This document shows positions 1 through 64,000 of a stretch of 64,000 nt of DNA, one piece after another (within the stretch, counting starts at the first letter, position 1; each line of letters opens with the position of its first letter). The stretch spans positions 1,302,001 to 1,366,000 of the forward strand of contig CAJFCJ010000010.1 in the NCBI GenBank assembly GCA_904063045.1. The letters are read 5' to 3'. The notes under the pieces were generated by a model. It was not told the origin of the DNA. It was given only the letters and a program-made list of their open reading frames with translations, and did no database searches. Made by a program: the position numbers and the translations under genes. This DNA comes from Dimorphilus gyrociliatus. Taxonomy: Eukaryota; Animalia; Annelida.

Positions 1-1650
1 ATCTGTTAGAATTTATCTTTTTAGTGATAAATTATTATATATTCTTACATACAGGTATACAGTATTTATCTGTATATGATGACGTAGAAGCTCAATTATG
101 AATCCTATCAGCTAGCCTAAATGCCCTTAAAGTAAAATTTCTCCTACCTTTGACATTTAATTGTAAAAAGTTGAATTTTGACTGCATAGGTTAATATTTC
201 ATGACTTAAATCTATAAATAGAGACTTTTACTTATCGAGAAAAATAATTAATATAATAATTAAAGAATAATTATGGATATTATTATCTTAAAGTAGACTA
301 GAAAAATAGAATCAATGTGTAAATGTATAATTGTCTGCTATATTAATTTTACAACTCTTGTGTACTTAACCAATAAGAAAAGTCCTTTATAGCATTGTTA
401 AATCGGAACTAAGATAAGTGGAAATATATAAGAGAAAACAAGTCTCATCCAAAGCTTATAAAATTTTTTCTGCCGTTGCTGGGGTAGGGTGGTCGGAAAT
501 GACTATTTAGGCCTGTAACACATATAGCTATTGTCAGTGACCTATATTCTTCGTATTTTCAGAAATAATTCCCAAGTTGCGCAAGGAAGTAATTAAGTAG
601 TTAAGCTACTGGAGTTTTTTCCATTTTCTGCGATTAAGTCCTTTTGAATATTGACCAAAAAGTTTATAAATAGCTATACTGCATGAAATTTTGCGCGAGA
701 TTTTTTCTTTTTATCCTCCTATAGCGGATAATAATTATAATCTTAAAAAAACAATTACATTGCCCTATTTTAGTTTTATTGTCAACAAATGTTTAAACAT
801 TACATGCTTTCTAAATGTCTCTTTCCTGACGGAGACAAGTTAATCACCTATTAACGTTTTCTGTATCGGTTTTCTCTTCTTTTCTTACGAAGAGTCGTAA
901 GACATCCACAACTAATCTTGAAATATAGTTTTATTATTGTACATTCTCTTCATTCAACTTATCCCCTTTCCTCCTCCACTTAGATTATAATACTCAAACG
1001 AAACATCTTTAATTTAAGCCTTTAATAATTTATTTTGTTGAAATAAAAATGTCAAAAATGAAACCATCCAAATTCTATAATGAACCTTTCTTGGAATTTC
1101 AATATTCTCAAAAGGTCTAGAACCTGATCGAAAAAATCTAATTATTATAAAAAAATATATGTTATATCAATACGTAGCAAAAACAGAGAATAGACGATTG
1201 GTAATAAGGGAAGTTATATGTTTGTACTGAATATATGCTGTATCTACTCAATATTTCTCAAAATAGAATTATTCTAGCTGATATTTTTTAATTCGGCTCT
1301 TCATTATCTTATTAATGAATCATTTAAATTTGATACTATTTCTTAATTTGAACAATTCATTACCTAGTTATGATTTATGTGAGTTAGGAGATTTTGTTGT
1401 TTTTCCAAGTATTTAAACTATTAAATATCCATTTAATTATAAATAATCCGTCATAATATATTACATTTCCTTTGTATTGTTGAAGATTTCCATTTACTTT
1501 GTTTATATAGAATTTCCTTTTGTACCTTCCATTTTAATTTGAAATATGAGTATATTTCTATATTATTATTTGTCTTAAATGTATTTCCGACAGATGGCGC
1601 GTTTCTCTAATTTAACAAATTTATTTTTATCATTGTTATTCCCCCTATAG

Positions 1651-1811
1651 GACGCTTGTACAGGAAAACTCTTTGTCCCATGTCTGAAAGAAGGGCAAGT
1701 GTTAAGAGCATCGATTCAGCAATATCTCACAACCAAGCGGAAATAAGGCTTTTAGGCCTTCACAGACCAGAAAACACAGAAGATACCATAGATAGAGAAG
1801 AAGAAAGCTAG
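1651..1811 (+). CDS. Probable terminal coding exon of a gene that begins upstream of the window; product unknown
   Basis: Pyrimidine-rich acceptor ttattccccctatag| at 1650. Phase-1 frame reads (R)RLYRKTLCPMSERRASVKSIDSAISHNQAEIRLLGLHRPENTEDTIDREEES* with TAG at 1809-1811. GC is higher than the flanks, and AATAAA is at 1846-1851. A phase-compatible 26-nt candidate micro-exon lies at 563-588 (ttttcag|...GGAA|gtaatt; NNSQVAQG). No family assignment is possible. Confidence 0.4.
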
Positions 1812-2509
1812 GAAATCATTCAACATTCCGAAGCTAACCTTGGAAAATAAATATATTGAATAATTATAGCAGCTTTTAAGGATCTCGAAAAAGCTTAAAT
1901 GTACAGGCTTACTGTATAAATTGAATTAATCAAAGCGAAAATAATCCTTATAATCTATCGTTTATATGAAACGCTACTTTTTTCCTTTTTAGTTTCATTT
2001 TCCTGGAAATGTATTTATCCTTTTTGAATGTAATCAATCAGTTAAAAAATATTAATAGGAAAAGATCTTGGTACAAATATTTCAAGATCACCCAATTCTT
2101 TATTAATGGGTAATATTTGAGAATAAATTGAGTTTATCAACCAATTAACAAGATTTGAAAATAGAATGAACAAATTGTGAGTAATTTTAATATGTATATC
2201 TAAACTATGTATATAAAATTAATGTATTAACTAAATTTAGTTAAATATCACACTTACATGAATGTGCAAATATCTGAAAGAGCTATTTTATTAATATTTG
2301 GTTAATTATTAATAAATACAGATAATAATATAGCTGATTTTCATTAATACACAAAATTCTATACCTATCTGACAATCTTATTATCTTTTATTTCAATTAT
2401 TCTTAACATTTTTGGCAAATTTCATACCATATTCATTTTGAATTGGTTGCACTTATTATCCATATGAAAGCTTATTTCTTGTCTATCTATTTATAGTATT
2501 AAAAACGAT

Positions 2510-3020
2510 TATGTAAATTGTGATAAACTATATCTCTTTGAAATTACACTGCAAGATTTGAGGATTAAGCTGATTTTGTCAAAGTGTTGTATTTACTTTT
2601 TTCAAAAGCGTCTGGGATCTTGTGATAAGGAGCATTTTCTCTCTAACAGACACAATACTCTCCATTTGGCTTGTTCAGAAGGAAGAGGTATTACTCTTTG
2701 ACATTTATACTATATATATTCTGTATATGTAATTTTAACACTGAAAATGCATAAAAATATTCTCATACATCCTCAGATCCTACCTCTTCTACCATCCATT
2801 GAATTCCTGTTTCTAATTCATTCCTTCTCTACATTAAATTGCCATGTCAGAAAATTGTCTGGCCCACTTAGACTTAACTTCTGCTCATCAGAAATTATTA
2901 TTTTGGCAAGTTCTGTTCCTTATTTAGGCCAGTTTCTGTAAATATTAAAATTTTTCTTCCTTATCTCCTTCTTTAATATAGGTTTGGGAGAAATTTTTCT
3001 TCCAAAATAACTCAGATTTA
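2510..3020 (-). mobile_element. Decayed Tc1/Tc3-like (DDE) transposase fossil
   Basis: Minus-strand translation with stops and frameshifts: RKISPKPILKKEIRKKNFNIYRNWPK*GTELAKIIISDEQKLSLSGPDNFLTWQ...GRI*GCM, then RENAPYHK (NAPYH at 2636->2622) and SA*SSNLAV. These match the Tc3-type motifs W.KV.FSDEKKFNLDGPDG, QDNA..H and SPDLNPIEN in the correct order. SDE is at 2892->2884. No TIRs identified. Confidence 0.65.
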
Positions 3021-4637
3021 CTCAGCGAAAACATGAAAATAATTTCGAAACTAGCAAAGTATATTATACTCTTCTCTTCTATATAGGAATATATTTCATT
3101 TATTGTTTGAATAGAGTCTGTAAAATGATAAATATTTCTTTTAAATCTCTTTCAAATTATAGTAATTTAATTCTTTTTTCTTAATGAAAAATTCATTAAA
3201 TATATCGTCATCTTTATATTAAATTATAGACTTTCCTTATAGCAGCTGGTTATACGGCAAGAGGCAAGAAATGTTGATACATTCATGACTACGTTATTAG
3301 TAATTATTTTGTTCGAAAACTCCCTCTCTCGGTGAAAAAATATTATTTAACTAAGTGGGAAAAGGACGGAAAACTAATTAGACCAGAACAACAGGGGTTA
3401 TTGAATTATACTCTTTCTCATTTTAGTGCGTTAGCATACTTATTTTTAAAAACACAGCTTCCTTTTAATTTTCACTGTTGAACTATTTTTAAATGATCAT
3501 ATATTCTTCAACGACTCCCTTCTATGCTAACTGAATAGGGATTAGGATTAAAACGTATAACTTAATGCTTTTTCTCATTCACATTACCAAACTGCAATGT
3601 TTTTTCTATTTTCAAAAGAAATTACAATTAGGCAAATTCTTTCCAGCATTTTCAAGCTATTCGATACTATTTATCTATACAGTCCCTAATTTGCTAGAAA
3701 AAACTAAACTTTATGTTATTAGGGGTTAAAATTTTGCCTAGCTATTGGATAGTTAAAAATCTACAGATTTTATAGATTAAATGTTAGAAGAAAGATAGAT
3801 ACTAGCTGGTTAATGACCGTTACTGAATGACAAGAGAAATTGATTTTCAAATTAATCAGATTCTCAGGCTCAAAGTTTCAATTCTTGGTGACAGCTTCCG
3901 GACAAGGTTATAAAAAGACCAACTTTAACGATTGAGATTGTGAAATCAGAGAATGTAGCCCATTTTAAAGTCTATTTAATCTAATATAAGCTAAATTGAA
4001 CAGAACTACGAATCTGCAGGATAAATTGTCAAAGTTTAGTCTGAATCATGAAAGGAAGTCCGAGTTATACGAAATGGTTGAAATTAGTTAACTATTAAAA
4101 CTATGCGAATAATATACACTGGTATTTCAGTAGAACGGTCAATATATAGTCCAGCCTTTTAAGTAAATGGCATGATTTCGATGAATTTCCGTAAGCAATA
4201 AAGCGAATGTGGACTGCGGACAAGTTTGGAATTTCCAATCCAATGAAAGACATTCTTTTTCCAGTGGTCGCTCATACTGCAAAGCATCCTCTTAATTGCT
4301 ACGACACCGGCAATTGTTACAGTCTAATCTCAATTGACAGGTGTCTGACGAGTCATGGGAAAACGTGCAATCTAGCGGGAATGGGTAGCTTTCTATACCT
4401 TACTAGTAAATTATGCCTTCCTTTCATTTATTTCTGCCTGATTTCTAATCTTTTCCTCTTTGAATCGACAGGCGTGTTTTAAATAGAACAACTTGAATAC
4501 AAAGTTAAATTAACAGGGCAAAAGTACGTATTCAGTGAGACTTTACGCTATTCTATTTCTTTTAACATACGTTGACATATGCTTTATAGAATATATCAGT
4601 TTATGCATTATTTTCCTATTCCTTCATCCCAGTCGTC

Positions 4638-4745
4638 CTCTCTCTCTCTCTCTCTCATGCGTTTTCCCTCTTTTCTCTCTATCTGTCTGTCTATCCATTT
4701 CTCTCTTTCTCTCTCTCTCTCTTTCTCTTTCTATCTGTTTCTTTC
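4638..4745. repeat. (CT)n / CT-rich microsatellite
   Basis: Imperfect tctctctc... tracts, directly visible. They explain the spurious ORFs 4535-4789 and 4579-4827. Confidence 0.9.
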
Positions 4746-7700
4746 GAAATACTACCATCTCCATGCTTTTTTCTATTTCTTCTTTATAGGCCTATATTTG
4801 ATATGTTTGCGCAAACGTGACAAGTGAAAAAATTTGTTTGTCTGTCACAAATAGTTTAAATGTGTGTTTGTTTCAATTTTAATGAGTTTCCATCTCAAAA
4901 ACGAGTATCTAAAGAGATTTCGAATTAACAAGAGGCATCCTTAATCTACGATATAAATGAGTCAGGTTACCGCTTTAGAGTAGAAAAGCGTCTCTGAAAA
5001 TGGGATACTATAAGAGAAACAGAAAATATCCTAAGATAGAATACGTCACTAATAAAAACTAACGGTAAGCATAAAAAGTTTCCCCATATCGAATAGAATT
5101 ATTATTTATGACCCCCGTATTTATAAAACATTTGTCATACATGATGAATAAATTCTAACATAGATAATGTAAAGTTATAACTGGTTATAAATAGAAGCAA
5201 ACATAATACATTTCTATTCATGATAACAATGAATTATTATTCTACTGATTTCTCTTATTCAGTATTATTTTAACGATTGTAATAAGAATAAGTTATAGTT
5301 TTATTAGATGTTATAGTCATTATATCTTCGTAATTAATTATTGAGTATTCATACAAATACCATCATAATTCTCAAGTGCAATCACTCAAATCATACCTAC
5401 TAGACCGTTACCCTCCTCCTGCCGAAATTTCTATATAGATATATATTTATATATAAATAGTATATTTGATAAATGTATCCCGAACAATGTAATCTACTTG
5501 TATAAACGTATAAAATGTAAAAAGCTATTTTATGATAGTTTTCTTTTATTCCCTCATTTATTAATGTTTATTTCTGTATATAAGCATATAATCATGAAAA
5601 TATTCATTTTCATAAAAGTACAATTAATATAGAACTTTCCAATAAACGTAAATTGTTACAGAGAAAAGACTCGAGAGTTGTAAACTCTGATCTCACGCAA
5701 ATAAACACACTGAAATGGGAAAATTATAACATAGCAAGAAAGGAAAAGAGATTCCTGCCTCTCGTAATAAAATTTATTAAAACTACTCAAACTTATGCTA
5801 ATTAGCTTAACTGTAAAACTGTAAAAAGAGAAATTAAACTAATTATACTTGACAAGGAAAATATTATACAATGGAGATATTAACAGATATTGTTTGCTTG
5901 CTCTATTAAACTTATAGGTCTTATATAGGATAATACGTATAATAACCTTCTAACATATTTTAAAAAGTATACCCCTTTTCATGCATTTTCTACAAAGTTT
6001 ATATGTTAATCTACGTGTATATGCTATAAGAATAAAGTAACCCCGCAGGAAATGAATTGATGAAATTTTTTTCCTCTGACAGATGCTCTTCTTTGCATTG
6101 CTTAATATAAACTACTTTTTTTAAAACTGTCTTACTAAGCGGTAAAAAAAGAAAAACGAATTATTTAATATTAAGATTATTGATAATCATATAATCTATT
6201 GATATGTTTAAATGAAACGCCAAATAAAAATACAACAATTACTGAGGTATAAGGAAAAAGCTAAGCAAAAATGAAATTGAAAGAAAGAGTGCAACGGAAG
6301 GAGGTTGAAGGGTGGGAACTAACGGACAGCTAGAAAGGAAAAGTTAAAAAAGATGGGAAAAAGTCCAATGTTCTAATACATTAAATATTTAGATAAAAGC
6401 GTTAGCTTGTAATGGTATAAATAATTAGATTATGTTTACTACGCAATAGGAGACCTTTGGTAAATAAATATTTTTTTTACCAATGATTTCATAATCATCT
6501 TTGGTTTTTCACATTTTCTTATTATTTTTCCTGTCTATTATATCTCTCCTTAGTCCTTTACTATCAACCTCTTCTCTGTTTATTCTTTGTTCTTACAAAA
6601 AATTCCTTTTTCTTACTCCATTGTTGATCTTGTTGAATGCCGTGAGAAAGAATCATTTATGTAAAAGAAAAAATATCCATATTCTTATATATTTATAGCA
6701 AAATATTCCCTGAGAAAAAACAGTTATTTCGAATGATATACCTTAGCAAATATTTACTCTAATCACAGCATAAAGGGACAATTTAAATGATGAAATATAG
6801 TTTTTTAAAAATGGGAATATATATATATATATAAGTCCACAATATATTTTCTCATTTTCTCCTGCCTGCTGCCTGCCTATTATAATTGTTAGGCAACAAA
6901 TGGTCTCTAACATTTTCTATAGAGAGGATGCTCATAGAAAGTTTATTTATGAAAATAAAGAGACTTATAACACGAAAGTTTGCTTTCAATAAAGAATTAT
7001 ACGTTGCGTGACTCGAACAGTTAAGGATATATCAAAATGTTTTCAAACGAGCGAGGTTGAATCTATAGGTTTAGTCACGTGATAGAGCGTCTGTAATTGC
7101 AGACCAAGTGTCAGGAACACAGATTAATGCCAGATAGAATACGAATTCAGTACTTTCCTTAACCTTTCTTAAGACTTTCTTTATATAAATAAACTAATGA
7201 GTTATTTATTGATTGATTTGCTAGGATCTTGATGTAATTTGTAATTGATATTCTCACTAATACATAAAGCATAATGCAAATATCTAATTATTTGGGATAA
7301 ACTGTAGACAACTTAATACTTTTTACTTAATTTACTCACCGACTAAGGGTAATTTTTAAAGGCAACGTGTCTCCATCGTTTCCTCTCACATTTACAATTA
7401 AATTACTATTATTTAACTGTACGTTTATGCAATTACATTGATAAATTATCCTTTATCGTTCTTAATTTTTTAAATATTTAAAACCAATTCACTAGTAGTT
7501 TATAGCAAGAGCATACAACTTACGTGTATACTTATCTATTTATATATATTCTCCTTTCTTACTTTATAAACATTAAACAGACTTAGATCAATTTGTAATT
7601 ACGTATTAATAAAGTATGAAGAAATCATTATAATTAACCATCGTATTTATTTAATTTGTCAGAATATGAGCTGAGAGAAATTATAAATTCTATTCATCAG

Positions 7701-8819
7701 AAAGTTAATATTTTCTTTGATATAACTAGACAGTAGAAACAAATTAAATCTCCAATTCTCTTTGCTATAAGAATGCTAAAGGTCGAACAAGCTTTCGTGA
7801 AGCATCTTCAGGGTGTATTAGATGAGAAAAAGAAAATAAAAAATCTTCTCAATCTCTTATCCTCTCATCACGAACCCAATCCTAACGAATTCAAGTAGTT
7901 AAGATCAAACACTAGTCGTTAAAGACTAATCACCAAATTTCCGTAGTATTTTACTACTGAAAATCCTTGAGATTTTTATTTTCTTTTTCCTTTTAACTAA
8001 AGTGTAGAGAATTTTTATTGGTTTATTAAATAAACTGAGCATTTTGTATGCAATTTGCCATGAAGACTCTTCTATTCGTATTTATTGTAAAATAAAATTT
8101 TAATGACGAAGTCTTGATGAAAAGAAACTGACTTTAACAAACCAAGATAACATTACCACTTGGTGTCCCTTCGAGACTATAATAAGCGCATTTTCCGTAC
8201 CCCTGAGGAGTTTTTACTGCAGTTTAGACAAACTGGAAAAAAGAGCTTGAAGCAAAACATTATGAAAGGAAAGAATGACTGGAATTGTATATTACATACT
8301 TTATATACATGCGTATAAACTATATATATACATGCAGTATATACAGTAGTATTATACAGTATACGATATAGATCTGCCGATTGTGTGAACTCCATCACAA
8401 TATGATACCTTTTTATTATAAATCGTGCATGCAGTATAGAGTATACACTATACCCAGTATAGATTCTGTATATGTCTACATATTTAGTATTATGATTACA
8501 ATATAGCAAAATCCATACCAGGCTAAGTTCTATATATTTGAAAGTTAAACTACTGATAACGAAATATTGGTATGAAAGAAGGGAAATTATCTTTCTTTAA
8601 TACTTCTATTGGACTGCTATGGATAAAAATAGAAGAAAACTTAATTATTCAGTTTATAAAAGAGTATTGAAAGAAGGAGATAATCCATTTATATTTTAGT
8701 CTTTGATAATTACTTTTATTTTCTGGGAAAAGAAAGACTACTTATAAAAAAGAGAATAAACTAAGTATATAATATTCAAGGCAATATATTAATGTACTTA
8801 CTCTATTTATGAGTGTATA

Positions 8820-9000
8820 CGCATACTGTATATACATATACATATATATATATATATAAATTTATATATACATATACATATATATATATAATATGTAGAT
8901 ATCTGTTAGAAATATGCTGCGTATTATATATCATTCTATAGCTGAGATTTATATATTTATGTGAGTATATATATACGTATATATACAAATAAATACTTAT
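8820..9000. repeat. (TA)n-rich low-complexity tract
   Basis: Interrupted TATATA/TACATA repeats, directly visible. Confidence 0.85.
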
Positions 9001-9727
9001 GTACAAATATATTAAAGATAATGATCATTCTGTTTAGAGAGTAAGACGAACAGGGGAAAGTTGAAACCTGACTTATTTATCCTTCTTAAGCATGGAGATG
9101 GCTTATGCATTCGTATCAATTACTTTTCATAAAAAAAAATTAGCTCAAAGTTTGAAAAATGCAGAATATTTATTCATGTTATTCATGAAATGCTTTATTG
9201 GAAATGTTTGTCTTTCTTATAATAGGCGAAAAGATAAAGTAAAATATTGCTTCGATAAAACAAAACGACCATTTTTGGAGGTGACTGTTATGATTTATCG
9301 CTATTAATATTCCGAAGAGACTCTCTTAATAGGTTATTTGTCAAATTTAATATTTCCTTTACAGATTCAAAGTGTTTACATAACTACTTTCGTTTTCGGA
9401 GGAGATTCTTAAATAAACGAGTGCGTTTCCTCTAAGTTGCATAGGTGGTACTTAACTTTTTGCAGTATAAAGTGCATATTATATAAGATTATATGCAAAA
9501 TTGTCTAAATAGATTTTTAAAAATGAAAATCTTATTTGAATAATTCTCAAGTTCTCGAAATAATTCAATTCTTATTATATACATCGATGGAATAAACGCA
9601 ATCAAATCTAAAAGTCTAAAAGCAATAAGCTGAATAGAAGTATTTTTCATCAATATCGTCTATAAAACTTGTAACCATAGATAATGAATTAAGTTTTCCA
9701 TGTTTTTCCGAACTATATACAGTATAG

Positions 9728-9850
9728 ATCCGAGACAATTGATGAGTTCTTTGATGCATTACGACCGGTAATGCGGTCAATGTCAAGGAAACACAGGAAA
9801 TGGGATAGCACGCACAAGAACAAGATGGCAAAGTGTTTCAATACATGATA
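9728..9850 (+). mobile_element. Possible decayed LTR-retrotransposon gag-like fragment or orphan exon
   Basis: A GC-elevated island reads SETIDEFFDALRPVMRSMSRKHRKWDSTHKNKMAKCFNT*. ETIDEF...LR resembles the E(S/T)IDE(F/Y)..RLR motif common in Ty3/Gypsy gag. It lies about 0.8 kb upstream of the RT fossil, on the same strand. The similarity is weak. Confidence 0.25.
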
Positions 9851-10658
9851 AAAGAACTTGAGGAAGGGGACAATATGAAAAACAATTTAGACTAGAATGA
9901 GCTTTTATGCACTGCGATCATCTTCTAGCTTTGATTAAATTTTGCCAGAAGTTACAATTTTTCAGCTAAAAAAGGACACTCTGTCCACGCAGATATCTAA
10001 AATGGTAAAAGGGAGGTGACAGGTACAATTATCTTAGGAGAGGGGAGATACTGATGCCAAAGGCTCTACTTTCTGCATAGACTGCCTTTTCCATAGTTTT
10101 TTACAGTTTTGTATAAAGTTAAAATCCGTTAAATGTACTATTTATTCTTGGAACAATTCAATAGATGAATTAATATAACGAATTACCTGATTTTCGTGAT
10201 TTAGAAAGCTTTAATTTCTCTTGTAATGTTATTTAAATAAATATTCAATTGAAAAGTGTTTCTTTATCCTTTTTATATAGATTTTATTAATAGATTTTAA
10301 TTTCATTTCGTTAAATTAACAAATAGAATAAGCAGTATATCATTTTCAAATATTGCTTGCAAAATATGAATAGATATATAGAAACAGAAATAGAAAACAT
10401 CAAAATATGTAAAACCAGTAATTTAATTGTCAAATGATGGATAATTAGATTTTTGTTATTGTTAGCATTTTTTTTATTTTTATGTTTCAGGTTTTACAAT
10501 TCATAAATGTATTAAACTAGTTGATGGAAAAATGTAATTGTTTGTGTGATGATTATTTTAGAAATGACTATAAATCTATAAGAAATCTTCTAGCCAGTTG
10601 ATCGATTTCTTTTTATTTCATTTACTTTAATTTTGCTTTAGAATTCATTGGAAAATGG

Positions 10659-10900
10659 GACCAAATGGTAGCTATCATCAGACTACGAAAACTGCCAAGG
10701 TCTCTAAAGTTACAGTTCATTTGGCTCCTACAGTTTTTAGAGGATTATGGAGGGTCTCCTTGAAGTAGTGACAGGGTTGTTAGCTTGCTTAAATCATGGC
10801 TAATTTCAAGTTAGACAATTTTTATATAACAATTTAGGAGATAACTCTGACCGGGGCATTTTCTGATTATATAAGATAAGTATACATTTGGGGTATGGCA
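10659..10900 (+). mobile_element. Decayed Ty3/Gypsy-type reverse transcriptase fossil
   Basis: GSYHQ (YHQ at 10673-10681), then LAPTVF[1-nt deletion restoring Q]RIMEGLLEVVTGLLACLNH, then ISIHLGY near 10880-10896. These match the LTR-RT motifs AYHQ, (S/N)AP..FQR.M..LL, YLDD and V.YLG in order. TGC TTA AAT CAT is one substitution per altered codon away from YLDD. Confidence 0.55.
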
Positions 10901-13900
10901 GCTACCTATCATTACTCTATCGACAACTGCTACTTCATTATCCACGACTAACAGGCGTTCAGGATTAAATATTCTAGATATTATTCCTCAAATAGAATTC
11001 GTTAAGGAAATAATACCGATAAAATCTTCCTCTCTTACTTCTTAGCCGCTTGAAAGGTTTTATATTTCAAAATAAAAACTTTAGACAAAATTTAATAAAA
11101 GCAAGAGAAACCTTTTAGATCGTTATTTAATGACATTTGAGAAAAATATTAAATCAAAAGGAAACTCTTTGGTAAAGAATCTTTATTAAATGTATAAAAG
11201 ATAAAACCACACATATACAGTATATATATACTGTATATACAGTATATATTCATATACACTCGCTCAATCAATCAACTAACCAACAAACTTTGTTTTAATT
11301 TGTCTGTTTTCTATTTAAAAAACATTACAAGCTAGTTAAAGTTTTTAATAACTTAACAGGATTTCGAGGTTGTAAAAAACATATACAGAATATTCTATCT
11401 ATTTTATTATCCCTTTCCGGAAATAGTATTTATTTATTCTTTAACTGTTATGATTGGTATGAAAATATAGTTATAAAAAAATATTTGAGCTAAATTTATC
11501 TGTTGCCATACTTTTTCTCTTTTTCTTCAAACGTCTCTCGTATTCGCTATATCTTTCTTTCTTTCCTATTCTCTATTTTGTCAATTTCCTTTTTTTTTCC
11601 TATTATTGCCGCATTTTTTTCTCTCTTTTACCTACACTCCTGTCCCCTCTTCCCTATTTCTGTAGTACCTTCTTCCATGTTATAAAAGATGAAAAAAATG
11701 CATTAATGAAGAATTAACTCTATAGGAGATTTATAAATGCAATATGGAAAAGAAACAGCGGAAATAGAGCCAAATGAATGCCAAGGTTTTTTTTCGTTTT
11801 GAAGGAAAAGAAAAGAAAGTGCAAAAATAATTTGTGGAATCATGTTTAGTTTTCTTAGATTTTCTTCTTTCTAAAAAAAGTCTATTTAATTGATTTCTAT
11901 CATTTTACATTATAATTAGTTGCTTTCTCTTCTATTATTAAGTAGGTTTTCGTTAAAATAAACTTCTTAATGTAACTGTTGGCACTTTATAAATAGTATA
12001 ATATAAGATGTATACATATATAGCTATATAATTTAAACAACATACAAGAAGATAATATATAGAAATACATATAGAATATAAAAAAAATGAAGTAGCTTAC
12101 TTAAATTCTCAACTTTTTGATGAGTACTCTCATAATCAAAGAAAAAGTAAACACCATTAAACTATCTAAAGCTTTTCAGTAAGCATAGATCAGCGTCATA
12201 TAGTCTAAACATATAAATATAAAATATAATCTTTTTTGTTAATTATCAGGTATCTTCCCTTAGACTGATTAAGAGATCGTCTATCGAATTGATTTTTCTT
12301 TTTTATTATACTTTTTATCACCAGTTCTCTTATTACGTTTTCTTATGACTACGAATATGGTTTATCTCCCAGGGAATAATTTTACGTATCTGATGAGCGA
12401 AATATAATAAAAAATTAGCTATTTTCCTTTTTTTAAAGTGAGATTGACATTAAAAAGAAAAGTTTCTTTCTTAAATCTTTGGCGGATAAAGTGCTATTCG
12501 TTGACAAGATATATTAGCCACAGCAAAAAAAGATATCTTAAAAATCAGTGGAAGCGTCTAAGAGTTTTTTTTCACTGTTATATATATTATCGACCATTTT
12601 CAATCCGTCTAATCACTAACTTTGCCAGTTGAGACGTTTCCTTTTTTTTCATTAAGTATAAATTGTATGATACGAATCGACGAGCAGTCTTGAAACAGAA
12701 TCGGTCGTTTAATTCTGGCAAGCGAACAGCAACGACTTTTTCTTCTCTGCTAAACATTGCAAAGTGCCTCGGAGAACAATCTTACGAGGATAAAATTTCG
12801 CATTCGATTCCAGTTAGAGGGCGAGAATCGGCCATTTGCCATTTATTTACAGTTTTTATTTATCATTATAACAATCTCTACAATTGGCAAACTTATTTAA
12901 ATTAATCGAAAAAGAAGTATTGTTTAATGAAAAATGATCTAATTATGTTGATACTTTCCGCTGGAATTAAGGACAATTTTGATCTGTCAGAAGTATAGCC
13001 CCCAGTTCCTTTTGGAACATCTTACTTCAATATTTTATATATTTTGTTGTCCTACTTCCTACTTAAAACTTTTTCCTAGTGTATGAAATCATCGATCATT
13101 TTGAGATCTACGCAAAACTTGCATGCATATATTCTAGTTTTCCCTTAAACTCAGTTAAAGTTGATTTAGACAGAAATTATTTGATAAACATAACTTTCTT
13201 ATCCCCCTGGCAAATTCACAAATACTAGTCTTCAAAACGGAATTAACCTAGATACAGGCAAACTGAATAAAGATAAAGAGTTTTTAAGTTTTTATGGTCT
13301 AGAGAATATGAAACTAGAAATTTTCTTTTAGAATTGTTCTTATTAAATATGAAATTTTTATGAAAGAATGAGCAAATGTTCAAATTGGTATAAGCAACCA
13401 AGAAGAAAATTTACATGAAAGAGAATCCTCAAGGGTACAGAGAATACGGGAAAGAGAAGAGAGGAAAGTGAAGAAGAAGATGGAGGAGAAAGTTTGGAAT
13501 CTTATCTTCTCTATATCCTCCTTCTTATATTGATTAAAAGAAAAATCAACTTTAGAATACAATATTTATTACATAGACTAATGTCTTATTTTCCCCCTTT
13601 TCTCAAACAGACCGAAAAATTCGACTTTTCTTGTTTGATTGCCTCATTTATAGACGACAAACTAACTATGTAAAGATTTTTGTTACACGCCCAAGTGACA
13701 TAGTGTACGTGAAGTTTGTACTAAAAAAGATGATTAATCCTGAAGATTAAAGGTTAAGTCAAAGAGTGCAAATTAAAAAAGAATCATTATTTTATTTTAA
13801 ATATTCATCTCCAATTAGTTGTATCCTTTATACTTTCAAACAACAAAACAATTAACATTGCACTTAACATTCAACAAATACTTATGGGCAATTGGACTTT

Positions 13901-14792
13901 TTTTTTGGACAAAATTAATTTCAATAATAAAACAGGGAATTCAACAAATCCATAGTCAAGGAAGTTCAGTAACCTAAGGGCTGAAGCCTTGATTAACAAG
14001 TGTGACTGATATGAAAATTTTCCTTTTCTTTGATCTGAAGAAAATTTTTCGTTTTCTCTTCCTTTATTTTTATAAAAAAAACCTAAACTAAGAAGTAATG
14101 CATGTATAAATGTAATTTACTCGTATTACAGGTATTAAAGTAGATCATGAGTAGTATTTAAAGAAAGAAAGAGAGAAAAAGGTTTACCTCTTTCTAAAAG
14201 GATTTATCAAGTTCTAACTTTATTACAAACTAAATTAGCTTTAAGCATGATCTAGTGCTAATTTATAATAATTCTAGTACACATAAAGAGAATATATGAT
14301 TGTATTTACCATATATCCTTTTATTGTCTTTATGTGTACATATTTATTATTAATTAGCTCAAATAGTACATCTCTCTTCGCTGTATTCTTGAGATGATTT
14401 TTCTTTTTTTTCACCTTTTAAAATAAAAAATTAAATAGGCTAAAATCTTTTTATAATCTACACCTTTAAATTGTTAAAAAGAATTATACTTAATATGGCT
14501 AGTAAAATTAACAAAAGACAGTTCCTTTTCCGATTATCTTCTAACCAGAACTTTCTGTTTATCGATATACCCTTTCTCTTTAAAACGACATCTATCGGCG
14601 GACGATTTTGAAGACTAATCGATATCTGACGGACTCCAATTTATTTATTCATTCTGCCGGCCGTAACGACTATTCTATTTATTCATGAGCGCTAAAAGGC
14701 TAAAAAATTTTACGCGTTACAGTCTCAGACAAACGAACCAGTTTGTTGTTGTTTATACAAGCAACAAGCTAGCTCTTTCCGCAGCTGGTCTA

Positions 14793-14806
14793 GTTACCAT
14801 AGTGAC
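14793..14806. promoter_or_regulatory. Candidate RFX X-box (GTTACC AT AGTGAC) next to a CAGCTG E-box
   Basis: Fits the degenerate X-box GYTRYY-N(1-3)-RRHRAC. CAGCTG is at 14782-14787. Both lie in a CpG-enriched island at about 14590-14900, about 2.1 kb past the stop codon of the pentameric channel gene. Confidence 0.35.
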
Positions 14807-15006
14807 AATTAGCCAGCGTAATAAAAACTCGGAAAAATGCACATCGAAAAGATCATCTGTCATAGCTCATCGCCTTGCCTCAATTTCCATTTGTTTCATC
14901 TGCTTAGTTTCTACTAGCAGTTCAATTCTAGATTTATTTATATATATCTATAGAAATATATATAAATATAGAAATATAGAAATATACTGTATATATATAT
15001 ATAAAA

Positions 15007-15070
15007 AGAGAGAGAGAGAGAGAGAGAGGAAAAGAGAGTGAGAGAGAAAGAAAGAGAAGAGGAGGAGAGA
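15007..15070. repeat. (GA)n microsatellite following a (TA)n tract
   Basis: agagagagag... directly visible. Confidence 0.9.
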
Positions 15071-16911
15071 TTTTACTTCAAATGACCCGCTTTCCATTTT
15101 AGTAAAATATAAGAATTTTCTATTAAAAATAGTTTTTACCTATATCATTTTAACATAACTACAAATCAAGTACATTTTTCTTGTCTGCGATTTATGCGCA
15201 ACACAAGTCGAGGCGCATAAATTTACATATATTAACCTTTCTCCCGATTATTGGTAAACTGTAGGAAAGAAACGAGCCTAAATATATATACTTTTTTTTA
15301 TTTAGCGCCTGCTTTGCTCTTTTTTTACGTAGCCTTCTAATAAAGGCTTTAGAAAAGGGGAATTGTTAGGAAAGGAGAGACCCTAATTTGTTTTGTTAAA
15401 CTTTTATTCTCCACTTGGAACCAATCGACCAGAGGAGTTTATTGCAAAGAGAAAAGGAAAAATATTCATCATTATCATTCACCCTTACATGTATATTTTA
15501 ATGGATCACAGCATTTTGTATTTCTAACTATCTGCAGGTTGACTAAAGGTCAATCTATCTTTCCTCCCCTCTAAGGAAAATAGTACGGTACCCTTACTGT
15601 GATATATAAGAAGACGATAGTTTGCAACGAGTTACAAATAGAAATCAAGCTAGGTCGTTAATGTCGCTAGTCCGATCGGCTACCGCTTTTACCGCTTAAT
15701 CTTGCATTTGGTTGATGAAAGACGTAGCTTTGACTAAAGAGATGAGGGAGGTGAAGATTTAGGGTTATAAGAAGGGGGAAATAGGCAGTTTGCTACAATT
15801 TATTCAGCTAAAGATCTTTGTTTTCTTTTTTGTATTTCCGATAAATATTTTTATACTAACGACTTTGTTAACCTGTAAACAAACGTTCTTTGTAAACTTT
15901 TATCTGAGAGCCCGTAAGTACCCTGCCGTCTATCCCTTTTCTATTTTGTATATATATATATATACATACAGGATAAACTCAAAAAATATGTATTATCAAT
16001 AATCATTTTTCATTTATATATTCTTTTATTTATTTCTTATAAGTTACGAAGGAGATTTTTACCGTCAATCTTTTGATCATGTTTTCTATCTTCTACTCTC
16101 TTTCTAATATTCCATCTTCTTTATTTTTTAATAAAAGAATTTCTATTTAACCCTTTTCTTTTTTTATAAAGTGAAAAGAAATAAGAAATGTTTACTAGGT
16201 ATAGATCTAAATATTTCTATTGGTTTCCGTTTCCAAATACACTTCTTCCTATCCTCTTTCTCACTCTCTTTTTAAAAAAAGGGAATGTTTGTTCGTTTTA
16301 GATAAATTCTTTTCTTTTACTTGAAATAATTTCTCTCTTTTTTTTATTCATGTCAATTAAAATCTTTCCTAAGAAATTTAATAGAAAATAAGATAGAAAG
16401 AAATAAGAATTTACGTTTTTAAACTGTTCGAAAAGAAATATAAATAAATAAATATATATATTAATATATATATATATATACCTTTATATATATACTGTAT
16501 ATATATATATAATAAAATATGAATAAATAAATTGTAATGCTTGCATAGAATTAGAGAAGTTTTTAAGAAAAAAAATAATAAAAGCAAAGGTTTTTTTGTT
16601 TCTTTTATAAATTGTGTTCTTAACTTGTTTTCATAATTGACAACAAACATTACTGAATGCTATATATGCCGTATGAACAATATATACAACTTTTTTTTCT
16701 GCAAGACAATATCGCGAATAGTATGCCAACTGATCTATGTATACTATTGTATACAATTTTCACTGGCATAAACAGTTAGCGGAGACAATACATTGAAACG
16801 TGTAAGGCATAACTCATCTGCATAAATTTGCATTGAAATTGAGCGAGGCTTAATCTTTTTTCCAGTTATTATTATTATTATAATAATAAATATTATTATT
16901 ATATCAATTTT

Positions 16912-19390
16912 TTAAATAGCATGAACTAACATCGTACTGTGTCGTCTGGATTGCGGATGAAGGTCTTTGATCTTCTCTTGCCAAGCTTTCTTTTTTGCCA
17001 GAAATTCCTGAAGCGAAAAAAATTCATTAGTAAGTCGCAATATTCGCATTAGTCACCTTGTAAAAAACCAAATAAAAGGCTTAGAATATAAGGGAAAATA
17101 TTATATAACCTTTATAACCCTCTTAAAGCACTTACTTACAAAAGTAGGCTTATAACAAGTTTTTTAATAGTTGCTAACAATTTTTAATGTTTGCCCATTG
17201 TCTATGCTCTTTAAACGATATGTATATAAATATATACAGTATATTATTTTAAAAATAAGAATCAACACGAATCTCGCTTTTATCTAATACATCTAAAACT
17301 CTAACTAAATATTATTATTAAAAGTTATTCACATCAACAGTCGGACTAGGAATTATTTAACCATAGTCCTTTTTAGTTTGTAGTTAATATATGGATATAC
17401 GAAAATTTCCTGTACCTTTTTAGACATAAATTAAGAGTGTTAAAATAAAAAGAAAGGTCGTGACATGTAAAGGAGAAGGAAATATCTCATTCCCAGAATT
17501 CTATGTACTATATTATTGTTATTAATAATTTGTAATGGAACTCTTATTTTACTCGATAACTTTTTAGTTATTTTAACATTTTTACTCTATTTTCTCCAAG
17601 TATTGCCACTAGAAAATTGCATAGAAGAGTGATCACATTTAATGAGTACATGAAGATCATTTTTAAAATTTAATCATAAACAAGGAATAGTAGTCTAATG
17701 AAAAATCGTGATCACAATTTAATCATGTCGATATACACTATAGTAAAAATAATAATAAAAGAAAAAACTGGAAAAAAAAACACTACCCCATAGCCAATAA
17801 AATAAATAGTTAAGTTTTAGAAGTAACAAGAGATATATAAATGAATATCATATATATTCAATTAAGTATAAAAGGAAAAATTATTCTGAAACTTCTTAAG
17901 GTAAGAAATATTTGTCCTAAAATGTGGATAAATCAAGATTTAGTGATTAACGATTTAGGGCATTTGGCGGTTTGATACCTTCCAAAAAAAACCAGCTGTT
18001 ACAGGTCTCTAGTTCTAACTCATATAAACTTCATCTTTTGGCTAAAATTAGCCTACGTTATTGAAGTGAGAGAGCGAGAGAGCGAGAGAGAGAGAGAGAG
18101 CGAAAGAAAGAAAAGAGATAGACTGAGGGATGGAGAGAAGAAAACTAAGGAAAAATCTCATCGCTAAATTTTAGGTTTTGTATAAATTATTTCTATAAAA
18201 ATATATTCTATATATGAAGGGGAAAATGCTAATTATTACTCCTAATATTTAACTACTTTTAAATCAATATAAAAATATTATATGCTAATTTTACAAATGA
18301 TTACTAAAAACGTGATGAAAATTTTACTTTTAAAAACGCGGAAATTAACTTGAAACTAACATGTAAAAAGCATAATGCTTAGTAAAGTATTTAAATTACT
18401 TGTTGAATTAAGCCTACACTAAAAACAATATACAAATATTAAGAACTCTTACAATATTAGTGAGAAATGTAATTGCCTTTTTTTTTAAAGAAAATCAAAT
18501 ATAAATAAACCTTTCTTTTTTTTTAACGAAAAAAAATTCTTTTTATCAAGTATTGCATAACGTACTGCAAACACTTAGGCCTATTTGCACAGGAGGAGAA
18601 ACATAACAAGTAGCTTCGTTAAAAGAATTTTGGTAATTGTATTTTTTATAGGAGTTATAAAGGTTAGATATTTCTCCTTTTCTTCTGTTGGAAACCTTTA
18701 GAAGAAGATTTATCAAATTCCACTTACTGATGTGTAATATGAACAATAGCAAGTGTAAAAAGAGTATACACGAGTTATACACATGTATATATAAATATAT
18801 ATATATATATATATACAGTATATATCTGTTACTATGAATACCCTTTTACAGATATGATAAAATATTTAGAAAGAAGCTATCACAATTTTGATGCTATTAG
18901 TGCTATACAACAGCAATAAATCATACTTTTTGCTAGGAGTACGTATATTTTACCTATTAATTTTTAATCAATAAAATATTCAATTATCAAAAGAAACCTA
19001 ATCGTTAATCATACATAAATACAAATCTAATAATTGCATTTGCATAAAAACGGTTAAATGCTTCTGATTACACTCTTTCAACTGACAGTTTCGTCTATTC
19101 AGCTATCGAAATAGCTAGATCTTTTCTCTTTTTCCTCACTATATGCTTATTTAATAATTATAAAAACATTAATTTATCATGAAAAGAAAACAAAATAAGA
19201 GAATAAAGTATAATTTGGAAGCAAATTATTTACTAAATTTCCTTATCATGTCAAAATTTTGACATTATCATGTCGCTTCATTTTGTAAATCACTTATTCA
19301 CTCAATCTCTTTTTATTTATTATTATTACATTTTTACTTTTTTCGACTCTCTTCCATTCTATTTTCAGTTTTTCCTTCCACTCTCTCCTA

Positions 19391-19430
<40 letters not shown>

Positions 19431-22400
19431 ACTCTCCCTCTCTCTGTCTGTCTTTGTTTATTCTTCATTTCATCATCTTATAAATAATGTTTTTTTTTTT
19501 AATTTTATCTTTTAATATTCGTCTTACTAAACAAGAGACAGGAGATGAAAAGAAAGCGGTTTAAGTAAAGACTACAAAGTGTAGCTAACCGAATTTACGG
19601 TTGCATAATAGTTCTATTTACCAGTTAAGCGTCTAATTTGGTCGTTTTGAGAATTCAAATATGCTTTACACTACTTTGAAGTTAACTTTTGGATTAGATT
19701 GAAAAAAAAAATGTCGCGCAATCTAATTAAACTTTTAATTTCATTAGTAATTTCCTGAAATTTTCAATTTAGAGAAACACGAAAGCAAAATAGAGATGGA
19801 GATAGATAGTTAGATAGATAGATAGAAAAAGAGACTAGGACTGATGTACAATTAGTTCAAATATATCCAGGCATGTAGAAAAAAAAACAATAATTAAAAT
19901 CTTATAAATGACTATTACAATCATTTGTAGCCCCAGTATATTTAATTAATACAATTTATAACTATTATAACAAATGAGATGCAATTATTCCGTTACATCT
20001 TTAAAAAATTGGCAATAAAAATATCGCAGAAAATATATAGAGAATTAATCATATTTGAAAGTCGATTTTAAATATCCTAATTATTTAGAGTTGCATGTTT
20101 CTAAACAACACTTGTGCATCATATTATCAATTTATGTGAACTAAGCACGTTGTGTCCTTTAACCGTGTGGCAGTGCTTCTCTTTTGTTTTTAAGAGATAA
20201 AATACTACGAAACTAAACTCACTAAACATTCCTAATTATTCAGGGAGAGATGAGTCAAGTGAACGGGAAAGTAAATAAGTTTTAGTAGGGAGCTTATTAA
20301 CATTTAAAAAAGGAAAAGGAAAGACGATAAGCCAATTAAAGGGAATAATACATGTGTTAATGTATGTACGAAAAAACTTACTAAATATTCCCTATCTTTT
20401 CTCTTCATTATCCTCCTTCTCTTACAAGCATCAAAATATAACCAGAATACAAAAACGACGTGACAGAGAATATAAATAACTGCAAACGCGAGGAAAACAT
20501 CCCTTTCCATTCTAGCTAGAAATTCAGAACCATGGTGGAAGAAGACAGTTATCAGGGCGTGCCATATGCAGACGACGCAAAGAATGACTAGAGACAAGAG
20601 CACGTACTTATCCATGTAAGTTAAATAAGAGATTTTCGGAAGACTCTGGTTGATGACAAACTTGAAGGCGACGGACGTGAGGAGAAGAGTAAAAGATAAT
20701 TGGAGACGGTTTTGCGGCAATTCCGGGCTGACAGCGAAAGTAGCGAAGGACAAGGCGCTAATAAAAAACATGACGAGGAAGACGTTCCAATAGAAATACC
20801 CAGGACGCCTAGCTGCTCTACATGTAACGCTTAGAGCAGGATGACATCGATTTGATGATGAATATTCTTGTGTCATTATTTTCTTAGCTACCTGAAAATA
20901 GGAGGAGATTTTAATGCACATCAATACAAATCTATCATCCATTTGTTTTCCCTATGCAAATGGTTTTATTTTTTAAACTTAATACATGGAAATTTTATGT
21001 CTAAATTGAGATAATATCGATTTAACCTTTCCTCATGGTTACTGGTTAATACATTGGCCAGATAAAACAACTATTTAGTTAAAGGGCTATGAAATAGAGA
21101 TTAAAATTAAGGTTATAAATATTTTTTTTTCGTGTATACTACTAATGTCATATTCTTAGATATTTAAAAGTTTGTCTTTCATCCTACTAATTATCATTCT
21201 TTTTTTACTATAAGTGTTGTGTCCTTAAGAAGATCTCGCTCTCTCTCTCTTTTAATAATTTACATCTTTCCTTAACTAAAAGTCATTACTTAGTTCAAGA
21301 TTTTAAAGTATGCAAAAAGTCTAAAAAAAAACCAAACTCAATTATTCCCTTTATCTTATAAGTATATTCTTTTTATGGTGGTTTGCACTTTTATCGTTTA
21401 AGAATTGTTTTGATTTTCCTTTTCAATAGATCTTTTTTTCGGGTGTCTAAATCTTTTCATGGCCAAAGCAAAGGTTCTTAGGAAAATCAATTGGAAATTG
21501 AAGAATATAAGTTCCTCTTTCCCTTTGAAAAACGTTACAATAGTGTGAGGAGCAAAAAAAATGGCGATCAACAGCATAGACAGTCTTAAGTGACGTCCAG
21601 TAACGCCTAACGATGCTATTAGATACTCAGTGACGCCTCTAAGCGCTGCTGTCGCCTAAGGAGACAGGGAGCCATTTTGTGTGACTGTAAGGAGCATCTG
21701 TAAAGAATTACTCTAATTTTGGAGCAAATTTAAAAAATGGACTTCTTATTGAGTGGTCAGAGGGAGTGAAAACTAGAGAGAAAACCTCTGAGATGATCAT
21801 AACGATTAGACTTTAAAGATTGTTATAGTATTTCAGTTAGACAAACATTTAGTGGATTTCGCAGGACTCTTAATGGTTCCCTTGCACGAAATTGTTTCTA
21901 TTGTATTCATTGTAGTGATTGCAAACTGGTTTTCTTTTTCTTCATAAAATATATTGTTGAATGTAGCATGGTCTACAAACAAAGATTTCCCTTTGAATAG
22001 CTCTATGAGACACTCCCTTACCGTTGACAAGAACGTCTATTGGCGGTTCTATTATTGTCTCATCTCTATTAATTCTATTTCAAGATCTGATCATCGTTAC
22101 CCGGGTAACAGAGCCCATTTACCTCAATATGTTCGTGCAGTCTCCATTCCTGCTGATCGACGAATGTCTGTACATTGATACCGCTCATCTCTAGCTCATC
22201 CGGTATAATATCGATTTCCGTATCCGGTCGTTCGCTCGTCATCGTGATAGTCAAGTCCTGCACATCTAGCGGGAAATCGTTCAACTCGAGATTTTCTAGA
22301 AACACGCCCCTAACTCGCCGCCTTTCCAATATAAAGGCTTCCCCCTTGCTATTTGTTGTCGCTGTTAACCATGTAGCCTCCTTTGTTTCACTAAGTACGT

Positions 22401-25400
22401 TATCGATGTATAGGAGGGGATTCCATAATTTATCTAATTCAATTCGCTTTAATTCATCAACAGATTTTCCATCCAAAGCCGGCTCTCTCCATCGAGCCTG
22501 GATGAAGGTATCGGCTGAATATTGTTCTTTTAAGGTATCGATTTCTCCAATCTTCAGGAAGACGACACGAAGTTCGACAAGAACCTGCATTTAGAAAATT
22601 TTTCAATAAATTATATCATACTGTTGTCCGCTGCTCGAGAGAAAAGTAACACTGATAAAACCAAAACATCCACACTATCACATAGCGATATATTTTTTCT
22701 CTAGAAAAGAAAATTCGGCTAACTTTAGTTAAATTACGTTTGCGCGCATGAAAGAAGATCGGCTTTCTAAGCGTGTAAATCGCGTTTCGTTCCGTTGTAG
22801 AACTCTATTAGGGTAGAAAATGAACGAAACATTCTTCAATAAGGAAGAAACCATTTTCTCCATATTTTTTTATTTTACCGTTTTGTTAAAAAGTGTTAAC
22901 AGCTGAAAAAACGAATAAAAAGAGATGGAACTAATAAATTGTATGAATTTTTATCACTATTACGAATGTATAAAGATCGGACTATTAGAAGTCAGAGCTG
23001 GAGGATAGGTGCCTTATATCCTCCATAAAGACCTTAAAATTGGACAAAAATTCTATACGTTTAAATGACATATATAAATATATACGTTACTATTTGTTAG
23101 TACTACTCATAGGAAAATGATTATAGATATCTTAAATAAGAATTATTTGAGGGCTTCCCACTCGAAAGAATAACATAGTTAAGAGGGTAACAGGTAGCTT
23201 TATTTTAATTATTACTCAACCAAATATACACAGCACGGTACCAACGGTAAATTGTGTATAAATACAAACGCGTTAGAAGCGGATGGGTTTGACCTATTGT
23301 CCTATTTCAACAAGAACAGCTCAAGTTGTACTATAATTTAAAAAGGAGAAGTCCATAGGAGAGAAGGAAGAAAGAAATAGATTAATATCTTATGAAAAAA
23401 TGCCGAAAGATGTTATTTTGACTCTTCAAACTTTTCTTCTCTTCTTTTCATGCTTTCCTATTTATTTAATAAAAGGAGAAAGAGAGTAAAGAGGAGAGAG
23501 ACCGTAGATTATTTAACTTCCTTAGCGCCTCTTATTGAGCAGATCAATTGTAAACACCATGGACTTGATTATATAGACGTAAAGTTAATTCCTACTACTT
23601 ACTTATATCGCGTGACTTGCTCATGAGCCAGAAAATAGGCTAAGTGACTGCCGAAGGGAGCGGCCAAAAAAATTTGAATGTCTGGAAATTGGTTATTTTA
23701 CCAGCGATAAGCCAGGGTTAAAATATCGGCTTTTGTTTGTTTAGAATACTTGACGACTAGGTCGGACATAAATAAACAAATATGTAAGGCTGAGGTGAAA
23801 GTAAACTAACTTTTTCCTTTCGGATTCTTAGTCGTTCATCCCTGAGTACATCGGCTCTTGTCTGGCGTCTTCTCGTCCTATGAGCAGCGGCTGCATTTTC
23901 TACAAGAGTCTCTCGAAGTAGTTCAATCGCTTCCGTCAAACGGTCCGCCGGATCTAAATCGATTCTTACTTCCGGCACAAGACTATTTCTACTCGAAACT
24001 CCTCCTCCGGAACTCTCTTCTTCCCCTGAGGAATATTATTAGGCGTATAATTTTACAAACACATGAAATATTCACTTAACTACACAATAGGAAACTATAC
24101 ATCACACTTTGTAAAGTTTCTCTTTTAATTATAGATATAATTCGCTTAGCTAGGGGTTAGGTGGGCTGTAAATTTGCACACGGCAGAGCAGTCGCTTAAT
24201 TTACTTCTTTTCATCTATCGTACTTATTATCAACTTTCTATTTCTATTAAAATTTTCTTCACTGCCAACCTTTACAGCCTTTCATCTTTTCTTCTCTTTC
24301 TAAGTTACTCTTTCTCTTGTAATTCAAATCTAGTAATGTCACAGTGAATTAAGAAGGAATGTTCTATGAGAATGTCAAAATTTAACTAATACCAATATCC
24401 TTCAAACTCTAAATTCAATTATGACTTATAATTGAACTTTTGCAACAATAATTTTATTTAGTTCGACAAACTTTAGACGTTTTGAAAAGATTCTCTAAAA
24501 AAGATTTTTTCTGTCTCAAATGAAAATCGTAAAAGTCTACATTATCTGAAATATATCCTATACTTTTCAAGTATTTACCTAAAAGCAGGTATATTGTTAA
24601 ACACATAGCTAGCTCAAAGAGTGCACATTAATATGTGATTAATGAATACATTTTTAATGTAATAGTCTTCTTCTTTCATCCTATAAAGATTTGTGCCATT
24701 TTGATTTTCTATAAACTTTCTCTAATTTATATTAATTATTACGGAAATGGCTTTTGCTCTTAATTATAATTATTACTTCGTAATATTTTCCAAGTGTTTC
24801 AAACAAATAAGCTTCTTTTTTTTCTGTTTTCTTTTTCTTAGGCCTATATACGAAAAATTCCCTCTCTTTGTGTCTTTCTTTCTCTCCGTCCCTGACTATC
24901 TGTCTGTCTGTCTGTCTGTTTCTCTCTCCCTCTCTTTCTATCTCCCCTACTCTCCATTTTCTTTACAAATATATAGAAAGCAGCTTGAAAATAAAAAGAA
25001 TTTTTATGACATGTAAACAGTGCGTCACCTTTAAGTCTACGTATAAAAGTAAATAATGTAGAATTTAATTTAGCACCTAAAATATCGACAACAAAACAAA
25101 GAGAGATTTACCGAAAGTTGATATTCGTTAAATGTAATTAAGAGATATATTGAAGAGTATGAATTAATAGATAATTGTAATCCATACTATACTAATCGCT
25201 ATATATATAATATATATAATATATATTCCCTATAACTATTCGGACATTCTACTTCGAAACTGTAACATAGATGTAATAATATCTTTCCTTTATTGTATCT
25301 TTATTTGATTGTTATTCGTTTAGAATATAGAATAAAGTTTAACACTGATATTTTCATGTATGCATCGTAATTAACTTATATATTAACCTTTTATCCAACA

Positions 25401-28296
25401 TTCTATTCCATCTCTCTTTGTTTTATAGTCTAGTTATATTTTTCTAAATACAGAACTCATCATTTCAGTTTCTTTTTTCGATTTTAGATTGGAAAGGAAA
25501 GAAATACTTATGATTTTATCTTAGGAGAATTACATGTACAATACATTAACTATACAAATTAAATGCACAAATTCTATTCTATTAAGGTAAAAGAACTGCA
25601 AAAAGAGAAAGAAGAGAGAGCGAGAGAAGATTTATTTTTCTAGATGCTGCTAAGTAACTTTATATTAAATTTATTGTGTAATTATATATATATATATATA
25701 TATATATACAGTATATACATAAATAAGTTTATCCTTATATATGTTTTATAATTAAAAGAATAATTATCTAAAGATACAGTCTATATATCTATATATCTAT
25801 TCATTTACAGAAAAATAATTCATCTTAGCAAAAGGGAATAAATACCACGCCAGATTTCTTTTAATAATTTATAAAGATGTTTAAAAGGAATGACTTTCTC
25901 TATTATTATTACCAAATCATCCATTCAATTAACAAGAAGAAATGATTAAAAGAAAAGGAATGAATATAATTTAATACTTAATATCTAATTTAAAAAGAAA
26001 AAAATAAGCTAATAATCTTTTAGCTAGTTGAATATTATCTTTTTTTTTCTGTCGTTCATTTTACTCAATCTAGAAACTGTCTACATTTATAAAGCTATAG
26101 AACATCAATCATTAGACATTAAATTGCTTTTATTTATCCTATGTAATTACATTTTTTTTAAGTAAAACAGAAAAAACTTCCAAGATATTTCTTCGTTATT
26201 ATTGTTTTTGTGTTTATCCGTATTTTGTTTTATAATATTTATAATATTCTATAGCTAAAAGCTTTTCTTTGAATACTTTAAACCTTAGCATTCAAACAAA
26301 TATATTACACTGAATGATAATGTCTCTCATTTAAACATTTATAAAAGCATTCTTTCACATAATAATTTCTTTATTAACGAATAAAAGTTGTGTTTTTTTT
26401 CTCACCAATTTCATTCTAATCTCTTGTAATTCTCTTTTTTTATATATATAATACCTTATTATATATGCATGCATAGATATTAAACATTTTTTTGTTATAG
26501 ATAAATTAATATAAAGTACTATTTTATTAAATTTGCAAATGGGAATGGATATGCTTTGGAACTCTATTAAAATAGTTAATTATTTACTTATAAAAAAAAA
26601 TGTTAATTTATCATTTTAACTTGATAACTTCACTCTCATCAGACCGTAAATGCTCTAAATTTTTTTTCTTCCATTCATTTTCATTTCTTACTTTCTAATA
26701 GTTTCTATACAGATCTGTTTTTTTTGTCTTAGTTTCCTATCGAATGACAGTGGAGAAGAAGAAAATATTTAAATATACTTTCTCAACACCAACTTTTCAT
26801 GCAATTATATGTATTAGCTTTGTCATTACTAATCTTTTACTAAGGACATGAGTGAAATTCTGTACTTAATAATTTCATAAATTTCCTCCATAGGCCTACA
26901 AATATAATCACTTGGTAAATCGTTTTGCAGGATAACACTATAGGCCTGAAAAACAGTTCTATAAATAAAACTTTGGCTGACAGGTTTCAGCTCTTTAACG
27001 AACATAATCACGTTGACAGCCTGCCTAACCCCGGGGAGCTTCAAGACTTTTACCTCTTTCCAACCGCAACAAGGCGTCCTCGTCTTCTTCCCTGCAGTCC
27101 GTTCCATATTCCTATAAAATAAAAGGGTAAATTTAAAGAGTAAGTAAACTACTTAGCAATGTAAAGGTCAATAAATTAATTTTTCAAAAAAAATTATTTC
27201 TATTTAATGTGAACTTCTTAAAACAAATTGGAAAGAAATTTATATTTTTATTAAAGTCGTCAACTCTCTATTCTCCCGGAGACAAAACTAGGCCATGACT
27301 AACCCAGTCATTATTCGGTAAAAGAGAAAATGCATTAGAACTTATAAGAATTTTAGTAAACAAGATCTTTGCAAACTCTGTCAATTATTTATAATTTTTT
27401 ATACTGTTCCTCTAAAATTTTCATTATCCTTGAATACTAATCTACATTATTTTCGTATTAATTGTAATAATAAAATTAAGATTAAAGTAGAGAGGAGAAA
27501 AAATAGGCTAAATTTTATTTCTCCTCCTTGTTTGCTATTTGTTTTTAATTTTTCTTTGTAAAGCAGAAATTTTTAATTTACATTTTCCCTAAACTTAAAG
27601 AGTTTTCTCTCGGTTCTTTTAACCTAATAACCGGGCCGCTCTCGACCCTTCAATTAACTACTTCTCTTCAATTTACTTAGGCTTAGGAAAGTCATTATAA
27701 AAGTATCAAATAAGAATTTTAGATACTCATTCTTTCTCCTCAAATTTTTGCCCTAATAATCAGACTGTGCTCAAAGAATCTACTAGAAAATTCCTTCATA
27801 TTAGTCTATTTAAAAAAAGGAATTACATTCTTTCAAACATAGGCCTGACAAACTATATCAATTGGAATTCTTTATTTTGTATCACTTCATCACTTTTCTT
27901 TTATTTTCCCCTTTTCATTGTCAACTCTATTTTTTGAATGAAAACAATTAGGAAAAACTTTAGGTAAAAGAAATAGAGACCTTGATATGAAAGAACGAAA
28001 AAAATTGTTCTAAAAATCCTTGCGCTAGTTTCTTTATATAAATCTAGTACCAAAATAGAATAGGTAGAAAGAAGAAAATCTACCGTCAAATTGGAGATAC
28101 AACAGTCGTTCTTCGAGCCTGAACTCACCGAATCTAATGATCTTGCTCGCCTCGTTGATGACGATCTCATCCTGTGGCCGTATTGGCCTCCCATAGGCGT
28201 TGAATATTTATCCAATCGCACTTTTCCAGCAGACGCTGTAGCCGTCGTATTTTCAGTTGCGCCGAATAGCGCCGTTGTACGTCCGCTCACATTCAT
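16912..28296 (-). CDS. Cys-less (Pro-loop) pentameric ligand-gated ion channel subunit, about 502 aa (517 aa with the alternative donor)
   Basis: Exons (minus): 28296-28129 (alternative donor 28084), 27111-27054, 24025-23811, 22584-22123, 20891-20382, 17007-16912. All introns are GT-AG with matching phases (0,1,0,0,0), total 1509 nt. Motifs: beta1-2 VELRVVFLKIGEIDTLKEQYSADTFIQARW; loop A LWNPLLYIDN; Pro-loop LELNDFPLDVQDL without flanking Cys; pre-M1 RRPGYFYWN; M2 NRLQLSFTLLLTSVAF; M2-M3 LPKISYLTYMD; short M3-M4 loop; tail DACKRRRIMKRKDREYLEFLAKKKAWQEKIKDLHPQSRRHSTMLVHAI*. The three core exons are very secure. The N-terminal and last exons rest on phase and composition. Confidence 0.88.
19392..19446. 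repeat. (CA)n followed by (CT)n microsatellite in channel intron 5
   Basis: About 20 CA units followed by CT units, directly visible. Confidence 0.92.
21558..21678. promoter_or_regulatory. Candidate intronic cis-regulatory island
   Basis: GC/CpG-elevated patch in AT-rich intron 4, bracketed by inverted YY1-like motifs AAAATGGCG (21558-21566) and GCCATTTT (21671-21678), with TGACGT/TGACGC half-CRE sites inside. Confidence 0.3.
22096..22109. promoter_or_regulatory. Perfect palindromic RFX X-box-like site GTTACCCGGGTAAC
   Basis: Exact 14-bp palindrome that fits the RFX consensus GTNRCC-N(0-3)-RGYAAC. It lies 13 nt inside intron 4 of the pentameric channel gene. Confidence 0.5.
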
Positions 28297-28323
28297 AATC
28301 CTAGATGTGTGTAATTTTTCTTC

Positions 28324-28500
28324 CTTTTATAGGGAAGCTTCTTTAAAAGCGTCGCTGGACGTCTCCGGCGAAACGACGCCCGACGTTCGTCGTCGACCGC
28401 ACGCTGAGCGAAAGACCGGCAATATACAGATAGGAGACGGTTAGAGTGATGTCAGCGACACCTACATCCTATAGAGGGCGCTATACAGTGGGACATTCGT
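28324..28500 (-). promoter_or_regulatory. CpG-rich 5' leader / proximal promoter of the pentameric channel
   Basis: The densest CpG patch I noticed in the window, directly upstream of ATG 28296. TATAAAAG lies on the minus strand at 28331->28324, and TCACGTGA at 28615-28622 further upstream. Confidence 0.4.
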
Positions 28501-29877
28501 GATTATTTTGTCCGATATGATCCCATTTGTCATCAATCATTTGTCTTCGAACGACCATATCGTAATGACTGTTGTGCTAAGCCCGTATATAGAAATCATT
28601 ACTAGTGCGTTAAATCACGTGACGCAAGATATATGCATTTCGGTTAATTAAATGCCATCAAAGGAACATTATCCTTCACCATCTCATCATGTGACTAAAT
28701 GATAATTAGAGATATTTAGTGGTACATAGACCATTCGTGCAGTTAACAGTCGTCAAAAGATTATCGTGTCACGAAATTATTATAAAAATCCATCTATACT
28801 ATTTATCATTGATCGCTTTCTTCCTTCATTTAAGAGATAACAAAAACAAACGGTTTCATTTCAATCTTTAAGCGAACGTCTGATGATACAGCAAAAAAAA
28901 AAAAAGAAATAAACAACTATATTAGCAACGTTATTTATTCATTCAATAGCTAATATATAAATTTCAGAATAGGAAAACCTCCTATATTTACCACTTTTCC
29001 CTGCCGTTCCTTTCATAAAGCTGTAACTACAAAAGGTTTCTTAACTTCCCCTGATATTGAGAGGCATCTTGTGGACACTTTTTCTGTTGTATATAAAGAA
29101 GTCTAGTGATAGAATCCTAGGAAGGTTTAGGCATATTAAGAGGTATACTAGCAGCCTAAGTCTTAACTAGAGAACGACGCGCCGGAGGCAACACGTCGGG
29201 TGAACCTGGATAAATAAGGCCTAGATGCTGATTTCTTTTAACACGTGTTTAGACTCTAATCAACTTAAATATTACTTTTATTTTTTCTTTATTTTAGTGC
29301 ATTGTTATAAATTTTCTTAATCAGATATTCTATCACTATCTTTAAAAAAAGCTTTGTAAATATATTTCATCATACAAAATTTGTTTCCACTCCGTTTACT
29401 TAATCAATTAGTGTGTTTCTTAATATAGGCCTTGAGAATATAAGTAAAGAGTGCAAAAATTGCGTAAAAAATACTAATTAGCCAAAAATCACGGAAGATG
29501 AAAAAAAAAGGTAAATAAGATTTGGGAAAATGAGGTATTTTCTTCTGATTGTATGCAAAAAGAGAGACTGGGCCGAGGGGAGAGTAAGGGAGAAGAAAAT
29601 ATGCAATAATTTATCAATAAAAGAAGTTTAGAGGCAAAAATATCGGTCTTTTACAGTCTGATATGCACTTCTTCGGGTGTTAAGTCCTCAAAATATACTA
29701 AATTTTATCATTTAATCGATTAGTTACAAGAGATTAATAGTTTCCTTGGTTATAAGCACAAAGTCCAACAGATAGAGATAATATGTCGTGTCGTAAAAGA
29801 ATACCATAGACAGTTTGAAGGCTGCTCTCTTATTGTTAAGTTGGCGACCAGAGACAGTTTGATAAATAGAGAACAAT

Positions 29878-32648
29878 ATGGAGAATAATCCACAGAATAT
29901 TACAACTGTAAAAGTCTCTTCAGCGAATTCTCAAGATAATCTTACAGTTGACGGAAAGGTTAATGAAACAAAATTTGGTATTGAAAATCCAGCCTTTAAT
30001 GATAGATTGGACCATCAAAATGATGTTAAAGAAGAAACAGTCATTGGTTTCAATGAGCCAAAGTCTATGGAGAGACTTGCTCCAGAAAAACCATACGCTG
30101 GAATGAATAAAGAAGATTTACTATACTTTTCACAAACGAACTTTTGGATTCGATTAAGATATGTTGTTCTCGCCATAATGGGGTATATTTTTTATGTTTC
30201 CTTTAAAAATTATTACCTGTTTATGACCCTCTTTCATCGTTCGTCAAATTTTATTATTACTCATATACTTGCATCTTGCACTCCTCTATCAATCTTACTA
30301 AGTTAGTGTAATCGACCCTTTCATATTTGTTTATTAAGGGTTACAAAGGAAAACAATTTGTAAACTCTCACCTTTATTTATACAAGAGGGGATCCATTTA
30401 TTAAATAGCTTCGTTTATTTTTTCATAGAGTTGATTTTACAACTGTAATGTATAACATTGAACAGGCTCGCTTGGCTCGGACTACTAGCGGCTATTATAG
30501 CTTTAACCATTGTTTGGCCTAGATGTAAGGTAAATCAAGCATTTTTCTATGAGAATTAATTATATATTGGCCCAATTTATAATTTGAATCAAAGTCAAGA
30601 AGTTGGTTAACAATATTTTTATCTTTGCAGAAAGAACCCACAACAGAATGGTGGCAAAGTTCAAGAATTTACAGTATCTATGTACCGACCTTTTACGATT
30701 CTGATAATGATGGAATTGGAGATTTGAAAGGAATTGAAAACAAATTAGATTACATTAAGGATTTACACGTATCTGCCATACACTTATCTGCCCTTTATGA
30801 GAGTGGAGTAGGCAATGTCGATCAAGGGTACGAAATTGTTGATCATAAAGCTATTTGGAATAATCTTGGAACATTGAGCGATTTCGATAGTTTAGTTAAC
30901 GCTTCCCATGCAAACGGTAAAAATTAAAATTTTTAAATTTTACCAACTGTATCATCCGATAACTTTTTCCCAGGTTTGAAGGTTATTGTCGATCTAGTGC
31001 CAGGTCATACAAGTACAAGTCACAATTGGTTTGTGCAAAGTAGCAATGCCGTTCCTGAATATGAAAACTATTATATATGGCGTGACTGTGCTCCTCCAAA
31101 TCTTCCAAATAATTGGGTATAAAGGAAATTTAATGCAATTACAATGATAAATTAATATTTCCATCAATATCATAACAGAAAAGCGTATATGGTGGTCCTG
31201 CGTGGACTCAAGCTGGTACTAGAAATCAATGCTATCTTCATCAACTATCAAACTCTCAAGCTCAATTAAATTTGAGAATAAAGAAAGTTCGAGACAGTAT
31301 TGAAGATATTATGGATTTTTGGTTAAACAGGGGTGTCGATGGCTTTAAAGTCATTCATTCAACTTTCTTATACGTTGACAATGAGTACAGAGATGAACCA
31401 AATGCTAATAACGGTCTAAAGTACGATAGTTTGAATCATATATATACTAGAGCTCAGCCAGAAGTATATAATTTAATTAGCGAATGGAGATATAAATTAG
31501 ATGAAAGATATGGCCAAAATTCAAGAAAGTGAGACAATTTGCATTATTATTCTATAATAAGCTTATTAAGTTTTGTCTAAAAAATTCTTAGGATCCTTAT
31601 GACTGACGCGGATGAAAACGTAGCAAAACTTAAAGAGTATTATAATTATTTGGGAAGAAATGGATCTCAAGTTCCCATGAATTTTCCATTTACTAAACTT
31701 GCCGACAGTTGCGATGGTCTCTGCGTTACAACTAATGTCCGTTTATGGACTCAAAATACCCCCACTGATTGTTTCCCCAATTGGCTGGTAAAAAGAGATT
31801 GATTAAATTATTCATAATTTGCTTATAACAAATGGTATTATTTTAAAAAATAACAGACCGGAACTCAAGATATAAGCAGACTGAAATCTAGATCTCCAGC
31901 TAATAGTAAAGCTTACAATATACTTAAAATGACCTTACCAGGAATTTCAATAAATTATTACGGGGAAGAAATTGGAATGGTTGATGGAACTAACTCAAAC
32001 GTAGATCCAACAGTAAGCTCTCAATAAGTTTTTTATTATCTCATTCATTCTTTAACGATTGCTGTTTTTTGTAACGTTTAGCCATTGCGAAGAGATAAAT
32101 TTAGAACGCCTATGCAATGGGATTCCAGGGTACTAAATAATGGTTTCTCAAATGCATCAAATCTCTACATTCCAGCATTATCGACCAATATAAGTGTCGC
32201 TACTTCACGTAGTGACTTGAACGCTTTCAAATCTGTCACGAAATTAAAGATGGATGCGTTCAGTTTGCAATTTGGAACTTTTGAAATTCTGCCGAATTTA
32301 CAACAAAATCTATTCGGTTTTCTAAGAAGATTTAATGGAAAAGACAGGTTAGCAGATAAAGATTCCGTATTCTTATCTTATCTTTATTGAATAGTTGTAT
32401 TTTTTCCCTGTATTAGTTTCTTAGTAGTTGCAAATTTCGGAAGAACACAAACCACCGAAAACCTGTCCAACAAGCACGAAAGAATACCCTCCGAGGCTAA
32501 TGTTGTGGCCAACATTGGGCAGGAATCTAGTTATCCTATCGATGACGATAAGGATATCAAATTAAAATCTGTCAGTATAAAACCTGGCGAGGCCATCGTA
32601 TTTAAATGGGACTACGAAAGGAGTATGAAAGATAAAAAAGATAAATAA
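29878..32648 (+). CDS. SLC3A1-like: SLC3 family amino-acid transporter heavy chain (rBAT/SLC3A1-like; GH13 fold, probably non-catalytic), 665 aa
   Basis: Exons 29878-30182, 30466-30529, 30631-30916, 30974-31116, 31179-31528, 31592-31787, 31857-32012, 32082-32347, 32417-32648. All GT-AG, total 1998 nt. SLC3 N-domain YAGMNKEDLLYFSQTNFWIRLRY; single TM ending in PRCK (the light-chain disulfide Cys); GH13 motifs WWQ...FYDSDNDGIGDLKGI, DLVPGHTS, GVDGF, TLPG..YYGEEIGM, RTPMQW. Confidence 0.92.
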
Positions 32649-35600
32649 ATAATTGATAATAGAAGAGAAAAATTGAATTTTTCGCTTTTGAATAAAAGCA
32701 AATTTATTTAGGTTTTCCAATGATGAATACATATAAAAAAAATGCATTGATTAATCCCCTTCTTCTTTTAAGACTTCGAACATAATTTAGATGAGTGAAT
32801 GATAAGAGTGTCCTTCGGTACAGATGACAGTTATAAATAGCTAGGGCGAAAGGGGGATGTTATTTGTACATTTAAAAATAGATTGCAAGAGGCCATAAAG
32901 GGTTAGGGATGAGTATATTACACTAGATATCCCATTCCTATCTTTTTTATTCTTTTTCTTTTCATCCCTTGATACTGATTTCTATCAGTAACACGCAACA
33001 CTTTGCATAAAAATGTCTTTTTTTTCTTTTTCCTAAAGTATATATAACGAATTTTATGATAAATTTGATAATTTTATACATAATCCATTTTCTAGTAACA
33101 ATTTCTACTGTAATACCAAGTCATTTCATCAGAAGGTAGCTGAATATTTACATATAAATTAGCATTTTGTTTACATTCACAGATATTGTACGCAAATACA
33201 ATATAGATAATAAAACAAACAATAGATCCTAATTACTGTCAATGGCAATCAACCAGACGACTTTCTTTCTCTTTTGTAACATTTAAAAAAAAGTCGTTTT
33301 AGTAAAGTAATCAACTAAAAAAGGTATGAATAAATTTTCCTTAAATAATATACATAAAATACAGTTTTATCTTGAATTAATTAATTTATTCATAAAATAT
33401 GCAAAATAAAAGTTTTTAATCTTAAATATTAAGTTGTAATAAAGAATATTCCTATGAATTTTTATTAATTTTCATAAATTTTACATTTTAGCGATCTTAG
33501 CTATAATAATTAATTATTTATATTGTAAACAATTTGTAAATATTGGAAAACTCTAATAAATGATGTTTGAAAGAAGAAGAAAGGAAAGAATGATAGCTTA
33601 AATATTTAAAATTGAGAAGTAGAATTAATTTTATTCTAGTGAATCGAATGGAGAACCTAATAATTATTTCTTTTATGGATATATAGGATGATATATATAT
33701 ATATGATTACTTGTTCCATCAGTAGTACAATATATGTAATCGGTGATTGTTCGACCTTTTAACAATTTTAAAGTTCAGACAGTTAAACTTTTGAGAAATG
33801 TCAAGAGAATTTGCTTTGTAAAAATCAATCTAAGACCTGTTATTTTTATCCATTTCTCTTACTTATTTATATAAATATGTATATATAAAACCTTTATAGC
33901 CTTTCCCCGTCTTTCACTCTTCCAATTTTTTCCCTTCAATCCTTCTAACCTAATTTTTCTCTTCATCTACCTCTTTTTCTATCTGCTAGTCTCTATCATA
34001 TGGAAAAATAGTGTAAAGCTTTTAAATAGGCTTTTGAAAAAATTAACCGTAAACCGAATCTTTATTTTATAAATAATCGCTGTGTGAAAAAAATTGGCGG
34101 TTAGTGTTCCATTTGAAGTAATTGCAGTTTTAAAAAAAAAAATAATAACAAATCACTCTAAGAATTTGCCTGGATTTACCTTGCATGTAGCAGAGGGAAA
34201 TAAAAATAAACAAGAGAAGTAGAGGAAGACAGACAGAGGTGGAGAGAACAACGCAAATAAAGAGACATAGGGAGAGAGACAGAGACAGTCAGCCAGAGAG
34301 ACAGACAGACAGAGAGACGAATAGAGAGAGCGAGAGATGGAAAAAAAAATGAAAAAGGACTATAATTTACAGATATATTTTTTCTGACTGAAATTGGATT
34401 TTAACATATATATAATCTAAAATATTTGCAATTTTAGTATATATGACGCTCTTACCTATTTGAATTGTTTGCTTCTTCTAATGTGACGTCATATTTTCCA
34501 TCATCGCCAGTAAAAGCAATTAGCTAGTATAGTTGTGAAGCTATAATTGCATGACTAAGTCAGAAAAGAGGGCTTAAAAGAAATATTCTAAACACGAAAA
34601 ATTTCCTTATTAGTATATTCCACCTCCGCCTTCTTTGTAGATATAGTAGAAGGGTTAAAAAGAGAAAAAAGAAAGTAGAAAATTATAAAGAAAGGTCGCA
34701 AGAGAGAAAGAGAGAGAGAAGGAAGGATAAGTCTACGAGAGAGTGAGAGAAAGAAAGAGGGAGAGAGAGACGGGAGAAGGGAGGAAATCGTCAGCTGTTT
34801 CTTTTCCGCTCAAAAAAATCTGTCATCAAACTCGACTGGAACTGATTCGCGTTTAACCGGCAGTCGTGCCTAGAGCGTCGCAAAGCAAATTTTTTTCCTG
34901 TCCAAATAAAAGAACCATGCATTTTTTTATAAATATAAATGTGAAATAGAAAAGTTTGCCATACCCTTTTTTTTATGTATTAACTTTTATCGACATTCTT
35001 CTCTTATTAAATAATAAAATTTTAACTAATATTCTCTCTTTTACAATTATTTATATGCTTAATGGAAATTTCAAGGTAAATAATTATTTAAAGGCATACG
35101 CAGGCCATTAAATATATGTTTATCACGATTATTTGGAAAGGAACACATAATCTTCAACGTGTGTTAACGTTACTTTGAAGTTTCTACAACACTATTAATC
35201 ATGTCAAGGTTCTGCAGTTTGCAGTTGCAGCAAGTTGCGTTCGTATCTGATATTTTTGAAAAAAAAAATAACAGAGTTATAAGATAGTTTGAATTACACT
35301 TTCGCTAGCTACTGCCATCTGCCGGCTATTGGAAAAGAATAAGAAACATTTATAGATCTTGTAAGAAAGGTATTTATTTTCCTTTAATCAAACATAAACT
35401 ACCTTCTTAAAGTGATTTTACTTTGTAAAAAGTAGACTACTTGATTTCCTTCTTAACGTTAAGCTTTTTATTGATTGATTTATTGTTACATCTCGTTTCT
35501 TTAGAACTTGAAGGCGAAGAAACGCTTCGTTTCATTCATCTTTTATTATGCAGAATAGATATAATTAGAATTTTATCGACTGTTATCAAATTAACACCTT

Positions 35601-37229
35601 TCGCTCGAATAGATACCTATCAATTAAGCGTTTATATCTTTTCCTGTTTTTTTCCCTTCTTTTCAAGGAAAAAGTAATTATCATATTGGAAATAGGCGTA
35701 TATTTTTTCGGTAATATCATCAAACATTTGTACTGGCTGTAGGACAGAATCCAAAAAGTAACTAACGTCTTTATAATGTAATTTAATAAATATTATATAG
35801 AAGAAATACGATGATTAGTAGTCTAATCATAAATGATGTAAGCTACAAACTTATATAAATGAATATTGTATAAGAAATATATAATTTTTCAATGATAAAT
35901 ATATATCAGGAGCAAAGGATGATAGAATGATAAAAAGTTTACCAAGCCTTATCGCGTATTATTGAAGAGAAATGATATATACATGCAACAGAAAAGAAAG
36001 CGGATAGAGATGGAGATAAATGGTCAGAGTGATCCGAATAAATGATAAAAGTAGCTCTTCAAATTTACCAGCACGACAACAACTACAATTTTATTTCTTT
36101 TCCGGTACTATCGGGATTCTCTTCTATTAAAAAGATTCTAATAAGGTTCCTACTATTTAAAATGAATGAAAAACAATGCATTAACTCTTTATATTAGGAA
36201 AATTCAACAATAAATAATTCTTTTATTGTTAATTAACTACTTTCTTATACAATTTAAATATATCATTCAAATAATTAATTTTAACAACTGGTTTTAAATA
36301 TTATGTAATACTTTATAATAACTGAATAATTACTTTGTTATAGTTAAATAAAAATAATACATCAATTTTTTAATTCAATTTATAAATTGGATACTGCCTG
36401 GTTCTATACTGCTCTCTTATTTATAGCGAACACGGGTAAAATCCAATCGAAGCCAAAGAAAAACTCTCAATTATCGATAGTTTGTCGAGTGTATAACATG
36501 AATGGACAGTATACTTATGGTAGATAGCTTGCAGTAAAAAGCATATTAATATGAACAAGATTGTTGAGTTTGAATAATGCAGCCAATATACTGTAATATA
36601 TATAACGTTGTTTTGATTTTTCTTCTCTTCTTTATCTAAAATATTGTCATCAAAATGCTAAGCTCTATAACACTCGGATTTTCTAGTGTAAATTCCTCAT
36701 AGACATTCCTTTCTACGTAATTTAAATTCTTTATCATAAAAACATGAAAATGTTAACATAAGAATGAAACCTTTTCTTTTGAGACAAAACTATTATAAAA
36801 GGAGATTAAAAGTAATTAAATGTATTACACTATCGATATAATGCGATTAGTAGATAGGGAATTAACGATACACTGCAATATTTATAACTTTATTTTCTTG
36901 CCTTTTCTCAGGTTTTGGATGAGACCTTTCTTAGTCGATAATATTAGTATATTACTAATGTAATACATCATTTAAAAATGAAATAATACACAATTTTATT
37001 GCAAATAAATCAAGTACTGTATTTTGAATGAAATTACCACTTCGTTTTAGACTATAGTAGCTCTTTTCTTGTACTTTGTAATGAAAAGGTATTTGGCTAA
37101 TTAATTATGAATATTACAAGTGTTTCTACTCTCTACATTTATATATACATGTATTATTTTTATTGTTAATTTAAATAAATCAACTGGATAGAGCATAGGA
37201 TGTTGAAATATGTAAAAATTTTTGCCTCT

Positions 37230-37550
37230 ACTACATCATAATCATTCTCATCAAATATCTTATAAAACATTTTTTTCGCCAATGGATAAATTTATAAGCT
37301 GTAGGGCTAAAAGTAATTTTTGTACGATGTTTTGGGAGACGATTGCATCTGGTAGAATTGGAAAATTAATCTCCAGAGAGAGCCGGGTTAATTCCGTAAA
37401 ATATTAAGATAATTTAGTAAGCATCTAATGCCAATTTAACCCTTCCAACATGAAATGTACTGTACACAGTAATCAAAGTTAAATCTTAAGGATTTCATTT
37501 AAGTATTACATGCCGATAGTTTAAAACCAGTTGTCAAAAATAGTTGAAAC
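37230..37550 (+). mobile_element. Decayed Tc1-like transposase fossil
   Basis: KFISCRAKSNFCTMFWETIASGRIGKLISRESRVNSVKY*DNL (MFW at 37327-37335) matches the Tc1 segment TVKHGGGSVMVWGC...G.G.L..I.G.MNS.KY..IL. Downstream FQHE.. and ADSLKPVVKNS* resemble FQ.DN and SPDLNPIENLW. Confidence 0.55.
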
Positions 37551-37935
37551 TTTATTATTTCAGCTTTTCCAGATTTTATAAGCTGAGTTAGTGTAAATCC
37601 TAATACTTTCCATATATTTGACTTTATGCAAAAGTCTCGCAAAGTTTGTTAGATTATATTTATTATTAAAATATGACTGAAAATTTCCAGAATTACTGTT
37701 AGTGTCATTTCACTCTCCCTTAATTTATCACAAATAAGGAAAAGACATCACGTGATTAAAAAATTCCGATAGGAAGTTAATACATAAAAAGTGATACATT
37801 ATTATATGGATACTGTATATATATATGTATATGGGTTACTTTGTCGTCGAAAATTTACATAATTATATTTCTTTTGACTGTTATATATAGTGAAAATTAA
37901 ATATATATATAAATATATCCTATAGGTATGTTGGC

Positions 37936-37972
<37 letters not shown>

Positions 37973-38478
37973 ATACAGTATATATAAATTTATATACATT
38001 ATATTTGTTAAGCTCTTTTGTAAATGTTTATATGTAACGATATAGAAGTTATCTTCGTATTTGTAAACAATATATATATATATAGATACAGACATTTATA
38101 TATAAATCTCATTGTTTTGTGTTTAAGGAATACATGATTTTATTGATAAGGATATAAATCAAATTAGAGCTTATTATCCTCTTCTTTCTGTTTGATAGAA
38201 TAAATTATATCTTCCTTTCCTAAACAAAAACCGAAAATCAATTGTAGTACTTCTTTTTCTTTAAAATTGAAAGATAAAATTAGGCTTTTCTGCGTGTTTC
38301 CTTTTATCATTAAACATAAACTCATCCATCCACACAGCCAATAGAATGGTCAACCGATTTAGACACAACTATCCAAGCTACACATTACAACGCCAGTATC
38401 ATGGGTTTTTATCTTATGCATTCGATTTGCATAAAATTTAGATGAAACCGCTGGGTGAAAAGTAACAATTTTTCGCAA

Positions 38479-41400
38479 TCACAATTTCGAATTGAGTCTA
38501 GACAAGTAGGATTCGTGTAAATTCGCTTCGTTTTGTCGAACTTCTCTGTAGGATGTAGATGAAAAAAAGTGGAGCAAGTCGAATAGAAGTTCGAATACTT
38601 CCGCTAATGTGATTATGGAAATTCCTACCCATAACCCTAATTGTCCTCCTATATCTGACACCAACTGATTTCTGCTATAATCCTCACTTTCTTCTGTCTT
38701 TACCACATTACTGTCTGCTATGTAAACGTTTAATCTTGCAAAATCTTTCATCGCTTCTTCCCTTCGTGTGACATTAAAATGGCTCTTGAGAGACGTGTAT
38801 TTGCCCTGTAAAAATAGATTTACCCGTTTTCGACATATCTCAAAAGAATAGTTGTACCTAAAGAAATAAATATTAGTCTAGAAATATAACTACACTTAGG
38901 ATACGAATTCTGGTATAACTTTAAATCAAATGATACAAATGGGCAATTAATTAATATAGCCATGTTCTTTATGCATATCAATTGTCCTTGAAAACGGATA
39001 AATACTATAGTAGTAGTTCGATTAAATCTCTCAACAAACTTTCCTATACCGAAAACATCCCAGTAGGTGGCATCACCTTCATAACCAGCAGCTGGCCATT
39101 TGGATAGGGAATAAGAAACATCGTAAGTCACTTCATCGCATGCAGGAAAACACATGCACGATTCAAGAGCAGTAGAGTTTCTTGACAATCTAATTAACGT
39201 TTAAAGTGAAAGGAAATACCCTTGAAAGAACATACCCATTTATATAAGACATAATCGTAGTTAAATACTATATAAATTTGTCATGGAAATATATAAGAAA
39301 ATTGAAAAGTAGCCTTTCTAATAGTATGATACTCAAAAATAAGATTTCCATAGAACAACAAACAAACCTAGAATATACTCAACTCTACTGGAAAATATCC
39401 AAAGAGATTGTTATTTATAATTGTCGTACAAGACTACTAATAGATATGATTATAAAGATTACTCTCTATTAGGCTGGTTCAATGCAATTAATGCATCTAG
39501 AAATCTTTCTACGCTTTTAGTAATATGATAAATAACTTTTAAATTTATTTACAGTAAATAGGTACGCTATAATATAATAATAATAATAATAACATATATC
39601 TATATATTTATATACAGTATATGCTGCTTATGTAGATATTTCATATTATATTAATAACCTATATCAATTTTAATATATACTACCCTATCATCTTTAGATG
39701 AAATACATAGATTTAGGTTGAAACCTTCGTGCAAATTACTCAAGGAAATATTTTAAAGAACTTTTTCCTCTCTCTTTTTTCGGAATAAAACTGCTTCTCA
39801 TATAAAGTAAATTGCATATGTTTGATTTGAAGATACATTTTTAGTTATACTAATATAAATATAATTAAAAATTGGGTTATAAAACTATTATCTTTTCTTT
39901 ATATGATATAGAAATCATTGTAGATAAATTTCTTATCATAAATGTTTCCTATCTCTTACTTTAAGATGCAAAAACATACTGTAAGTGATTATCTATGGAA
40001 ATACAATTTAAAATAATGTCGGAATCTTTCGCCGTTATAGAGAACTTGATTGGATAGTCTCATGATGATACTATGTTGGCAGACCACTTCCAATCTCATT
40101 CCGTATTATTTAGTATGCACAGAATGTTGCCAAATTGTGTTTCGTACTAAAAATATACCAGTTTTTAAGAAAAAATTTTCCCCTCTTTCAGCTTTTATAA
40201 GACCTTGTAAGCCTTTCTGCCCTCCCTCAAGATTTGGAGATAGGGGTTGATCACTTTAAACGTCAATACCTGCCCTTCATTTTTCTAGCACATTCGATCT
40301 TACTGTGTAGATCTAATAATGCCTGCAAGCATTCTTCACTTGGTTCTGAAATACACTTCTTGGGGAATAAATCATCATTTCTACACAGAGGCTTATCTGA
40401 GTTATGTCTGAGAGGCAATGCATTATCCGAACAGTTGCATTCTTCTTCAACAAATTTTTGAATGCACATCTTCTGACACGACATTAATCTATATTCTCCG
40501 TGTTCGCCAAACGGATTAACTTTCGAACAATTTCCATGAGGAGGACCAATTCGAATATTTCGTCTTGGTTGTACTCCAAAAGATGCACTAAAACCAGTTG
40601 GAACATCATATCCTTCAGTGAACGGATATGCTCTCGTTCCAGGCCTGTGAATAACAACTCTAACACCTTCTGAAGCTGACATGGGACTACGAGATTCGTG
40701 CAATCCAGGGAGCATCCGAATTTCATCGTTCTTATCTAGCATACCTTTTAGAAATTTTTTGAATAATTAATGTAATTTATATAGATATAATATGCAAATG
40801 TCTATATGTTATGAATATGGTATATGTCAATGGCAGCTATGCAAGAGATTCAAATATTTATTATAAATTTCTTTGTAGCATATATGACATTTCGGAGACT
40901 TCTTTCATTATAATGATAAAATGTGTGCCTATAAAAAAGAAAGGCGAATGACATTATCCTATAATGTTTACCTTTTGTTCTATTTAATCGAATTCTATAT
41001 ATCCTATAAAAGGAACAACTAATAAAGAATACGAACTAAGAATCGTTAAAACGAGCTATTCTGGTTTCACTCACATTGCAGAAATATTATCAATAATTGC
41101 CAGTTACATAAAACAAACGGAAGGAAACTTACCAGAGCCTGATAAAAGTATGGAGGACCATCCATTTTCAATTCCTTCAGACAGTTCTCTTTCATTAACG
41201 GCAGGCTCATAGGTGAAACAATTAAAATAATATGAATCGAAGAAGCGTTTGAATCTATCCGTAATATTACACGATCTCCCTGCGTATTGACAGCTAACTA
41301 TAAAACCCTCTAATTGAACAGCGGCTTCTTCAATAACAGACTCCTCTATGTTAGCAGACATAGTAGTTCTTGAAAATATATCTTGAAATACTTCAGGAAA

Positions 41401-41808
41401 GTTGTCTTGATAAGTATACCATAATCTTGCGTATTTGGCAACAATCTTCATATAGTCCGAAACAAATCGTTGATTTGTGGAATTGATGTGATTTGCTGGT
41501 TCCGGATCTTTTATAAACATCCTGTTAACTTGATTTAACACATGAACATCCAAATTCCGAAAATTACACAATGATATAGCGGGAAAGGCGACTGGTGTAG
41601 CAACGACTTCTATGGTAACTTTTTTTGGGTAGGAATAGTAGCGTTTAAGCACCTCAAACATCTGCATACCAAACATAGAACCGGCCAAAACGCAGACGAC
41701 GATCCAACAAGATCTGGCGGCGACCGATCGGGCTTTTATAGCTTTCGGAACGCCGTGCATACTCGTCGAATCGGCGAAACGGTCGAGAACGTCACGCAAG
41801 CGGCTCAT
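38479..41808 (-). CDS. DEG/ENaC family sodium channel subunit, FaNaC/MGIC-related branch, ligand unknown, about 553 aa
   Basis: Exons (minus): 41808-41133, 40744-40270, 39189-39006, 38805-38479. GT-AG introns with phases 1,2,0, total 1662 nt. Motifs: pre-TM1 STSMHG, TM1, FPAISLCN, FFDSYYFNCFTY, SEGVRVVIH..G..P, Cys-rich thumb, SLSKWP, ARLNVY, TM2 SDIGGQLGLWVGISIITLAE with a GIS filter. The start is uncertain because an in-frame ATG also exists at 41889. Confidence 0.92.
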
Positions 41809-43018
41809 CTGAAACTCGCATGTTTCGCTCTGCAAACGACTTTGCGATAGGATACAGAGCAGCGCCATCACGATGACTTTTCTAAGCATACCTTCCGGTG
41901 AACTTATAAATATATAAATAAACATATAAATATATATTTAGAGATTACACACATATTAATAAATTTAATGAGTACGTTTTCATTAAATATATTAGAATAA
42001 TGTAAATATTATAATTTTATTTTGCGTTGAAAATTAGACTCTGCAGTTGCAGGATCGTTTTTGGATACATTGAATGTTTACCTATAGATCACAGTAAAGG
42101 TAATATATATACATAAGTATATTTAGATATTTCCTGTAGTAAGTGCTATAAAAACAATTTTTACTTTGAATCTTGTAGGTGATAGAAATAAGCTACAGAT
42201 ATTTCCTACTTTACCCTTTTATTTCAGCAGTAAATCATTGAGAGAGCGTAGTATATACTGATAAAACATTTTTAGCCGGATTTTTAGATATTAAAACTGA
42301 ATTTAGGCTAACTGCTTTGAAAACTGTATAGCCTACTCTTCTTTCTTATTAAAATAGGGCTATATGAAAAGAAAAGAAAAAACAAACTCATTTAACAAAT
42401 AGCAACTTCTCTTACTTAAAATTCCAACGTCTTGGACACGATTAGATGAGTTGAGAGTATCACGTGATTTTCTCGTTAGCTTATGTTGAGGTTAATTATC
42501 ATGTGAACAAGTCTCCAAAATCTCTGAAGAATTGACAAATGTTCGAAAAGTGTTTTTTCTTCTTAAGGATATACACTTTCATTAAGAATTTCCCTTGTCA
42601 ACTAACCTTTGACACTTAAAAGCTTTATTTTGCAGTTCCATCACATAATACATTACCTTTGTTAGACTCGGAGAAATAGCTATTTTTATTATAAATATAA
42701 TTGAAAAAACTATCGATGGCATTTAATATCATGTTTATAATCTCAGTTTTCGTTAATAAAAAGAGTATTTTTATGGAAGCTGTGTCTTGTAACATACATT
42801 AAAAATATAACTAATGTCTTATTATCAAAGTATAATATCTAGAGAATATATTAGAATACATATACTGTATATATACAGCATATACAATATATATATATAT
42901 ATATAATCTATTGAAGTATCGAGGCAATAGAATAATAAATACTGAAAAATTGAGGATGATAAATAAATATTTCCAGAACTTGCTACGGACTAAACCATCA
43001 AGACACAAATTCTATGAA

Positions 43019-43026
43019 TGACGTCA
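43019..43026. promoter_or_regulatory. Full CRE palindrome TGACGTCA upstream of the DEG/ENaC gene
   Basis: Exact motif followed by TTGACTC, about 1.2 kb upstream of the channel start, in the divergent DEG/ENaC-TRPM spacer. TCACGTGA is at 42460-42467. An 8-mer can occur by chance. Confidence 0.25.
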
Positions 43027-46000
43027 ATTGACTCGCTTCAGCCAGTTCTAATCTCTGTTAATTTGATGGTAGGACGTTGATGTTGAAGTATAGAAGAAAC
43101 CTATTTGCGTCTAATAAACTATCTTTTTATTAACTTTGTCCTGTATGTTAAAATTTTTCCAGAATTGAAATTATCGATAACACTAGTTATGTTATTAACT
43201 ATATTAAAATTCATAAATCAATCCGTAACTTTCAAACGCACTGAGATGATAATTATTCTATTGTCCGTAGTATTTTTTAATAGTTTAGCAGATCTATTAA
43301 CACAAGAAATTACAATTCAAAAACTCTCCTAAGCTCTAAGCTATATATTCTTATATTTAGAACACAATTAATATATTATCATTCATCATACTTTCTATTT
43401 TCTTAATAATTGTGATCAAAAATAGTATTGAGAAAGAAAATTAAATGGAGAATTAAAGAGATAGAGTAATATTTTATTACTTAATAAAATTTAAAATATA
43501 AAAAATATGAAAGTGCAACAGATATAATAGATAAAAAAAAGAGAAGGAATATGCGAAAAAGCGTGTAAGCAAAAGAAAGAGGGAGAGGGAAAGAGAAGGA
43601 ACAAGAGAGAGGGAGAGAGGAAGAGCGAGAGAAAAAGATAAAATTAAGGAGAAGCTTATAGCAGAAGAAAGATATGAAGATATGATATATAGAAACATAA
43701 AAGAAATAGAAAAGGCAGAAAGAAAATCGATAATGTATTAAAATATTAATAATTTGTCGTATTTTTATTTTAGTATTTTTTCTAAAGGCTTTAATCCGTA
43801 CAGGATAAAAAAGAAATAAAATATATAGAGAAGAAATCCTTAACTAAAAATATACACCAATACTCACTGAGAGATAGAAATAGCGGTTTACTGACAGTCT
43901 ATTGTAGACAAATTTCAATCAGGAAGAAGCATCTAGTGAATTTGATTTGCTTCTATAAAAGAAAAAAGACCTGTAATTAGTAGAAACTTCCCTCTTTTTA
44001 CTTATTTCCGATCTTAACAGGTTCTTTCAATATAAAGCAAATTTCTCATCATTTAGTTTTCTCAATGTAGTACAACAATACGTTTGTTTATTAAACTGGA
44101 TAATTTATATTGTTATTTTGTAGGAATATTCTTTTAATACGAATTTTATAATAGAAGATTGTTCAAACGGTAGACAACAGTTTCAAATTTCAACAGTAAT
44201 ACAATTAATACAAATTCCATTTTGAAACTTAAAACATTCATTTCATTTTCAAGTTAAAATTGTTGCAACTCTTAAAATAAGAGATAAAGAGAAGTGTTAT
44301 GAATTTAACTATAGAATTAACTACCATTTAGACAAAAATCAAGTTCAAACTATTTTCTTTTCTCATTGTATATAGGATGCTTTTGATACATTTTACATAT
44401 TAAAGAAAGATTATATACGTCTACTTACTGCGTATAAATTACATGACTATAGAAATACATCAAAGGGAAGAGGAAAAGAAGAGAAGGGAGAAGAGAATAT
44501 GAAAAAAAAAATTCTTATAAATATTTAAAAATCCAAAATTAAAAATTACTTTTTTTATATTTTATTCATTGCGGAAAGTGTAAAAAAAATATAAGCCACG
44601 AGATATATCTTAGTTAAGAATAACTTTTTATATCTAAGTAAAAAAAGGATCCGAAGGATTACATCATCAGCTCTTAGTGGGCTTAAATTTTTTTCATTTG
44701 AATCAAATATTAATGAAAAAATGTATCCATTCGACCTCTCTGCCTGTCTTGCCTCTCAATTGACTATCAGCCAGTCTAACACTCTCTGAGTCTCGCTCTT
44801 ACTATGCATCTATTCATCTCTCTATCATTCCATTTCTCTCTCTCTCTCCCTTCGCGTACCTCTCTCTCTCTCTCTCTCCTAGAACTATATTACTCAAATG
44901 TCTCCTATATTATATTTCCCTACCCATATTTGGATTCTAACAAGACGAAATGATTGAATTATTATACTGATAAAAATCAGAAAAGAAAAATACTAGGTCA
45001 TCAAACCAGACTATAACATAGGAAAATGAAAATTAGACTCCGAACGCCAAACTTGTTTTATTAACTATGTACAGTAAATGAGACAATCAGTTGTGTTTTT
45101 TTTATATCTTAACATATTGGACTTAAAAAATATTGAGTAAAACTCCACTTTCATTTTATTCCTTTGCTTTAAGTGCTAAAACAACTTAGAAGTATAATTA
45201 CTAGTGTAAAATTCAAGTCATTTACTAATTAGAATTTTTTAAAACTAATTAGCAAGAAACTACACAAAGTTTGCAAAAAAGAAGAATTACCCGAGTACTT
45301 AAAGAATTTTGATTTAGACAGGCAAACATTCTTCGATTGACGAATAATGCTTAGCTCATCTTATATAGGTGAATATGTTATCTGAAAATGGGAACTATGA
45401 TACTATTTTAGGAAGAACTTGTTCAGTTGTGAAAACTACGTAGTGGAGAGAGACTTTGTCTTGAAGTAGCATCCATTTACCACCTACTAATTCTATGTAT
45501 AATAGAAAAATTCTTTACAACTTTTAGGTTGATAAACAACTAAGCACTGAGAAAATCAACTTTTTTCTACTACAGCTGTAATAATACGTTTACTAATACT
45601 TTTAGAAACGGAAAAAACTTAATATCCATAGAGTTTTATACTAAATATAATGAATAATTGATGAAATTAGATAACAGAAGAAAAATTTCGCCATAATAAT
45701 TGATGAAATATTTCATCTAAAAGACTTTCTCTTAAACGAAAAAATGGGGAGGGAGGGTGTTAAGCCTGGCGTCGAGTTATATAATTTTTCTATATTCTAC
45801 GGCAGATTTATAATAAAAATCTATGTAAATACGATTCAATGTTTAGTATATTACTAAGTTAAGCTTAAAAATTACAAGACAATTATAATTAATGATTAAA
45901 AAATGAATTAATACTTCAGTTTATATTTTGAAAATTTTTCATTATTTCCTTTTAACTAAAATGGATAAATAGCTTTTAAAATTTCTAAACTATTTTAGGC

Positions 46001-47732
46001 CTTGTTCGTTAAAAATTTTTTCATCTATCAGTCAAAATTTACAAGATTTTCCGACCTTTTAAGCTATCAAAGCTAAAAATTACATTAGACTAAAGATTCA
46101 CCGCTTTCCTTTTGTGAAGTACTAAACTATATTATTTAAAAATTTCTTATCTCTTCTTCCTTAACTTGATAATCCTATGAATTAGGGAGATATCATAATA
46201 ATACTTGAATCAAAATATCACTTTTAAAATATGATATTTTGAATTTTACGTTGTTAATGACTAATTATCCATCTTTTAGAAGAAGATTATCCCTACTTAA
46301 TTAACAAAAAGTATTACATGTACAATAATTACAAATGAAAAGTATTATTTCATTCCAATTCGCAAAAAGCAATTTCTTTCCTCTAAACCTAGTAGCGGAA
46401 GGCCTACTTCAAACCTGTTTGTAATTTTTAGACAATTGACCCGCTATTGAATGACATAACGAGCTCTTATTTACTTACATTCTCTAAATTAACTGCTTAA
46501 AGTGCTTCCTTATTTTTATTCAACATTATATCGACAAGTATTTTGGAGGCAATACGAGAAAGAAAAAGGAAATAATATCATCACAACTACTTTCCTCAAC
46601 TCCAACAGCTGTAGTATCAAAATATCTGAAAAAGTATATGCACTGTATCTATGTAAGAATCTATTGGAGAATTACAGACTTATTGCATAACATATTCCCA
46701 CGATGATATAAAGTATAAAATCTGTTATGTTTGGCCTAGTTTTTCTTTTGTTCTTTTTTTATCTCTTCTTTGAGTAAAAACATTTTTCTGTCTTGCTTTC
46801 TTCAATAAACTTTCTTATTGAAACATCAAACTTTCATTTATTGATTTAACAATTGATTGAAAACTATACGACTACTAATCCGAAGAAAATTTCTTTTTCT
46901 GATGAAATCAACAACAGAAAATAGAGAATTAATTAATTCTATCAATATTTGCCAAATATCTACTAATTTAACTTATTAACCTAGTTCTTTTCCCATCTAT
47001 TTAGGGCCTGTTGGACAACTTATACTGACTACAGCAGTTTTTTAAGCTTTCAGGATTAAAGAATTTTCCGTATATACAGTATATAAAACTTTATATATAT
47101 ATCGTATATACATAAAATATATTAATTAGCTTTTGAGGCTTTTTTACAAGTTTAAAAGTGACTTGGAAAAGTGATTCTTATACGTATACTATATAATTTT
47201 GATGATATATTAACTATTTTCTATTTTCTATTCAATGGCAATACAGAATTGTTCATCATTTCAAATTATCCATTTATCATTCCAACCTAATCTTAATAAG
47301 ATAATTTATACAAAATATACATATAGAGAGGCATACAGCCGCTAGTATAAGCGTATACCCCATGTATATGATATAAATAAATGCACATATATATTTATAG
47401 AGATAAATATATATATAAATAGATACTTATATACTCTCATTTTGCAGATACATACTTACAATATATGACTATCTCTCTCTCTGTATATTCATATATTTAT
47501 TTATATAAGTATATGTCATATTGAAGTCAAATGTCTAAATAGGCTTCATGTACTGAATGTAAGAAGAGAGTGTGATATATGAAGTAAACAATTGGGATCA
47601 AATTTATTTTTGGACGTAACATAAAGAATAAGTTGATTAGATTTTTGTGTATATTTATTTACTTCTTAAATTTATTCTTTTATATAAAGAAACGTTGTTA
47701 CAAAAAGGATATAGAACTACAAATTGGAAACA

Positions 47733-50700
47733 ATGTTCCGATCGTCGACTATAGATAAAAGGAGAAAGCTATTGGGCGAAGATTTTGATGTAATAAATTA
47801 AAGTACTACGTAATTATTAATTAATTTTACTAAAAAGATCTCTATTCTTAATTAAAAAGGGTATATTAGATCCTGTCAAAGAAGATCAACTTTTCGAGTA
47901 TATTGACGAGAAAATAAATTGTGGAACAAGGTTGTTCTTATTGAGAGAATACTTTAATTAAAGCAACATAAATAGTAACTAAAGATGATAAACTCTTTAG
48001 CTCAGAAGATACAAAGGATATAGAAGATTGTCAGATGGAACTACCTTCTCCAATTTGTGGAAATTTCATATTTGGCAAAAAGAAGAGAAGTAAAGTAAAT
48101 AAATAGAACTATTTATTGTGCATAAAATATATAAAATACTCTAAAACAAGGGATACTTTTATCATAACTTGACTAAAAACCTAGTGCATAAAAAGGCTTT
48201 AACTATTCTTTTATAGTTTGTCAAAGTTGGTGGAAGTAATAAAGAAAATGAAGTCGAACCCCATATGTATAGTGTTTATGAGTTGATGATTTCTAAATGG
48301 AAATGTAAAAAACCTCACTTAGTCATTTCAATAACTGGAGACGCCACTGAAACTGATATAAGTACTCAGGGATCAAAATTCAAATACAAATGGGGACAAG
48401 AGCTAAGGTTTTTGGTGAATAAAACAAGTAAAATACTGTTTCTACTACAATTAACTATGAAACATTGGCTAATTGCGCAATCACGCACAATTTTTATAAC
48501 AATTAAAAAAATATATTGTAATTAATTGATTATATATTCTCATCTACGAATAGATTCCTGGGTAATTACTGCAGGAACCAATGCTGGGGTAATGAAAGAA
48601 ACAGGAGAATTAATAAGTATGCCCGATTACGTACTTAACACCAAGAACCCTTACGAAGCTGTTGTTATTGGAGTTGCTCCATGGTGGAGAATTCAGCATA
48701 GAGAATCAATAATTGAAGAAGCGAAACGAACTAATCCTAAAAAGATACCCTTAAAATACTATTATAATTTGAATAAGGCTGCAATGCCTAAAAGGTCTGG
48801 AAATCAATATTTCTTAGCATTTCATATTTTACCAAATGATCCATATTTCTTTGTCTACTTTCCTAGAACATTGTTAAATTCAAATCATTCACATTTCCTT
48901 TTGGTCGATGATCATAAAGGGAGTTGGGGATCCGAAGTTGATTTTAGAAACAGTTTTGAAGGTCATTTATCAACTGAAGGTAACAATCCGTTGTCCGTTT
49001 TACTTGTAAAAAAATGCGTAAAATCGTAATTTATTGTTTCCTAGAAAAAATTCCCGTTGTTTGCATTAGCATTGGAGGTGGGCCGGGAACGCTACAAACC
49101 CTTGCCGGGGCTATTACAAAGAAAATACCTATAATCTTAGTCAAATACTCTGGAAGAATAACTAAACTCTTTATTGATTTTATAGAAAAAAAACTTAAAC
49201 CATTCGATGTGAGATCTTTCAACATTTGTCTTTGAACTTAGTTCCATTAACCTTATTAAACCAACAGAATCGAGAGGAATTTCTCAATGCACTCAAAAAC
49301 CTTGTGAACGAGGACAGTAAAGCGTATAAATTCTTCACCGAAAAAGAAGAATACTGGCACCATTGGAAAATCTGCCAAGAAATGCTAAATACCGATGTAT
49401 TCCAAATCTACAATCCAAAAGCCTTAAATCATGTTCCACTTAAATCTTTAATAATGAGATCATTAAAGGGGGCCGCTATGTCAGATGGTAGATGGCGTTG
49501 TTTGTGATGTCTACTTCACCTTAATAATTTTAAATTTTTTTTCTTGTCTTTTACATAACTAAAGGTAAACTAACTGGAACTGAATGGAGGGCAATTTTAA
49601 AATTGGCAGTTGATTTAGATGAAGATAAGATAGGAATGGAAATGTTAGAAAAAACTAACTTACCGGTAGAAATCTCTTTTATACATTTCCTGACAAACTA
49701 CGTGGCTTGTTTTAATTCTATACAACTGAATTTCTAAACTAACAGGAAAATTTAGCTGAAAGTACATTACCAATTGAAGTTGCTTTAGATAAAAATAGAA
49801 TAGGCTTTTTGAAGGAGTTTATGAAACTTGGACTTGAATTACACACTGGAAATGCTTTAGATGATCATCTGGTATCTGGTCTAAATATGGCGCGATTATA
49901 TTCAAAAGTATTAGCATAGTATAAGATACTAAATAGAAAATATAAAGTTTATAATAATTTGCAGATAAGACAACCTCATCTAAAGAAAATATTCAAAATT
50001 GTAACTTTAATACATACATTTATATATATAAAATTACACTTGTATAATAGCCCTAATAATTAATAACAACAAATTTTACATGTCTAAAATAGAAGAAATT
50101 TGGAGAATTCGTTCCATGTTATAGGATTAGAAAATTCTATATAAAATGTCTTTCATTAAGAAATGCAGAATGTAAGAACTTTTTATTTAATTTATTTATT
50201 TATTTATTTATTTTATCTATTCCATTCCTCTAATAGTTACAACTTTTCTTCCCGGCTATGATTGTTGCGATAAATGTATCGAGCACGGCGAAGGGGGTGT
50301 ATCAAAACTGGGCAATAATGCAAAAAGAGAAGAGCAACTGGCAACTGTGGATGATATATTCGTTTGGGCAGTAGCTAATATAAAAACGGATGTGGCTTTA
50401 GCCCTTTTACCTAGAGCCGAATACCCTCTGGGCTGTATTCTATTCGCAATCTGTATTCTAAATGTTTTAAAAGTTGAAATTGGAGTTTTAAATGAATTGT
50501 ATGATAATGTTGAAGTTGCTATTGAAAAATTTGAGAAGCTCTCTGTATTATTCATAAATAGGTATAAGATATGTTGAGCTGCATTTCTGTACAATCTACT
50601 TATTACCTACAAAATCCGTCTTTTCAGTTATTTAATCGAATCAATTTAATGATAATATTTTATGACAGATGTGAGAATATTAATATTCACAATACTCAAC

Positions 50701-52554
50701 TACTATTAGTTCGATCTATACCGAAATTCGCTTACCAATCGCCTTTAATTTTGGCCAAGACTGCAGTGAATCAATCCTTCATTGTAACTGACGCTTGTAA
50801 ACAAGTTATTGAGGGAAGATGGAAAGGATTATTCAAGACTGACGTTCAGGGATTTCAAGTAAACTAATTAATTAAATCAGAGTACTTATCTCTACTTAAA
50901 ATTTATAAATAGATAACTAGCTTGATATTTACTGCACCCTTTGTTTTTCTATCTAAAAAATGGAGAGAGAATAATATTAAAACTATTAATGACGATCCAA
51001 TCCTAAATCTTAAAAAGAAGGTATCCTTCATATTAATTTCCCGAAGATATATTGTAATTTTATCTCTTTTACAATAGATTGAAGGCTATGATTTAAAAGA
51101 AGATAAAGTCTTTGGCTATAGGGAGAGTTTATTAGAGTTTATTAAAGATTGTCCTATAAATAGGATGATGTTAAATCTTGTTTGTTTGCATTTTCATTAT
51201 ATGAGTTTTATTCGAATTTTGCCAATATTTCAGCTAAATACGGTTGCCTTAATAGTAATATTTGTTTTTCAAATATTACAACCAAATCCTCCAGAAATTA
51301 TTTTTCATGTTCTATTTGCTTTCGTTTTAACTCTTGTAGTTCAGGAGATCTTGGAAGTAAGCATCACTCTATATACATAACTAATATTCATTCGTCTTAT
51401 CATTTAAATAGATAGCAAGAGAATTTAAAATGCAGAGTAGAAACCCTTTGAGTGAATATTTATTGGACGCGTGGAATCTTTTAGATATTACTGCAATTTT
51501 TACTTATATAATTGGCTATACTTTTCATCAATGTGGATTTAACGAAGGATGGTGTAGACTTTGTTTTGGTTTGAGCCTATCGGCTTTCATTTTGGGCTTA
51601 TTACAGTACTTAACAGTTCTTATAAGAGTTGGACACCAAATAATAACTATTGGTAAATTGGTAAGAATTGAACATTATCGATTGTAGTTATTAAGCTCAT
51701 TTTTTTAAATATTTTGTCATCAGCTGGGCGAACTAACAACTTTTCTGTTTATCCTGGCATTTTTCCATTTGGCTTATAGTTTCGGCTCATTTGCCATGCT
51801 TCGTCCTAGCGCAAGAGCTGATTCAAATACCGTAGAACTGCTCTTGATGCATCCCTATTTCCAAATGTTGGGTGCCATTGAAGTGGAAAATATTGATAAG
51901 AGCGATCAATCGAGAGAGTACTGTTACAAAAACGAGACTATGAATGCGCCAGAAGGCTGTGTTATTGAACAAGGAGAAAAAGCATTTCCCTATATTCTGG
52001 CAATATATGTTATTCTAACAAACATTCTACTATTAAATTTATTAATTGCTACGTTCACATACACTTTTGATAAGATACAAAGAACTCAAAAAGAAGTGTA
52101 CTACTATGGTAAATTTGTAACAGTAATGGATTATCAAAACAGAGGGGCCTGTCTTCTCGTATTTTCACTTTTTACGTTTCTCTATTATCTAATGTCAATC
52201 AAAGATAATGAATCTATATTTAGTAAGTATGCAATGAAAGTAAACATTTTTAATGTCTTTCTCTGTTTTAACAAAGATATTCGAATGAAATATAAACCTA
52301 AAAGATCAAGGGGCTTCTTTACATGGATCAGAAGTAGTCAAAATAGTGACGACGTTCATTTAGATACTCTTGCAAGTAGTGTTTATGGAAGAAGTCTCTC
52401 AGGATATTCAAATGGTCAAAATCAAATGACAATAGAAGAAAAACTACATATAGAAAAAGAAAACGAGATTAAACGTATAGATGAACAACTATCCTTATGG
52501 GAAGATGATGTACGAGATAAACTGTTTATAGAGAAAAACGGAGAGCTATCATAA
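47733..52554 (+). CDS. TRPM-like: Divergent TRPM-like cation channel without a C-terminal enzyme domain, about 1140 aa
   Basis: 20 exons: 47733-47789, 47860-47930, 48001-48094, 48217-48427, 48554-48794, 48867-48979, 49045-49208, 49268-49487, 49565-49665, 49746-49907, 49965-50000, 50093-50171, 50237-50561, 50669-50858, 50913-51020, 51078-51179, 51234-51356, 51412-51660, 51724-52222, 52277-52554. All GT-AG and phase-consistent, total 3423 nt. MHR/SLOG motifs KWKCKKPHLVISITG, SWVITAGTNAGVMK, LNSNHSHFLLVDD, IPVVCISIGGGPGTL; DIFVWAV; S3 DAWNLLD; pore PYFQMLG; S6 NILLLNLLIA. Exons 1-2 and 11-12 are the least certain. Confidence 0.88.
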
Positions 52555-53599
52555 ATTATATAAAATGCAGAAATAATATTAATATTTTAAGAAAAAGCCT
52601 ATTGTATTCACTTCATCTACCAGACACAATCATTTCCTACTTGATCTATGTGGTTAATAGGACGACAGTTTCTGTTTGATAAGCTATAATTGAGAAATTA
52701 AACAAGTCTCATGGATATAAAATCAGAAAAATAGTATGCTCCTAAATTACTTGTCTCCAATAAGGTATTCATCACTCTTCATTGTCAAATATAAACTCTT
52801 CAAAAGTACTTTTCCCTCTATCAAACATAACCTAAATAGGCTTTTCTGCTTACTTATATATACAGTAAACTGCTTTTATCCTTCTTTCTTTCTCTAATAG
52901 ATGGCACTAGAAATATTATTCTATATCTTCTTTTTATTTTAGTAAATATGACATAATTAAAAAAATAGGATAAAGTGTTAACAATACATTATTAGCAAGA
53001 AAAATGCCATATAAATTAATGTTGTTAGTTCTATGTTTTTAGAGAGAATAAAAATCAAGTATCTTTCAATGTTTATAAATATCAATTCCTACTTACACAG
53101 AATAGCAGAATACAATGAAATATAAATAAAACTAACAATTTGAATTACACATAACATGAAAAACAGATATTCGATAGATAGTTTTTTCATGCATAGACTA
53201 AAAGGTAAAGTATTAAAGACGGATTAAGAATTACTTAAAACATAAAGGATTATTTATTGTATATATTGAAAGAGACTTTATGGCGTAAAATCAACTTGAT
53301 AAATTACTTAAAAGTCAAATATTCTCCTTCAACTGTATTATTAATTTCCATTTAATTTTGCTGTTTGTCAAAGAATTTTAAAATGAATATTCTGGAATCG
53401 AGACTCAGTTGATAGTATAAAATCTATATATAAACTTAGGGTAAGTTAGATATTCACAAAAATAATGAAAGTGCAGTACTGCTAGTTCATCGGGATATAA
53501 TCTCTAATCCTTTCTTTTAAATACTAAAATGTTGGCATATTTCCTTAAGCGCAACATTAACAAAAGTAACAGATTAAATATGATAAAAAAAAATAAAAA

Positions 53600-53670
53600 A
53601 TGCGCAATCTAATCACAACTAGCTGCACATGACGCCCTCAGACAGAAGAAAAAGTAATTACACCGCATAG
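53600..53670 (+). other. Two overlapping short upstream ORFs just before the GPCR start
   Basis: uORF1 53600-53632 (MRNLITTSCT*) overlaps uORF2 53629-53670 (MTPSDRRKSNYTA*) through ATGA. uORF2 is in frame with ATG 53677 and ends 6 nt before it. Whether they are transcribed is unknown. Confidence 0.3.
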
Positions 53671-53676
53671 GACGTC

Positions 53677-55573
53677 ATGAACGCGTCCAACACAAGTGTA
53701 AATCTCTTAGAAGCACATTTGCAACTTACGAGATTTGCTGTACAAAAAGTTATCACTCCTGTTATCGCTTCTTCGGGGATTATACTCAATATATTAAACG
53801 TTCTCGTTCTATCAAGAAGGAATATGAGATCTTCATCTACGAATACTTACCTCTTTGCCTTAGCTATTTGCGATATCGGATATCTAAGTCTAGCTTTGAC
53901 CTTGACTTTAAGACATTATGATGACATAGTAAAGGGATCATTGCATTTTGAAAGGTACTATTTAGCTGCTAGAGTTATGGCCAATGTCTTTTCAAATGCT
54001 GCAGTGTGGCTAACTTTAACTTTTACTGTCGAACGTTACGTTTGCGTTTGTTTCCCAATGAGAGGCAAAGCAATATGTACACCGTATAGGGCCAGATCGA
54101 CCGTTTTAGTTGTTTGTTCAATAGCTACTTTACTAACCTTACCTCAAGCAGGAGAGAAAACAGTAATTGAAGATGGAGGAAATATCTCAATAGACTTTAC
54201 GTCGTTAGGAGATTTAGCATCTTACCAGTGGGGTTACGTTTATACTAATCAGGTATGTGATTCGGTGAAGAGATTTTTTTTCATGTATTATTCACAAATT
54301 AAAAAGGCGTTACTTTGTAAAGAAATGAAATAATGTTAAATTAAGTTTCTATTTTCTTAGCAAAGTGTCGAACTATCTTATTGCTTCCTATGACGGAAAT
54401 AATTAGTGTATTTTTCTTTTAATTACGAATTCTTTACCGAATCACCGGATTAGGCATTGTTCACCTTTATTCCAATGATATTGTTGACCATCTTTAATAG
54501 TTTACTGATAAGAACTGTTATGAAAGCTGCTAAGAAGAGGACTATTCTAAGAGCTGGCCAAAAGCCTAAAATATCGGAACAGCATCGGACGACTATTATG
54601 CTCATTAGTATCGTTATGGTATTTCTTATATGTCAAACTCCTCAGGCAACAACTAACATTGTGTGGGCCTATTTTAAGCTAACTAACAGTATTGATGATA
54701 GGCGCAAAAGGGTTATGCATATTGTGGGAAACATCTGTAATCTTTTGGTTATCATCAACGCTTCTATAAATTTTGCCCTATATTCTAGCTTAAGTGAAAG
54801 GGACGTGAATCTCCAACCGTAATTTAGTCAATATGTCACCTATTTTCCCTTTCTTCTTTTTTTATTCCAATTTACCGTATCGTTAGAATAATTTGTATAA
54901 AGAATTTCCAATTCGTTCAGGGATAAAAAAGGTCAATGGGAGTTCGACCTTGACTAAAACAGGGATAACTTTGTAATAGGTAAATCTTTGCTCTTTTTAA
55001 GCAAAAAGTAACTTTCTCTGCAAATATGAAATACTTTAATGATAAAAACTATAAGAGTTTGTGTCAATTGCCTTTTTCTTCTTTTCATATTAACTTTATC
55101 CCCTTTCTTTTACGTAAAAGTTCCTTTAAAATATTTTTCTTTGCAGTATAATTTTAAATAATAAGAGAATGAGGTAAATAGATACATTTCAACTTCATTA
55201 AACGCAATATTTAGATAGAAACATGTGATAGAATCAACAGCCAAAATTTCTCTGATATAGAAATTTAAAAAGAAAGAGGAATTTTTTCTAATCAATTATT
55301 ACTAAAAATAACTTATCAAATAGTTAATTAATTAACTTGGAAAATCTTCTTTAATGGATAAAAATCAACAGTAAAAAAAATAAGAACTTCCTCTATCTGA
55401 TTATCTACAAAAAATAGAGGAGTTCTTATAGCTTAACGATTGTTGATTCACGTCCTAGCTTCCGGAAGACAATTGGAGCAATTTTTTGGTGCCCTGAAGA
55501 AAATCGACTCCCCAGGAACTATCGGTCTCAGTTTGAATTAGTTGTATCCAATACAACTGCTTTAGCAGTTTAA
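53677..55573 (+). CDS. Class A peptide GPCR (FMRFamide / sex-peptide / proctolin-receptor-like group), about 345 aa
   Basis: Exons 53677-54252, 54454-54800 and probably 55459-55573. Motifs: N-terminal sequons NAS/NTS; TM1 G..LN..VL; SSTNTYLFALAICD; TM3 WLTLTFTVERY; TM6 FLICQTPQA; TM7 NASINFALY. The last exon supplies helix 8 (SFRKTIGAIFWC) but needs a GG donor at 54801. The seven-TM core is secure; the C-terminus is not. Confidence 0.88.
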
Positions 55574-56116
55574 GAACTCTGATTTTGTTAAGAAGAATTT
55601 CAATAATTAATTATAGCATAGGAAAGGGATCATTAAAATAATTTCGTTTATCCTAATCTTAATCTTTTGCTAATCATTTCAACTATACTTTGAATGAAAA
55701 AAGGAAATAGAAGAAACATAATAATAAGCATTTCTCGTTTAATAGAGGATAAATATCATATACTTATTGAAAATCTTTAAGACAAAAACAAAAGGAAGAG
55801 AAAATTAGAGAGGACTAAAGACACTTTTGGAAATTTTAACAATTGTTATAAAACGCGAGACGGAGAGAAAACATCGCGAAACAAGTAGCATATTAATATA
55901 TTAATAAAATGGTTTTATATATGTATATGAATGTAATTTTTTTTGTTCTAATATTAGAAGAAATAAATAAAATGGCATCGTTATTAGTTTGGCTATAGAG
56001 TGAAAGAGAAAGAAGCGAAGTGTGGAAGAGAGTACATATATACTGAATATATATAGATATATATATAGATATATATGTTTATCTAAGTCAGAATAGGAGT
56101 AGTGAGCGAACGAGTG

Positions 56117-56142
<26 letters not shown>
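56117..56142. repeat. (GA)n microsatellite
   Basis: Perfect GA run, directly visible. Confidence 0.9.
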
Positions 56143-56151
<9 letters not shown>

Positions 56152-58158
56152 GGGGTAGAGTAAATGAGCTAAAGAAAAAGGGTTAGAGACAAAATTATAG
56201 AGTAAAGAGAGAATATTAAAAAAATATTTTCTTTATATGATATACCACATTTCGATAATATCTATATATATATATATATATGCATAGTCATGATTAATTG
56301 AAAGTAAATAAAACTAAAAGAAAAACGTTATTAAATTTTTATATTATTAATTTGCTTAAAATTTAAAATTAATAACTCTTACTTTACCGAATAAGGCCAA
56401 TAATGTTTACCTCAAGGTATGCTTTTTCTTAAATTAGTTATTTGAAAATTTGGGTTTGTCTTACATTTAGATGAAGAATTAGCTGTATAGGAAGCTTATA
56501 CTATTAATAAATTTAGTTTTGTAGTTTTCTTGATTTTATAGTTTTTTCAGGAAGTTGATTTGTCATTTTGTTAACATATACATAAACGTATATTTATATA
56601 TATAGTTCGCCAAAACACAAGGACAAAGGAAAGGAAAAACAATTTTTGGCTAAAAAGAAAATTTACTTTACAGTTTCTTCAAATTAGAAAGTCGAAACGA
56701 ATGGTTAGATAACGTGAGGAATTGTTTATAAATATACGAAAATAATTCTTCACATTGTTTAAAGGGGAGAAAGTATCTTTTAAAAAAATCTAATATGTTA
56801 TATAAAAATTTTACTTTTTCTCTTTTCTTATAGAGATTAACTCTTTAACTCCTTATTTCTTTTATAATAATAGCAATTATAATTTAGTAAAATCTTTTCT
56901 AGGAAGTATGTTTCATAATTATTAGTTAGCATTATGATAAGATTATAATGATTTTCTAAACCTTTCTAAACATAATTTTTTTATCTACTCGGATAACCAA
57001 TTTAAATCAGTGTGTTTTGAATTCAATCGTGTCATTTAGTTTACAATAAAAAGAAAGGTTATCAAACAAGTATTATTGATATTTTAATAACTTGATATAC
57101 ATAATTCATATACATAGTACTCATATAGATTACAAGGAGTATATAATGAATATAGCATATAAGAATAATAAATTTTTATAAAGATAGATTGCAACGAGCA
57201 GTATAATACTTTGAATATAAGAAATTAATAAAAGGTTGAATTTAGAATTAATGAATCTCGTTTTTTAAAAAATTGATTACCTCTTTTATTCTTTATCTCT
57301 CCACTTTATTTAGCATTCTAGTTATTTTTTTTACTTTAAGTCTTATTAGAATGCTAATCTTTATTCTCTTCCTATGTCTTTGAGAACTTTTCATCTGAAT
57401 ATAAAGATATTTCTCATGACTTTTACACTTTCATATTTGAAAGAGTGAAAAAAAACAAGAAATACTGTTATTTTTAGAAAGTTACCCATGCTGCTCTATA
57501 CGTCTTACTTAAAAGAGTTTAAATAGTATACAACATAAAAACGTTCTTTATGTGTAAACTTAGGACACAAGAAAGACAGACAGGGAAAATGTTCGTTGCT
57601 CTTTGCTAATTTTTGCTTTTAGTGGACGTTTAGAATAGTCGATCTCTTCTGGCAGTTAAATCCATCTTTCTCTTTTATTCTTTCTTTTTAACTGTTTTTA
57701 TAGTAAAACTGGTAAAAGAAATATCACGATGACATCTGACTGAAAATCCATAAAATAATCGTATGGAAAAATTCATGGTACAATGGTATTTTATAAGTTT
57801 TTCGATCTCGACTCCTTTTCTTCCTTTTACTCTTAACCTCTTTTTTCGTAAAATTTCTTATTCTACCCGCGCTTACCATCCTACTTTTCCCTCACTTCAC
57901 TTTTTCTCTCTATCTCTCTTATTTTTTCTTCTTTTCTCTGGCTTTTACAGCTGGGCCATTAGACAGTTTTCTTTTCTTTAGCCACGCACTTTATCAGCTC
58001 TCTTAATAGCCTATCTGTAAGAAACTTATGTAAAAATCTTACAATATAAATTGAATACTGCTGGACAGGCATTGTTTTATCCGAAAATAAAGTTTGTAGC
58101 AACTCTCCCTAATTGAAGCTAAAGGCATGAATATCATTTTTAGCACAAGTACACAGAT

Positions 58159-58181
58159 ACACACACCCACACACACACACA

Positions 58182-58232
<51 letters not shown>
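58159..58232. repeat. Compound (CA)n-(CT)n microsatellite
   Basis: CA run followed by a CT run of more than 20 units, directly visible. Confidence 0.92.
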
Positions 58233-58235
<3 letters not shown>

Positions 58236-61200
58236 TTACACGAAAGTAACATAAACTATATAGTCAATAGTTTATTTATTTTAAGAGAATACGAATTGAT
58301 TCCTATTTAAAGAGAAATTCTAGAAGAAACAAAGCTCTATAAAAATTTATCTATTATAATCTGTGAACCTATATAAGAAAAAAAAGACGACGCTATAATA
58401 GACATTGATTATTCTTGGAACAATATTTTTATTATATTTACTTATATTTTATTTCTTAATAATATAATAACAAGAGTATTCCCTATCTGTATTTATTAAA
58501 AATTCCTTGTAATTATCTACTAAATTCAAGTCTATAACTCAATAAAAGTAACATATAAATATATATATATAGTGACTCTCCAAGTATTAAGAAACGTTTT
58601 AATAGGAATTTAAAATATAAATCTGGAAAGTATAAAAAAGAGAAACAGGAAAGTTTAATATATCTTTCTTTCCTAAATAGTTCCAGTTATTCGAACTGGA
58701 ATGAAATGTCTATTTTACCAGATAGTTTTAGAGCTTCCTAGACTTTTTACCAACTTGTTATTAGATAATGCTTCTCGAAATCGTCCGATTTCATTGTAAT
58801 GACCGATTAGTACAGTTTAATTACATGGATTGGAATAAGTCCAATTCTCCTTTCACACCTCTTCGAGCACATTTAACAAATTAACAATTTACAAGTTTAT
58901 ATTTTACTATATAATATCTATAAATGTACTTATACTGTACATGTAGTACTTACTAAAGAACTTTTTGACCTAGATAAAAAAAAATCGATAAAAGAAAGAA
59001 AATGTTCTGGAATTGGATAAAAAAGAAATGTAAAAAAATTTGAATTTATACTTTCTTTAATAAGAACACGAATAATCATAGTTTTTAAGTAATAATCATG
59101 CAATTGTTGGTATGAAATCAAATAGTTTATGGAACATATTCCAATGAAAAAGAAAAAAAATAAGGCACGTCATTCACGAAACAGCTTTTTTAAGGGTGCC
59201 TTTATTCGCTAATGATCGATTTTCCTGCATGCTCCACATCAAAACGTGATAAATATTGCCCCGCTTTCATTTTTTACATTTATTAAAGTTTTATTAATCA
59301 AATATTCAAAGACATATGCTGAAATTTATTTATCTTTTTTATTAGATATTTTAATGTTATTGCAATTGCCATTAACTAAAACGTCTTCTCTAGGTATTGC
59401 TACTTTGAGTCTTTCTTTTTTTTTACCTTAAGCAAAAATCTATTTTTTTGATCATCATTCTGCTCTCTTTCCCTATGTCTGTCTATCTGTCTCTCTGTCT
59501 TTCTCTCTCTTCTCTCTCTTTCTCTCTCTATCTCTCTATATCTCTCTGCTTCTGTTCTCGCAATCTTCTACTCTTTGGTTGTCTTTTTTTTACACAATTC
59601 ATCTTCTTTTTCTCTTCTTTTCTAAGATATAAAAGTATTAACATAAATGTATAATTCTTCTTCCCTTCAAAGGAATTACTAGATCAATATTTAAAAAAGA
59701 GATGAACATCTTTATGCAGGACTTGTACTTAAACATCTCTTTTAATATCTGACAAATCTTTGATACATAGATTTTACTATAGAATAATCAAGTTTTTAAT
59801 AAGAAATATACAATGCTTTTAAAATATTTAAACATAAGCCAAAGAGAATTTTGATTGAAAATGTCTTTTAACCATCTATGCCAATAGAAATATTTTATGA
59901 TTTTTCTCTTTTAAATCTCATACATTATTTAATAAGGATAGCTTAAGGCCACGCCGAAATACAAGTATGTAGTTGTAGGTATTAACTTGAAAGCTCCTAA
60001 AATGAATAGGTCATATTAAGTCATATTATTTTTATAATATATGGTATACCATACATATATATTTGTAATAATATGGTTCCCTTTCATAGAGAAAGAATAA
60101 ATTTTTATTCGAATAACATATACGGAAATAAATGAAAATTACCTAATTAATTTACAATTAATTTTGAAGACTTGACAAGAAAAACCATGTTTTATTAGCG
60201 CCCTTTTAAATTGTCACTATAGTATATAGGATATACGTAAAATATAGAATTACGCTCTCTTTCAATGCTTATAACAAAGCAATAGAAAAAAAGTATGAAA
60301 AACTAGATGATCCAATATCATAAATTAAAAGGAAAGAAATATATTAGTTTTCTTTAAAAAGTGTTATTCAATTGATATGATGTAACTTGCAAAAAAATAC
60401 TTTCTTATATTACAAAGATCATCAACTTTATTCTTGTCATTAAATTAAGAAAGTAAGTATCGTAATACTGCTATTGAGAAACCTTTTTCAACCATCATTA
60501 ACTCAAATAGAGGACGCATAGCATTTATATCTTTATAGATATATACTGCACACATAAATATTACTAGTCTTAAAAAATTTTACGCATGCTTCTGTAAATC
60601 GATTACTTTCAGTTTCTTCTTCGATTAGCAGATAACTTACTGGATAGGGAATAAATCTATTCAGGAAAAAATTTTCTATAAAGCAGAAGAGAATAGACAA
60701 GGGAATTTAAAGTAGAAAATATCAATGTTTAATCCTTCTTATTAAAAACTTAATATCTGATTTATTAATTTAATTTCAACAAAAAATTAATTATAACTAC
60801 GATATAAAATATAACTGTCTAATTATTATTTTTAACATCTCAAAAACTATATAACTATTTAAAGTGAAAATTTTATAGCTACTTACTACGTATGTAAAAT
60901 CTTATCTACTTATTACTGATTTTAAAAAATGTCACTTCAGATGCCACCGCCATTTATTTATCTTTTAACTTTAAAACTAACAATTAAATTAATTGAAAAG
61001 TCAGTCTTTTCTATTTTATATATATATATATATTCTTGCCTTTTCCAATAGGAATTACGGAAAGAAGGACAAAAAACTGATTTGGTAGAGAACAGAATTC
61101 CCAAAATACACTTTCCTTACATATTAAGGTCCATATGTCATCAGTTGCGGTAGGCTTACTACTACAACTTCATTTTTTTGTGTCCATCAATATAAATATT

Positions 61201-61934
61201 AAACCAGTAAAATTAATGTACAAACAAACATTGACGAAATATAGCTATGTAAATAAGTATACAGAGTCTTTGTATACAAGCTGTATACAGTGATATATAA
61301 CTCTTTTCTCATATGGGAAATTGCTTATATTAACAATTTTAAAGTATTTAGACTAACGTAATTCACAAATAAGAAAATATACACTGTATGTTTACAAAAT
61401 ATAAAAAAAACTGGTATTTTACAATATACACAGTAATTTACTTTTTCATTTCTATATAAAATGTCTTTTAGACAAAAAATTTGAAAGGAAGAGAAAGAAG
61501 AAAAGAGAAGAAAACTTTATTAATTAAACTCTTCGTTTAATATTGAAAGATTATATCAAACAAAACTTAATTCGGGTAACTCGGTACATCTACATTTTAC
61601 AATTTGTAAGCAGTTGGAATAAAAACAAATAGAAAAAACGATTGAGCTTTCACAATCAATATAAATACAATAAATAAGCTTTCAATTCTACAGCTACTAC
61701 TATAAAAGAATCACGCTGGTATGGTGAGTGCTTATATTGGAATTGAAGATGACGGTTTTATTGCTCTTTATAAACCGTATAACGATATGCAGTTATTCAC
61801 TTTGTTTGTTATAATTTAATATCTTTTACTAAATTATTTGATTATTTTCCTCTTCTTACTAATTACTTACGTTTGAAGATTTGTATCAATATACTCACTT
61901 TCAAATTAAGTATAACAAAAAATTACTGTTTACG

Positions 61935-61971
<37 letters not shown>

Positions 61972-64000
61972 TTATATACTGTATGTACATGTATCAACAA
62001 TATATTCGCCTACACTCTATTTGAACAGTACTAACCAATATGTTGTAACTCGAAGTTATTAATTATATCAATCATAAGAGTATATGTTTAGACTTCTATC
62101 ATCAAAGACAAATTGTCAGACCTATAATTAAATGGTATTTAAAAAAATAAAACGACAGGAAAAATGAAGAGTGGGAAGAGGAAAAGAATATGTGAAAGGT
62201 ATGAGTATTATTATATGAGTTTACAAAGTTGCATGCTTAGTTTGCATTGAGGTTGTGACTACATGCGTTTTCCATCACTAATTACTTGCAGTCGAATGGG
62301 TATCCGCCCTATTTCGCTTGATAAAAAAGAAAATTTTTATCATCTTAGTTGAGATTAAGTTTTATGAATAGATACTTAATCATTTTAAAATTATTGAATA
62401 TAAAAAATATAGTGAAAAGAGTAAATTTTTTCTATAAATAACAACACAAAAACACAAAAGAAACAAAAGAAAAAAACAACATTAACAACAAAAAAAAAAA
62501 GAAAAGTATTTGTCGGATTCATTTTATTAATTTTATACCACTGAATTAAAGGAAATCCGCTCTGACTTACTGCTTTCTTCTCTCACCAAATAAACATAGA
62601 CGCTTCCTTGAATTCATTCTGACATATCAAATGAGGAATAAAATTATAAACTTACGCATAAACTACGATTTATCGTCTTTTCTCCCTTCAATTTTTCTCT
62701 AACATATATTTAATATATTAATTATATTATATCCTACTTCAAATAAATACAATTGTATATATCATTTTATGTTTAATATAAACATAGTTGTAATCGAAGT
62801 CAAGTTTGTCTGTTTTCTATAAACTCCTTTGTAATCTATATAAGGTATATACATTTACATTCATATCGTATATTTTAAGGGCAATTTAAGCTTTATTACA
62901 TTAACTCTTATACAATTATACTCTTTTAGTTCATTTATGTGCATTTCTTTTTTAAATAGATTCATTTTACATCATCTCTTTTAAGGTTTTCTTTTTAATT
63001 TAAGCATTAAAAGACACAATTACTTTACTTGTCAGTGCCTTTTCCGCTCCTTGAGTTCAACTTTATTAAATTATTAATGGTAATTCAAATTTTTTCTTTT
63101 AACTCTTCCTTCATAGATCCATTAGATGGCTCTGTAATGCTATTTTCAATGAATGAGGTAAAGGAAAAACAAAAATTTATTATCAAGATAACATATATTG
63201 ACCGTAAGATGGCGCTATTAATCATTTTTTAATGAAAATTGAGCGCTATCTTTCTTTTTTTGGGTTTTTCAGATGAAATATCTAAACGAACTTTTATTTA
63301 AATTTCATGAAAGGATCAAAAAGGGAGAAAAGGTAAGAAGAAGAATCTTGAAAGTATATGAATTGTTTACTTTCAATTATTAAGGAACAGTAAAGTATAT
63401 ACCTTAATTATAAACAGAAAGAAAGAAAGCCTAAAGCAATCAATTTTAAACGACTTTCATGATAAAGTAAAAATAATAAAGAGTTGAAAAAGAAAAGGTG
63501 AGAAAGAGGATTGAAAACAATTTTCACCAATTACTTAGAAAGTGTGAACGGTCTGGAAAACGGGTGAAAAACTTGAATAACATTTGTTTTATATTCAATA
63601 CTTGTTTCTTTTTTTTTGATTTATTAAGAAAAATAGAAAATGTTAATATTATACAACTTTTTTCAATTGATTAGAATTGCAATAAGCTGTAATCAAAATG
63701 TAAACAAAACATAGTATATAATTAAAAAATGAATAAATAATAGAATGTATAAATAGAGCCGTAAGCAAGAGAATTGAAAGGCAGCAAAAAAGAGTAAAAG
63801 CGTTGAAAATGGAAGTAGAAGATAGATCAGCAAAATTGGTTAATTGTTTGAAGTCATAATATTTTCCTTCTAACGTTATTCGATGTAAATATCTTCGGTC
63901 GGATGTGCATAAGTCATATATTGTTGATAGTACTTTTTAAAGGCATCACTAAAATACAGATTCATTCATATGAAATAAAATCTTTATCTTAAAATTAGAG

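What the first reader, a model, noticed from the sequence alone, without database searches (positions are those of the whole stretch)
16912..28296. Cys-less pentameric channel with hallmarks of inverted topology (ligand-binding domain in the cytosol)
Seen: (1) the reconstructed N-terminus (MNVSGRTTALFGATENTT...RMRSSSTRRARSLDS...EEDEDALLRLERGEEESSGGG...) is about 147 polar residues with no hydrophobic signal peptide; (2) the Cys-loop is LELNDFPLDVQDL, with no disulfide; (3) the beta-sandwich has no N-x-S/T sequon; (4) the M3-M4 loop is only about 14 residues and not basic; (5) the post-M4 tail is long and strongly basic (KRRRIMKRKDREYLEFLAKKKAWQEKIK) and has a PKA site RRHS, and the N-extension has an Akt-type RMRSSS. 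Established: canonical pLGICs have a cleaved signal peptide, a glycosylated extracellular domain, a short extracellular C-terminus and regulatory sites in the M3-M4 loop. The positive-inside rule places basic clusters in the cytosol. Cys-less Pro-loop receptors are known in invertebrates but are largely uncharacterised. Inference: with four TMs the N-domain and C-tail are on the same side, and every cue points to the cytosol. This would make it an intracellular-ligand-gated pentamer in the plasma membrane or an organelle. I cannot check whether this has been reported for the family.
Basis: partly seen in the sequence, partly recalled or inferred. Interest (0 to 1): 0.85.

Follow-up and report, generated by a model that had tools for sequence, protein, structure and literature searches.

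The report
Cys-less pentameric channel, probably inverted
This worm gene encodes a relative of the neurotransmitter-receptor channels that has no export signal and carries its positive charges on the "wrong" side, as do about 200 of its relatives, so its sensor domain probably faces the cell interior, which has not been reported for this channel family.

Summary
A six-exon, all GT-AG, minus-strand gene (28296 to 16912) encodes a 502-aa pentameric ligand-gated channel subunit. It has a Pro-loop without cysteines, a 147-aa polar N-extension, no sequon in the beta-sandwich, a 14-aa M3-M4 hairpin and a 48-aa tail with 15 K/R.

It is not an orphan oddity. It belongs to the known "Cys-less Pro-loop receptor" clade (Jaiteh 2016; Johnson 2023), in a 100/100-supported annelid, nemertean and flatworm orthogroup. 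It is 86% identical to a Capitella protein.

The topology cues hold across the family. Only 3 of 200 eukaryotic members have a hydrophobic N-terminus, against 18 of 23 bacterial relatives scored the same way. In 152 of 160 members, K+R is higher on the ligand-binding-domain side (mean 12.3 against 3.4). The post-M4 basic motif and an RRxS/T site are conserved. Transcript contigs of relatives show in-frame stops upstream of their start codons.

I judge an inward-facing (cytosolic) ligand-binding domain the best reading, at about 0.6. It is unproven. I found no paper proposing this topology. First readers of this scan noted the same idea for two paralogues elsewhere in this genome.

The parts
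28129..28296 (-). Exon 1: start codon at 28296, 56 aa of polar N-extension (includes RMRSSS at 28156-28173)
   Evidence: The ATG is the first start codon after an in-frame stop. GTGAGT donor. The N-terminus resembles that of the Owenia orthologue.
27054..27111 (-). Exon 2: 58 nt, acidic stretch of the N-extension
   Evidence: AG acceptor and GTAAAA donor. It is needed to link phase 0 to phase 1. It aligns with the acidic tract of orthologues.
23811..24025 (-). Exon 3: end of the N-extension and the conserved N-terminal helix (aa 98-124 at 23880-23960), followed by a basic linker ending in RIRKEK
   Evidence: The helix motif is conserved in annelid, nemertean and flatworm orthologues. The equivalent helix has pLDDT about 90 in the model of the Owenia orthologue.
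22123..22584 (-). Exon 4: beta-sandwich ligand-binding domain, beta-1 to beta-9, including the cysteine-free Pro-loop (22252-22290)
   Evidence: Pfam PF02931, 9.5e-10. 83% identity to P0002 and 1342 relatives.
20382..20891 (-). Exon 5: short loop C, beta-10 and pre-M1 RAARRPG (20799-20891); M1 (20730-20798); M2 with 9' Leu (20652-20708); M3 (20541-20627); 14-aa M3-M4 hairpin (20499-20540); M4 (20433-20498); start of the basic tail (DACKRRRIMKRKDREYL)
   Evidence: Pfam PF02932; hydropathy segments; coordinates.
16912..17007 (-). Exon 6: remainder of the basic C-tail with RRHS (16936-16947) and the TAA stop
   Evidence: AG acceptor. The tail aligns residue for residue with the Capitella, Owenia and Lineus tails, including SRR-x-ST.
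28297..29877 (.). 1.6-kb intergenic region between the channel gene's start codon and the first exon of a divergent SLC3A2-like gene (29878-30306, + strand). It limits the room for a hidden upstream exon.
   Evidence: Pfam SLC3A2_N, 1.2e-6, on the ATG-started ORF at 29878. No read evidence was available.

Best explanation
[quoted passage not shown] It sits in an annelid, nemertean and flatworm orthogroup that automatic annotation calls 'GABA receptor gamma-3-like'.

Shown here: it has the full channel fold. This comprises an N-terminal helix, a ten-strand beta-sandwich with the FPxD Pro-loop, the pre-M1 arginine, four membrane helices and a 9' leucine in M2.

Inferred: because no hydrophobic segment precedes M1, the ~330 N-terminal residues are made and folded in the cytosol. 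M1 then inserts with its N-side in, as a type II signal anchor. This leaves the ligand-binding domain, the M2-M3 loop, the disordered N-extension and the long basic helix that continues M4 all in the cytosol. Only the 7-aa M1-M2 turn and the 14-aa M3-M4 turn would be exposed outside the cell or in an organelle lumen.

On this reading the pentamer is gated or regulated from inside the cell, by a cytosolic small molecule or partner. A conserved basophilic-kinase site (RRHS) and a juxtamembrane Cys-KRRR could also contribute. The ligand, ion selectivity and host membrane (plasma membrane or organelle) are unknown.
For: Identity and fold:
- Pfam LBD and TMD domains are both found.
- The family profile matches ELIC at 1e-29 and GABA-A and glycine receptors at about 1e-25.
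- The AlphaFold2 model of the Owenia orthologue has mean pLDDT 80.8, above 90 in the LBD and TMD.
- Foldseek matches GABA-A, GlyR and GLIC-chimera chains at E about 1e-20, target TM-score 0.66-0.82.
- The tree places the window protein in a 100/100-supported 13-row orthogroup and, within it, in a six-row annelid set (99/95).

No signal peptide, family-wide:
- Maximum KD(10) in the first 40 aa has median 0.91 in 200 eukaryotic members. Only 3 reach 2.4; two of these are the beta-1 strand of short models.
- Among 23 bacterial or archaeal relatives scored identically, the median is 2.72 and 18 reach 2.4.
- N-extensions contain no membrane-length hydrophobic stretch.
- Spliced transcript contigs of four relatives have in-frame stops 3-27 codons upstream of the start codon.

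Charge bias:
- K+R on the LBD side (15 aa before M1, the M2-M3 loop, first 25 aa of tail) averages 12.3, against 3.4 on the other side. The LBD side is higher in 152 of 160 members. In the window protein it is about 19 against 3.
- The pre-M1 flank is net +3.5 on average. By the charge-difference rule (my knowledge: Hartmann 1989), that disfavours moving the N-side across the membrane.

Tail and loops:
- The tail motif [KR][KR]RR-x-M-xx-KD-x-E-[YH] is conserved from molluscs to flatworms. SRR-x-ST is conserved in annelids and nemerteans.
- M4 continues as one 65-residue helix.
- The M3-M4 loop has a median length of 7 aa, so the usual cytosolic domain is missing from its usual place.
- Bacterial relatives in which M4 was detected have tails of 0-5 aa.

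Cysteines:
- The LBD has no conserved disulfide. There is one conserved unpaired Cys, in 146 of 212 sequences.
- Flatworm long M3-M4 loops carry even numbers of Cys and up to 5 sequons.

Motif in orthologues: an acidic tract followed by [FY][FY]DA, resembling the cytosolic FFAT motif, occurs in their N-extensions.
Against:
- Every pentameric channel characterised so far has its ligand-binding domain outside the cell or in the periplasm.
- The basic tail (+9) could simply pack against the acidic LBD (net -10), whichever side it is on.
- Schistosome paralogues have 100-aa, net-positive M3-M4 loops.
- Sequon depletion in the LBD is mild (0.43 observed against 0.83 expected), and the sequences are related, so counts are not independent.
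- Rare proteins move long N-terminal domains across the membrane without a signal peptide (my recollection: neuregulin-1).
- The FFAT-like motif is absent from the window protein.
- My signal-peptide test is a hydropathy heuristic, not SignalP or DeepTMHMM.
- Planarian relatives act in mechanosensory neurons (cited in PMC9874803), which is equally compatible with an ordinary receptor.
Confidence: 0.6

Rival explanations
1. Same gene and family, but ordinary orientation. The ligand-binding domain reaches the outside or lumen by an unconventional route, with M1 acting as a reverse signal anchor, possibly helped by an insertase or chaperone. The basic post-M4 helix lies on the outer face, where it packs against the acidic ligand-binding domain or binds lipid head groups. 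The channel is then an orphan receptor for an extracellular transmitter.
For: - All characterised family members have this orientation, and the fold is otherwise standard.
- The LBD is net -10 and the tail +9, which suits intramolecular pairing.
- Pre-M1 basic residues are also found in canonical receptors (my knowledge), so they do not discriminate.
- Schistosome M3-M4 loops are long and net basic, like canonical intracellular domains.
- Planarian relatives are needed for sensory-neuron function (PMC9874803).
Against: - It would require moving 200 to more than 1000 residues, including a folded beta-sandwich, across the membrane after synthesis. N-extensions reach 911 aa in the family.
- N-terminal domains that fold block such transfer (my knowledge: Denzer 1995).
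- Only 3 of 200 members have a hydrophobic N-terminus, against 18 of 23 bacterial relatives.
- K+R bias is 12.3 against 3.4.
- There is no conserved disulfide or sequon in the LBD.
- An RRxS/T site is conserved in the tail.
Confidence: 0.3
2. Annotation artefact. The true transcript starts with an undetected exon that encodes a signal peptide, either upstream of 28296 or in an intron. The polar N-terminus would then be a reconstruction error.
For: - There are no reads or same-species transcripts to fix the 5' end.
- Minus-strand ORFs with hydrophobic starts exist near 29478-29617.
- One relative's contig (L002) has a hydrophobic ORF extension upstream of the conserved Met.
Against: - The start of exon 1 resembles the Owenia N-terminus.
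- The ATG is preceded by an in-frame stop.
- Only 1.6 kb separates it from a divergent neighbouring gene.
- Four spliced transcript contigs of relatives have upstream in-frame stops, and three of them have no signal peptide.
- RefSeq and transcriptome models from more than six phyla agree.
- Hydrophobic ORFs are expected by chance in DNA of 28% G+C.
Confidence: 0.07
3. A decaying or non-channel relic: a pseudogene, or a subunit that no longer forms a pore.
For: No expression data for this species. The ligand and function are unknown for the whole clade.
Against: - The reading frame is intact across six exons with canonical splice sites.
- Identity to Capitella is 86% and branches in the orthogroup are short.
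- All superfamily-invariant residues are kept (Pro-loop FPxD, pre-M1 Arg, 9' Leu).
- RNA runs hold parts of the exons.
Confidence: 0.03

Closest known systems
Eukaryotic 'Cys-less Pro-loop receptors' of Spiralia (Jaiteh, Taly & Henin 2016, PMC4795631; schistosome 'Cys-less LGICs', Johnson et al. 2023, PMC9874803)
   Same: This is the family the gene belongs to. Shared features are the absence of Cys-loop cysteines, a conserved FPxD, four TM helices and no second Cys-loop. Best hits are annelid, nemertean, flatworm, mollusc, rotifer and brachiopod proteins.
   Different: Nothing differs at the gene level. What is new is the reading. Both papers describe the beta-sandwich as extracellular. Neither comments on the missing signal peptide, the charge bias or the basic post-M4 helix.
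Prokaryotic pentameric channels ELIC and GLIC
   Same: ELIC is the closest solved structure by sequence (1e-29). These channels also lack the Cys-loop disulfide and have a very short M3-M4 hairpin.
   Different: Bacterial relatives have N-terminal signal peptides (18 of 23) and C-tails of 0-5 aa where M4 was detected. The window protein has no signal peptide, a 147-aa N-extension and a 48-aa basic tail.
Canonical animal Cys-loop receptors (GABA-A, glycine, nicotinic, 5-HT3)
   Same: Same fold (Foldseek E about 1e-20, target TM-score about 0.7). They share the Pro-loop FPxD, the pre-M1 Arg and the 9' Leu.
   Different: The window protein has no Cys-loop disulfide, no signal peptide, no conserved glycosylation site and no long M3-M4 intracellular domain. 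Its long basic amphipathic helix follows M4. In canonical receptors the MA helix precedes M4 (the MA comparison is from my own knowledge).
Channels gated from the cytosol (cyclic-nucleotide-gated channels, IP3 and ryanodine receptors): functional analogy only
   Same: If the inferred topology is right, the ligand-binding domain and regulatory tails are cytosolic and the pore is opened from inside.
   Different: These are unrelated folds with no homology. No ligand is known here.

Membership tests
Pentameric ligand-gated ion channel (Pro-loop receptor) superfamily | N-terminal beta-sandwich ligand-binding domain (Pfam PF02931) | tested here: met
   PF02931 at 9.5e-10 on exon 4. The AF2 model of the orthologue has 10 strands at pLDDT above 90.
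Pentameric ligand-gated ion channel (Pro-loop receptor) superfamily | Pro-loop with F/Y-P-x-D, the only motif with an absolutely conserved proline (PMC4795631) | tested here: met
   DFPLDVQ at aa 250-256. F, P, D and Q are invariant in the 80-sequence alignment.
Pentameric ligand-gated ion channel (Pro-loop receptor) superfamily | Four transmembrane helices after the beta-sandwich, with pre-M1 Arg and M2 9' Leu | tested here: met
   Hydropathy segments at aa 332-459. PF02932 at 3e-5, below its gathering score. Helices M1-M4 appear in the model. The pre-M1 Arg is invariant.
Pentameric ligand-gated ion channel (Pro-loop receptor) superfamily | Assembly into pentamers that form an ion pore | not testable with these tools
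Cys-loop receptors in the strict sense (animal neurotransmitter receptors) | Two cysteines 13 residues apart closing the beta6-beta7 loop | tested here: not met
   Leu and Leu stand at the flanking positions (LELNDFPLDVQDL). There is no conserved Cys pair anywhere in the LBD.
Cys-loop receptors in the strict sense (animal neurotransmitter receptors) | Cleavable N-terminal signal peptide that places the ligand-binding domain outside | tested here: not met
   Maximum KD(10) is 0.51 in the first 40 aa and 0.97 in the first 147 aa. The family median is 0.91, against 2.72 in bacterial relatives. This is a heuristic test only.
Cys-loop receptors in the strict sense (animal neurotransmitter receptors) | Long cytosolic M3-M4 domain and short C-terminus | tested here: not met
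   M3-M4 is 14 aa and the C-tail 48 aa.
Eukaryotic Cys-less clade (Jaiteh 2016) | Groups with spiralian and protist Cys-less sequences rather than with Cys-loop receptors | tested here: met
   All 120 best hits are spiralian Cys-less proteins. The tree gives a 100/100 orthogroup with annelid, nemertean and flatworm members. No Cys-loop outgroup was included in the tree.
Inverted-topology pentameric channel (proposed here, not an established family) | Ligand-binding domain and both termini on the cytosolic side | not testable with these tools
   Only indirect cues are available: no signal peptide, K+R bias of 12.3 against 3.4, and a conserved RRxS/T and Cys-KRRR in the tail.

The most novel reading that the evidence does not exclude
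The whole animal Cys-less branch of the pentameric channels (hundreds of genes in annelids, molluscs, flatworms, nemerteans, rotifers, brachiopods and acoels) is inserted upside-down relative to every characterised member. On this reading these are channels gated from the cytosol. The basic helix that continues M4 takes the place of the canonical MA helix. In some orthologues an FFAT-like motif in the N-extension would tether the channel at ER contact sites. If so, applying ligands from outside the cell could not be expected to activate them.
Probability: 0.5. Interest if true: 0.9.

Novelty: new variant of a known kind. Interest (0 to 1): 0.78.

Why it matters
Pentameric ligand-gated channels are textbook extracellular-ligand receptors and major drug and anthelmintic targets. 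A conserved animal branch with its ligand-binding domain in the cytosol would have three consequences.

- It would add a new signalling mode to the superfamily: second-messenger or metabolite gating through a Cys-loop-type fold.
- It would change how these orphans should be tested. Inside-out patches and cytosolic ligands would replace bath application.
- It would matter for the schistosome and tapeworm members that have been proposed as drug targets (PMC9874803), because a drug would have to enter the cell to reach the orthosteric site.

The prediction is cheap to test with tags and glycosylation reporters.

Tried and rejected
- **Read evidence.** No splice or 5'-end evidence from reads was possible. 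The Rfam search stopped at 25190. One local script masked the places. Another read them but printed only true or false.
- **Same-species transcripts.** None turned up in the protein collections. The best hits to exon 4 were 73% identical or less among short proteins.
- **Cytosolic domains fused to long extensions.** Pfam on ten members with long N- or C-extensions found nothing informative. The only hit was a DUF4706 in a probable leech gene fusion.
- **FFAT-like motif in the window gene.** None in any minus-strand frame of 22585-30500. The motif therefore supports the orthologues, not this protein.
- **Apparent exceptions with hydrophobic N-termini.** These proved to be two-unit gene models in oysters (P0153, P0154), a Capitella model lacking the conserved helix (P0157), the beta-1 strand itself in short models, or an AT-rich 5' ORF extension (P0155 on L002). 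Only P0117, a long-branch member with an acidic tail, has a convincing N-terminal membrane segment.
- **Rfam.** No RNA family in 14000-25190.
- **Literature.** Six full-text searches found no paper proposing an inverted or cytosolic ligand-binding domain for any pentameric channel.
- **Window protein in the structure and large search tools.** Exons and orthologues were used instead.

Full report
**What is there.**
The window is AT-rich animal DNA (25-37% G+C). On the minus strand between 28296 and 16912 lie six exons with canonical GT-AG introns: 28296-28129, 27111-27054, 24025-23811, 22584-22123, 20891-20382 and 17007-16912. Exon 2 (58 nt) is needed to carry phase 0 into the phase-1 start of exon 3.

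The product is 502 aa. Exon 4 matches Pfam Neur_chan_LBD (9.5e-10). Exon 5 matches Neur_chan_memb (3e-5, below that model's gathering score).
- 147 polar residues come before beta-1, and no window of 10 residues exceeds 0.97 hydropathy.
- The Pro-loop reads LELNDFPLDVQDL.
- There is no sequon in the 185-aa beta-sandwich.
- The M3-M4 turn is 14 aa, with 2 K/R and 3 D/E.
- The tail is 48 aa, with 15 K/R and 6 D/E, and contains RRHS.

**What it belongs to.**
An exhaustive HMMER search with exon 4 found 1342 relatives, 70 of them below 1e-30. Named hits are annelid, nemertean, flatworm, mollusc, rotifer, brachiopod and acoel proteins. [quoted passage not shown]

The window protein is 86% identical to Capitella CAPTEDRAFT_228357 from beta-1 to the last residue. 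That confirms exons 4-6 and the stop codon. It is 66% identical to an Owenia protein from aa 50 onward.

A maximum-likelihood tree puts it in a 100/100-supported orthogroup of annelid, nemertean and flatworm sequences, inside an annelid subclade (99/95). The organism is therefore most likely an annelid.

This is the 'Cys-less Pro-loop receptor' clade described by Jaiteh et al. 2016 (PMC4795631) and, for schistosomes, by Johnson et al. 2023 (PMC9874803). The latter also reports that planarian relatives act in mechanosensory neurons.

The closest solved structure by sequence is ELIC (1e-29). An AlphaFold2 model of the Owenia orthologue is confident (pLDDT above 90 in both domains). It matches GABA-A, glycine-receptor and GLIC-chimera chains (E about 1e-20, target TM-score 0.66-0.82).

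**Is the missing signal peptide real?**
I could not get reads. No same-species transcript-derived protein was in the collections. The case therefore rests on comparison.

I scored the maximum Kyte-Doolittle hydropathy over 10 residues within the first 40 aa:
- **200 Met-started eukaryotic family members:** median 0.91; three reach 2.4. Two of those three are the beta-1 strand of short models.
- **23 bacterial or archaeal relatives** fetched with the family profile: median 2.72; 18 reach 2.4.

So the test does detect signal peptides where they exist.

N-extensions range from 0 to 911 aa and contain no membrane-length hydrophobic stretch. The apparent exceptions are two-unit gene models or mispredicted first exons.

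Spliced transcript contigs of four relatives carry in-frame stops 3-27 codons upstream of the start codon. In three of them the N-terminus is polar. In the fourth, a hydrophobic AT-rich ORF extension precedes the Met that aligns with other species.

In the window itself:
- The ATG at 28296 follows an in-frame stop.
- Its N-terminus resembles Owenia's.
- A divergent SLC3A2-like gene starts only 1.6 kb away.

**Other topology cues, across the family.**
In 160 sequences with all landmarks:
- K+R on the LBD side (15 residues before M1, the M2-M3 loop, the first 25 tail residues) averages 12.3, against 3.4 on the other side. The LBD side is higher in 152 of 160.
- The M3-M4 loop has a median of 7 residues and is slightly acidic.
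- The tail has a median of 48 residues, with 8 K/R in its first 25.

The tail begins with a motif conserved from molluscs to flatworms: often a Cys, then KRRR/KKRR, then x-M-xx-KD-x-E-Y/H. Annelid and nemertean tails share SRR-x-ST.

In the model, M4 runs on as a single 65-residue helix, so about 37 basic residues project on the LBD side. Bacterial relatives in which M4 was detected end 0-5 residues after it.

The LBD has one conserved, unpaired cysteine (146 of 212 sequences) and no conserved pair. Sequons in the LBD are somewhat fewer than chance (0.43 against 0.83). They are not conserved as they are in canonical receptors.

Flatworm members with long M3-M4 loops show 2 or 4 cysteines, and up to 5 sequons, in those loops.

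Orthologues carry an acidic tract followed by [FY][FY]DA in the N-extension. From memory this fits the cytosolic VAP-binding FFAT motif. The window protein lacks it.

**Interpretation.**
With four membrane helices, the N-domain and the tail are on the same side. A 330-residue N-terminal region that includes a folded beta-sandwich has no preceding signal. Its flank next to M1 is net +3 to +4. By established rules it should stay in the cytosol: the positive-inside rule, the charge-difference rule, and the block that folded N-domains impose on translocation. I cite these rules from my own knowledge.

The simplest reading is that the ligand-binding domain, both extensions and the M2-M3 coupling loop are cytosolic. 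Only the two short turns would face out. I put this at about 0.6.

The main rival, at about 0.3, is ordinary orientation reached by an unconventional route. There the basic tail would pair with the acidic LBD (net -10 against +9). Schistosome paralogues, with long net-basic M3-M4 loops, fit that rival better.

A hidden signal-peptide exon (about 0.07) and a relic gene (about 0.03) are unlikely.

**Novelty.**
The gene family is known. The topology reading is not in any paper I could search: six full-text searches, plus a reading of the two key papers, both of which call the domain extracellular. Subscription journals are largely missing from that library.

Within this scan, first readers raised the same idea for two paralogues on other pieces of this genome. 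Those notes are unchecked and are not independent evidence.

**Limits.**
- No experimental or read-level evidence.
- Hydropathy heuristics stood in for dedicated predictors.
- The family sequences are related, so counts overstate independence.
- The structure model is of an orthologue and of a monomer.

Noticed in passing
Orthologues P0158 (aa ~75-90), P0160, P0155, P0002, P0159, P0004; absent from the window at 22585-30500: An acidic tract followed by [FY][FY]DA (for example ENFYDASAED, ENFYDAPQEN, ADYFDAPTEA) is conserved in the otherwise variable N-extension of annelid, nemertean and Macrostomum orthologues. It looks like an FFAT motif, which binds VAP in the cytosol. The consensus is recalled from memory and was not scored with a published matrix. 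The window protein lacks it.
   Followed up: partly
window 29878-30306 (+): An ATG-started ORF matching Pfam SLC3A2_N (1.2e-6), probably the first exon of a 4F2hc-like heavy-chain gene. It is transcribed divergently, 1.6 kb from the channel gene's start codon.
   Followed up: partly
window 38820-41925 (-): Three ORFs match successive parts of the amiloride-sensitive sodium channel (ASC/DEG-ENaC) Pfam model. This is another ion-channel gene in the window.
   Followed up: no
That cost the session's only read-laying run. Nothing is claimed about this sequence.
   Followed up: no
P0117 (ENA contig, 454 aa): A long-branch family member with a convincing N-terminal membrane segment (aa ~22-42) directly before beta-1, and an acidic rather than basic C-tail. 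It may be a member with ordinary orientation and would make a useful natural contrast.
   Followed up: partly
P0153, P0154 (Crassostrea virginica, Ostrea edulis, ~677 aa): These gene models contain two complete channel units in tandem. They are either fused neighbouring paralogues or genuine two-unit proteins. Each unit lacks a signal peptide.
   Followed up: no
Model m7c3b7afb7959 (Owenia orthologue), residues 431-495: M4 and the post-M4 tail are predicted as one continuous 65-residue helix at pLDDT above 90. It mirrors the MA-M4 helix of canonical receptors, but extends from the other end of M4.
   Followed up: partly
window 28325-28335 (-), about 35 nt upstream of the ATG: A TATAAAAG sequence sits just upstream of the start codon, after a G+C-rich stretch. 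It could be a TATA box, or simply part of the 5' UTR.
   Followed up: no
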